In this document: positions 1-64,000 of the stretch, in pieces | Layout: each line of letters starts with the position of its first letter | Numbering within the stretch: position 1 is the stretch's first letter | Assembly: GCA_040954595.2 (NCBI GenBank) | Contig: CM082579.2 | Location: forward strand, 4,832,879-4,896,878 | Origin: Balanoglossus misakiensis | Taxonomy: Eukaryota; Animalia; Hemichordata | DNA length: 64,000 bases | Direction of reading: 5' to 3' | Position numbers and translations under genes: made by a program | Notes under the pieces: model-generated | Database searches by the model: none | The model's input: the letters and a program-made list of their open reading frames with translations, nothing else | Told to the model about the DNA's origin: nothing

Positions 1-3000
1 CGACGATTTTTCGACTTCGCGGATTTTCGAAATTTGGTGGTTTTTCGACAAAAACCATGGGTTATAGCTCATGAAAATCGTCCAAAATCGACGATTTTTC
101 GACTTCGCGTATTTTCGAAATTTGGTGGTTTTTCGACAAAAACCATGGGTTATAGCTCATGAAAATCGTCCAAAATCGACGATTTTTCGACTTCGCGATT
201 TTCGAAATTTGGTGGTTTTTCGACAAAAACCATGGGTTATAGCTCATGAAAATCGTCCAAAATCGACGATTTTTCGACTTCGCGGATTTTCGAAAATTTG
301 GTGGTTTTTCGACAAAAACATGGGTTATAGCTCATGAAAATCGTCCAAAATCGAAGATTTTTCGACTTCGCGGATTTTCGAAATTTGGTGTTTTTTCGAC
401 AAAAACCATGGGTTATAGCTCATGAAAATTCGTCCAAAATCGACGATTTTTCGACTACGCGGATTTTCGGAAATTTGGTGGTTTTTGACAAAAACCATGG
501 GTTATAGCTCATGAAAATCGTCCAAATCGACGATTTTTCGACTTCGCGGATTTTCGAAATTTGGTGGTTTTTCGACAAAAACCATGGGTTATAGCTCATG
601 AAAATCGTCCAAAATCGACGATTTTTCGACTTCGCGGATTTTCGAAATTGGTGGTTTTTCGACAAAAACCATGGGTTATAGCTCATGAAAATCGTCCAAA
701 TCGACGATTTTTCGACTTCGTGGATGTTCGAAATTTGGTGGTTTTTCGACAAAAACCATGGGTTATAGCTCATGAAATCGTCCAAAATCGGACGATTTTT
801 CGACTTCGCGGATTTTCGAAATTTGGTGGTTTTTCGACAGAAACCATGGGTTATAGCTCATGAAAATCGTCCAAAATCGACGATTTTTCGACTTCGCGGA
901 TTTTCGAAAATTTGTTTTCGACAAAAACCAATGTTTATGCTCATGAAAATCGTCAAAATCGACGTTTTTCGACTTCGCGGATTTTCGAAATTTGGTGTTT
1001 TTCGACAAAAACCATGGGTATAGGCTCATGAAAATCATCCAAAATCGACGATTTTTCGACTTCGCGGATTTCGAAATTTGGTGGTTTTCGACAAAAACCA
1101 TGGGTTATAGCTCATGAAAATCGTCCAAAATCGACGATTTTTCGACTTCGCGGATTTTCGAAATTTGGTGGTTTTTCGACAAAACCATGGGTTATAGCTC
1201 ATGAAAATCGTCCAAAATCGACGATTTTTCGACTTCGCGGATTTTCGAAATTTGGTGGTTTTTCGACAAAAACCATGGGTTATAGCTCATGAAAATCGTC
1301 CAAAATCGACGATTTTTCGACTTCGCGGATTTTCGAAATTTGGTGGTTTTTCGACAAAAACCATGGGTTATAGCTCATGAAAATCGTCCAAAATCGACGA
1401 TTTTTCGACTTCGCGGATTTTCGAAATTTGGTGGTTTTTCGACAAAAACCATGGGTTATAGCTCATGAAAATCGTCCAAAATCGACGATTTTTCGACTTC
1501 GCGGATTTTCGAAATTTGGTGGTTTTTCGACAAAAACCATGGGTTATAGCTCATGAAAATCGTCCAAAATCGACGATTTTTCGACTTCGCGGATTTTCGA
1601 AATTTGGTGGTTTTTCGACAAAAACCATGGGTTATAGCTCATGAAAATCGTCCAAAATCGACGATTTTTCGACTTCGCGGATTTTCGAAATTTGGTGGTT
1701 TTTCGACAAAACCATGGGTTATAGCTCATGAAAATCGTCCAAAATCGACGATTTTCGACTTCGCGGATTTTCGAAATTTGGTGGTTTTTCGACAAAAACC
1801 ATGGGTTATAGCTCATGAAAATCGTCCAAAATCGACGATTTTTCGACTTCGCGGATTTTCGAAATTTGGTGGTTTTTCGACAAAAACCATGGGTTATAGC
1901 TCATGAAAATCGTCCAAATCGACGATTTTTCGACTTCGCGGATTTTCGAAATTTGGTGGTTTTTCGACAAAAACCATGGGTTATAGCTCATGAAAATCGT
2001 CCAAAATCGACGATTTTTCGACTTCGCGGATTTTCGAAATTTGGTGGTTTTTCGACAAAAACCATGGGTTATAGCTCATGAAAATCGTCCAAAATCGACG
2101 ATTTTTCGACTTCGCGGATTTTCGAAATTTGGTGGTTTTTCGACAAAAACCATGGGTTATAGCTCATGAAAATCGTCCAAAATCGACGATTTTTCGACTT
2201 CGCGGATTTTCGAAATTTGGTGGTTTTTCGACAAAAACCATGGGTTATAGCTCATGAAAATCGTCCAAAATCGACGATTTTTCGACTTCGCGGATTTTCG
2301 AAATTTGGTGGTTTTTCGACAAAAACCATGGGTTATAGCTCATGAAAATCGTCCAAAATCGACGATTTTTCGACTTCGCGGATTTTCGAAATTTGGTGGT
2401 TTTTCGACAAAAACCATGGGTTATAGCTCATGAAAATCGTCCAAAATCGACGATTTTTCGACTTCGCGGATTTTCGAAATTTGGTGGTTTTTCGACAAAA
2501 ACCATGGGTTATAGCTCATGAAAATCGTCCAAAATCGACGATTTTTCGACTTCGCGGATTTTCGAAATTTGGTGGTTTTTCGACAAAAACCATGGGTTAT
2601 AGCTCATGAAAATCGTCCAAAATCGACGATTTTTCGACTTCGCGGATTTTCGAAATTTGGTGGTTTTTCGACAAAAACCATGGGTTATAGCTCATGAAAA
2701 TCGTCCAAAATCGACGATTTTTCGACTTCGCGGATTTTCGAAATTTGGTGGTTTTTCGACAAAAACCATGGGTTATAGCTCATGAAAATCGTCCAAAATC
2801 GACGATTTTTCGACTTCGCGGATTTTCGAAATTTGGTGGTTTTTCGACAAAAACCATGGGTTATAGCTCATGAAAATCGTCCAAAATCGACGATTTTTCG
2901 ACTTCGCGGATTTTCGAAATTTGGTGGTTTTTCGACAAAAACCATGGGTTATAGCTCATGAAAATCGTCCAAAATCGACGATTTTTCGACTTCGCGGATT

Positions 3001-6000
3001 TTCGAAATTTGGTGGTTTTTCGACAAAAACCATGGGTTATAGCTCATGAAAATCGTCCAAAATCGACGATTTTTCGACTTCGCGGATTTTCGAAATTTGG
3101 TGGTTTTTCGACAAAAACCATGGGTTATAGCTCATGAAAATCGTCCAAAATCGACGATTTTTCGACTTCGCGGATTTTCGAAATTTGGTGGTTTTTCGAC
3201 AAAAACCATGGGTTATAGCTCATGAAAATCGTCCAAAATCGACGATTTTTTCGACTTCGCGGATTTTCGAAATTTGGTGGTTTTTCGACAAAAACCATGG
3301 GTTATAGCTCATGAAAATCGTCCAAAATCGACGATTTTTCGACTTCGCGGATTTTCGAAATTTGGTGGTTTTTCGACAAAAACCATGGGTTATAGCTCAT
3401 GAAAATCGTCCAAAATCGACGATTTTTCGACTTCGCGGATTTTCGAAATTTGGTGGATTTTCGACAAAAACCATGGGTTATAGCTCATGAAAATCGTCCA
3501 AAATCGACGATTTTTCGACTTCGCGGATTTTCGAAATTTGGTGGATTTTCGACAAAAACCATGGGTTATAGCTCATGAAAATCGTCCAAAATCGACGATT
3601 TTTCGACTTCGCGGATTTTCGAAATTTGGTGGTTTTTCGACAAAAACCATGGGTTATAGCTCATGAAAATCGTCCAAAATCGACGATTTTTCGACTTCGC
3701 GGATTTTCGAAATTTGGTGGTTTTTCGACAAAAACCATGGGTTATAGCTCATGAAAATCGTCCAAAATCGACGATTTTTCGACTTCGCGGATTTTCGAAA
3801 TTTGGTGGATTTTTCGACAAAAACCATGGGTTATAGCTCATGAAAATCGTCCAAAATCGACGATTTTTCGACTTCGCGGATTTTCGAAATTTGGTGGTTT
3901 TTCGACAAAAACCATGGGTTATAGCTCATGAAAATCGTCCAAAATCGACGATTTTTCGACTTCGCGGATTTTCGAAATTTGGTGGTTTTTCGACAAAAAC
4001 CATGGGTTATAGCTCATGAAAATCGTCCAAAATCGACGATTTTTCGACTTCGCGGATTTTCGAAATTTGGTGGTTTTTCGACAAAAACCATGGGTTATAG
4101 CTCATGAAAATCGTCCAAAATCGACGATTTTTCGACTTCGCGGATTTTCGAAATTTGGTGGTTTTTCGACAAAAACCATGGGTTATAGCTCATGAAAATC
4201 GTCCAAAATCGACGATTTTTCGACTTCGCGGATTTTCGAAATTTGGTGGTTTTTCGACAAAAACCATGGGTTATAGCTCATGAAAATCGTCCAAAATCGA
4301 CGATTTTTCGACTTCGCGGATTTTCGAAATTTGGTGGTTTTTCGACAAAAACCATGGGTTATAGCTCATGAAAATCGTCCAAAATCGACGATTTTTCGAC
4401 TTCGCGGATTTTCGAAATTTGGTGGTTTTTCGACAAAAACCATGGGTTATAGCTCATGAAAATCGTCCAAAATCGACGATTTTTCGACTTCGCGGATTTT
4501 CGAAATTTGGTGGTTTTTCGACAAAAACCATGGGTTATAGCTCATGAAAATCGTCCAAAATCGACGATTTTTCGACTTCGCGGATTTTCGAAATTTGGTG
4601 GTTTTTCGACAAAAACCATGGGTTATAGCTCATGAAAATCGTCCAAAATCGACGATTTTTCGACTTCGCGGATTTTCGAAATTTGGTGGTTTTTCGACAA
4701 AAACCATGGGTTATAGCTCATGAAAATCGTCCAAAATCGACGATTTTTCGACTTCGCGGATTTTCGAAATTTGGTGGTTTTTCGACAAAAACCATGGGTT
4801 ATAGCTCATGAAAATCGTCCAAAATCGACGATTTTTCGACTTCGCGGATTTTCGAAATTTGGTGGATTTTCGACAAAAACCATGGGTTATAGCTCATGAA
4901 AATCGTCCAAAATCGACGATTTTTCGACTTCGCGGATTTTCGAAATTTGGTGGATTTTTCGACAAAAACCATGGGTTATAGCTCATGAAAATCGTCCAAA
5001 ATCGACGATTTTTCGACTTCGCGGATTTTCGAAATTTGGTGGATTTTCGACAAAAACCATGGGTTATAGCTCATGAAAATCGTCCAAATCGACGATTTTT
5101 CGACTTCGCGGATTTTCGAAATTTGGTGGTTTTTCGACAAAAACCATGGGTTATAGCTCATGAAAATCGTCCAAATCGACGATTTTTCGACTTCGCGGAT
5201 TTTCGAAATTTGGTGGTTTTTCGACAAAAACCATGGGTTATAGCTCATGAAAATCGTCCAAAATCGACGATTTTTCGACTTCGCGGATTTTCGAAATTTG
5301 GTGGTTTTTCGACAAAAACCATGGGTTATAGCTCATGAAAATCGTCCAAAATCGACGATTTTTCGACTTCGCGGATTTTCGAAATTTGGTGGTTTTTCGA
5401 CAAAAACCATGGGTTATAGCTCATGAAAATCGTCCAAAATCGACGATTTTTCGACTTCGCGGATTTTCGAAATTTGGTGGTTTTTCGACAAAAACCATGG
5501 GTTTTAGCTCATGAAAATCGTCCAAAATCGACGATTTTTCGACTTCGCGGATTTTCGAAATTTGGTGGTTTTTCGACAAAAACCATGGGTATAGCTCATG
5601 AAAATCGTCCAAAATCGACGATTTTTCGACTTCGCGGATTTTCGAAATTTGGTGGTTTTTCGACAAAAACCATGGGTTATAGCTCATGAAAATCGTCCAA
5701 AATCGACGATTTTTCGACTTCGCGGATTTTCGAAATTTGGTGGTTTTTCGACAAAAACCATGGGTTATAGCTCATGAAAATCGTCCAAAATCGACGATTT
5801 TTCGACTTCGCGGATTTTCGAAATTTGGTGGTTTTTCGACAAAAACCATGGGTTATAGCTCATGAAAATCGTCCAAAATCGACGATTTTTCGACTTCGCG
5901 GATTTTCGAAATTTGGTGGTTTTTCGACAAAAACCATGGGTTATAGCTCATGAAAATCGTCCAAAATCGACGATTTTTCGACTTCGCGGATTTTCGAAAT

Positions 6001-9000
6001 TTGGTGGTTTTTCGACAAAAACCATGGGTTATAGCTCATGAAAATCGTCCAAAATCGACGATTTTTCGACTTCGCGGATTTTCGAAATTTGGTGGTTTTT
6101 CGACAAAAACCATGGGTTATAGCTCATGAAAATCGTCCAAAATCGACGATTTTTCGACTTCGCGGATTTTCGAAATTTGGTGGATTTTCGACAAAAACCA
6201 TGGGTTATAGCTCATGAAAATCGTCCAAAATCGACGATTTTTCGACTTCGCGGATTTTCGAAATTTGGTGGATTTTCGACAAAAACCATGGGTTATAGCT
6301 CATGAAAATCGTCCAAAATCGACGATTTTTCGACTTCGCGGATTTTCGAAATTTGGTGGTTTTTCGACAAAAACCATGGGTTATAGCTCATGAAAATCGT
6401 CCAAAATCGACGATTTTTCGACTTCGCGGATTTTCGAAATTTGGTGGATTTTCGACAAAAACCATGGGTTATAGCTCATGAAAATCGTCCAAAATCGACG
6501 ATTTTTCGACTTCGCGGATTTTCGAAATTTGGTGGTTTTTCGACAAAAACCATGGGTTATAGCTCATGAAAATCGTCCAAAATCGACGATTTTTCGACTT
6601 CGCGGATTTTCGAAATTTGGTGGTTTTTCGACAAAAACCATGGGTTATAGCTCATGAAAATCGTCCAAAATCGACGATTTTTCGACTTCGCGGATTTTCG
6701 AAATTTGGTGGTTTTTCGACAAAAACCATGGGTTATAGCTCATGAAAATCGTCCAAAATCGACGATTTTTCGACTACGCGGATTTTCGAAATTTGGTGGT
6801 TTTTCGACAAAAACCATGGGTTATAGCTCATGAAAATCGTCCAAAATCGACGATTTTTCGACTTCGCGGATTTTCGAAATTTGGTGGTTTTTCGACAAAA
6901 ACCATGGGTTATAGCTCATGAAAATCGTCCAAAATCGACGATTTTTCGACTTCGCGGATTTTCGAAATTTGGTGGATTTTCGACAAAAACCATGGGTTAT
7001 AGCTCATGAAAATCGTCCAAAATCGACGATTTTTCGACTTCGCGGATTTTCGAAATTTGGTGGTTTTTCGACAAAAACCATGGGTTATAGCTCATGAAAA
7101 TCGTCCAAAATCGACGATTTTTCGACTTCGCGGATTTTCGAAATTTGGTGGATTTTCGACAAAAACCATGGGTTATAGCTCATGAAAATCGTCCAAAATC
7201 GACGATTTTTCGACTTCGCGGATTTTCGAAATTTGGTGGTTTTTCGACAAAAACCATGGGTTATAGCTCATGAAAATCGTCCAAAATCGACGATTTTTCG
7301 ACTTCGCGGATTTTCGAAATTTGGTGGTTTTTCGACAAAAACCATGGGTTATAGCTCATGAAAATCGTCCAAAATCGACGATTTTTCGACTTCGCGGATT
7401 TTCGAAATTTGGTGGTTTTTCGACAAAAACCATGGGTTATAGCTCATGAAAATCGTCCAAAATCGACGATTTTTCGACTTCGCGGATTTTCGAAATTTGG
7501 TGGTTTTTCGACAAAAACCATGGGTTATAGCTCATGAAAATCGTCCAAAATCGACGATTTTTCGACTTCGCGGATTTTCGAAATTTGGTGGTTTTTCGAC
7601 AAAAACCATGGGTTATAGCTCATGAAAATCGTCCAAAATCGACGATTTTTCGACTTCGCGGATTTTCGAAATTTGGTGGTTTTTCGACAAAAACCATGGG
7701 TTATAGCTCATGAAAATCGTCCAAAATCGACGATTTTTCGACTTCGCGGATTTTCGAAATTTGGTGGATTTTCGACAAAAACCATGGGTTATAGCTCATG
7801 AAAATCGTCCAAAATCGACGATTTTTCGACTTCGCGGATTTTCGAAATTTGGTGGATTTTCGACAAAAACCATGGGTTATAGCTCATGAAAATCGTCCAA
7901 AATCGACGATTTTTCGACTTCGCGGATTTTCGAAATTTGGTGGATTTTCGACAAAAACCATGGGTTATAGCTCATGAAAATCGTCCAAAATCGACGATTT
8001 TTCGACTTCGCGGATTTTCGAAATTTGGTGGTTTTTCGACAAACACCATGGGTTATAGCTCATGAAAATCGTCCAAAATCGACGATTTTTCGACTTCGCG
8101 GATTTTCGAAATTTGGTGGATTTTCGACAAAAACCATGGGTTATAGCTCATGAAAATCGTCCAAAATCGACGATTATTCGACTTCGCGGATTTTCGAAAT
8201 TTGGTGGTTTTTCGACAAAAACCATGGGTTATAGCTCATGAAAATCGTCCAAAATCGACGATTTTTCGACTTCGCGGATTTTCGAAATTTGGTGGTTTTT
8301 CGACAAAAACCATGGGTTATAGCTCATGAAAATCGTCCAAAATCGACGATTTTTCGACTTCGCGGATTTTCGAAATTTGGTGGTTTTTCGACAAAAACCA
8401 TGGGTTATAGCTCATGAAAATCGTCCAAAATCGACGAATTTTCGACTTCGCGGATTTTCGAAATTTGGTGGTTTTTCGACAAAAACCATGGGTTATAGCT
8501 CATGAAAATCGTCCAAAATCGACGATTTTTCGACTTCGCGGATTTTCGAAATTTGGTGGTTTTTCGACAAAAACCATGGGTTATAGCTCATGAAAATCGT
8601 CCAAAATCGACGATTTTTCGACTTCGCGGATTTTCGAAATTTGGTGGTTTTTCGACAAAAACCATGGGTTATAGCTCATGAAAATCGTCCAAAATCGACG
8701 ATTTTTCGACTTCGCGGATTTTCGAAATTTGGTGGTTTTTCGACAAAAACCATGGGTTATAGCTCATGAAAATCGTCCAAAATCGACGATATTTCGACTT
8801 CGCGGATTTTCGAAATTTGGTGGTTTTTCGACAAAAACCATGGGTTATAGCTCATGAAAATCGTCCAAAATCGACGAATTTTCGACTTCGCGGATTTTCG
8901 AAATTTGGTGGTTTTTCGACAAAAACCATGGGTTATAGCTCATGAAAATCGTCCAAAATCGACGATTTTTCGACTACGCGGATTTTCGAAATTTGGTGGT

Positions 9001-12000
9001 TTTTCGACAAAAACCATGGGTTATAGCTCATGAAAATCGTCCAAAATCGACGATTTTTCGACTTCGCGGATTTTCGAAATTTGGTGGTTTTTCGACAAAA
9101 ACCATGGGTTATAGCTCATGAAAATCGTCCAAAATCGACGATTTTTCGACTTCGCGGATTTTCGAAATTTGGTGGTTTTTCGACAAAAACCATGGGTTAT
9201 AGCTCATGAAAATCGTCCAAAATCGACGATTTTTCGACTTCGCGGATTTTCGAAATTTGGTGGTTTTTCGACAAAAACCATGGGTTATAGCTCATGAAAA
9301 TCGTCCAAAATCGACGATTTTTCGACTTCGCGGATTTTCGAAATTTGGTGGTTTTTCGACAAAAACCATGGGTTATAGCTCATGAAAATCGTCCAAAATC
9401 GACGATTTTTCGACTTCGCGGATTTTCGAAATTTGGTGGATTTTCGACAAAAACCATGGGTTATAGCTCATGAAAATCGTCCAAAATCGACGATTTTTCG
9501 ACTTCGCGGATTTTCGAAATTTGGTGGTTTTTCGACAAAAACCATGGGTTATAGCTCATGAAAATCGTCCAAAATCGACGATTTTTCGACTTCGCGGATT
9601 TTCGAAATTTGGTGGATTTTCGACAAAAACCATGGGTTATAGCTCATGAAAATCGTCCAAAATCGACGATTTTTCGACTTCGCGGATTTTCGAAATTTGG
9701 TGGTTTTTCGACAAAAACCATGGGTTATAGCTCATGAAAATCGTCCAAAATCGACGATTTTTCGACTTCGCGGATTTTCGAAATTTGGTGGTTTTTCGAC
9801 AAAAACCATGGGTTATAGCTCATGAAAATCGTCCAAAATCGACGATTTTTCGACTTCGCGGATTTTCGAAATTTGGTGGTTTTTCGACAAAAACCATGGG
9901 TTATAGCTCATGAAAATCGTCCAAAATCGACGAATTTTCGACTTCGCGGATTTTCGAAATTTGGTGGTTTTTCGACAAAAACCATGGGTTATAGCTCATG
10001 AAAATCGTCCAAAATCGACGATTTTTCGACTACGCGGATTTTCGAAATTTGGTGGTTTTTCGACAAAAACCATGGGTTATAGCTCATGAAAATCGTCCAA
10101 AATCGACGATTTTTCGACTTCGCGGATTTTCGAAATTTGGTGGTTTTTCGACAAAAACCATGGGTTATAGCTCATGAAAATCGTCCAAAATCGACGATTT
10201 TTCGACTTCGCGGATTTTCGAAATTTGGTGGTTTTTCGACAAAAACCATGGGTTATAGCTCATGAAAATCGTCCAAAATCGACGATTTTTCGACTTCGCG
10301 GATTTTCGAAATTTGGTGGTTTTTCGACAAAAACCATGGGTTATAGCTCATGAAAATCGTCCAAAATCGACGATTTTTCGACTTCGCGGATTTTCGAAAT
10401 TTGGTGGTTTTTCGACAAAAACCATGGGTTATAGCTCATGAAAATCGTCCAAAATCGACGATTTTTCGACTTCGCGGATTTTCGAAATTTGGTGGATTTT
10501 CGACAAAAACCATGGGTTATAGCTCATGAAAATCGTCCAAAATCGACGATTTTTCGACTTCGCGGATTTTCGAAATTTGGTGGTTTTTCGACAAAAACCA
10601 TGGGTTATAGCTCATGAAAATCGTCCAAAATCGACGATTTTTCGACTTCGCGGATTTTCGAAATTTGGTGGTTTTTCGACAAAAACCATGGGTTATAGCT
10701 CATGAAAATCGTCCAAAATCGACGATTTTTCGACTTCGCGGATTTTCGAAATTTGGTGGTTTTTCGACAAAAACCATGGGTTATAGCTCATGAAAATCGT
10801 CCAAAATCGACGATTTTTCGACTTCGCGGATTTTCGAAATTTGGTGGTTTTTCGACAAAAACCATGGGTTATAGCTCATGAAAATCGTCCAAAATCGACG
10901 ATTTTTCGACTTCGCGGATTTTCGAAATTTGGTGGTTTTTCGACAAAAACCATGGGTTATAGCTCATGAAAATCGTCCAAAATCGACGATTTTTCGACTT
11001 CGCGGATTTTCGAAATTTGGTGGTTTTTCGACAAAAACCATGGGTTATAGCTCATGAAAATCGTCCAAAATCGACGATTTTTCGACTTCGCGGATTTTCG
11101 AAATTTGGTGGTTTTTCGACAAAAACCATGGGTTATAGCTCATGAAAATCGTCCAAAATCGACGATTTTTCGACTTCGCGGATTTTCGAAATTTGGTGGT
11201 TTTTCGACAAAAACCATGGGTTATAGCTCATGAAAATCGTCCAAAATCGACGATTTTTCGACTTCGCGGATTTTCGAAATTTGGTGGTTTTTCGACAAAA
11301 ACCATGGGTTATAGCTCATGAAAATCGTCCAAAATCGACGATTTTTCGACTTCGCGGATTTTCGAAATTTGGTGGTTTTTCGACAAAACCATGGGTTATA
11401 GCTCATGAAAATCGTCCAAAATCGACGATTTTTCGACTTCGCGGATTTTCGAAATTTGGTGGTTTTTCGACAAAAACCATGGGTTATAGCTCATGAAAAT
11501 CGTCCAAAATCGACGATTTTTCGACTTCGCGGATTTTCGAACTTTGGTGGTTTTTCGACAAAAACCATGGGTTATAGCTCATGAAAATCGTCCAAAATCG
11601 ACGATTTTTCGACTTCGCGGATTTTCGAAATTTGGTGGTTTTTCGACAAAAACCATGGGTTATAGCTCATGAAAATCGTCCAAAATCGACGATTTTTCGA
11701 CTACGCGGATTTTCGAAATTTGGTGGTTTTTCGACAAAAACCATGGGTTATAGCTCATGAAAATCGTCCAAAATCGACGATTTTTCGACTTCGCGGATTT
11801 TCGAAATTTGGTGGTTTTTCGACAAAAACCATGGGTTATAGCTCATGAAAATCGTCCAAAATCGACGATTTTTCGACTTCGCGGATTTTCGAAATTTGGT
11901 GGTTTTTCGACAAAAACCATGGGTTATAGCTCATGAAAATCGTCCAAAATCGACGATTTTTCGACTTCGCGGATTTTCGAAATTTGGTGGTTTTTCGACA

Positions 12001-15000
12001 AAAACCATGGGTTATAGCTCATGAAAATCGTCCAAAATCGACGATTTTTCGACTTCGCGGATTTTCGAAATTTGGTGGTTTTTCGACAAAAACCATGGGT
12101 TATAGCTCATGAAAATCGTCCAAAATCGACGATTTTTCGACTTCGCGGATTTTCGAAATTTGGTGGTTTTTCGACAAAAACCATGGGTTATAGCTCATGA
12201 AAATCGTCCAAAATCGACGATTTTCGACTTCGCGGATTTTCGAAATTTGGTGGTTTTTCGACAAAAACCATGGGTTATAGCTCATGAAAATCGTCCAAAA
12301 TCGACGATTTTTCGACTTCGCGGATTTTCGAAATTTGGTGGTTTTTCGACAAAAACCATGGGTTATAGCTCATGAAAATCGTCCAAAATCGACGATTTTT
12401 CGACTTCGCGGATTTTCGAAATTTGGTGGTTTTTCGACAAAAACCATGGGTTATAGCTCATGAAAATCGTCCAAAATCGACGATTTTTCGACTTCGCGGA
12501 TTTTCGAAATTTGGTGGTTTTTCGACAAAAACCATGGGTTATAGCTCATGAAAATCGTCCAAAATCGACGATTTTTCGACTTCGCGGATTTTCGAAATTT
12601 GGTGGTTTTTCGACAAAAACCATGGGTTATAGCTCATGAAAATCGTCCAAAATCGACGATTTTTCGACTTCGCGGATTTTCGAAATTTGGTGGTTTTTCG
12701 ACAAAAACCATGGGTTATAGCTCATGAAAATCGTCCAAAATCGACGATTTTTCGACTTCGCGGATTTTCGAAATTTGGTGGTTTTTCGACAAAAACCATG
12801 GGTTATAGCTCATGAAAATCGTCCAAAATCGACGATTTTTCGACTTCGCGGATTTTCGAAATTTGGTGGTTTTTCGACAAAAACCATGGGTTATAGCTCA
12901 TGAAAATCGTCCAAAATCGACGATTTTTCGACTTCGCGGATTTTCGAAATTTGGTGGTTTTTCGACAAAAACCATGGGTTATAGCTCATGAAAATCGTCC
13001 AAAATCGACGATTTTTCGACTTCGCGGATTTTCGAAATTTGGTGGTTTTTCGACAAAAACCATGGGTTATAGCTCATGAAAATCGACCAAAATCGACGAT
13101 TTTTCGACTTCGCGGATTTTCGAAATTTGGTGGTTTTTCGACAAAAACCATGGGTTATAGCTCATGAAAATCGTCCAAAATCGACGATTTTTCGACTTCG
13201 CGGATTTTCGAAATTTGGTGGTTTTTCGACAAAAACCATGGGTTATAGCTCATGAAAATCGTCCAAAATCGACGATTTTTCGACTTCGCGGATTTTCGAA
13301 ATTTGGTGGTTTTTCGACAAAAACCATGGGTTATAGCTCATGAAAATCGTCCAAAATCGACGATTTTTCGACTTCGCGGATTTTCGAAATTTGGTGGTTT
13401 TTCGACAAAAACCATGGGTTATAGCTCATGAAAATCGTCCAAAATCGACGATTTTTCGACTTCGCGGATTTTCGAAATTTGGTGGTTTTTCGACAAAAAC
13501 CATGGGTTATAGCTCATGAAAATCGTCCAAAATCGACGATTTTTCGACTTCGCGGATTTTCGAAATTTGGTGGTTTTTCGACAAAAACCATGGGTTATAG
13601 CTCATGAAAATCGTCCAAAATCGACGATTTTTCGACTTCGCGGATTTTCGAACTTTGGTGGTTTTTCGACAAAAACATGGGTTATAGCTCATGAAAATCG
13701 TCCAAAATCGACGATTTTTCGACTTCGCGGATTTTCGAAATTTGGTGGTTTTTCGACAAAAACCATGGGTTATAGCTCATGAAAATCGTCCAAAATCGAC
13801 GATTTTTCGACTTCGCGGATTTTCGAAATTTGGTGGTTTTTCGACAAAAACCATGGGTTATAGCTCATGAAAATCGTCCAAAATCGACGATTTTTCGACT
13901 TCGCGGATTTTCGAAATTTGGTGGTTTTTCGACAAAAACCATGGGTTATAGCTCATGAAAATCGTCCAAAATCGACGATTTTTCGTCTTCGCGGATTTTC
14001 GAAATTTGGTGGTTTTTCGACAAAAACCATGGGTTATAGCTCATGAAAATCGTCCAAAATCGACGATTTTTCGACTTCGCGGATTTTCGAAATTTGGTGG
14101 TTTTTCGACAAAAACCATGGGTTATAGCTCATGAAAATCGTCCAAAATCGACGATTTTTCGACTTCGCGGATTTTCGAAATTTGGTGGTTTTTCGACAAA
14201 AACCATGGGTTATAGCTCATGAAAATCGTCCAAAATCGACGATTTTTCGACTTCGCGGATTTTCGAAATTTGGTGGTTTTTCGACAAAAACCATGGGTTA
14301 TAGCTCATGAAAATCGTCCAAAATCGACGATTTTTCGACTTCGCGGATTTTCGAAATTTGGTGGTTTTTCGACAAAAACCATGGGTTATAGCTCATGAAA
14401 ATCGTCCAAAATCGACGATTTTTCGACTTCGCGGATTTTCGAAATTTGGTGGTTTTTCGACAAAAACCATGGGTTATAGCTCATGAAAATCGTCCAAAAT
14501 CGACGATTTTTCGACTTCGCGGATTTTCGAAATTTGGTGGTTTTTCGACAAAAACCATGGGTTATAGCTCACGAAAATCGTCCAAAATCGACGATTTTTC
14601 GACTTCGCGGATTTTCGAAATTTGGTGGTTTTTCGACAAAAACCATGGGTTATAGCTCATGAAAATCGTCCAAAATCGACGATTTTTCGACTTCGCGGAT
14701 TTTCGAAATTTGGTGGTTTTTCGACAAAAACCATGGGTTATAGCTCATGAAAATCGTCCAAAATCGACGATTTTTCGACTTCGCGGATTTTCGAAATTTG
14801 GTGGTTTTTCGACAAAAACCATGGGTTATAGCTCATGAAAATCGTCCAAAATCGACGATTTTTCGACTTCGCGGATTTTCGAAATTTGGTGGTTTTTCGA
14901 CAAAAACCATGGGTTATAGCTCATGAAAATCGTCCAAAATCGACGATTTTTCGACTTCGCGGATTTTCGAAATTTGGTGGTTTTTCGACAAAAACCATGG

Positions 15001-17264
15001 GTTATAGCTCATGAAAATCGTCCAAAATCGACGATTTTTCGACTTCGCGGATTTTCGAAATTTGGTGGTTTTTCGACAAAAACCATGGGTTATAGCTCAT
15101 GAAAATCGTCCAAAATCGACGATTTTTCGACTTCGCGGATTTTCGAAATTTGGTGGTTTTTCGACAAAAACCATGGGTTATAGCTCATGAAAATCGTCCA
15201 AAATCGACGATTTTTCGACTTCGCGGATTTTCGAAATTTGGTGGTTTTTCGACAAAAACCATGGGTTATAGCTCATGAAAATCGTCCAAAATCGACGATT
15301 TTTCGACTTCGCGGATTTTCGAAATTTGGTGGTTTTTCGACAAAAACCATGGGTTATAGCTCATGAAAATCGTCCAAAATCGACGATTTTTCGACTTCGC
15401 GGATTTTCGAAATTTGGTGGTTTTTCGACAAAAACCATGGGTTATAGCTCATGAAAATCGTCCAAAATCGACGATTTTTCGACTTCGCGGATTTTCGAAA
15501 TTTGGTGGTTTTTCGACAAAAACCATGGGTTATAGCTCATGAAAATCGTCCAAAATCGACGATTTTTCGACTTCGCGGATTTTCGAAATTTGGTGGTTTT
15601 TCGACAAAAACCATGGGTTATAGCTCATGAAAATCGTCCAAAATCGACGATTTTTCGACTTCGCGGATTTTCGAAATTTGGTGGTTTTTCGACAAAAACC
15701 ATGGGTTATAGCTCATGAAAATCGTCCAAAATCGACGATTTTTCGACTTCGCGGATTTTCGAAATTTGGTGGTTTTTCGACAAAAACCATGGGTTATAGC
15801 TCATGAAAATCGTCCAAAATCGACGATTTTTCGACTTCGCGGATTTTCGAAATTTGGTGGTTTTTCGACAAAAACCATGGGTTATAGCTCATGAAAATCG
15901 TCCAAAATCGACGATTTTTCGACTTCGCGGATTTTCGAAATTTGGTGGTTTTTCGACAAAAACCATGGGTTATAGCTCATGAAAATCGTCCAAAATCGAC
16001 GATTTTTCGACTTCGCGGATTTTCGAAATTTGGTGGTTTTTCGACAAAAACCATGGGTTATAGCTCATGAAAATCGTCCAAAATCGACGATTTTTCGACT
16101 TCGCGGATTTTCGAAATTTGGTGGTTTTTCGACAAAACCATGGGTTATAGCTCATGAAAATCGTCCAAAATCGACGATTTTTCGACTTCGCGGATTTTCG
16201 AAATTTGGTGGTTTTTCGACAAAAACCATGGGTTATAGCTCATGAAAATCGTCCAAAATCGACGATTTTTCGACTTCGCGGATTTTCGAAATTTGGTGGT
16301 TTTTCGACAAAAACCATGGGTTATAGCTCATGAAAATCGTCCAAAATCGACGATTTTTCGACTTCGCGGATTTTCGAAATTTGGTGGTTTTTCGACAAAA
16401 ACCATGGGTTATAGCTCATGAAAATCGTCCAAAATCGACGATTTTTCGACTTCGCGGATTTTCGAAATTTGGTGGTTTTTCGACAAAAACCATGGGTTAT
16501 AGCTCATGAAAATCGTCCAAAATCGACGATTTTTCGACTTCGCGGATTTTCGAAATTTGGTGATTTTTCGACAAAAACCATGGGTTATAGCTCATGAAAA
16601 TCGTCCAAAATCGACGATTTTTCGACTTCGCGGATTTTCGAAATTTGGTGGTTTTTCGACAAAAACCATGGGTTATAGCTCATGAAAATCGTCCAAAATC
16701 GACGATTTTTCGACTTCGCGGATTTTCGAAATTTGGTGGTTTTTCGATAAAAACCATGGGTTATAGCTCATGAAAATCGTCCAAAATCGACGATTTTTCG
16801 ACTTCGCGGATTTTCGAAATTTGGTGGTTTTTCGACAAAAACCATGGGTTATAGCTCATGAAAATCGTCCAAAATCGACGATTTTTCGACTTCGCGGATT
16901 TTCGAAATTTGGTGGTTTTTCGACAAAAACCATGGGTTATAGCTCATGAAAATCGTCCAAAATCGACGATTTTTCGACTTCGCGGATTTTCGAAATTTGG
17001 TGGTTTTTCGACAAAAACCATGGGTTATAGCTCATGAAAATCGTCCAAAATCGACGATTTTTCGACTTCGCGGATTTTCGAAATTTGGTGGTTTTTCGAC
17101 AAAAACCATGGGTTATAGCTCATGAAAATCGTCCAAAATCGACGATTTTTCGACTTCGCGGATTTTCGAAATTTGGTGGTTTTTCGACAAAAACCATGGG
17201 TTATAGCTCATGAAAATCGTCCAAAATCGACGATTTTTCGACTTTGCGAATTTTCAAAAAATTT
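1..17264. repeat. 88-bp tandem satellite array, ~196 near-identical monomers, truncated by the window start
   Basis: The monomer CGACGATTTTTCGACTTCGCGGATTTTCGAAATTTGGTGGTTTTTCGACAAAAACCATGGGTTATAGCTCATGAAAATCGTCCAAAAT repeats head-to-tail with period 88. The exact match ends near 17244, followed by a degenerate partial unit (tgcgaattttcaaaaaattt). There are no spacers between units. Confidence 0.99.
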
Positions 17265-18216
17265 CAGAAAATCCCGGATAGTTGGCGATTACGACATTCT
17301 CGACTTGGCGGGGACTGCGCGAGCTGTCAGATGGTATTTGATTCGTTCCGTGAGTACACCGCGACAAAGTAAGTAAACCAGGTCTTATTTCCACCCTTCG
17401 CGCAAGTGAGGGATATTGGATTGGACAAGAGTTCAATTGTTGTTGGCGTAGTATGAGTTTAGGGAATTGTTCGACGTCATCACCCTGTATCTCACTCGGG
17501 CGTTGAAAGTCCGCCCGCTTGATGCATGTAAATATAGTCAGTAGCTTGCTTCACACCTAAGTTCAGCCCCATGTTTATGAACATTCACTGGTATGTTTGT
17601 GACGGGTAATAACTTGCAAGTTCCAAAATGTAATATAGTCACTATGTACAGCGCTTTCGAAGGCATATCGGTTATCCCGCCGGGACTGTTTTTTTTGTTA
17701 AATAACGCGCATATACGACGTCTGTATCCAAGCAACCGGTTCCTCACGTGACCGGGAAAGGAGCCTGGCGACCAGGGAATTCATCCAATGATGGATGAGA
17801 ACGGTTTCGCGGCGCACTCCGTTCGTTCAGATATCTGAGCCCATCAGTTGATGATCCGAGCGATACAATCACATGAACTGTTCGTGTCATTCTGCCCCGC
17901 CAAGAGAGAGAGCGATATCGCGGGAGACGACGCCGAAGTTACTTTTCAAGACACGCATTTGTCGTTCCTTCCGATATTCATTAGTCGTGCCTCAAGCATA
18001 CAGTTTTGTTCTCTCTTCAAAATAGCGTGAAACTGTGGCCAGCCTTTGCTGCCCTAAAGTGATGAGAGACTTCAAGACGAAGAGCGCGTCTTTGCAATCT
18101 CTTGTATGTGTAAGTACCATCTAATTATTTTTCCGTTTTCGCATTGCTCAGAATACGATGATCTTTAGCTATGGGACGGATACGCTATGCACATACTGTA
18201 AGATTGCATGCAATGT

Positions 18217-18240
18217 GTCTGTCTGTCTGTCTGTCTGTCT
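18217..18240. repeat. (GTCT)6 microsatellite
   Basis: Directly visible in the sequence. Confidence 0.9.
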
Positions 18241-18457
18241 GGTAGTCACCTTGTCTTTACTCACCTGAATCAATTTCGATAGTCACATGTTAACTGTAAT
18301 CGTGTTGGTAAAAAAAAAAACATTTTAGTCGAACACCATGTTTATATGTTTGTCGACAGTGAAATGAACTTCGTATCATTTTGCACCTTAAAGAACAAGT
18401 CATTTTCGAATAGCATAGAGGTCAGAGTATAATATAAATATACGCACCTTATATTGA

Positions 18458-18908
18458 CGATCCGAGAAGTTACTGCATTCATGCATCAAACATTCCATCA
18501 CTTATGGAGTTAGGAAGCGCGGGTTTCCGGAAAGAAATGAATATAAATTCGCAAGGAAACTGACAAGATAAGGCCGGAAAAATTATTATTTATTCGATGG
18601 GAGCTGTCTTTCCATCCGAAAGGTAATTTCACTTATGCTATTACAGCCCTGCCGACAAGAGATGTGAAGGATAAAAAAAAAATCAGGTCTTCGAGTTGGC
18701 GATCCGAGAAGTAACTGTGTTCATGTATCACCATTCCATCACTTATGGAATTATAGGAAGCGAGAGTTTCTGTTAAGAAATGAATATAAATTCGCGCCGA
18801 GATGAGACCTGAACATTATTATTTATACGAAATCCACTGTTTTTTTATCCGAAAGAGATTTTCCTTCCGCTGGGAGCCACATCGCCAAGGGTTGCGAAGG
18901 ATGAAAAT
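18458..18908. repeat. Diverged ~242-bp direct tandem duplication (2 copies)
   Basis: Copies start at 18458 and 18700 and share blocks in the same order: cgatccgagaagt, cattccatcacttatgga, aggaagcg, aagaaatgaatataaattcgc, attattatttat, atccgaaag, gaaggat. Confidence 0.85.
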
Positions 18909-21900
18909 TCGAACACTGTGTCGGAAATGTTATTTAATATTGACAGTATTCATACTGTAGGTATAACTCAATTTATCCGCGACGCGAAAGGCAATTTGAC
19001 CATGTTTAATGCGCAGTGTTCGAACATTATACGTAGGGTGGCGACGATCGTCTCCAAAAGGTTTCCGTCATTCTGTTTGCCTCAGACGAGAAATTGAGAG
19101 ACTTGGCACTCGTTAGGTGTACATTCAACTGAGATAATATCACACACGGGGTCTGTAGCTTGTCCCGGAAATCTCCTGGGATGAAAAATGGGAAGCGTTA
19201 TTGAATTTGCTCGCCGGAGGGATAAGCCTGGAAATCTTGCAGTAGTAGTGTTGATGTTTACCTCAGTACCCCTTTCTTCTTGCTTGTGACGCAAAATTTG
19301 TTTACTTTTGGTGTGGCTACGCACGGATTAATCAAATGACATCAAAATGCGTTTATTCCGCCTTGCCAAGGGATTTCGATTTCGGATACTTCGGATTTGG
19401 GGAGCAAATAAAATTAAGACTCCTTAGCATGCATGTTCTCCTTGGTGTACCTATGTCGTTAGTCAAATTACGCGATGTTGATGGAACAACGTTCAGTGCA
19501 CGCTCCGAACAAAACCCAAAGCGTCACGTTTTAGCACAAGAACACTTCAAGGTACTGCCTTTCATGGGGTAGATGAGTTTACGCGCAAAGAACGTTTGGA
19601 TCGATGAGTAACCGAAATGACATTCAAAATGGTTGCCAAATCTCGACATTTATGCTTTCTGGTGTATTGGAGCATCAGTGTAATGTTCAAAGTGTATGAG
19701 CAATTTGAATATCCCTGATCTAAGGAGCTCTCACTTTTTACAATGAGTACCATCTATAACCTGATTGGTAATTGCGCCGGGGAAAATTCATTTGAGAGTT
19801 CATCAGGACTTCTAAGTGTCATACTACAGCCAATTTTATGACTTGACAAGAATTTGACCACTGTATGCAATTTCCTCATAATTTAGGTGTGACTTTTAAA
19901 AAGAATTAAATTGTTTAACCGACAGCGTGGCGATAAAACTGACTTGACGCCGCTGTTTTTCATGCACACACATTTAGTGGAAGTCGTAAATTAAAAATAA
20001 TTCACCAAATGAACGGGGTTGAAGGAAATCACTCACGGACGGGATCTGAAATGAGTCTCCAGACTCTAATTTACATCGTTTTTATCCCTTTTTGATAAAG
20101 ACGCGGGATAACTTCTGAAGCAAGTGATTCATAAAATACATAAATGTGCGCAAATTTTGGTATGATTGAAGCCCGGGCAGAACGGATGACTCGTCACTTC
20201 CTGCTTACGACGTCTGAACGTTTTCTGCGCTGGACTCACAAATCTCGCAACACAAACGCAAATTCTGAAGTAATCTGGAGAAAGAGCTGAGATATATGTC
20301 CTTGAGTTTCATTCTTTGCCCTTGCTTGCTTGTTTAACAGGAGCTACTAATTAGTCGACGTTAACGTGAGAAAAAATTCGCCACCTCGACGCACTTGCAA
20401 ACGCGAATTCTGAAATATTTCTACGTCGGTTGTAAATCCTGCGATACACCTCCGCGGCATTTCCCTAGAGGGATTGACCCCGGCACTTAGAAGTATTATT
20501 CTCTCGAGCTGACGGATTACAGTTTACCGTTGGAAATTTGCAGGGAAAACTTCACATTCCCAAGGATATGTGTAGACTTTGAGTGTAGGCACTGGAAAGT
20601 CCAACGGAGAATCCGATCGGAGAATTCCCGCGCGCTTGCCTCGCTGCGTCGGATGGTTATAAAGCTTGGTGAATGGCGATCATTAAACCTCAAAACGGAG
20701 ACATTACTCCCGGACCTGAGTCAGTTCATTACGTTGTATATTCTATTACTTTGATACATGTAGATCTGAATATGAATACTGTGCCGAATAATCACCCTGC
20801 GCAAATGAGCAGTCATAAACCGAAACTGGGTGTTTGTCAGCTTAGCCTTTGCCTTTTCGACGGTTAGAATAGATCTCGTTTTCCCACCACATTCGTGTTT
20901 ATCGGGGCCAATTTACCGCGATAGTGTCCCTGAAATGTAATCGAGCCATTCATCGCTATTTAACTTTCCGTATAGATGTTTTCAAAGATGGAAATCGGAA
21001 CTCGTTATTATGGGTCTTGACTTTGGTCTTTTTGTTCCTAATAATAAGTTTTAGACCGATATATAATAATGAGATAATAAAACGTCCAATTTTCGGACTT
21101 AAGTAAGCAGTTTTAATAAACCGAGAATATTTCCTGGCTATTTTACACGCGTTATTAATAATTAATATTTTCACCGCCGATACAGAGGTGTTTTATTGTA
21201 GCCCGCTAATAGATGTTAAGTTTTGACGGTTTCCACCCGTAGGATATTTGTGAGCTGTCTCCTACGCTCGGCAGAAAAAAGGTTCATCGGCTTCTTTGTC
21301 GACTCCCCAAGATGTACGCGCCACTGTGTTATTGTTGTTATTATGATTTCGGGAATTATTAAAATGACAACGGCATTGATTGAGCTGTGACATTTCTCAT
21401 AACTCCAAATCATACAAAAAAGCCCATAGGAGTCCCGAATGTATAAGGCGGCTGCTTTGGAAGTTTCTGCTAATCTGTGTGGGGCAAATTGCCTGGTCTT
21501 TATCGAGCCCGTGGTACAAACCCGCGAGCGTTAATGGAATATCATGAACAATAGTCACCGTCTCTAGATTTTTTTTACGACGACCCAATCATCAGATGTG
21601 ATGAGAAAATTACTTTGAACGTGACTTGCCGAAATTGTTGAGATAATATGTGAGACCATGGTGAGAAATAGTGTGGTTCTGACTCAGTGTTGTCGTCGTC
21701 GTCGTCATTATATGGGATATGCGCAGATTTTTCTGAAAACATTCGGTTTCTTTAATTCGCAATAATTTATTGTGTTGCTTACAGATGAAATTGTGTTCAG
21801 TTGCCCGTCGTTGATTACGGTCATGACGATTGCAACTAAAACGTTAAGTTTTGGTTCTATGTTCGACCACAAGAAATGATTGCGCCAGGTGTACGCCAAT

Positions 21901-22372
21901 TAGTGTTGTATAGCTTGGAGATTAAATATTATTCAGGTGCCCTTTTTGAAGAACTCTCAAAACAAGAAGGGAAGTCGACTCCGTTGATTGCAACAATTGT
22001 TTACGCTCAATTACGTGGACACGTACATTTGCCATATTTTTTCTTCCATTTTCCAATTTTTCTTATTCTCCGATAACGGAGGTTATTGGCAGCGCCAAAC
22101 GCTCCCAGCGACATATCAATCGCTTCAATAACATCTTGTTACGGCACGCTGGCCGTTCAGTTCCGAAACAGGGCAGTGAGCAAATAGAGTTACTGAATGG
22201 CTCGCTTTGGTGAACCAACCAGCGCAGCACGCAACAAAACACGGTCAACAATAGGCACACCACACGTTATTTTCTTGCTTATGGAAACTTTTAATTACTA
22301 CAACTAAACATTGGTAAATAAAAATGATTGTACACTGGGAAATAGCACACAAAAATACATGACTACCTTAAA

Positions 22373-22758
22373 TGTGACCAGGTGTGGGAAATGAAAGAAT
22401 AAAGTTCACGGTTCTGTAGCGCACGACGATCGCGACCAGCACCACGGCAGTCCCAACAGTGACGTTCAGTCCGAGTAGCGTTCTGGCACAATTCCCCGGT
22501 AGACGGCACGGCTTTCAGACGAATTCCCCCATGAGGTAGCACGACTTCTGGGCGCGGTTTCCAGACCAGGGCAGCATGAAACAAGGCACAGCTTCCAAGC
22601 CGGCGAGGAACAGAACAGCTCACACGGGCAAGTCCAAATTAGTAGCTACGCCGCAACACCACGTGCGGGCTTTTTATATGGGGAAAATAATGAATGCACC
22701 ACACCTGGTCACGCAAATATTTAAATTACGAAAGTAAGCGAAAACACACCTGGTCACA
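22373..22758. mobile_element. Putative small non-autonomous element bounded by 14-bp inverted repeats
   Basis: TGTGACCAGGTGTG at 22373-22386 and its exact reverse complement CACACCTGGTCACA at 22745-22758, plus a second internal copy CCACACCTGGTCAC at 22699-22712. The interior is GC-rich. No convincing target-site duplication. Confidence 0.45.
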
Positions 22759-25700
22759 AAACAACAGCAAACTTCTCCTACGTAACAATCTCTTCATCAT
22801 TCCACGTCTTCGCGACGACCTCCGCTTCATTTGCAGCGAATTTCAAACGGCTGCTAAAAAGGCGCTTATGAAATACAGGATTAGGTGCCCTATAATCACT
22901 TAATGGCGGATTGTTGATCGTCATCATTCAGGGGGACAATCCGGTCAGAGATGACGTCCCTCGGCCATTTGAATCGTGCATCTGTGAAAAAAAAAAAACA
23001 TGTTATCGCAACTCGCTTAGAATTGATTTTTTAATGAACAATGGACTTAAAACTTCCAAGAAATGTTTTGCGTTTGATTATTCCTATTCAGAGACAAACG
23101 TTTGTGTTTGGACGTAACCATGGTGAATATTGAAATGCAATGTCAATACGCTAGTTTAGCCATAACGTATACGGCCACCATTTAATGCGGCAAAATGCTT
23201 TTTTCTATACGTGCGGAATAGATTTTCTCTATACATGGAAATACAATGGAGATGAATTAAAATTATGATGGATATGTAATGATTGAGAAATGCTATAACT
23301 ATTTCCCAGGTGGCGATCGTCGTTCAATGCAACACTGTTTTTGGAAGCTTTTTGCAAATGAAGATTAAATTCAAGAGCACGTATGCTACACGTCGTCATG
23401 ATTGTATGTGGCGTGGCAGCATCTATGTGTGTACCATCTGAGAATTGTGTTGTTTCCACGCAGCATTCTTGCATTCAGCCAAACGCCACATTTTTATGAA
23501 TGAGAATTGAAATCAGCCCGCTGTGAGGAACAGATTATGATGACGTCAGATGTGGTACAATGTACATTATACATGTAGCTCGGGGCAACGGGACGTTTTC
23601 GGGCAACATCCTGCCTGCGTTTTGATGGTTCATTAGATGTCTCGCTGGGTATGACCGACGTCTTTCAGTTGGACGGGAAGCATCATGCATATTTTCGTGA
23701 AGTTTTCTGTCTAAGTTCAACTCCCCCACCGCCACACAAAGCCCGCAGGCGCGAGAGAGAGTGGGTGTTTTGTGTTCAAAGCTTTACTAAATTGCATTTT
23801 GATTCTTTTCCCGGGTGTGCAGTGATCAGAAAAGGCAAGCAAACATAGAGAGAGAGACGTTACTGGTAGTTAAATCTCGACATCTTACGTTTTAGTGCTA
23901 ATTTGCCTTTTAAGGAGGCGACCACTTGAACAGTATAGGCGTGTAATTGTCTTTTATTGACATTGCGTCGCTGCGCAATCACTTAAAATGTCGGAACTTC
24001 GATGACGATTTACTGCCACTTTATCGGCGTTGATGGATGCCTCCGCGGTGCCGCGCTGTTATTGCTGCGTTATGGATATGACAAAGGGAAGTTCGGAAAT
24101 GCGACCGTCCTTTGATGATATTAATTTGCGACAGTGATAATGAGCTGGATTTCGTCACGTGTCAGGGTCGGTCGGGGGAAGTGACCCGTGGCGAAATATG
24201 GACTGACGAGGACAGGAAATTAGCACTCCGTAAGGAATGGCTCCGTTGGCAATTTTTCTGGTTTTAAATACAGCATTTAACTTCGGTTTCTTTTGTTGCC
24301 ATCGTCAAACTTATTTCTCATTCACTCTTCGGGGAGTTAGACCGTGATTCAACAGAGGAAGGAGTCTATCCGGAATCGAATACTCTTCAAAACACTCTCC
24401 CGTCCAAAACACACTGCCGACTTGGATTTTATTTCTTAATACCCATGCTACGACTCGTTTTCGAATAAACCATGGCAACGGAACATCATTCTCTTTCTCG
24501 CGTTAACACAGCGCGCACCACACTGGCGCGGGTGGCAACGTGAACTAGGTGCACCTAAATCTTCGCTATTTCCAGACTTAATTGGAATAAAGAAATTTCC
24601 AGATTTGGAACAGGCTAGTTTTTTCTAACAATGCTAATACTCTTCCAGATGATGCGCTCTCTAAGTTTAAGTTCGCTGACTTGTTTACCTCGTTCGCAAA
24701 GAGATGAATATACCCATGACACTATTACAAGGTTTTATCCGTCTTTCCCGTTACCCGCCCTTCCGTTCGATACACCTGATAGCGGTAAACACGAAGATTA
24801 ATCTTGAATAGCTGCGCTGATCCAGGAAAAAAAATCGCAGTTTTCGTTTAAAGCTATGTCCCACGCATTCTAATTAGCAATATTGAAAAGCCGTCGGTTG
24901 TCCAAACTCCACACTGCTGTTAGCTGTGTGCGCGATTTCTTTCTTGATTAATTTTCGTCAGTCTGGTTTGAAAAGGCAGGAAGTATGATTCAGTCGCTGA
25001 AATAGCTGTGAAAGACAGAAGCAAACGCCTTAATTTCATTTGTCACTTCGACAAGAATTATCTTTTTCACGGGGATGTGTGCTCGTCTAACGGGATTTAA
25101 TGTGGAATGTGGACATCCGATCGAATTGGAGATATAAAATCATGCATTATGCTCACTGTATTATATTGCCATGCTCAGTACAAAATCTACGGAAGACGAC
25201 ACCTGTACATAATGATCTTTAACCCGTTGATATTGAGGGGACTTGACGTCGATATAAATGCAGGCTGCGGTCAAGGATCATGTCGCAGCGAGAGAGTACA
25301 CAATCATATCTTCGGGCAAATATCAAATACGTCCATTCGTCACAAAGATTGGGTGCCACAGTGTAATTAAACTAAGAGATACTGCCCCCTGGGACGCATT
25401 TTGATAAATCTGAAATCTCTCCAAATAATTTCATGCCAGACGTGCTTGATGTTTTATGTCAAGTTTAAAACTTAAAACAATTAAAGTGTTCACCATCACC
25501 GGCGATTTTCACAACAAATATTAAGCAATTTAATGATGATTTCCCAATGCACTAAGCACAATTCTAGCGGCCATTTTGAATTGATGTATTTGTGGTCGTG
25601 TTGTATCACATTTCTTCTTGGATTTTGAATTAGAATCGTTTTATCACAGTATTACGTTACACAAATGAGCTAAAATCTTGTGGAATGTGAACGCCGAGGT

Positions 25701-26758
25701 GTTTACCGCTCGCAGCCAAAGTAAAGATTTATAAACGGTGTTGGTATTGAAGCGATAAATTAGATTGCCTTCTTGTACACAAAATTAAGCCTGTTTTAGG
25801 AGATATAGTCGTGTCAGTGGCACTGGTCCGTAAAATTGTATTTTTGATACGTCTGCCGTCCTGTTGACGATAGCCGATTACGTTATACCTGGTACAACAA
25901 TCCCCTCGGGCTACGTTTTCTCCAACGAGCAATCAACTTCTCTGCAGTTGGCCAGCGATCGACTTTGTTCGATCCGCACGTACACTAACACGATGGTCTA
26001 CCAAATTGGCGCCCAAGGACATCGTGTGTATTAATGAGGTTTCGACCACACTATCGAAAAGGATGCACAAGCCCGCGCATTTGTGCGTTGCAGGTGTCAT
26101 TGCGATTTTATATGCGATATCTGTGTTATGGGTAAGCATGTAGCGTTTGTCAACTACATCATCATGTACGTGGAAACTCGGTCGTATGGTCGCCCGCACT
26201 AGATTTTCCAGATCTTCAACATCGCTCGTGTAAATGTTTCTATCTAGGTTTGCCATTGCCACCTTACAGTAATGTGACGCAAACTAGTTAATATACTCGG
26301 AAGTTAATGGCCTCGAGTTTTGAAAGACGTCAAAATTTACAAGTACACCTTTATGACTTTGTGTATTATACATGTACATTTATCATTTTTTCACGAGTTC
26401 TTTGAACAATGAGTTGAGTGCAGCGGGCGTTGACGTTCAAAAGACAGACAGACAATTGACTGCAATGGACGTTCTACTCGCCATGTATATTTGTATAATT
26501 GGTCCGGATTTTATTCATGCAAATTATGAATACTCGACCGATTTTCCCTCCGGGTACTGTCTTGTTTATATGCGTTACCTATTTGCGTATGGTCGTAGGA
26601 GTTAATAGAGGGGAGTGTGGTTCTCCCAGTTTAGATTGTTCAGTAATGCCCTTAATTTGCAGTTAATAGATTGTCACGAATATAGATTGCTTCCTGAATT
26701 ACGCAGCATATATTTCATCGCAGACAGCGGAAAGACGGTCTTCGTTAATACAAAAATT

Positions 26759-29700
26759 ATGGTATTTGTACTTTTAGTTTACAAAATCGTCGTAAGTTGA
26801 ATGTCACGAACTGTCCCTGTAAACACGATATAGATAGGCAAAAATATGCCTTTATGAATTTAGTTTTGCAAAGCTAGACAAATATGGATGGTTGCCCTTG
26901 ACTGCGGTTTGCCCTGTACTGCATAAATGAATCTTTAATGCTTATATAGCAGCCTGTTCTTCCTTTGTTCGTAATTTAATTCTACAAGACTGACGAAATT
27001 TGAATAAATGCCCTGTGACATAAATGCATGCGCAAGTCCTCAGCTTTTCCGTATAAATATTCATCACACGTGATGAGATATGTGCCATTGTAAACCCTTG
27101 TGCATACTCAACCAGTCTATGCATTTCCTCACTTTGCGTGAGAAAATTGCGCAATAACTCTTTCACAAACGTATACATGTAGTTGTTATTGATTATATTT
27201 TCATGTCTACACCTCACAAGAACGATTACACCCAATTGACGATCTATCTGTCTGTCTGTTTGTTTGTTTGCTTGCTTGCTTGCTTGTTTGGTTTTTTGTT
27301 GACTGGAATGTAACACCTGAATTATTTTCTTTTTTACAGCTCGTATTGGTCGCTGCATCAATGACTCAAGTTCAAGCGTTCACACAAAGTAAGATGTTAA
27401 CATTGTCATCAGTTTTCTTGGAAGTAGGTCAGTCGTGTTGTCGGGACGTCCCGTCACTATTCTCTTTGTGATGCTTTTAGCGCGGTAATCACAGTACACC
27501 GTGTGTAACCATGGTGATGAGTGAAACGACACCGACCAGGGGTAGCCTCACACAAAGTTTTTCCGGTTCTGCGTTTTCAGAAATCATCAATCTCGATGTC
27601 GTTTTAATCGACCCACTTATTCTCCAATGGACGGTACGTTTTACGGTTCTGTAAATCTGCCGTTCGCATTCTTCGGTGCGTGAATAGGTGTGTAAATCAC
27701 GCGAGAAGTGAATGGACAGGTAAATCGCGCGAGAAGGACCACCGCTGTCTTGCCAGGTTCTTGTAAATTTCCACTTCCGACGTCCATTACTGGAAGAATC
27801 GGTTGGATTTTCTAATGGAAGAATAATCGCCCCCATCTTAAGATCCAACGACTCCATGTACCAAGACAATTTGCTTCTTTGTCCGTTATAGGCTGTACAG
27901 AAAGTGCAGAAAATGTCCGACCAAAGCTGTCAAATGCTAGTAATGCAAAGAAGAGACGAACTGGTTTTTGTGGGAGTTGTCTGAGCAACGTATTTCAAAA
28001 TTTAGTAATTTAAATAGTAGCAGGATTTGCTAGCCCTTCTTTAGGTAGTAAAATCCAGGGGAATCCGCATGGGTTGGAAATCCAGTCTTCGAGAAATTCC
28101 AATTTTGGTTCAGATAAGTCACCGGGAAGGTTGGTTTGAAGCAATTAAATCACAAAGCCAGGCATTTGTCTTTTATTTGTTCAACGTTTATAACGTTGAT
28201 TGCTTCTGCTGTTTCAGTAACTCCGAAATCCTGCAACGATTGGTACACGATTGCGTCCTTTCAGCCGACCGCAGAGACGCTGTACGACGGTGTCTACACA
28301 ATCGACGTCAACGGCGAAGAGAAGCGGGTATACTGCGACATGTCGTGCAACGGAGGCGGGTGGACCCTACTTGTAACGGCCTCCAGCCCAGCGGGATTTG
28401 CCAGCGGCGGCTTGTTGGAGACCAACGCGGATAACCCTTCTCTGGAGACTGACTATTCCATTCTCAGCTGGGCAGATGCAATCAAGTCTACTGGACAGGA
28501 AAGTAATGTTCAGGTTTGTGTGGTCAACATATCGAATCGTATGTTAATTTCTACTAACCACAAGGGGGTATTCCTGTTCAGTTTTTGTCTTAACCTTGAT
28601 GGCAACCTTTGCTTTTTTTTAAAGAATTTGAGTATGGAATCTCGCTTTGACTATAAAACAGTACATCTCCGCTAACCACATTCATAAAGCTGACATCACA
28701 TTCTAATCTACACCCCTTATGTTTACCAGTATCGTCTAGAAGCGTTCCAGACCAGTCCCGGACGCTACGGTGGAATATGGGAGGTGCCTCACACGTACAG
28801 CTTCAACAACACGCAGCCCAACCAGGTCTCCAAGCTGATCGAGAAGTTCGACGCTGACTGGACAACAGGCTACGGGTCCGTGCAGAACCTGATGCCGTGG
28901 ATTGACACCACCAACCGCGTCCTGACAACATCTCACCTCCTGTTCGATTCGCTGTGGGGCACCATCGCCATGGAAACTGGAGGCGCGGACAGAGACTACG
29001 ACCCGGCGCCTTGGATTGAGACCCGGCTGCCGCAACCGGGTAAGATTTGGTACTGGATGCGAGAGCCGCAAAGAGGTACGTCGCCACGTCGTAACTTTGC
29101 AATTCCGTTTTTCGTCACTTTTTGTCTCTGAATTGAAGAATCTGATTGACATGTCCGAAAAAAAGTCACACTAGTCTTTTTGCTATTTTCCAACAATTGT
29201 AGACAACAGGCTGAGCCTATATGAAAACAGATGCGGCGAAGGCATGAACTACACGATAATACCCCTATTCGTCGAAACGAGGGCTGCTGACGGATTAGCC
29301 GGCTGGTGCCCGTCATTCGGCGAAGCCTCTACCTGCTGCAGCGACATCACCGCCGATGGATGGTGCAGCCCATCAGCCTGTGACTGTGCCAGTTGTGTCA
29401 GTTTTGCCCTGAGTAAGTAACGCTTTTTGGACGGTTTTTATCATTTTCATAAATCAAAAGTTTGTTATCATTTATACTGTATTATCCTCGCCAATTATTG
29501 CCTTAATCACCGAATCCGTAATACAAAACAAGTAACCGTATACTTAAATCATTAAATGTTTGTTAACATCCATTATCTTATATCGTCAGATGTCACCTCC
29601 ATGGCAAATTTTACCACTTACAATGACACGTGTTCAGCACCACTTGAAGAAGTTCCTCCGGTACGTATAGTGAGTTGACGAAATGCATGTCCTTACATCC

Positions 29701-32700
29701 ATTTTTCTATCCGACCAGTATTACATTTGTACCAGTTACATATCTCACGCATCTAACACGTTATTTAGAAAGTCGCTATTGGGCATTTTCATCAAATAAT
29801 ATAACGTTTTCCCCCTTGCAGACTGAGTCAACAGTAAAAGAGGTAAACGCAACTTGGTTCTTGCAGAAATTAGAAGAACTCTCGTTGACCGGTGATATGG
29901 ACCAACTGATACTAGCAATCACGGTACGGTATGGTGTAATGTGGCGTATACTTCAGTACTGTACTATACAGGCTGTACTGTACGCAGCTTTATCACATAC
30001 GACTGAAACGATTCCACTCTAAGTACATATGACAAGACAGTATGATGTACACGTGCACGTCAATTGGCACAATATTTTCACATCTGACGCCATTACTCAG
30101 ACGTGCCTGACAAGGGCAAAGCACCGTGATGCGAACTGCTCCCAACCGTTTCTCAAATGCCAAGCTCGATGAGTGAAATTGTTCCTCCCTTGACATTTTC
30201 GTCCATCATGTATGCCCTCCATGTCGACAGCATACATCAAATATTTTCACAAAAATACGACTCTCTATGAGATGCATCGCTTTGAAAAGGTGGCCCTTTT
30301 TCATGGAGATATACACGTTTTCATCGTTGAATGGTAGTAAATGTATCTGAATACTTTTTGAATTTTATTTTATTTTGCAGGCAGTTGTGGAAATTTCCAA
30401 CGATGTCTTGAAAGATATACTTGAACAGGTTTGTTTGACGAAATATAACCTACATTTTTGGTGAGGGGCGTTCTCCTTTGTTAAAACCATCAAACCTCTG
30501 CATCAAATCTAAGTTAATGATAATCCGAAAATGTCTACCTTTCAGCCTGGTCTGACGGACAGGGAAACTGCGCTCGACATCATCCACGCAATCGACGACT
30601 TCGCTGTGAAAGTTGGAGAAGTGCTCCCGAACCGCGGTGAAATACGTCAAATTTCTGAGAATATAGGTAAGAGAGTAATGTTAGTCATTCTAAGGCCAGA
30701 GGCTAAATCGCAATTGGTTGAAGTCTTCAGACGGCAAGAATAGACTAGACAATGATTAATATCACTGAATTATCATTTAATGAATACAATATGCATTGAT
30801 GTAGACAACGATTTGTAATATTCAAACTTTGACCATCACTACCATCAGTATTAGAAACGGTTTCTGCGAACGACGTTATTTTGCAAGACGGGTGGAGCTT
30901 CTATGGCGGCGAAGACAGTGTCCAGTTTATACAGGTAGATGGTGCTGATTTGCGAGGCATTGTAGATACGCATGGAACAGGAGGTATGTACTTCAATATT
31001 TTGGTATAAGATGATTCGGAATTAGATTGTACATTTAGCCTCTTGTTGGATAGCTCGTTTTTTATTCACTGTCTCTCTGTATCTCTGTCTCTCTATATCT
31101 CTCTCTGACTCTCTCTCTCTTTCTTTATCTCTCGTCAAAAGTCAACGACTCCTTAGTGTTGATCGGCACGTGGTATCGTGACATGTACGACATAATGGGC
31201 GGCAGTGTGGCGTACGCCGAAGACGACAGCGGGAAAACATTTCTGACAACAGACATCTTGTCTCTGTCGGTGACGCTGAACGGCCATGTCGTCAGTTTAC
31301 CAGTGACGTACCAACTCCAGACAACGGTACAGTAGGAAATGTTGCCGAGACGTGAATGTCTGTTTAGTTAAAATATTGTATCCATGTTATGCTAACATTT
31401 TTGCTTTACATTGTTTTCAATTACAAATAAGGTTAAAACTATCTTTCAGTGAGTCTATATTCAAACCTTTTCTACACTTCTTGCCTACTTACAGAATGGA
31501 TCTGAGTTTGGTAATTGTAACATGCTGCGAGAATCGTGTGCATACTTGGATTTTATGACGTAAGTTACCATTCCTATCTAAAAGAATCAGCCCATTATTA
31601 CTCTCGGTCACCTGAGTAAGGCCTACAGATACATTTAAATTCTCAAGACACCTAGAGAAATAATAAACGTCAAATTCTGCATGCTTTACTTAAGTTAACG
31701 AGCTTTTAAAAACAGACTGTAATTTACGATTGGTTTACGTGATCTTGCTACACCGATCTCTTCTCAGATTCTATACCACTAACGAATGAATTCCTGCGTT
31801 CCGACGTATAATCGCTGCAGTTTTTAATCTTTACGCGCCGTAGGAAACACGTAGGGATGTTGCCGTAAAGAGGCCATCATTTTACGGCGACGTAAAGAGG
31901 AGAGTTTACTTTAACCGATTCCCATATATCATTACAGGAACAACAGTGAATACGTGTACGCACTCGCCATCTGGAGAAGTACTGGCTGCAAGTCTGTCAA
32001 TGAGACGAGCGAGTTAGTTCAATGCTATTGTACCCACACCACCAACTTCGCTGTGTTGATGACCGTCGTGCCAATAGAGGTGGGCTTCATTAAAAGTGGG
32101 ATATTTTCGTTTCTAAAAAGGTTAACTACAAATGCCAATCACGTCTTGTGGCACGATAAGGATAAAGACTGTTGTCTGTCGTGTACAGATTGATTTACGA
32201 TTCTACTTTGTGGCAAGCGGTTTCGATACGGGTTTTCTTTGAAGGAAGTTGCATCAATTACGTGCCCAGCTTTGGATTTGTAAGGCGATCTCAAATAGCA
32301 TCAGAACTTCTTCGCCCAGGATCAATAGATCAATTTCCAGTCAATTTGTATTTTTCAGATATCCTTCCTTCACCAGAAAATCCTGGATCTAATCGTCTAC
32401 ATCGGATCCAGTATTTCTATCGGGGCGTTGGTCATCACCTTTGTGATGTATTTTTATCTGGGGTAAGTACGTCGACAGCTTTGTGGCCTTTGGCGAATTT
32501 TTCTCACTTATCTTCACCGTGTTGTCACAGCGACAGGATGGTGATGATACACTCACAAATATGCTGAGCTGCATCGTTCCAGCTCGGCACTCGCCCAATC
32601 TACATCGCATTATCTCTGAATGTGATCTTACTCATGGGACTAATTTCAAACACTAGTTCTGTGGTTAGATGGTTAGCTTGTAGTGACGATAAATCCTAGC

Positions 32701-35700
32701 GCAATCCTCCAGCCGCTTTGGCTGAGTACAGTAAACGCATCTCTATCGAATCGGTGGTTCTCGACTGTAAATTATGCAAACAGGGGATTTAACATGGATC
32801 ACGGTTGCTACTAAGAACACTGTGGGTTTTACTGCTCCGACCATGGAGAAGTATTCAGCAAACGAATCGCAGGCTGCATTGGTAAACAACAAGATTCTCA
32901 TTATCCCTAAACGATTTCACTTAAGTTTACCCTCAACCTTCACCCGTCCAATAACGCAACCATTTACTCTTGTCGTAAAAAAAAAACAATAACCAAGTAT
33001 AGATTGACCGCATGGTGGCGCATACTGATTTTGCATGGCCGCCATATTGGAAACTAATCGGGCGTGCCAGACGTGCTGCGATGGAAATATTAGTCAAGTC
33101 TCTCTCTAGGGCCTGTGGTCAAGTAGCAAAATATGACTAAAGACACGCAAAATAATGAAACCTTAGAGTATATACTAGTCATCGGAAACGTATGGGCACT
33201 CTCAACGCTTTACATAAAGTATAGCTCACTGATACAATTCGAACAGTGTGAGCTTCTTGTCAGATTGGCCTGCCACACAGAATAAAAGCGTTCATTGGAC
33301 TATAATATGTACAGATATTCATGTTAACATTTCCTTGACAGATCATCGTTGTCCTCAGAAAGGATGACAATTCACAAGAACCTGATGGCGGCCATCTTGG
33401 TTGTGCAGATGCTTGTGCTGTGCTCTGATACTGCGAGTCTACATGTTGTGAGTACTGAATAGAAACTTTACTTTCTGTTGTAGTTTACCATACAATTCTC
33501 TTTGGAGCCCTGAAGAATGCGTTAATGATTTATGTTTCCTAAATCTCCTAGGTAACATGCAAGATGGTGTCCATAGTTCTACATTATGCATGCACGGCGT
33601 TGTTCCTCTGGATGTTAATTGAAGGAGTTCATCTCTACAGACAAGTCATTACTGTGTATGGCAGCGAAGCAAGTTGGCTAAAGTATTACTATACCATCTG
33701 TTGGGGTATGCATATGTGGCAACTATAGCTATATTCTGAATTTGTATCAGGTGCAATCCATATTATAAATACAGATTACCAAAGCAGTAATCTGCATTAA
33801 CGTAAATGCTATTCTGTTCTACAGAGATTAGTAACCCTTCAAGAAAATATTCCATTGAAGGAAGAAATCTAATCAGTCTCGCCTTCTATTTCCAACAGGC
33901 AGTCCAGCGGTCATAGTGGCCATATGTTTAGGAATAAGATGGGAAGATTATGGAAGTGATAAAAGGTAAGATTTCTATGTGGAAACCGACAGTAAAACAG
34001 CAAAAGAAAGCCTTGAAGACAACGATGAGAACTCGTTATTTTTTAGAAGAAATGTGACATTTAACAACTGATCGAGACAACAATCCTGAGGGCGAGATAT
34101 GGAAATACAACGTTGACAAATAAATTCAAAATTTGCATTGTTTATTTTGAGCTATTGGTTACTACGGCAACCCTAAATTGCTAGGCGCATATCGAATAAG
34201 TCGACACTCAACCTTGATTCTCGAGTCTGGGTTCTGTTCCAATTATGCTTGTTCATATTTACGTGTTAGATAATAAAGATTTTTACTAGTTTATAGAAGT
34301 AAAGGTAATGTCTATTAATTATAACTGAGCACAATTGCCAATCAGTGCACTTTTTAACATCTACAAATGCTTTGTTTTGACTCAACCTTTATTAATAATA
34401 GACACTAACATCACAAATACCTGTAAATGTACTACACCTACCGGACTTTGTGTTTTTAAGCCAATGTTTTGTTAAACAATTATTTTATCACAGGCGACAA
34501 GACCCTAACTGTTCGGGTGATCCATATATGGGCTGGTAAGAGCCATGAAACACGAAATGTTTAAACATTGCGGGTTTACGTCATCACTCTGCGAATCGCT
34601 GTCGTTTCTTGAATTTCGCGCTCACCCTGTCCACAGAAAAGGTGACACATTCTTACAACCGATTTGGGACTAACATGAAGAGTTTGTCATCTTTTCTCGG
34701 AACCTAGATTTGCGCCATGTGCTTGCTGCGCTGGTAGTCTGGGTTCAAATATAGGGGACAGGAAAGGGCGAAATACAAGAATGACGTAATGACACGCAGA
34801 AATCTGACATGAACTATTTGAAATTCAAAGCCGATCATTCGACCGACATTTTGACTCCACCACACGTTTCATCCAGTGCATTCCGTCACACCCACTCATG
34901 CTTGCATGCATGTACGCAAAAAGCATTGACTAACTGTAAAATGATAAATAACATTAATAGATAGATAGATATATATATATATACGCATTGTTCGTCACGT
35001 GACTGTTCCACTGTCTCACTATTTTGTCTCAGTGTATCTAATCCCTGCCAATCGTTGCATCATCATGATCGTCATCATCATCATTATGATTGTTTCATTT
35101 AAACCCCCTCCCCCAGTATTATGAGGGCCCCTGACCTATGAGAATAGAACCTTCTGATTGATTAATTTTCATATGAAAAACTCAAGAACCATACCAGTAA
35201 GCCAAATGTGAAGACAATTCAAAAGATTGTTACTACAAATGTTTAGTAAGCTTAAGGTTTGCGGTGTTCTCTTTCAGGTGTTGGCTTTCAGCCAGAAACG
35301 GCCTGATATGGGCGTTTGCGGGCATTGCAATCATCATCATTGTGGTACGTGCCTGACGATTATGCTTCTTTCTGCATGTTTAATCGTAAATGTTCGATAC
35401 TTTCGATAAATACAACTAAGACAATGTACCAGTGGAGGTTTTCTGATAATTCGAATTGTTTGAAAAGGTCATATACACACCAAGATAGATTTTTATCCTT
35501 TCTTGAAGAATTTTTTCCTACGTGTATTTTACAACTTTTTTTTGCAGGCAAACGTCATAGTATTAGCAGCCGTTGTCAAGGTGGTTATTACCGCTGCCAA
35601 AATGACACAGGCCAAAGAATTCGACCATGCTAAGTAAGTACCTCCCGAATACTAGTACTCGGCCCCTCGTCTCAGGATCGGATTTTCCTGAAACTACCTA

Positions 35701-37912
35701 CAAGCCAACATGACTAATAGATTACACCAATTGCCACTGGATAAGAATATTTTGAATATTACAATATTTTCCTTTCTGGTTTCTTGTTGCTAGGATAACT
35801 CCGTGGCAATATACCATAATTTAAGCAGGACTGTATTGGAATATATAGGGCGCAATGTGCCATTACGTGGAATAAATAAGACATTTCTCTCCTCGTTTGA
35901 ATATAATTGAAACAGATATCTACGTTTACCCTACCTTTAGCGGTGTCTTCAAGCAAATCTGTTATATATTACGTATTAGTGACGAATTTGCAATTTTTCA
36001 GTAGGTAATACCACGAGGGCCGGGGGTTTATAATATTTTTCTTTGTTTCTCAATAAGTTTTAATTAATTGCATGAAGATGGGGCGATTTATAGCAACGAA
36101 ATGACCTATGTGTGATCTACCTTGTCAAAATGTTACTTAAATTATTCGCTGATGTCATGAATTTTTATGGGTTTTAGTCGCATCTTCTGTTACTTCTTAT
36201 CAGGACTACTAGTAATCCGTTCTTCCCGTAACTTATGATTCAGAAAATACAGAGGGAAGGTCAGTGTTTTGGGGGGTTGGGTCGCCATTTTTCGCGCAAG
36301 CAGTGGTGTTTTGTATTAAAAAAAACATCGCTGTAATTTTTGTACATGCGTCCATTAGTCGCCACCAGGTGGCGCTACTATTCGTTGGGCAGGATGAGAA
36401 GACTGCGACCGACATTGGATGCCACTGGGATGAATTTCTGTGCCTTATCCTTTTTTACAGGGCAGGCGTTAAAAGTGCACTGATGCTCTTACCACTGCTG
36501 GGAACCACGTGGTTACTGGGACTATTTGCAGTTGATAACGACACAATTGTGTTCCTGTATCTCTTTGCAACCTTGAACTCTCTGCAGGTCAGCGAAATTT
36601 GCATCTATATCTCGTCACGATGTTTTATTAAACGTTTAATGCATACTAAATCGTTGGCGATCGCCATGACATAAAAGATGTACAGTAATAGCATAGCGCT
36701 GTCGCAGCTAGATAAACTACACTATACGTTGCCTCAGCGGACATTCGGTGTGCGAAAACGTGGTTTGGGTTATCATCATGATCAATCGCTGTGGAAAATC
36801 TACATCACAATTGTCACCATGGGACAAATTGAGACATCCCTGCATAAAGTAAACATAACACTCTCTTCCTCTCCCTCTCTCATTTTACAGGGTCTGTTTG
36901 TGGTGCTCTTTCACTTTGTTTTGAATTCAGAGGTAAGTTTGATATATGATCATTTCTCTGCCTTGCTCATGGAAATTGAATTTATTTATTTATTTATTTG
37001 AACAGATCAGTGTTTCAGTGTTAATATTCTTCCCGATAATATCTGTTTCGCGCAGGTGCGTGCTGCTTTAAGGAGAAAGCTCGAAAAACGTGCCGCTGAG
37101 AAGGGCTCCCTCACAGTTGGTCTCACATCAAGGGTAAGAAGGTTACTTCACATTTGGGGGGTCTCTGTTACTCTTTTTTCTCCTACTATAAATTCCAACC
37201 TATCAATGTTACTATCCATAATACTAATAACCATGTTCGATGATACACATTTTTTCCTGTCTGTCAATCGTGACGCAGCTGGATCAATCTCGGACCGGAA
37301 GTGCCACTTACGCGATGTCGAGGTCCACGAAGTCAAGTTCAGTGAACGTGGTGAAAGTGGAAGAGATTGAACCGGAAGGAATGAAAGATTTTAGCATGAC
37401 GAACGTGAATGGCAGGACAGGATCAGTCCGTGTCACCAGGGTAAGCAACAGTTGATATTAATGTTTTGGTATTCGGTGAAGTCCAGTCAGCGAAAATTGA
37501 AATTCTAGCAAAATAAGCAAGCAAGCAAATATGCTATCATGGTACGCTAACACGCGAACAAACTTGCAAGCAAATTGGCATGGCTGAACGATTGTGTACA
37601 ACACTACTATGTAACAACGCACCACCGTAGCCTTGAGTTGCGATTGATACACCTGGCCTGTACAACTTATATGCTAATAGTTCCATCTCCTCGGTCAATG
37701 CGTGATCGATCGTTACACACGTGTATTTCGTGTCGCACATGAAGAACGTGGTTTATCATTTGAATCGTACCTGTTCATTGCCCGTAGAGTCATTCACATA
37801 GTTCCAAATTCAGTCGTCGATGTCTCGTTTCCAGGTCGGTGGTTCGCCCAGTTCCTCTGCTTCGTTCAACACCACGGTGACCGACTTGCCGAACACCCCT
37901 CTCGTCGATTAA
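26759..37912 (+). CDS. Adhesion GPCR (~957 aa): signal peptide, divergent fibrinogen-like domain, hevein-like Cys-rich module, GAIN/GPS, ADGRD1(GPR133)-like 7TM
   Basis: Frame-consistent GT-AG model of 2874 nt: 26759-26791, 27340-27388, 28218-28513, 28730-29075, 29203-29412, 29590-29660, 29822-29923, 30381-30428, 30546-30666, 30849-30983, 31142-31326, 31495-31559, 31938-32079, 32359-32462, 33342-33447, 33552-33705, 33899-33965, 35278-35344, 35548-35633, 36461-36587, 36891-36932, 37056-37133, 37279-37440, 37835-37912. Motifs: GPS WRSTGC...CYCTHTTNFAVLM; TM2 ERMTIHKNL; TM3 LHY...FLWMLIEGVHLY; CWLS..GLIWAF; LLPLLGTTW; NSLQGLFVVLFHFVLNSEVRAA. Confidence 0.92.
28218..29075 (+). other. Exons 3-4 of the aGPCR: divergent fibrinogen-related (FReD-like) domain
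   Basis: PKSCNDW...DGVYTI...VYCDMSCNGGGWTL is the FReD N-terminal signature. The rest (YRLEA..GRYGGIW..PAPWI..KIWYWMRE) lacks the usual FReD C-terminal motifs. Confidence 0.75.
29203..29412 (+). other. Exon 5 of the aGPCR: 8-Cys hevein/chitin-binding-type-1-like module (missed by the ORF track)
   Basis: A 210-nt phase-1/phase-1 exon encodes NRCGEG...GWCPSFGEASTCCSDITADGWCSPSACDCASCVSF, giving a CG...C...CCS..GWC pattern. Confidence 0.6.
36358..36377 (+). promoter_or_regulatory. CTCF-like motif in an aGPCR intron
   Basis: gtcgCCACCAGGTGGCGCta is a close match to the CTCF core CCASYAGRKGGCRS. Confidence 0.45.
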
Positions 37913-37968
37913 CATCCCAACTTCTGAAGTGAACGTGAAGGAAGTACGTCACGTGTCATCTCAGTCCA

Positions 37969-37974
37969 AATAAA
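37969..37974 (+). terminator. Candidate polyadenylation signal of the aGPCR
   Basis: AATAAA ~56 nt after the TAA stop at 37910-37912; further AATAAA hexamers lie near 38975 and 39032. Confidence 0.35.
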
Positions 37975-39139
37975 GGTCCCGGATGCGTTACAGCGCCACC
38001 ATCGTTTAATGAAGAAATCGACGCTGTGGAGAAATGTGGTGATATCCTCCTTAACTACTAGAATTTGGGGGAATGTGCCTGGCTCTTCTGCTGACACGTC
38101 GAACAGCAAGATGGCTGAAACCGCGGCTAAACTTAGCAACGTCAAGTTTTAAATGACAGTTTGCCAACTGAACTGATAATTATGTGCCAAATTAAATGAT
38201 TTGCTAACTTGAAAATAATACAAGACTGTCCTAAGTAGGGAAGATGGTAAAGAATTTACAGTTACATGTATATAGTCAGATTATGCGTAGCATACAACGA
38301 GTTAATGGGGAGGGGGGAGAAAATATGGAATTCAAAGAAGAGGTAGTATCTTGTAGGTTGAGGAAATAGTCGTGTGTGTTTTTGTTTTCTGTGTTTTCGG
38401 GTACAGTGTAATTGTTGATCAAGCGTATTTTAGCCTTTTCTGATCATGGTTATCCGAAAGCACAATCTTTGCATCAAGTCTACGGACTTTCATTCAGTAC
38501 AAGAAAATTGTTATATGCACCAATTATGCGTGGTGTAATTTTACAGAGCGGGTGTAACAGCGCTCATCGGACCCAAACTCGATGGAAAGGTGAAAACGAT
38601 TTCTTCAAGCCCTTGTCTCTCACCGTCCCTGTAGAAATTTGTAGATTTATACGCTGCAGTACCCGTACGCAATACCAATGCAATTTAGTACAGATTATGT
38701 GTTTATCAATGTTGTAACCATAACCATAATGGAAACCTTATGTAGAGGTAGCCGACTTTGACTTAAGAAGACTAGTTTACTTTTCTTCTTCTAAAATAGT
38801 CAACTATGTAGCGCGCTATTCGTACATGTGAGATGGTACGTTTGCTTTCCCGGGGTACCTTGCGATGCAGTCTTGTCAAGTCAAGATTTACGTCAAAGAA
38901 TGATTCAATGAATTAAATCATATCACACTTAAGATCCAATGTACACTGATAGTTTTGAAGTTTTAAAAACTTTAAATAAAAGACAACGCCTCTGTAAGTA
39001 ACTTACAATGAGCAGAGATCATATTTTACACAATAAAATCAACACATTATAGTCATCCTAGCGGTGAGTATTTCCTATATGGTATGAATGTGCCAAGATT
39101 CACTCTCAATTCAATCGACTCCAAAAATTAACACAAATG

Positions 39140-39145
39140 TTTATT
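39140..39145 (-). terminator. Candidate polyadenylation signal of the RTK
   Basis: TTTATT on + (AATAAA on -) about 110 nt beyond the stop at 39255. Confidence 0.4.
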
Positions 39146-39254
39146 TAAAATATATAGCACATAAATGTTTAAATAAGTTAATCTACTCCCAACGAATGAT
39201 AACGTTATTTTAAAAAAACGCACCACGATTTTATTTCATGGACAGCGACATTGT

Positions 39255-42200
39255 TTATCGGCCCGTTGTCCCGGGAAACGTCTTCTCAGTGTCCGAATCC
39301 AGCGGCGTCAGGCAGTAATTCGACAGGCTACTGTGAATCCCGTGAAATGTCGCCCTCTCGCTGGGGTCGAATTTCCAGCAGCTGCTCATGACGTCACGGA
39401 CCCTCGCCGGGCAGTTCTCGGGCGCCTGGAGGTGGTCCCCCTTAAAGATGTCATCAACGACTTGCTCGTCGCCCAGGTCAGCGTACGGCATTGCCCCGTA
39501 CGAGAAAATCTCCCACAGTGTCACTCCGTACGACCAGACGTCGCTTTCTGTGGTGTACGCCATCTTTTCTAACGACTCGGGCGCCATCCAACGAATCGGC
39601 AACATTTTGCGTCCAACCTGAACGACAATGGAAACAGTAGTGAAAAGGTTGGGTACCATGAACGTAGAATCTACCTTATCAAAGCAATTTGCCACATACG
39701 TATAAAGTCCATAGTTAATAATCCATATACCAACAAGAAGTAAAACTAAAAATATGAAAAAAAAACTTGACTTACTTTAGTGTATTCCTCTGGATGTAAT
39801 TCCCTCGCCACGCCTAGGTCAGCCACCTTGATTGACAGATCACTGGACACCAAACAGTTTCTCGCAGCTAAGTCACAATGAACAAAACTATTAGATGCAA
39901 GATATGACATGGCGCATGCAATCTGCGTTGCTATGCCTACGAGTTTGTCTCGATGCAGTGGTACCGACAGCTGCAGTTTGGTGGCGTCCTTCTCGTGGGA
40001 TGGCGAGCGAGCGTTCAGGAACTGCTTGAGGTCCCCATACTCGGCATACTCGTAAATGATGGACAGCGGCTGGCCGAAAGTAATCACGCCGAGCATTTCT
40101 AGAACGTTCGGGTGCTCCAGTTCACACATGGCCGACACCTGCCCGTCAAACGACTGTCGCGCATGCGCGGTGGCGTCCTGCCGCAACTCTTTCACCATGG
40201 CAATCGCTGGAGGGTGTCCCGGGAAGAGGCTGTCGATCCCCGCCAAGTACAGGCGCCCGAACCGACCGGTGTGTAAATCCCTGACGTGTCTGACGCTTTC
40301 GCGGGGAATCTCCGTCAGTATTCTCACAGTGGAGGCGCCCTCGCTGGCCTCCGGATAGTTGTACTTGCACACGCTCTCGACGGACGAGGACGCCGCCTCC
40401 GGATCCTGACTTTGCGGGACGGGGATGAACTTGCTGAACTTGACCGTCTGGAAAGGGGCCAGCATATCTCGCCTCGGCAACATGACTTTGCAGACCAGGG
40501 TGCAAACGCCGACAATCGTCACAATGGCGCCCGCTACGGAGGAAAGAACGATGATGATCACCATGCTGCTTTCTTTGTTCTTGTCTCCAAGGTGGTCTTT
40601 TTCCCCTCCGTCACGATGAGACTCCAGTGGCGGCGAATCGATACTTCCACTATCGTCTTCTCCGGTTACACATGAAATAGTTTGGCCCGCTGGAAACAAG
40701 GGAATATATTATAAGCTTACTCATCAGTTCGAAAGTATCAATCTACATGTAATACGACTGTAAAACTGTTTAAACCACAGTTTGTGCAAAGCGGCCATTT
40801 TCTATTTACTTACACATTCTCTATAACACCATTTCTTTCATCCTTGATAACAAATTCGTTGTACGAACAATTTAGCATGTGTTAATTTCTCACCCAATTT
40901 ATACGTAGAGATCCTGAAGCTCTTCACGTCACTAAACGGCCCTCGTCCAACCTCGTTCAGGGCTTGAATCGAGAACTGGTACTCGTCCAGCGATCTCAGC
41001 CCCTCTATGGTCGCCGTCGACGCAGTCTCCATGGTTACGTGGGGAAATGGGGACGACTCACGGGCGTCGATTGTCTTGATCATGATGTTGAACTCTGGCA
41101 GCGACCGACCCTCGTTGGAATGGCCGATGGAGGGCGGTTGTACCTTGCTGTCCCCGGTTACGCCTTGTGTTGGGTACGACCAATGGAGACGGATGCTATT
41201 GCAAGATCTCGTCTCGATGTGCACGATTTTTGGCTTTGTGGAGGGAGCTGAGCATGGAAGCAAAGGAGACCGTTACTGTATACTAATTCAGTGGCTTGGC
41301 TGATAGGTAGGATAAATCCTTGTTTGGATCAAAATAAGTCAGTACCCTGACCGGGCCACCCAACTATCTTGTACAGAGATCATGATGTGGCAACTTCTGT
41401 CTGTATAGGACAGTCAGACCTGAATTCATTTCCAGCGGTGCCAAATTTGCCATATGGTAACTCCTGTTCGACGAGATTTCTCGATCCACATGAAGTCTGA
41501 ATTAATTGATTAACACAACTCACCACACGTGACGTCATGTTTTGTAAGGTCGGTGATTGGCCGTCTTTGGGAGTTTCCGTTCGTGCATTTGATAGTGTCC
41601 CCTCTGAGAAGCAATACGTCATCGGCGTCTTTCAGCCATTGGGCAAACTGGAGAACATCACAGTTGCACTGCAATGAGTTGTGATCTAAGGATCTGTGAA
41701 TGAAAGGCGAAAAGTTTATCGCTGATTATTAAACCCGAAAATACCAACAGAGCTATAGGTATGAGTGTCCACGCTTTTATTAACGGACTATTGAATGTCC
41801 ATACTTACATCAACCTCAAAGAAGTCTTGGAAAGTTCGTCGGCACTGTGTTTAGCGAGGTCGCGTAGTCTGTTATTGCTCAAGCGTCTGAAACGATAGAC
41901 AAATGATTATGGCGTTAGTACTACATGTATACGTTTCTTCGAGATGCTTATACAAATACCAACTTAAAACCGTCACTGACCAAAAATGTGCGAATAAAAT
42001 CAGAAATACTTACAGTTCATACAAATACGGCAGATTGGAAAATAATCCGATTGGTAGGAAAGATATGCTGTTGTGGTCCAAATAACTGTAAATGGGAACA
42101 TAAGCAAATATGAAGGAACAGTTGGACATAATCATGGCATGAATTTGAAGAATTGGAACATATTGTCGTCTGCCAAAAAAGTGAATCTAAAGAATAGTTA

Positions 42201-45200
42201 ATCAATTATGCACGTCACGATTCTCACACACTTTTTGCAGATGAATAATAACGGGAACACTAATCAAATGACTTCATCCCAAAGTCATATTTCTAGCGTT
42301 ACTCATTATCTGGGGTTTGCGTAACAGCAGCTGCGAGAAAATGATGACTGATCGGTGCTTGGTATTTATTAGCTTTGGTTGAGTAGACCGGGCATGATAT
42401 AAATACGTGTTGCATAAACAACTGTCAATTGCAATTTAAAGTTAGAAACCCCTCCACTAGGAAATACTTACAGATGACGCAACCTGGATAAACCTTTGAA
42501 TGAGTTTTTGTCCAACCAGCTTATACGGTTCTTTTCTAAATACCTGAAAGAAAAATATCATTTTACATATTTAATTGTCTTGTCTGAAATCCTACCAAGT
42601 GAACGAAAGAAAAACAAGAAGGCGGGATGGGCGATCTGAGAGTAGTGACTGGTGTGACGTCACCAAATAATCGAATTGGTTTTCGACACCTGTTTACTTC
42701 ATGGCGCTACCGTGATTTATGAAGACTGTTCTGCTTTTCCTGAAGAATTATTACACATACTGACAAATAAAATGGCGAACATATTGTTCTAGAACGTCGG
42801 TGATAAGAAAGAGGCTCTCTGGAAAAAAAATATTGGGGCGTGACGTATAGAACTTCAGTTCTAACCCCCGTGTATTGTTTGTGGGTGAATTTAGTGTTGG
42901 CTCGGCAGTCTTTTATATGCACAAAAGACGGAGTCCAGCTTTGGAGGTTGTTTTGCTTGGCCGTCTACCAAATTCAAAATAAAGCGGTCTGTGTGCATGG
43001 TTCGGTGAATGGAAAATGGGTAGAGTACTCGGGGAGCCTACAGACAAATAACCACAGACTGCTCGTGTGCCAGTGGTGACGGATTTTAAGATTATTTTTA
43101 ACTGCGTAGTAATAGCGAACGGGTGACGTCTCCAGAATGTTTGTGTAATCCTTTCAATCAAAATCAATAGGCGAGGATATTATGAAAGAATTAGCCACCT
43201 GGTAGCATGCCCTGGTTTGTCTCGTTGAAAATGATGGGGTCATACGTCCATTATGTTAGCGGAATGCCACACTGTTTACCCGAAACATCACAGTACGACT
43301 CGCTGTCCGGTATCATATGAGAACAGAAACGTAAACACTCTGGTGAATTTTTTTTTCACATTTGACGAAAACAAACAGGTCACCGTGGGAGAACTTTACT
43401 TACATCATATCTGATATAGAATTAATACTTACAGTGACTCGAGGTTTTCCAGCGAAGCGAAGACGCCGTTATCAATTCTGTTGATTCTGTTGCTGCTCAG
43501 GTCACTATGTGAAGAAAAAAAGGGGAAATTGGTCTTTAAAGAAACTGAAGCTGTAACTTATCATAATTCTTTCAGTATTGTGTTCTGTGTGTCACCTACA
43601 GTTTCTTGTTCTACTCTCTACATCATGTTGATATGCCAAATGTTTAGCTTGTCCCCGCAGATTATGCATTAACAGCAAATTTTAGTCCGGACTAAAATTC
43701 AAATGTCAACAATAACATGACAATTTACAAGCCAGCATACTATGTTGAGGAGCTCGATGCTTGGCACTTAGACATGTTCTGGTGGGTAGAACAGGGAACA
43801 GTAGTTTTTACATGTATCTGGTCAATATATAAAGCTGACAATTATGCGGTAGAGTAGAAACAGAGACATCTGAACGATCGTTCACAGAGCTAATTCAGGA
43901 TTACAGGGCTTTTTGCAGCCTGTTTTCATGAACTCCAGTGGCCTTTACACTGTGTTTGCATTCGAGTTATTCTATCCATGTGACCGCGGAGAGAAAAACA
44001 GGAGAACACGCCGGCCAGGCCGCGAATTGGATTACCGAGGGGCTTTGTATTGTCACTGAAAAGGCACTTCACGTCAACAGGGCTTCAAGGGGCCACTGAA
44101 CAGAGTGTGTTAAGAGACCGCGCGAGGACGTCTTTTGACTCTAAATGCCATCATGCATGTAATGACGCAAATGACATGGAGTGCCTTTCGAGTTTCTCCG
44201 TCCACCCCGGTCATGGACGCGCGTCTGAGAAGCTACGTGGACACGTACGACCAGAGAGCTACGTGTGCCCAGGAGGAAAGTGGGTTACTGTGCCGTGAAA
44301 GACAGTCCTTGTCTCGGAGTGACCCCAGACCCTCGACATTTGTGTTTTGCCTCGTTTCCACGCGTACGAAAGGAGTGAGTGTAAGTCATCTGTGGTACTG
44401 CACTGGCCATCCGAATTCTACACTCGCGCGACAGACATAACATATCAAATAATAGAATTTCTAGTTTGTACTGTAGCCCTGGTCTATATCGTCTAAAAAA
44501 ATTACAATCACAAACGGAGATAGATAAAACTCTCCGCTTAGAATGAAAAGGCCTTTGTTTTACACGCGGCATTCATGTACTGCAGAAAATGGATCCATAC
44601 GAACAAGCGTCAGTTTTGGCAGTCTCCATTGAATTTGGTTCATAAAAAATGAGAATTCATTAAGACTAACATAATTAAACAGTGTGAACTGATTTCATTC
44701 ATCTGAGCTAATATTAAAGACGAACATCGCTCCATCTGCCCCGATTTTCTTTTGCCACAGAAGATTTTACGTTTTGCTTGAACTGTTCTGCATTGTCTTT
44801 CTGTTGCGGTGGCGGTAACATATATGGCCTGGGGGCCACAAAAACAAAGGCAGAGTAACACGTGCCCAGCAACAGAGTGAACGCCACGGCATTCTCTCTT
44901 CAAGCCCACGACAGATCTGTAAGTGAGAGAAACCGTCGTCTTTCTGCGGGAAAATGGTACAATTTGGAGTACCGTGAGGTTTCCAAGGGAAGGCATCTCG
45001 TGGGAACCAAATTAGCCTTCCATTGGTTTCGACGTGGATAGAGTCACGCGGCAGTATGTCGCGCATTCCCTTTGGGAAAATGTCTGCACAACGGAGGCCA
45101 CGTGGCGATCTCTATTACAGGCATTTTATGGGAATTGTATGACATGCATCCTCTATGATGCCACTTTCACCGACATGACTCCGTCGGGCGGCGGCAGCAA

Positions 45201-48200
45201 GCGGCCACCTCTCCGCCGATCGCGTGCTCGCGGATCCGACCGCGGCGAGCGAGACAATCGAGCGCGGGCAGAGTACGCGTCAAGTCGGCACGTCCGGCGC
45301 TCGTCGCCTTCTTCTGGCCCGTTCCAAAGACTCGCACATCTGCAGAAACTTCGTTCGCATTTCGGTTTTCTTCAAAAACACATACACACACACAAAGGGG
45401 CACCAACTCGTAATTCATCCACGTACAAGCGATCGTCCGAGACAGGAAAGTGAGCAACAATTTCCAGGACGGAGCGCACACACGTGCTTGCAACGATCGA
45501 CTTTCCAGCGTACCTGCATGCGCGCGTCGCCTTTGAGGCCGTAGCTGTGGGAAAATTGCTCAGTCGCGGGCGACACGAGTAAACTCGCCACGGGAAATCG
45601 ATTGCACGGACCTCGCAGCTTGTCTGGAGGAAAAGCGTGGCCTAAACCAGCGCCGCAGTCACACCCTCCCTCTTCACAGAAAATCGGCGGCCTATTTGCG
45701 CAAAGCTTCATGAACTTCTTCAATATAATGCAAAACTTCCATCGCCGTATTCCCTCAGCCGATTTTGATTATTATATTTGAATGAGGTAGAAGCCCATTA
45801 TGTTTGACTTTTGAGGTAAATCAGCTGGCTGGCTGAATAACACCTCATGAAGTTACTTTAATTTACACCAGAACCTTTTTAACCACGGCGATTTGTTGCA
45901 GACGCTTTATAAATATCTCCCTTCAATCGAGCATTTACAACGTTTTAATTAATTTTACACCAAACAGCCCGCGGGCATATTTGTCATCCCACAAATGTTC
46001 CCATACGAAACATGAAACGAATTAGCAAAGCGCATGCTCCGAGCCTCGTTGGTATTTGTAGAACGCCGTGTGTCGTGGAACAGCGAGGGGAGAAAAAGCG
46101 GTCATTATTAATGGAAGTCCGTTATAATCACTCAATATACTAGGCCTAACGGTGGGGGAGTGAGATTTGCTCCACTTTGTGACAGATGTTACGGTACGTC
46201 TCCCCAAACCCATTAATTGAAGTCACTTTGGCGTTTTATTAAATTCTCCGAGTGAATTAGGGAAGTATAAATGAAATTATTGGGCCAATATTGAACAGAT
46301 GCCGAAATTAGGAACAGATGGGAGTTCGACGAAAAAAAAATTGTCACCGGGTAGCGAGTATCAGCATGATGTCCGTTATTTTAGAATTACACGGTCCTTT
46401 CGTATTGTTTCGCTGCGCTGCGCTTGATGACGTTATTTGTCATTTTAATGACTCGCTCTTCGGTTTTCCCGCAATAACCGTTATAGTCCATTCACAATCT
46501 TTAAAGCACATCCACTCACGTCGACGACACTGTTGAGCTTTTTTTAAGAATTAAAGCCCCAGTATTTCTAACTTTTGGCTATTTTTTTCGATATTTGTCT
46601 ATCATATGTCAAGTCATGTTTCTTTTTCATGGATTCTCAACAAAGCATGAATATAAAAGTCAAAGGTGGAGTTATTGGATTTTAATGTGACCGAGGTGGA
46701 AAGCGAGTTTCTTCACCGGAGGGGGTATGATGCTGCCGTATTATAAAGTTGGAAACGTCACGGTCGCGCACATGTACGCTTCACCATCTTGACTGTACTT
46801 TATGGGCAGATAATTGCGGGTTATCCGTGTCTTTCTCCATCAACGTCGCCAATAAAAGCGGGTATGTCCATAGTAAGTTGTCCGGTTGTTAAATGCGGGT
46901 TATTTCAGGCTTTAAAAGAACGCAAGGACGTTGGTCGGGTGGCTCGGCCGGGTGAACAATCGCGCTGCAGAAGATATTCATTCTCCGGATGTATAGTGCG
47001 CGGTAGTGGCAGAGCGCAAGCGTGTGTCCGCGGTTGACGCGGGTACCCGCATCTCGAAATGCGTAATCCCACACGGTATAGATACAGCTCTAGAGAATAC
47101 AGACTGAGACACAAAGGTGTCGAAGATCTAAAGGGACCCCCACACTGGGTCGTTCTCGAGTGGTTCTTCACTATAACAGGAGTCACTTGAAGTTACACCC
47201 AGTGTGATGACAGAATTCACCGAAAGTACACACCACTTATATTAGGCACTTTCGGAAAAGTTGGTCAAATAGCCAAAGAATTCAAATACAGTGTCTGTTT
47301 GCGCATATCAGATTCTGTAGACCTTTAATAATGATATGGTTGAAGTTGAGTCTGCATCGCGACTTGAGAACCAAAGCGTTCTTGATGATCATGTTTCACC
47401 GGCGACTTTCGCAGCTTAAAATCGACCATCTCACACATATTCAGCGTCGACGCGACGCCTTTCAGATGCTTTGGGATTCGAGATTCGCCAGGGTGTTGTT
47501 GGAGGGGGATTACGACGCTGCGCGTGCGCGGACTGCGCTGTGATGAAGAACGTGAATTAAATTTGTCAAAGTACTTACAGCACTTTCAACTGGGTAAACT
47601 CGGCCAGATCGCCCACTCCGATTTCACCGATCTCGTTTCCTTGCAGAATTCTGCGAACAAAAGACAACAATTCAGAAACACCCTCGTATCATTGTTACCG
47701 GATAATCTCGACAATTATTGGGGCCCACATCGCAACTACCGTCGACATTCAAAGACGACCCGTCGCCGAATATCGCGGCATGTTCAAGTTCTCACAGAAC
47801 TCTCACATATGAAAGCTGCCGTGTAGGAGCTAATTAATTTCTTCGCTCTCACAATGGAGCTAGGCCCTTAACTTGTTCGGCATCATCGATCACGTGACCC
47901 AGAAAAAGCCGAAAATTATTGATTTGGCACTTCAAACACTTATACGTGAAACGGTTTCTTTAGATATTGTGAGTAGAGCGCATACAAAGAGTTCTATTTG
48001 CCCAAAAAATACTTTGCTAAGGCGGTGTGAAAACAATGCCCCTACCCCGAAATTTGATCGGTATTTTTTGTATATAGGCATTGAAAGTGAAAGAGTTACT
48101 GACTAAGCTTGTAGAAAGCAGCATGGTAGATCGGGTTTTTTTTCTCTCGTCTTTGCAATTAAATTACTCCCAAACCGTCTATGAAATGTATAATTAGGCC

Positions 48201-49217
48201 GCTATGCAGCCAAAAATACTAGCGCCCCAACAACACACGAAGACCAGCTTGTGGAATTTTGGTGCAAATTTGGTTTTTGAAGAAACCGACAGCAAATGCC
48301 TTCAAATTTAGTTCACCAAGTCCTTGAACCACATAAACGGCAAGAGAGCAACACTTTCCAAACACTACTTGAAGCTTTTTTTCAATTTAAAGTGACACAA
48401 AGCCTTTAGCGATTCACTTTTGTGTTGTCTCGATGGCAGAGCGGCATACCCGTTCTTGGTTCTATTCTTACTTTCACTTGATAAGTGGCTGGGCTCATTC
48501 TGCACGGACAATGTAAACGCGGGGATGCCGGGTATAAGCTGTGAAAAATCACGACCGTGGTGTAAACAAGAGTTTCACCGAATGGCGAGCAGACTAAACC
48601 AAAAGTTGATTTCGATTATCCCGTCCGTGCAAGAGTCGACGGAGCGTTGGGAACTCGCCGCGCCAACAAAGTACGTGTAGTCTGTAAAGTTCAAACCTCG
48701 GCGGTGGCGTGGGAATTGTCAAAAAATTACTTTTCTTGGGTAGACAGTTGCACACGTACACTATGTACTCAATGCTCCGTCCGTGAAAGTGGTGCCCAGT
48801 TCTATCGCTTCGGGTTCAATTTGGTCATTTCAACTCGCCACGGACCTTATTACGCAATTTTATGCCCCGCTGCCATAGTAACCTCTTTGACTTCGCCCAA
48901 TTCGTTTCGCGGCACATTAACACATTCCTCGCGGTAAACCGCTGACAACTCTCAATTTCAAGGCGTGGAGGAACTCAGATTTGTTGTTTGTATAAACTGG
49001 GTGTTCATACTTACAGCTGATGGATTTGCCGAGGAAGACCCGCCGGTATGTTCGTGAAGGAGCCTCGGCAGATAACAGCCATCGATGAATCACAGATACA
49101 TCCAAGGGGGAGGCTTGAGCACCAAGTCGTCGACGACGCCGGATCGGCGAACATTAACGGGGCCAGCAGCAGCGCTGGCAGTAGCGTCGCTCTGATCAGT
49201 TTTGCCCGGTCCGTCAT
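39255..49217 (-). CDS. LRR-FN3 receptor tyrosine kinase (~765 aa) with a Trk/ROR/MuSK-group kinase domain, degenerate (non-RD, possible pseudokinase)
   Basis: Frame-consistent model of 2298 nt: 49217-49015 (signal peptide and LRRNT CSSLPLGCIC), 47650-47579, 43504-43433 and 42543-42472 (72-nt LRR exons, e.g. DLSSNRINRIDNGVFASLENLESL), 41886-41809, 41693-41524 (LRRCT NSLQCNC..FAQWL), 41247-40894 (FN3: SIRLHW..GLRSLDEYQFSIQALNEVGRGPFS), 40689-39776 (TM and kinase: HCDLAARNCLV, ADLG), 39617-39255 (LPIRWMAPES, SDVWSYGVTLWEIFSYG). Extra LRR exons in the large introns cannot be excluded. Confidence 0.9.
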
Positions 49218-49542
49218 CGCCACGCTGTGGTCCTGCTAGGCTACCGAAGACTTCCACGCGGGGCCGGGTCAAGACTTCTTTGTGGGATGGTGCGGCCTGC
49301 CTGCCTGTCTGCCTGTGTGTGGATGGGAAAAGAACGGGTCTGCGTTATTCAGGGAAAGCGGACTGGATTGCAGTGCGTGTTTTGCGCGCAGTGCCTTGTG
49401 TGAGAATCCTGCGCGATCCCCATTTGTTCATTCACACCACGAATCTCGGGAGCTGGTTGACGTTTCTATCAAACAATAGTCGTCAGCATAAAAGGGAAAG
49501 CGACTCTTTTGTTCTCGGGATCCTTGCACGCTCTCCCCGCTA

Positions 49543-49587
49543 TGATTGGCTTTCGCGCTGCGTAGTAATAACTGCGCCCCCTAGAGG
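49543..49587 (-). promoter_or_regulatory. Putative RTK promoter elements (CCAAT box and CTCF-like motif)
   Basis: GATTGG at 49543-49548 (CCAATC on -) and CCTCTAGGGGGCGCA on - at 49573-49587, about 330-370 nt upstream of the ATG. Confidence 0.35.
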
Positions 49588-52500
49588 AAAATACGCGAAG
49601 AGCGACACACTTGATATTCAATTAAAATAATAAATGCTATGCCGTTATCTACGAAAAATCATTGTCTGCCACAGTGCCACTGTAATTACTGGGGCATCCC
49701 AAAGTAGCACAATATCTCATCAAACTACAGAACCCGTCCACTAGCGAAAACAACATGACTTCTATTTTCTCAGCCAAATGACATGTCTTTACCAACCAAA
49801 TTTATAAAAATGAATCTACATCTGAATATTAGTACATGTATAATGACCAACCGCTTCGTCACATCTGCTTGCTAACATGTGCAAGTGGGGCATCTCAAAA
49901 TGGGCCCGACTGCAAATGACAGTCACTGACAGACATTTCATACATAGTTCCATGGTCTATCCACTAGCACACTCCACATACCGCATACTAGTTCGAACAA
50001 ATTGCCGAAATTTCGTGGCCATAATGTAGAGACTCTGTGTGTGGCATGTTTCACCGTCCCACCGATGCGTGTTTTGTCGTAAATAACCCCAAGAGTCAAC
50101 GACCACCGATCATCGACACGCATGTATTACAACAAAGTCCCTCCACACAGGAGAAAGAAAGTGCACCACACATTTTAGCAAAACCGTCTCCCTACAATTT
50201 GTGACCAGTCTGATGAACACCAGCCGCGCCGACGAGGCAAGCAGTTCCGTTAAAACAAAACAACGAAATCGTCTAGAGATGTTCGGGGGTACGTGTACTT
50301 ACAGCCCGAGAAACGATTCTAGTAGCAGCTGCTGCAGCCGTCCCGAAGTCAGCTCTGGGCTGAACCGTATCCTTCTTGGGCTGACACTTGACCCCCGGTG
50401 ACCGAAGACCAGTGCGTGTATATTCTAATTCACTTAGTCAGTGTGTTGATGACTCCCACTCACATAAGTGTCAACTATCACGCAGACGTGAAAGTATTCA
50501 TCGAGTCATCACACCGATTATTTGCACGATAATGACGTAAAACCCGGTGTCTATCGCTGGTCCCCAGCCGTTGCTGGAACTTTCATCCAATTAAATCATC
50601 TTTATAGCCTCATAAAAATTACGCCCTTTGTGTTCTCGACTGCTTTTGGCCAACCCCGCGCAGCGCTGAGTGCAGAGAGCGCGGAACATCTGTGAACAGT
50701 GCTACGCCATCTAAATCTGTCAGTAAATTCACCCGACAATCAAATTCAAAAATACTAGAAGACCTCGTTCGCTGCCACCATTATAAGCCCAACAAAGATG
50801 TCTGAACATAATTCCTTACGAGTGGCCCCAGCCGGTTTAATCACGGATCTTCTTAAAATAGAAACGCAAAGTAGTTGCAGTAAATAAACCTACGTCTCCG
50901 AGCATTTTAAAACTTTAATTGGAACTACCATCTTGCTTTTTTGTAATTCACGGATTCCTCCTTTCGCTTTTGCCACAGGTGGCACCGATCAACCAAAATT
51001 GCTCACTAAATAACCAACAATTGCAACGGAAGCCTGAACTATTAGTAGGAGCAACTGATTACAAACGTGATACTCAGGGTTATGTATATGGTTATCGTGG
51101 ATGTCCCGACACGGCTACAAGACAGATATCAAATACTTGTGTCTGATTAACTGAGAAGAAAGACACCTTTTCATCTTAATTAAAATGGGCCACTTAGAAC
51201 GAGAACATTCGGCGCAGTATACGCGTATCGCACATATGGACTGCTATGTCTAAAATCATTGTACAACACTTTGACACGTTTTGACTTATTAGCTGTGTAT
51301 AATGTACACACCGGGGACATTTTGTATGTACAAATTGAGACCAATCAGTATCGTAAAAATGGTAACCTTATCTACCGAAAAAGTCCTCTCTTTTTATTGA
51401 ACATAATCATACCAAACTGTTATGATCATTAACTATAGCCAAAATATGCAATGTATTTGCCCAGTGGTCTAGTTTTCAGCGTAAGTAAAGAAATGTCACC
51501 CATACACTGATTAATAGCTGGCAGATCATCACATCCCAAAGACATTGATCATCTTATATTTATAGATATGGGGTCAAGGGCAAGTGTTTCACTTGCGAAC
51601 AAAAATGAAAGTATCATATTCATGTTTATAAACTTAAATTATTATGAGGGATCGGTTAGATTACAAGGTATTCGGAGGCATGGAAGTCAATGGTGGGTTA
51701 AGCCTCTGTTGGTTCTGATTGCCGCGTAAATCACTGTCAAATTAAATCGTTGTCAGTTTAAGGTAACTTGTGAGGTTCATGACAACATATTTAATATGCA
51801 AATTTCTTGGACACATCTTACTTCAAAGAGATGTATATGTGATCTGACAAAATAAAAACGAGAGACATAAACCATACCGTATGATGGCGCACAACGTGTG
51901 CCTGATTGTACTTAAAAGGTACGCCTGTCGCAAGATCGGTCGAGCGACAAAACAATACTGGTATTGAGACAAGTTAACCAACTGGAACGTGTAACTTTGG
52001 GCTTAATGAACATTACAAAATATATTGCCTATACTGAGATAGAAAAGCTATCCTTTATACGAATGGACGGGTGTTGATGCCAGAAGTTACTTTTTTTCTT
52101 GTCGTTACAACGAAGATAGGCTAATTACTGTGAACAGTAATTGACGCGAAAGTGAATGTATTTCGGTATATTAACACAAGCCAAAAGTGGACATGCCAGA
52201 GCTAAGCGGTACAAGCCACATTTATTATGCGACAAATAAGTAAATGACATTAATATTATCAGCAACTTTTCTCTTTTCCTCGTTCTTGGCATGCTTGCAC
52301 GTCCACCCACACGCACTTCACAAAGGTGTAAATCACACACAAAAGCACTGCATTGTACGCCCTGGCGGTAAAAGGTGAACGGGTTAGCTAACCTCAGTAC
52401 GCAGACTCACCCGACAACTCGAGAAATCATTTGCTCGGCCCTGCGCACAACCAGGTAAACAGAAACAATCTTCTGTTACGGCAACCACCAGAACACTGTA

Positions 52501-53567
52501 TGTGCCTGACACGCACATGTACAGAGAGACAACCGCTCCAGTCTACCGGGATTGAATCCACATCGACCACCCAACTGAAGGTGAGGGTATGGGCGAAGGT
52601 GAAAGAACTTTAACTCGCTGTTTTCACAGAATAAGCAGCACAGCGAACTGAGTACACAGCAGATGCGTGAAAGCGTCTTTGTGTTTCGGTTTCCGCTGAT
52701 TTATTCACAGTGATCTAACGGTGAACGCGGATGAACTTCATCATTGGTATTGACCCCGTGGAAAGGTCGAGTTTATCGAGTAAACGACTGGGTTGTGTGC
52801 ACATAAAGTGTACTATAGGCTGTAGCGTTTGTACATTTGCCTGAACCAGGGCGTTTGATTGAAATGGGCGGTGACCGATTTAAGTGAACCATATAAATAT
52901 AAATCGGTGCACCGTGCACCGGGTCGGACATGGACAAATCTCTGCTAGGTACAGTAACTAGTCAAGTGCGCATAAAGGCTTCGAGAGAAAGCCAGTAAAA
53001 TAGAGTCCTTTGTTCGTGTGTTTTATAAGTGTTCCGACCCTCGGTTGTAAAACAGGCTCTGGCTATAACGCAGAGTGATCCGCCCCTTTGACCGAAGCCA
53101 GGCACGGAGACTGTCCTAATATAATTAAGAAACATTAATGTTGGCTGTTGGGTGCTTAGTTGTGCTATTGCCCACCGTAGTAACCGCGACGCGGGCAATG
53201 ATTTATTTAAATATACGGTGATCCTTCGTATTGTAACCTTCCAACCCATGGATATTAATAATAGTAATAGTAATAGGCTTACAACGGCCCACTTGTAAAC
53301 CCGTAAAATGTGCGAACATGGAGGCCACTGGGATAAAATGAGCGGTTGGAGATTGAGTTTGTAGTAATATTATGGTTTTCCAAAGTTTTTTTTTGTAATA
53401 TTGTTATAATAGAATTAATGAAAATCAATGTATTAGCAATTATTTAAACGATTGTCGCGTGACGTGCGCCTTTATGGTTTCTGGTTGAAATTTGTGGTTA
53501 ATAATGACGCTCTGTCTCTCTCTCCCTCCCGCTCTCCTCCTCCTCCTCTCCTCCGAGCAGTGGCAAC

Positions 53568-56363
53568 ATGGACAGTACAACAGCCGATCAGGCGGGATGT
53601 GTAACCTGTACAAATTGTACCACACTCGTGCTGATAAGTGTTTTTGCCACGGCTGCGACGTCAGTGGTGCTCTGCCTGCTCGTCTTCTGCTGTTACCTGA
53701 GAAGGCACAGGTCTGAACGAGTGTTGAACGTCAATGACGAGGAAGGCGTGATCGCTACTACCCTGGAGGAGACGGGACACGTTGCGGTGGAATCCCAGAA
53801 GCCGCTTCCCGGCGCACGTGGCCGCATGAACACCGCGTTCGAAGGGGAGGACGAGTCTTCCAAAACGATGGTGGCTTTGGTGAGCGAGAGGAGATGCGAC
53901 GATACGGGCAGAGACGAATCTCGGGCCAAATCCAATACTTATGTCAATTTGACTGACGTGAAGCGCGATATTGTGGGACGTGAGACCTTGAGAAAAATTG
54001 AACTGAACGAAAAAGAGGCAGCGGCAGGTGGGAAAATGGTGGAACCCGACTCGGTCGTCAAAACTGAGCTGTCGGAAACAATGGCGCTCGTGACAATCCT
54101 CGGTGAATTCGGTAATGGCCAGGAAGGGTCGGAAAGACCTGCTTCAGAAGAGGTTCGTGGTAACGAAATTAAGCGCACAAAGATCAAAAGGCAGGTTAGC
54201 TTTCCCAGTGAGCTGATCCAGAAAGACGAGGAGGCTCAGAAATCGGCGCAGGCTGCGGAGAAGAACTTCAGTAAAGGCGGCGACGCGTTGGAAAGCCCTG
54301 GCCGAGAAACGACCGACCAAGAACAGCCCGTTGAGACTGAAACCGCGGGCAGTGCGAAGGATGGACGGACCAGTGTTTCCAGCGTCGCAGACATGGTGCG
54401 CATGGAAGAGGAACGTGTGAAATCGAGGAAGAGTCAAGGCGGGATCTTCGTTGCAGACGAGGACCAAGATGAGCAGGCGGACAGCGGGATCGACGATGAA
54501 AACCGAGTTAAAAAGAGCAGCCCCAATGAACAAATTGGAAGCGAGGTTACTGTGATAATCCAGGGTGCGGATGAAGACGCAGGCTCCAAAACGACCCCTT
54601 CTTCAGAATCCGGTCACGTGACGCCCGAGCAACCCACAGAAACCGAACCAGTGGCAACTGTAGAGTTAAGGCCTTTGCCGACACCTCCGTCTGTTGCTGA
54701 ATCTGAGAATAATCTGATATCTGCGGTTACAGACGAGGGAGCCGCCGATCAGGCTGACCGGAAGCAGGGGTACGTGAACCTAGATTGCAGGGAGCAAGAA
54801 ACAGACACTAATCAGGACGATGCTCTGTATGACCCCCTGGATAGCCTGTCGGAGGACGATGAGGTTTTCAAATCTCCTGCTGGGGCAACAGACGAGACAG
54901 CCGTCGAGCCCTGTGGAGAGTTTTACGAAGACATCGACATCGACTTGCTTCCCGGCGGGAATGCAGACGAGCGCAAATCAGAGAAATCGAAAAAGGGGGA
55001 AAAGACTGACAAGAAGGGGACGCCGAAGGAATCGAAGAAGAAAAGCAAGAAGGAAAAACGCAAATCACGCTCATCAAAATCAGAAGACGAGAAAGGGTCG
55101 GGTGAGGAGGAACAAATCAAAGTCAGAATTCAGGATCGGCCATTGCCGTCAATAGAGGGCGCGGCTCCCAGCAACCAGGCTGGCGAAGTCTATGACGGAC
55201 TGCAGAGCGATCAGGACGCCGGAGAATACACGCAGTTGGACCGTAGATCGATGATAGCCGAGGGCGGGGAGCTTTACGACGAGCCTATTAAAATACAGAC
55301 TGAACTTGGAAACCAGAGTGGCACCATCACTGACCCTGGCCACATTCCCTTCATGGACACGGCTTCAGAAAGTTCCAGCGGCGACGATATGATTTACGAA
55401 ACGATCGACGCATCGGTCGTCCTCGTCAACAAGAACCGAATCAAAATCGTCGATATGCCGACCGCGTTGGGTGGGACAGCGCCAGCCAGGGACGATACAA
55501 CTCCTCCAAAGGGCCGCGGTGTCTCCGTTAGACGCAATTTCCAGGTGAACCGTCCTGATGATGATGGTACAGATTTGGGGAAAATCAACGTGGCCTCGAT
55601 GATCGGATTATACGAAGTCAAACCAGATATCTCAGACAGCAGTCACGATTACATTAACACGGGGAAGCTAACCAACCCATCGAAGAAACCGCCAATCCCA
55701 GAGGGTAGACGTAGTCTGCACGAGGCGGGCCCAGCAGTCGACACCGCCTCGACATCTCAAACACATGTTCCGGCGAGTGGCTCGCTCAAGACGAAGATAC
55801 AAACCCCGTCCCCATACACCAGTAAAGATTCTACGCCAAAATTCGGATCTACGGTACAGCCAAGTAAGAAAGTTCTCGTCATAGATAAAACTGACAGAAC
55901 CACGCCATCATCCGAACATGTAACGAATGAAAAGGGGCCTGGCTTGACGCGACAAGCTCCCGAAAATGCTGAGCCAGGCGGCAACCTAAGCCACGGCGCT
56001 GCGCCCGCCAGACAGCAAACGCCTCAGAAGGACACATCTCCGCCCAAAGGGAAGTTTTCCAGGCGGAAACAGAAAGACGAGGATTTAGAAAGCATACAAT
56101 ACATCAGCGTGGCGGCTTTGATCGGCGGCTTCGATAAGAAGCCGGGCGGAGACCATCGCGACGCGGATCGCCCGGGCGCGGGCAAGAATCTCGACAAGCT
56201 CGGCAGCAGCGCCAGCACCGTCGGCCGGCAAGATTCTGAGATTTCGCCGGTGAAGCGGTCTCGTCCGGTGAGCAGCGTCTGGCCCCAGGCATCCACGGTG
56301 TCTCGCGTCACCGAAGGCGGGAAAAGGCCGACAAGCGTTGTCATCATAGAGAAAGACAAGTGA
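53568..56363 (+). CDS. Type III single-pass transmembrane adaptor-like protein, paralog 1 (931 aa, ITAM-bearing)
   Basis: An uninterrupted 2.8-kb ORF preceded by a polypyrimidine tract and CAG acceptor at 53560. Short Cys-rich N-terminus (CVTCTNC), TM LVLISVFATAATSVVLCLLVFCC, basic YLRRHR, then an acidic disordered tail with YVNL x2, YDPL, YEDI, YDGL-x8-YTQL, YDEP, YETI and YIN. Confidence 0.88.
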   Translation: MDSTTADQAGCVTCTNCTTLVLISVFATAATSVVLCLLVFCCYLRRHRSERVLNVNDEEGVIATTLEETGHVAVESQKPLPGARGRMNTAFEGEDESSKTMVALVSERRCDDTGRDESRAKSNTYVNLTDVKRDIVGRETLRKIELNEKEAAAGGKMVEPDSVVKTELSETMALVTILGEFGNGQEGSERPASEEVRGNEIKRTKIKRQVSFPSELIQKDEEAQKSAQAAEKNFSKGGDALESPGRETTDQEQPVETETAGSAKDGRTSVSSVADMVRMEEERVKSRKSQGGIFVADEDQDEQADSGIDDENRVKKSSPNEQIGSEVTVIIQGADEDAGSKTTPSSESGHVTPEQPTETEPVATVELRPLPTPPSVAESENNLISAVTDEGAADQADRKQGYVNLDCREQETDTNQDDALYDPLDSLSEDDEVFKSPAGATDETAVEPCGEFYEDIDIDLLPGGNADERKSEKSKKGEKTDKKGTPKESKKKSKKEKRKSRSSKSEDEKGSGEEEQIKVRIQDRPLPSIEGAAPSNQAGEVYDGLQSDQDAGEYTQLDRRSMIAEGGELYDEPIKIQTELGNQSGTITDPGHIPFMDTASESSSGDDMIYETIDASVVLVNKNRIKIVDMPTALGGTAPARDDTTPPKGRGVSVRRNFQVNRPDDDGTDLGKINVASMIGLYEVKPDISDSSHDYINTGKLTNPSKKPPIPEGRRSLHEAGPAVDTASTSQTHVPASGSLKTKIQTPSPYTSKDSTPKFGSTVQPSKKVLVIDKTDRTTPSSEHVTNEKGPGLTRQAPENAEPGGNLSHGAAPARQQTPQKDTSPPKGKFSRRKQKDEDLESIQYISVAALIGGFDKKPGGDHRDADRPGAGKNLDKLGSSASTVGRQDSEISPVKRSRPVSSVWPQASTVSRVTEGGKRPTSVVIIEKDK

Positions 56364-58873
56364 GCGGAGAACTGCGCTTCAAATGTCTGAATCATAGATC
56401 TGTATTCATGCCTGCCTGGGGGAAAATCCCACAAAGGCGGCCATGTTTCAATGTTTTTCAAAAATCGACCAATTTGTCACTAAATTTACTACATAAGTAA
56501 CATAAATATTAAGATGTTATAAACTTATAGTTGCCATGACAGGATGAGACAAGAAAAATATAAAATTAAGACGTCAATCGGTCGAAAAATTGAGCAAAAT
56601 TTGTTCAATCACTATGGACTGCAGGCGGACTGTGTGCCTGCATTAATATATGACAGGTCTAGCTTCATACACATGTTATATTCATTGTACTACTTAAAAT
56701 GACGTGTTTTTTCGTAGCTCTTTTACAATGTTATCTACCATGAAACAGTTACAATATTCTGATATTTTGAAACGTGCATACCAGATACGTTTTTTATCAA
56801 ATAAGATGAATATATAATGCCTTATAACTTGCCTATAATAACCGTAAAAGTAACACCAGAAGTCTTATTAAAAGGTGGCTTCAATGAAAGTCCATTGAGT
56901 AATTTGAAATCTTAATTTTTCTCTATAAAACATTTTATTCCATTTAGATCTAGCATTCAGGAAAAATATAAAGAGTGAACCTTGAGCCTATATTACTGTA
57001 CAATGTACACCCGTCCTTTTTCTTAAATTTCCGAATTCCATTTCCCCGTATCAAAGTCGAAACAAAACAAAATCGTTTTGAATAGGAAACCGAGACACAC
57101 TCACGGGTACAAATGTACTCGGCCGGATATCAATTCGGTCTGCGACTTTCTTCACTTCATTAAATGAACTTGTTGGAACGAAGAATCAAGTATCAAGCAG
57201 GAGTAAGTGGGGGGCGGTTACGTTTTACCTGACAGACCGGGGGCGGACCCCGATTGCCTCTGGCCCACTCCTCCCACAATAAATGAACGTGCACAGCCGG
57301 GGTAGAAGGATACTTCTAATTGTGTGTAATGAGTCTGTAGTGAGGACTTTGAATGGAAATGGATCTGTGATATATTGGTGTGCTGGTCACACGTCATTAT
57401 GTATCTCTCCAAAATGTGCAACCACATGTAATGTCCAGTCACTGTGGAGTTTACTAATTTAATAAATACACATCTTAAACCGTCTTCTGTCTGCCTCCAT
57501 GTATATCTTGAGTTAAGTGCAGTGAGTCGACACTAATCGTGGACGAAATTAAAGAAACTCCAAGATCAATCTGTCTTTGGTCTTTCTTGTTTTTTCTTCC
57601 TCCCATAAATGTGACGCCATATAGTAGTCTACTGTATTCAGTATTAGATGCTCGACCAATTCACACAAACTTTACCTTTGGCGTTAGACAGCTGCTACAT
57701 TTTCCTCGTTCTTGAAATGCCTTCACGTTTCTTTTCAATTTATCATGTGTAAACACGATGAAGAGGGTTTCTACTGTTTGTCCCAAGGACGAACGTTAAA
57801 AGTAGCCTGAGCTGACTTACCGACGTGTATAGAGAAGTCTGGTCGCTATATTCAAGAATCCCTGACTCCTACTCAAAAGTCACACATCCCGATCAATGGA
57901 AATGCTTGGAAGGCATTGAGGATTTCGAGTTGAAAAATACAACACGAGACACCGACTTCCAATATATGGCACACAGGAATCACGGGGCCTGGCGACTGCC
58001 ATTTTTTCTGCGCACGCGCCATATTGGACCCTGGTCATTCTGTAAGGACTACAGTCACGGGAGAAACTGGCCATGCGTATAGAACAGAACATTATTCAGT
58101 TCTGACACAACGGTAGAGTTTACGTTCATTCCTCAGTAAAACAGCCTACCCACCACCGACATTCGGATATCTGCAGCTGTGTGCATCCAAGTCGTTTGCT
58201 CGGAAAGGTGAGTTTTCTCATCAGCGAAGCAAGTAGTCCAGGTGCATGGTATAGCCAAGCTAGTACCCTCCCTCTACAAAAGGCCTCTTGCGCAATTTGC
58301 GAACCCAGACTCACTTTCACTTTTATCAACCCATAAGTTGCGACAACGCTGTGTGTCTTGAAGCAAACTCGCACAACTAATATATCACAATGCAAATTGT
58401 AAAAAAAGTAGTAGATATATTCGGTGGACAACTTTGATGTAGTTCTCGAATCATTGTGTGCTGAGGCGTTACTGTAAACAATGGTGAGCTATGATATCTT
58501 ATACATCATGCCATAGCAAGCTTTATGTGTTGGCCTATTACCTATTGAAAAATGGTGCCGTGTCGTGCACGGAGCAATGTCCGTTGTAACACGCGGACAA
58601 TGGGTTTGCATAATGCTTCTTGAGTACAACGATGTTGGTTCTGCCCTGCTTTGAATATTTCTCTGAGATGTTTGCCATAAAAAGGCGAAATGCGTTCTTG
58701 CTTTGTGCGTTCGTTTAGTCAGGTTTTATCGCAGTATTTATTTTCATTTCGTTGCACGTTGGCTGCTCTCAATGATTACTATCTCTCTCTCTCTCAGGCA
58801 AGGTGAACTAGAGGCCACAAAGTGAACACGGACCTATCACGACATCATTTATCCGCTAATTGAGGTTGTCGTC

Positions 58874-60688
58874 ATGGAATTAACAACACACACAGCATTG
58901 GCAGGGAGAACGCCGTTTGATTGTTTGGAACGCTGTACCTTGATTATCTGTCTTAGTGTAGGTGTCAGTGTTCTGGTGGCGGTGCTGCTTTGTGTCGTCA
59001 TTTTCAATTTATACCTGCGACGCATCTATGCCACATTCGAGAGGACGTTGGATACAGTTCGCCGAGTGAGGAACAACACGCTGTTGATGAGTATTGGTCG
59101 AGGAAATACGAAGTGTGAGTTCGGTGGCGTTGCTGTCAGGAGACCGATTGCGGCCGAGGTGGATACGGGGGCGGGTCCTGGTCGCCGTGACCACCGCAAA
59201 AGAACAACCAAAACGGAGCGTTACGAAAACTGGGTTGTTTGTGGGCGTGAAACACTGGGCGTTGAAAACACAGGTGGTAAACAATCACATGAGAACAAGG
59301 CCTATGTGTCCGGAGACGATTCGGCAGTAGTGGAGGAACGCGGACGGCTTGGCCTCCAAGCTTCGGCTACAACGGTACCACGTAAAACCCATGGCACTGC
59401 GGTTGCACCGTCTGCGGGAGACACGCAAGACGATGTTCCAAGCGGGGGGGAATCGGTTCCGCAAAAGAAATCTGCTGATTCTGCAGAAGAGGACGACAAG
59501 ATGAGAGCGCGCAGTTTGGCAGCTGAAATTCACGATCGCCGCCCGCCATCCCCTGATGGGGACGACACTTCCCTCGAAGCGGAGGACGACTACACAGGTA
59601 TACAGCCGGAAGCTAGAGACTACACGAAGTTGGATCGTACTACCATGATAACACGAGGCGGCGAGTCTCAGAAGAGGCGAAGGGGATATGCAGATCTGAA
59701 GCCCGGACACCCGGATGTCGCGAACACTGCTGCACGTGCAGTTGAGAGAAAGAGTCAGTTGAGCGATACAACTGGGGCGTCGGTTGAGGCCACGAAGAAA
59801 GCACCCTCGCGGTCGACTTTCGCACAAGACGATGATATGGAAATCAAAATAAACATAGCGGACATGATTGGAGTATACGACGCCAAGAGCTGTCGTCCCC
59901 ACCCTTCCCAGAAGTCTCTGTTGATGGAGCCGATGAGCACAGACGGTGCAGCCAACACGAAAGCCATGAAAAGCCCGGGCTTCCGAGCAAGCTTTGATCT
60001 TGCCGACGAAACATCAGGTTCCGTATCTCGGAAGGGTAAAGCCAGTGATCACCAAAAGAGCGACGCCGCAAATCAAAACATACCTGCGCCAAAAGCGGGG
60101 CTTACCCAACAGCCAACCAAGAGCGCTCTCTTCCCGAAAAGGAGCGAAAGTAGCCGTCGAGACGAACACGGTTCGCGAGAAGTCAAAATAGTGGGTTCGC
60201 GGGACGTCCAAAAAGTGGGTTCGCCGAAAGCCAAAGGAGGCCCCGACGATTTCAAGAAGGGAAGTTACAGCCTACCAGCAGAGAGTGTGGCAACAGCGGA
60301 CACTGCGACCGTGACGTCGACAGGTCGAAGACATATGTCGAGGATGTCATCACTGAGGAAGAAATTATCCTTGCGAAAACAGAGAGGCGGGAAAGAGGAT
60401 AACTTAGACGGGTTAAAGAGCGTAAATGTGTCAGCACTAATAGGGGGCTTCGACAAGAAGACCGGTCGCAAGGGGCGCTGCTACGAGGTGAACGGTCCAA
60501 GTAAGCGTTCTCCAACTGAGATCAGAAACGGCGGCAGTGCCATCGACGGACAGTTTTCATCGATTCCATCAAAAGAGAATGTTCGCCCAATGAGTACCGC
60601 CTTGCCAGTGACATCTTCTAATGCCAGTCAGAGACAAGGGCGGCCTGTTTCAAAACCAATAAACGTGTTCATTATAGACAAGAAGTAA
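58874..60688 (+). CDS. Type III single-pass transmembrane adaptor-like protein, paralog 2 (604 aa, ITAM-bearing)
   Basis: An uninterrupted 1.8-kb ORF with a (CT)n-CAG acceptor at 58797 and an in-frame TGA at 58823 upstream of the ATG. TM LIICLSVGVSVLVAVLLCVVIF followed by YLRR; YTGI-x6-YTKL. It shares GRETL, KIN[IV]AxMIG, ALIGGFDKK and a C-terminal VxII[DE]K block with paralog 1. Confidence 0.87.
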   Translation: MELTTHTALAGRTPFDCLERCTLIICLSVGVSVLVAVLLCVVIFNLYLRRIYATFERTLDTVRRVRNNTLLMSIGRGNTKCEFGGVAVRRPIAAEVDTGAGPGRRDHRKRTTKTERYENWVVCGRETLGVENTGGKQSHENKAYVSGDDSAVVEERGRLGLQASATTVPRKTHGTAVAPSAGDTQDDVPSGGESVPQKKSADSAEEDDKMRARSLAAEIHDRRPPSPDGDDTSLEAEDDYTGIQPEARDYTKLDRTTMITRGGESQKRRRGYADLKPGHPDVANTAARAVERKSQLSDTTGASVEATKKAPSRSTFAQDDDMEIKINIADMIGVYDAKSCRPHPSQKSLLMEPMSTDGAANTKAMKSPGFRASFDLADETSGSVSRKGKASDHQKSDAANQNIPAPKAGLTQQPTKSALFPKRSESSRRDEHGSREVKIVGSRDVQKVGSPKAKGGPDDFKKGSYSLPAESVATADTATVTSTGRRHMSRMSSLRKKLSLRKQRGGKEDNLDGLKSVNVSALIGGFDKKTGRKGRCYEVNGPSKRSPTEIRNGGSAIDGQFSSIPSKENVRPMSTALPVTSSNASQRQGRPVSKPINVFIIDKK

Positions 60689-63114
60689 CCCAGATGCAAC
60701 CTGGGAAAATCACAGAGACTTAAATTTACGTACTAAGCATGCTTCGTGAGAGGACATATTGACTAACCTATTCTGTGATATTTTTTAAGCATTTGACATT
60801 CAATGAATCATGTCTTTCAAAATTGGTGTTAACATGGGGGTGTGGTTTAATTAACATTTTCTCAGTTTCTCGTTTTGACCCGTTTTTGTTGTTTCATAAA
60901 CAGTGCGGCGGGACGACAGTTATACAATGTACCTTTTTAAGAAATTTCCCTAAATCCGCCCTTTAAGAAACAAAAACAAACTGATAGACAGACAGAAAGA
61001 CACTTTCGGTAGGCCTGCTATACACAAGGGCTGAAATGCTCGCCATGTCCCTAAGGAAAAGTGAAGATTTCTCGCAACTAGAGTCCTAGCTCAGATACAA
61101 AGAGAAATCTTGCTCTAATTGTCTGGACCCTCACTGGATAGACACAGATTCGCCAGTTGGCATTTGTACAGATGTCACCTCGCCCTTAAAAGAAAGCGCA
61201 CAGGTCATGTGACCGTCTAATAGTAGATGTAACTATTTGCTTTGGGGAAACAGCCCTTATATTTTCTATAAAAAAAAACGACTCGTTCTCAGTCGACGCT
61301 ATGAGCATGGAGCGTGTTATTCGAAAGTTTTATTCCAACACAAGATAGCACGGGAATTCCCCAAGACCAAACTCCGCTTGTCTATGGACTGAGGCAGGTC
61401 ACCCAAAGTGCTAACTTCGCCTCTGAAATGCACATTTAGGGTTCAGGCAACTTTTCTATTCGGGGCGTGTAACGAAATACTCTAAGAGACGCTGCTGTTG
61501 TTTTTTTCCTCCCTGTTTCCGCGTTCTTTTCTTTCAAACCCCTGCTTTCAATCATCTATTGATTCCAACGCGTCCCCGCCTCACCTTTCTTTGATCTATG
61601 AAGAATACCAGTGCGCATGACCAAAAAGTCAATCAAACAACCAGACCATGACAATGGTAAGAAGAGCCCACCTGGAAGAAAGGTATATTTGTATTTGTAT
61701 AAAGCAAATCGAACTGTCACTGCTTTGCTATTGGTTCAAGTAGTCACCCTCCCGAAGGATTTCCTCAAAGGAAACAACTATCTCTCTGAAGACGTCGGTA
61801 TAAGAACAAGAGCGTCCGAAACAGAACGCAGCGGACGACCGATGTTGTTGAGGCGGAAATTTCTTGATGCCACGGTGAGTTAGTCCTACTATTTTGATTA
61901 AAATATACATTTTGACCAGAAATTCTTTTCATTCGAATATCCATTGCAAGTGAGACCACGGTCACTCCATGGTGAGACATTGTAGGCCTAGTGTGTTCTA
62001 AAACTGACCAGGTCCGTTGTTTTCACCTACTGAGTACCCTATATAATTCCGGTCATCGTTATACAAAAACAAACAGGGCTGGCGATTAACACCCAGCCAG
62101 AGCATCGCAACTCTTATGTGATGTGATGAAATACGAGATATTATACATGTACATCATTTGTAAACGGTGGAGTTGTGAAAGAAAATGTTACGGGTAAAGG
62201 CAATTGCGCCGAGCCGCACAGCGCCGACAGGTGTGGTCGTAGTTTCAGTTCAGAGCGGGTGTTGTGACTAGCGCCCGAAAACTCACGCCACGGTCTCGCG
62301 TTATGAACTCGAATGGTAATCACGCTGGCATGTCGTGAAAACGCATGACTCCTTCGTGGCGTGCAAGCTTACAGGACCCCAGACAATAGGTTTACTTTTA
62401 AAGGGTTCTTAGATATTCAGAAACTCTTTCGGGGCCGAAAATTTGAAACATTCGAGATGAATCGCACATAAAAACTAGATGGTTCAATCACGTGACGAAT
62501 TTCTAACATGGCGGAAGTAGCAAGTTTACTCGGAACTAAGCTCTTTCAACGGGCCACGGCCAGAGTGACTGTAAACGGGCACACAATCAAATGTTTTCAC
62601 GTCAGTACAAATAATGGCGTATAAGCTAACCCGGTGACCTTCTGTCAAAGCTCGACTGCGCTCCAGCACAATTGGTCACAGCCACACAAAACAAAATCGA
62701 TCTGAACAAAACTGCTGTCAAAAGAAAAGTAACCTGTGACCGAATACAGGTACGCTCAGCCGACTTCCTTATGGGCCGACGTTTATTGAAGGTTGATATC
62801 CACTGTTGTCGGTTTAAGACCTGAACTCAATCTGACATCTGATTTTCCAGTTGATCCATTAAAAAACGCTGGACAAATAAGGCCCAGTGATCATTTGGCT
62901 AAACAGTACCGAGACATTCTGACCCAGTTTTGTGTTGGTGTTCTACAAAGGCTATGTGTGATGCATGTCGTTGCGAGGGCGAAAATTGTCGACGTCGACA
63001 GCTTTAAAATTGTTTTGCGTAGCTTTCTTCATTTGCGATTGAACTCGACTGTTTGGGGATTTTTTTTTACAGACTAGATATCAAGTTACCTTGGCTACAC
63101 CAGTGAAATAAACT

Positions 63115-64000
63115 ATGGCTGGATGGTACACGACCACCAGGTGGCGTTATCCAACGTCCCCGAACACCCCATCAACGCCATTTCCAAGAATAAACACGAC
63201 AACACCAGCGTTCACTGAAAAATGGACGACTGATGACCAGGCTGGTTCTTGCGCCGGTTGCCGATGTGAATGCAACACGGGAGGTGCCGTGGCAGCCACT
63301 TTTTGCGTGACGCTCGTGGTCACGGCGCTGGTTTGCTTCCTTCTCTTTTACTTGTACTTGAAGCGGTACCGGCCGCGGGGTCCGCGAGGGCCCTTGCTCG
63401 GTGACGACGAGAGCAAACCCGCGAGAATTGAGAAGTTGGGCGCTGAAGGACGGAACAACCAAGGAGAGGTTGGCGGCGGCGGCAATGATGATGGTATAAC
63501 CAATAACGTTTTCGTTGACGACGAAACAGACGCGCTCAGCGGCCTCCAAGAGCACGGTGCAAAGAGAAGGAATGAAGAAAAAACAAAAGCCGCAAACGAA
63601 GCTGTCAAAGACGGCGCACTAGTCGAAAGCAGGTCGCCAGATGGCGCCGGCGAAGGAAAACAGAGCATACCGAGCAGGCTGAAGGGACTCGTGTTCAAGC
63701 AAAAAGCAAAAGAGACAACCGGCGCGGAAGACAAAGGAACAAAAGTTAGCCGTATCAGCGAAGGCAAAGACAAGTCAGGAACCGAGGGAATCGATGTCAA
63801 ATATGCCTCGGACAAGAACGCCGACGATCAATTGTACGAGGTGCCGGTGACACTACCTGAACCCCCTGCTGAGAAACCGGCGAACAGAAATAGGAAAGCG
63901 AAAAGACACAGCAACGTCGACGCAAAAACAGATCTGGGGTCCATATCAACGACCAATCGCGAAACAGAGAAAGAGAAAAGCAAGACATTGCCGCAGAAGG
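63115..64000 (+). CDS. Type III single-pass transmembrane adaptor-like protein, paralog 3 (3'-partial, at least 295 aa; absent from the ORF track)
   Basis: ATG at 63115 follows a T-tract acceptor (63072) and an in-frame TAA, and the frame stays open to the window end: MAGWYTTT...TTDDQAGSCAGCRCEC-TM(VAATFCVTLVVTALVCFLLFYL)-YLKRYR...NNVFVDDE...LYEVP. TTDDQAG matches TTADQAG in paralog 1. Confidence 0.8.
   Translation, partial: MAGWYTTTRWRYPTSPNTPSTPFPRINTTTPAFTEKWTTDDQAGSCAGCRCECNTGGAVAATFCVTLVVTALVCFLLFYLYLKRYRPRGPRGPLLGDDESKPARIEKLGAEGRNNQGEVGGGGNDDGITNNVFVDDETDALSGLQEHGAKRRNEEKTKAANEAVKDGALVESRSPDGAGEGKQSIPSRLKGLVFKQKAKETTGAEDKGTKVSRISEGKDKSGTEGIDVKYASDKNADDQLYEVPVTLPEPPAEKPANRNRKAKRHSNVDAKTDLGSISTTNRETEKEKSKTLPQK

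Follow-up and report, generated by a model that had tools for sequence, protein, structure and literature searches.

A candidate transmembrane-adaptor family with an ITAM-pattern tyrosine pair in acorn worms

The window, a 64,000-nucleotide stretch of the Balanoglossus misakiensis genome, contains three tandem paralogous ORFs on the + strand, each with its visible coding sequence in a single exon, as stated in a preliminary description of this DNA. Paralog 1 (P0001, 931 aa) is one uninterrupted ORF at 53568..56363, paralog 2 (P0002, 604 aa) occupies 58874..60688, and paralog 3 (P0003, >295 aa) is represented by its first 295 codons at 63115..64000, the ORF being still open at the window end. 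Paralogs 1 and 2 are related over residues 497-929 (BLASTP E=6e-14), and paralog 3 is related to paralog 1 (E=4e-7) and paralog 2 (E=4e-5) in the TM region only. The paralogs show no DNA-level similarity to each other (blastn, E<=1e-3).

All three ORFs encode type III single-pass proteins, in which a single hydrophobic segment is followed by YLRR (paralogs 1 and 2) or YLKR (paralog 3), in agreement with the YL[RK]R described previously. The TM helices of paralog 1 (53619..53693, +) and paralog 2 (58937..59011, +) are uncharged, that of paralog 3 lies at ~63280-63360 (+), and charged residues were found in 0/5 TMs examined. The absence of a signal peptide, a short ectodomain, one uncharged TM and basic residues after it are type III features that these proteins share with the TRAP class (LAT, NTAL, PAG), the topology having been read from hydropathy and sequence rather than from a dedicated signal-peptide predictor. 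The ectodomain of paralog 1 carries a CxxCxxC motif (53598..53618, +), whose last Cys, C17, is invariant in 6/6 aligned rows, and that of paralog 3 is ~55 aa long, Thr-rich and has four Cys; the "tiny Cys-containing ectodomain" reported earlier is thus not tiny in paralog 3. Similarly, a Cys at the cytoplasmic end of the TM is clear in paralog 1 alone (C41-C42, candidate palmitoylation sites); the last Cys of paralogs 2 and 3 is placed within the helix. Against the juxtamembrane CxxC palmitoylation site of the raft subclass of TRAPs, the family shows CC in P0001 and CCCCC in P0006, Cys confined to the middle of the helix in P0002 and P0003, and no TM-end Cys in P0004. Proteins of the paralog-1 type are therefore likely candidates for palmitoylation, whereas the palmitoylation proposed earlier along with the type III topology is probably not family-wide. 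A homodimer prediction for residues 1-55 of paralog 1 gave a score of 0.09. The tails are long and predicted to be disordered; the AlphaFold model of P0004 is confident for the TM helix only, with pLDDT <50 in 575/633 residues and a mean pLDDT of 37.8.

A pyrimidine-rich AG is found shortly 5' of each ATG, at 53559-60 (paralog 1), 58796-97 (paralog 2) and 63071-72 (paralog 3), and all three ATGs have a purine at -3 and G at +4. For paralog 1, the pyrimidine tract and tandem AG acceptor (GAG/CAG; 53540..53560, +) lie 7-10 nt upstream of the ATG, and the interval contains no in-frame stop, an arrangement that would suit paralog 1, or the whole family, being a type I receptor with its signal peptide and ectodomain in unseen upstream exons. 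Conversely, in-frame stops separate acceptor and ATG in paralogs 2 and 3, all three gene models from another acorn worm, Ptychodera flava, start at the equivalent Met, and Pfam matches above the curated cutoff were obtained in 0/85 upstream frames, a count that short exons can escape. We consider a type I receptor very improbable, and the upstream exon suggested by the paralog 1 acceptor is likely untranslated.

Relatives were found among uncharacterised P. flava gene models only. An exhaustive phmmer search returned two proteins, both from P. flava, and the likely orthologue of paralog 1 is XP_070553472.1 (P0006; BLASTP E=1e-33). The cross-species comparison thus covers two species, and P0007, a 53-aa protein of the cluster that shows no relation to the others, was excluded from all alignments. 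None of the six members had a Pfam match above cutoff at E<=10, including matches that would indicate homology to the FcR-gamma, DAP12 or CD3-zeta families. A PDB profile search gave one chance match (E=0.54). In word-index searches, P0001 480-931 and P0002 gave no matches, and a profile of the ITAM block returned P0004 alone, which was one of its inputs; these searches are insensitive, P0004 having been missed by one of them. Neither P0001 nor P0002 has an exact copy in the protein collection searched. Look-alikes in the ESM Atlas, by features (poxvirus A36R, LIME1 and C1orf185, all <0.9) or by structure (TM 0.13-0.29), were set aside as leads only.

These searches bear on the possibility that the proteins are highly diverged true orthologues of vertebrate PAG1, LAT or LIME1. 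The topology is as in PAG, in the excerpted account of that protein, and LIME1 is among the language-model look-alikes, but its 0.80-0.81 is at chance level. The absence of Pfam matches in the six members and the restriction of the phmmer matches to P. flava argue against orthology, as do the 11 exons described for LAT and NTAL in the excerpt of PMC2196071, compared to one coding exon here. True orthology is accordingly a slim prospect; no sequence homology to LAT or PAG was detected behind the likeness drawn in the preliminary description, and the likeness to vertebrate adaptors is likely convergent.

The ITAM patterns claimed at 55191-55238 and 59591-59632 both translate as described. The paralog 1 ITAM (+ strand, YDGLQSDQDAGEYTQL) has a spacer of 8, and the paralog 2 ITAM (+ strand, YTGIQPEARDYTKL) has a spacer of 6 and a Glu at -3. 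These are the only matches to Yxx[LI]x6-8Yxx[LI] in the three ORFs, the ITAM being absent from the visible 295 codons of paralog 3, whose ORF is cut by the window end. The pattern was matched by 0.41% (paralog 1) and 0.21% (paralog 2) of shuffled tails in 20,000 trials. It is present in 4/4 members that span the region, with spacers of 8 (P0001), 6 (P0002), 8 (P0004) and 7 (P0006), P0003 and P0005 being omitted from the four-way counts because both stop short of it. These spacers match the ITAM consensus Yxx[I/L]x(6-9)Yxx[L/I] given in the excerpt of PMC9546547, and their confinement to 6-8 is weak evidence for selection on spacing, because small indels are the commonest kind. The D/E that precedes the first Tyr of ITAMs by three residues (PMC6994640) is found in 3/4 members, P0001 having Gly, and position -2 is acidic in 4/4 (Glu in P0001).

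At tail identities of 17-27%, the four members agree at both ITAM tyrosines and at the last Leu. Among 364 ungapped four-way tail columns, 18 are invariant, including Y542, Y554, L557, R559, Y125 and N127, which remain so under three MAFFT modes. Column 545 reads L/I/L/I, columns 540 and 553 are acidic in 4/4 tails, and a hydrophobic -2 residue is absent at both half-sites in all four members. The tails, previously called mostly unalignable, do align, in five or six blocks. Loss of the two tyrosines or their spacing in orthologs had been named as evidence against the family; both are kept in the cross-species homologues, found in P. flava alone, in keeping with the lineage-restricted family proposed earlier.

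Conservation extends beyond the ITAM, to IxDRxxPS upstream and L[DN]Rx[ST][MI] downstream; in paralog 1, the IxDRPLPS block, the ITAM and the LDRxSM extension form a module of ~45 aa (55125..55265, +). Of the conserved IxDRxxPS...GGE block described previously, these three elements stand, whereas P. flava does not conserve the GGE or the G of Y-x-G-[LI]. The conserved flanks could reflect a different, more extended partner.

In addition to the ITAM, the tail of paralog 1 contains a Grb2-type YxN site, YVNL (53940..53951, +), whose Y and N are invariant in 4/4 full tails and whose Tyr, Y125, aligns with the YxN site YENW of paralog 2 (59222..59233, +). Further tyrosines of paralog 1 lie in YVNL (54771), YDPL (54828) and YEDI (54924) within 54771..54935 (+), YDPL and YEDI being retained in P0006, and in YDEP (55275), YETI (55395) and YINT (55650) within 55275..55661 (+), all three Tyr being retained in P0006. 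Paralog 3 has YEVP at 63835 (+). Between P0001 and P0006, 8/12 tail Tyr are retained, compared to 27% identity overall and 1/12 Phe retained (Fisher p ~0.004), and 4/12 Tyr are retained in each of P0004 and P0002 (p 0.11-0.23, non-significant alone). Over the four tails, which are homologous, so that the counts are not independent, YxN occurs 12 times vs 2.05 expected, Y[DE]x[ILVP] 11 times vs 2.06, and the ITIM pattern three times vs 2.27. No enrichment of ITIM, RVxF, PxxP or YxxP patterns was seen in the tails. The YxN sites number 3 in P0001, 1 in P0002, 1 in P0004 and 7 in P0006, and their enrichment bears out the LAT-like docking sites of the preliminary description. Many tyrosines, YxN sites and the lack of a folded domain are features that these tails share with the TRAP class. 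By consensus, YEDI, YETI and YDEP are assigned to Src-family and Nck/Crk-type SH2 domains, so that the paralog-1 type likely has extra sites of these kinds.

A block resembling the F-actin motif (SFM) VxxLxxxFE, missed by the preliminary description, occurs twice in the tail. The blocks are VASMIGLYE (55590..55616, +) and VAALIGGFD (56109..56135, +; VxxLxxxF-D vs the published VxxLxxxFE) in paralog 1, and IADMIGVYD (59855..59881, +) and VSALIGGFD (60428..60454, +) in paralog 2. The Tyr of the first paralog 1 block is Phe in P0006 and is therefore likely an aromatic anchor rather than a phosphosite. V at P1 and F at P8 are the two essential positions of the SFM. The strict VxxLxxxFE had 0 matches in five tails; V at P1 and F at P8 with a hydrophobic P4 gave one copy in each of 4/4 full tails, compared to 0.50 expected in total, for a relaxed pattern that was composed after the sequences were seen and for blocks that are Gly-rich. 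The blocks share with the SFM the V at P1, L/M at P4, F at P8 and a disordered sequence, here in two copies per protein kept across species, and differ in having D or A at P9 in copy 2, Y at P8 in copy 1 of three proteins, and Gly at P6. A conserved C-terminal strand, PxS(V/I)xII(E/D)K(D)K, follows in paralog 1 at 56328..56360 (+).

Both halves of the tyrosine pair also fit the YxxPhi consensus, and the SFM-like blocks suggest a structural role, as they would for a tandem endocytic/sorting signal on a cytoskeleton-anchored membrane protein that recruits no kinase. Such a signal leaves the invariant YxN, the acidic flanks and the 8/12 Tyr retained in SH2-type contexts unexplained, and we regard it as scarcely probable.

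An LRR-FN3-TM-kinase gene lies head-to-head with paralog 1 on the opposite strand, starting 4,351 bp from its ATG. This neighbour, the numerous single SH2 sites with enriched YxN, a conserved block that exceeds the ITAM in length, and the ITAM's distance from the TM (~190-730 residues) would all suit a phosphotyrosine scaffold for receptor tyrosine kinase or adhesion signalling, analogous to FRS2/Gab, in which the paired YxxL would bind SHP2, PLC-gamma or two separate SH2 domains rather than Syk, and which may serve the LRR-FN3 kinase. However, the spacers agree with the ITAM consensus, the hydrophobic -2 residue typical of ITIM/SHP sites is missing, and the neighbouring kinase may be impaired, as Gln, HCD and DLG take the place of the alphaC Glu, HRD and DFG of MuSK. 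A scaffold of this kind seems to us rather unlikely.

We favour, with a probability of roughly 0.6, a small transmembrane-adaptor family, so far confined to acorn worms, whose ITAM-pattern pair and YxN sites would recruit Syk/Shark and Grb2; stand-alone adaptors of this type are known chiefly from vertebrate immune cells. Once a Src-family kinase had phosphorylated the tail, the ITAM would offer a docking site for Syk or Shark and YxN one for Grb2, and the two SFM-like blocks may link the complex to cortical F-actin. The trigger would be clustering with a separate ligand-binding receptor; the TM without a charged residue suggests coupling by co-clustering, as in LAT and PAG, rather than through a charge pair of the DAP12 type. 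It is plausible, at about even odds, that the proteins act in phagocytes or in an immune context. In the excerpted literature, Syk is reported from sea urchin, sea star and amphioxus; the amphioxus enzyme phosphorylates an ITAM receptor, and oyster Syk binds one.

A further reading, possible though doubtful, is that acorn worms independently evolved an ectodomain-less, all-in-one chain that combines a functional ITAM for Syk/Shark with Grb2 sites of the LAT type and direct anchors to F-actin, and which would serve separate phagocyte recognition receptors, possibly including the head-to-head, kinase-impaired LRR receptor. Vertebrates split these jobs among FcR-gamma/DAP12, LAT and cytoskeletal linkers, and if this reading were true, vertebrates would not be alone in dividing labour between receptor and adaptor. 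The split between recognition and signalling is a hallmark of vertebrate immunoreceptors, and a dedicated ITAM adaptor without an ectodomain would mean that it also arose in a deuterostome lacking adaptive immunity. In addition, natural spacers of 6, 7 and 8 within one family offer a ready series for the spacing tolerance of tandem SH2 domains.

Each of the invertebrate ITAM proteins found in the literature is a receptor that has an ectodomain of its own. Hydractinia Alr, oyster CgIgR, amphioxus ITAM-R and Drosophila Draper resemble the acorn-worm proteins, as far as the excerpted sources describe them, in having an ITAM in an invertebrate membrane protein, and Syk binding has been demonstrated for the oyster and amphioxus receptors. 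In the same sources, Alr and CgIgR have Ig-type ectodomains and amphioxus ITAM-R is called TCR-like, whereas the acorn-worm proteins have no ligand-binding domain. Draper, too, has an ectodomain.

FcR-gamma, DAP12 and CD3-zeta likewise carry an ITAM without a ligand-binding ectodomain, and share an extracellular Cys, here a candidate for a disulfide dimer. They use a charged TM residue for receptor pairing and have a short tail with a membrane-proximal ITAM, whereas the acorn-worm proteins have an uncharged TM, no signal peptide, tails of 550-1050 aa and an ITAM far from the membrane. The term "FcR-gamma/DAP12-like" used earlier is thus apt for the motif, and not for TM charge or ITAM position.

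LAT and NTAL/LAT2, in the excerpt of PMC2196071, share the tiny ectodomain, the single TM and several YxN Grb2 sites (five in NTAL). They differ in being substrates downstream of separate ITAM chains, whereas the acorn-worm proteins carry the ITAM themselves, and in having CxxC and much shorter tails.

PAG1/Cbp, in the excerpt of PMC2213442, is likewise a type III protein without a signal peptide, with a ~16 aa ectodomain, an uncharged TM followed by basic residues, and a long tail with ~10 Tyr. It differs in its CxxC palmitoylation site, which is not family-wide here, and in its spacers of 14, 14 and 26, compared to 6-8; SFM-like blocks further set the acorn-worm proteins apart. The excerpt of PMC3492796 contains nothing on invertebrate PAG. 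The ITAM-like motifs of PAG, with their longer spacers, bound the tandem SH2 domains of Syk/ZAP70 in vitro (PMC2213442, same excerpt), and the combination of ITAM-like motifs with a TRAP scaffold therefore has a partial precedent in PAG.

Three tandem open reading frames (ORFs) on the + strand, namely paralog 1 (P0001; 53568–56363, 931 amino acids), paralog 2 (P0002; 58874–60688, 604 amino acids) and paralog 3 (P0003; 63115 to the window end, 295 amino acids, still open), each encode a single hydrophobic segment on the N-terminal side, with YL[RK]R after it and then a polar tail, confirming the single-transmembrane (TM) arrangement read in the preliminary description. Paralogs 1 and 2 align with E=6e-14, and paralog 3 is alignable to both only around the TM. 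None of the three ORFs has a Pfam match at E<=1. A splice acceptor precedes the ATG, which lies in a good Kozak context, in every paralog; in paralogs 2 and 3 the start codon is fixed by in-frame stops between the acceptor and the ATG, of which paralog 1 has none. A 24-bp tandem repeat (2.3 copies) is present within paralog 2 (60170–60224).

An exhaustive phmmer search against 1.84 billion representatives matched two proteins, both uncharacterised models from Ptychodera flava, an enteropneust hemichordate: P0004 (XP_070553536.1, 633 amino acids) and P0005 (XP_070554707.1, 417 amino acids), the cluster of the latter also containing P0006 (XP_070553472.1, 1101 amino acids). These relatives make a different acorn worm the likely source of the window. 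P0005 is nearly identical to the first 412 residues of P0006 and stops before the paired-tyrosine pattern (ITAM). P0006 is likely the orthologue of paralog 1, as judged from E=1e-33 and common middle blocks, and the YxN block and C-terminus of paralog 1 are nearer to those of P0004. The family is real and conserved in two species. This range is provisional, because the word-index searches, which returned no further relatives, are of low sensitivity. The family is apparently undescribed so far: full-text searches, in which subscription journals are thinly covered, turned up no description of it or of an invertebrate ectodomain-less ITAM adaptor, and the invertebrate ITAM proteins in the available parts of the papers are receptors (PMC13344425, PMC2196071, PMC9546547, PMC3492796, PMC6994640, PMC11593052, PMC2213442).

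The two ITAM patterns proposed previously (55191–55238 in paralog 1 and 59591–59632 in paralog 2) translate exactly as claimed and are the only Yxx[LI]x6-8Yxx[LI] matches in the three ORFs; shuffled tails (20,000 trials) contained the pattern in 0.41% and 0.21% of cases, respectively. Exactly one match is found in each of the four members that span the region (P0001, P0002, P0004 and P0006), with both tyrosines kept and spacers of 8, 6, 8 and 7, a range that is weak evidence because short indels are common. In the four-way tail alignment, 18 of 364 ungapped columns are invariant, including the two tyrosines and the final Leu of the ITAM, the Arg lying two residues beyond that Leu, and Y125 and N127 of a YxN site; these six columns are stable under three alignment modes. 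The first +3 position reads L/I/L/I, and acidic residues occupy −2 of the first Tyr and −1 of the second in all four members; paralog 1 has no D/E at −3 of the first Tyr. The conserved module, at about 45 amino acids, is longer than an ITAM.

Between P0001 and P0006, 8/12 tail tyrosines are kept, compared with 1/12 for Phe and 27% for all residues (p about 0.004), and 4/12 are kept against each of P0004 and P0002, which is not significant. YxN (12 observed, 2.05 expected) and Y[DE]x[ILVP] (11 observed, 2.06 expected) are in excess, counts that are not independent since the tails are homologous, and ITIM-type sites show no enrichment in the same tails. These sequence comparisons argue that the ITAM is under constraint. 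Directly after the ITAM (55239–55253), a basophilic Rx[ST][MI] site is found in 4/4 members, possibly a Ser/Thr phosphorylation switch.

The Cys near the TM end, previously ascribed to all paralogs, holds for P0001 (CC), whereas that of P0002 and P0003 is mid-helix only; it is clear in P0006 (CCCCC), and P0004 has none there. The invariant Cys is the extracellular C17. No TM contains a charged residue, and therefore the members are not DAP12/FcR-gamma-type subunits, the likeness drawn before holding for the motif only. The TM helices (53619–53693 and homologues) of P0001, P0004 and P0006 share a Ser/Thr pattern, SVxxTAxxSV, on one face, possibly a packing surface for a dimer or partner receptor. 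The AlphaFold model of P0004 is confident for the TM helix only.

The preliminary description had overlooked a block, [VI]xx[ML]IGx[YF][ED], that occurs twice per complete protein (P0001 residues 675 and 848; P0002 residues 328 and 519; P0004 residues 384 and 544, with Ala closing the second copy; P0006 residue 912, its second copy being cut by the C-terminal end). Because its aromatic residue can be either Tyr or Phe, the block is unlikely to be a phosphosite. It is similar to the F-actin motif VxxLxxxFE, V (P1) and F (P8) being essential to that motif (bioRxiv 2025.04.16.649135). A V/F copy occurs in 4/4 full tails against 0.50 expected, under a relaxed pattern that is post hoc and in Gly-rich blocks, and no copy matches the strict VxxLxxxFE. 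Actin binding by these blocks would be a tentative assignment, at slightly under even odds. A strand, V[IL][IV]I[DE]K, lies at the C-terminus (56328–56360) and once internally (~55872–55890), and is kept in P. flava.

We infer from sequence that members of the family may work in the manner of PAG/LAT-class adaptors, equipped with a canonical ITAM. Upon clustering, a Src-family kinase would phosphorylate the tail tyrosines in acidic context, the ITAM would recruit Syk or Shark, and YxN would recruit Grb2; extra sites of the paralog-1 type would engage further SH2 proteins, which we presume from consensus motifs, and the scaffold would be tethered to cortical actin via the repeated blocks. Published reports place Syk in sea urchins, a sea star and amphioxus, and coupling of an ITAM to Syk has been demonstrated for oyster and amphioxus.

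The main rival is that the adaptors are a non-immune RTK or adhesion scaffold, as suggested by an LRR-FN3-TM-tyrosine kinase receptor gene (39255–49217, − strand) lying head-to-head with the cluster, 4,351 bp from ATG to ATG. This gene comprises a signal peptide and LRR cap exon (49217), LRR exons (near 47646, 43500, 42539, 42081 and 41882), an LRR C-cap (near 41680) and FN3 (40838–41269). Its kinase domain is nearest to MuSK/ROR/Trk and may be impaired, because, compared with MuSK, Gln replaces the alphaC Glu, HRD reads HCD and DFG reads DLG. The adjacency may reflect coincidence or partnership. A secretin/adhesion-family 7TM receptor exon (36216–36674, +; PF00002, E=1.5e-8) has its end convergent with the kinase gene. 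The window also contains fibrinogen-C-like exons (28118–29131, +; weak Pfam match, E=3e-4, just under the cutoff) and a satellite (1–17259; 88-bp unit, 196 copies, 99% matches).

As to the PAG/LAT-like reading, the likeness would be one of function, outside those gene families: membership in the LAT, NTAL or PAG families was rejected, homology being undetectable by phmmer and Pfam. The LAT and NTAL genes have 11 exons each, according to the available part of PMC2196071. In the portion of PMC2213442 available, the long-spacer ITAM-like motifs of PAG bound Syk/ZAP70 tandem SH2 domains in vitro, and the authors did not see a direct interaction. PAG is a precedent in part: the spacers of its motifs are long, and those of the acorn-worm family are 6–8.
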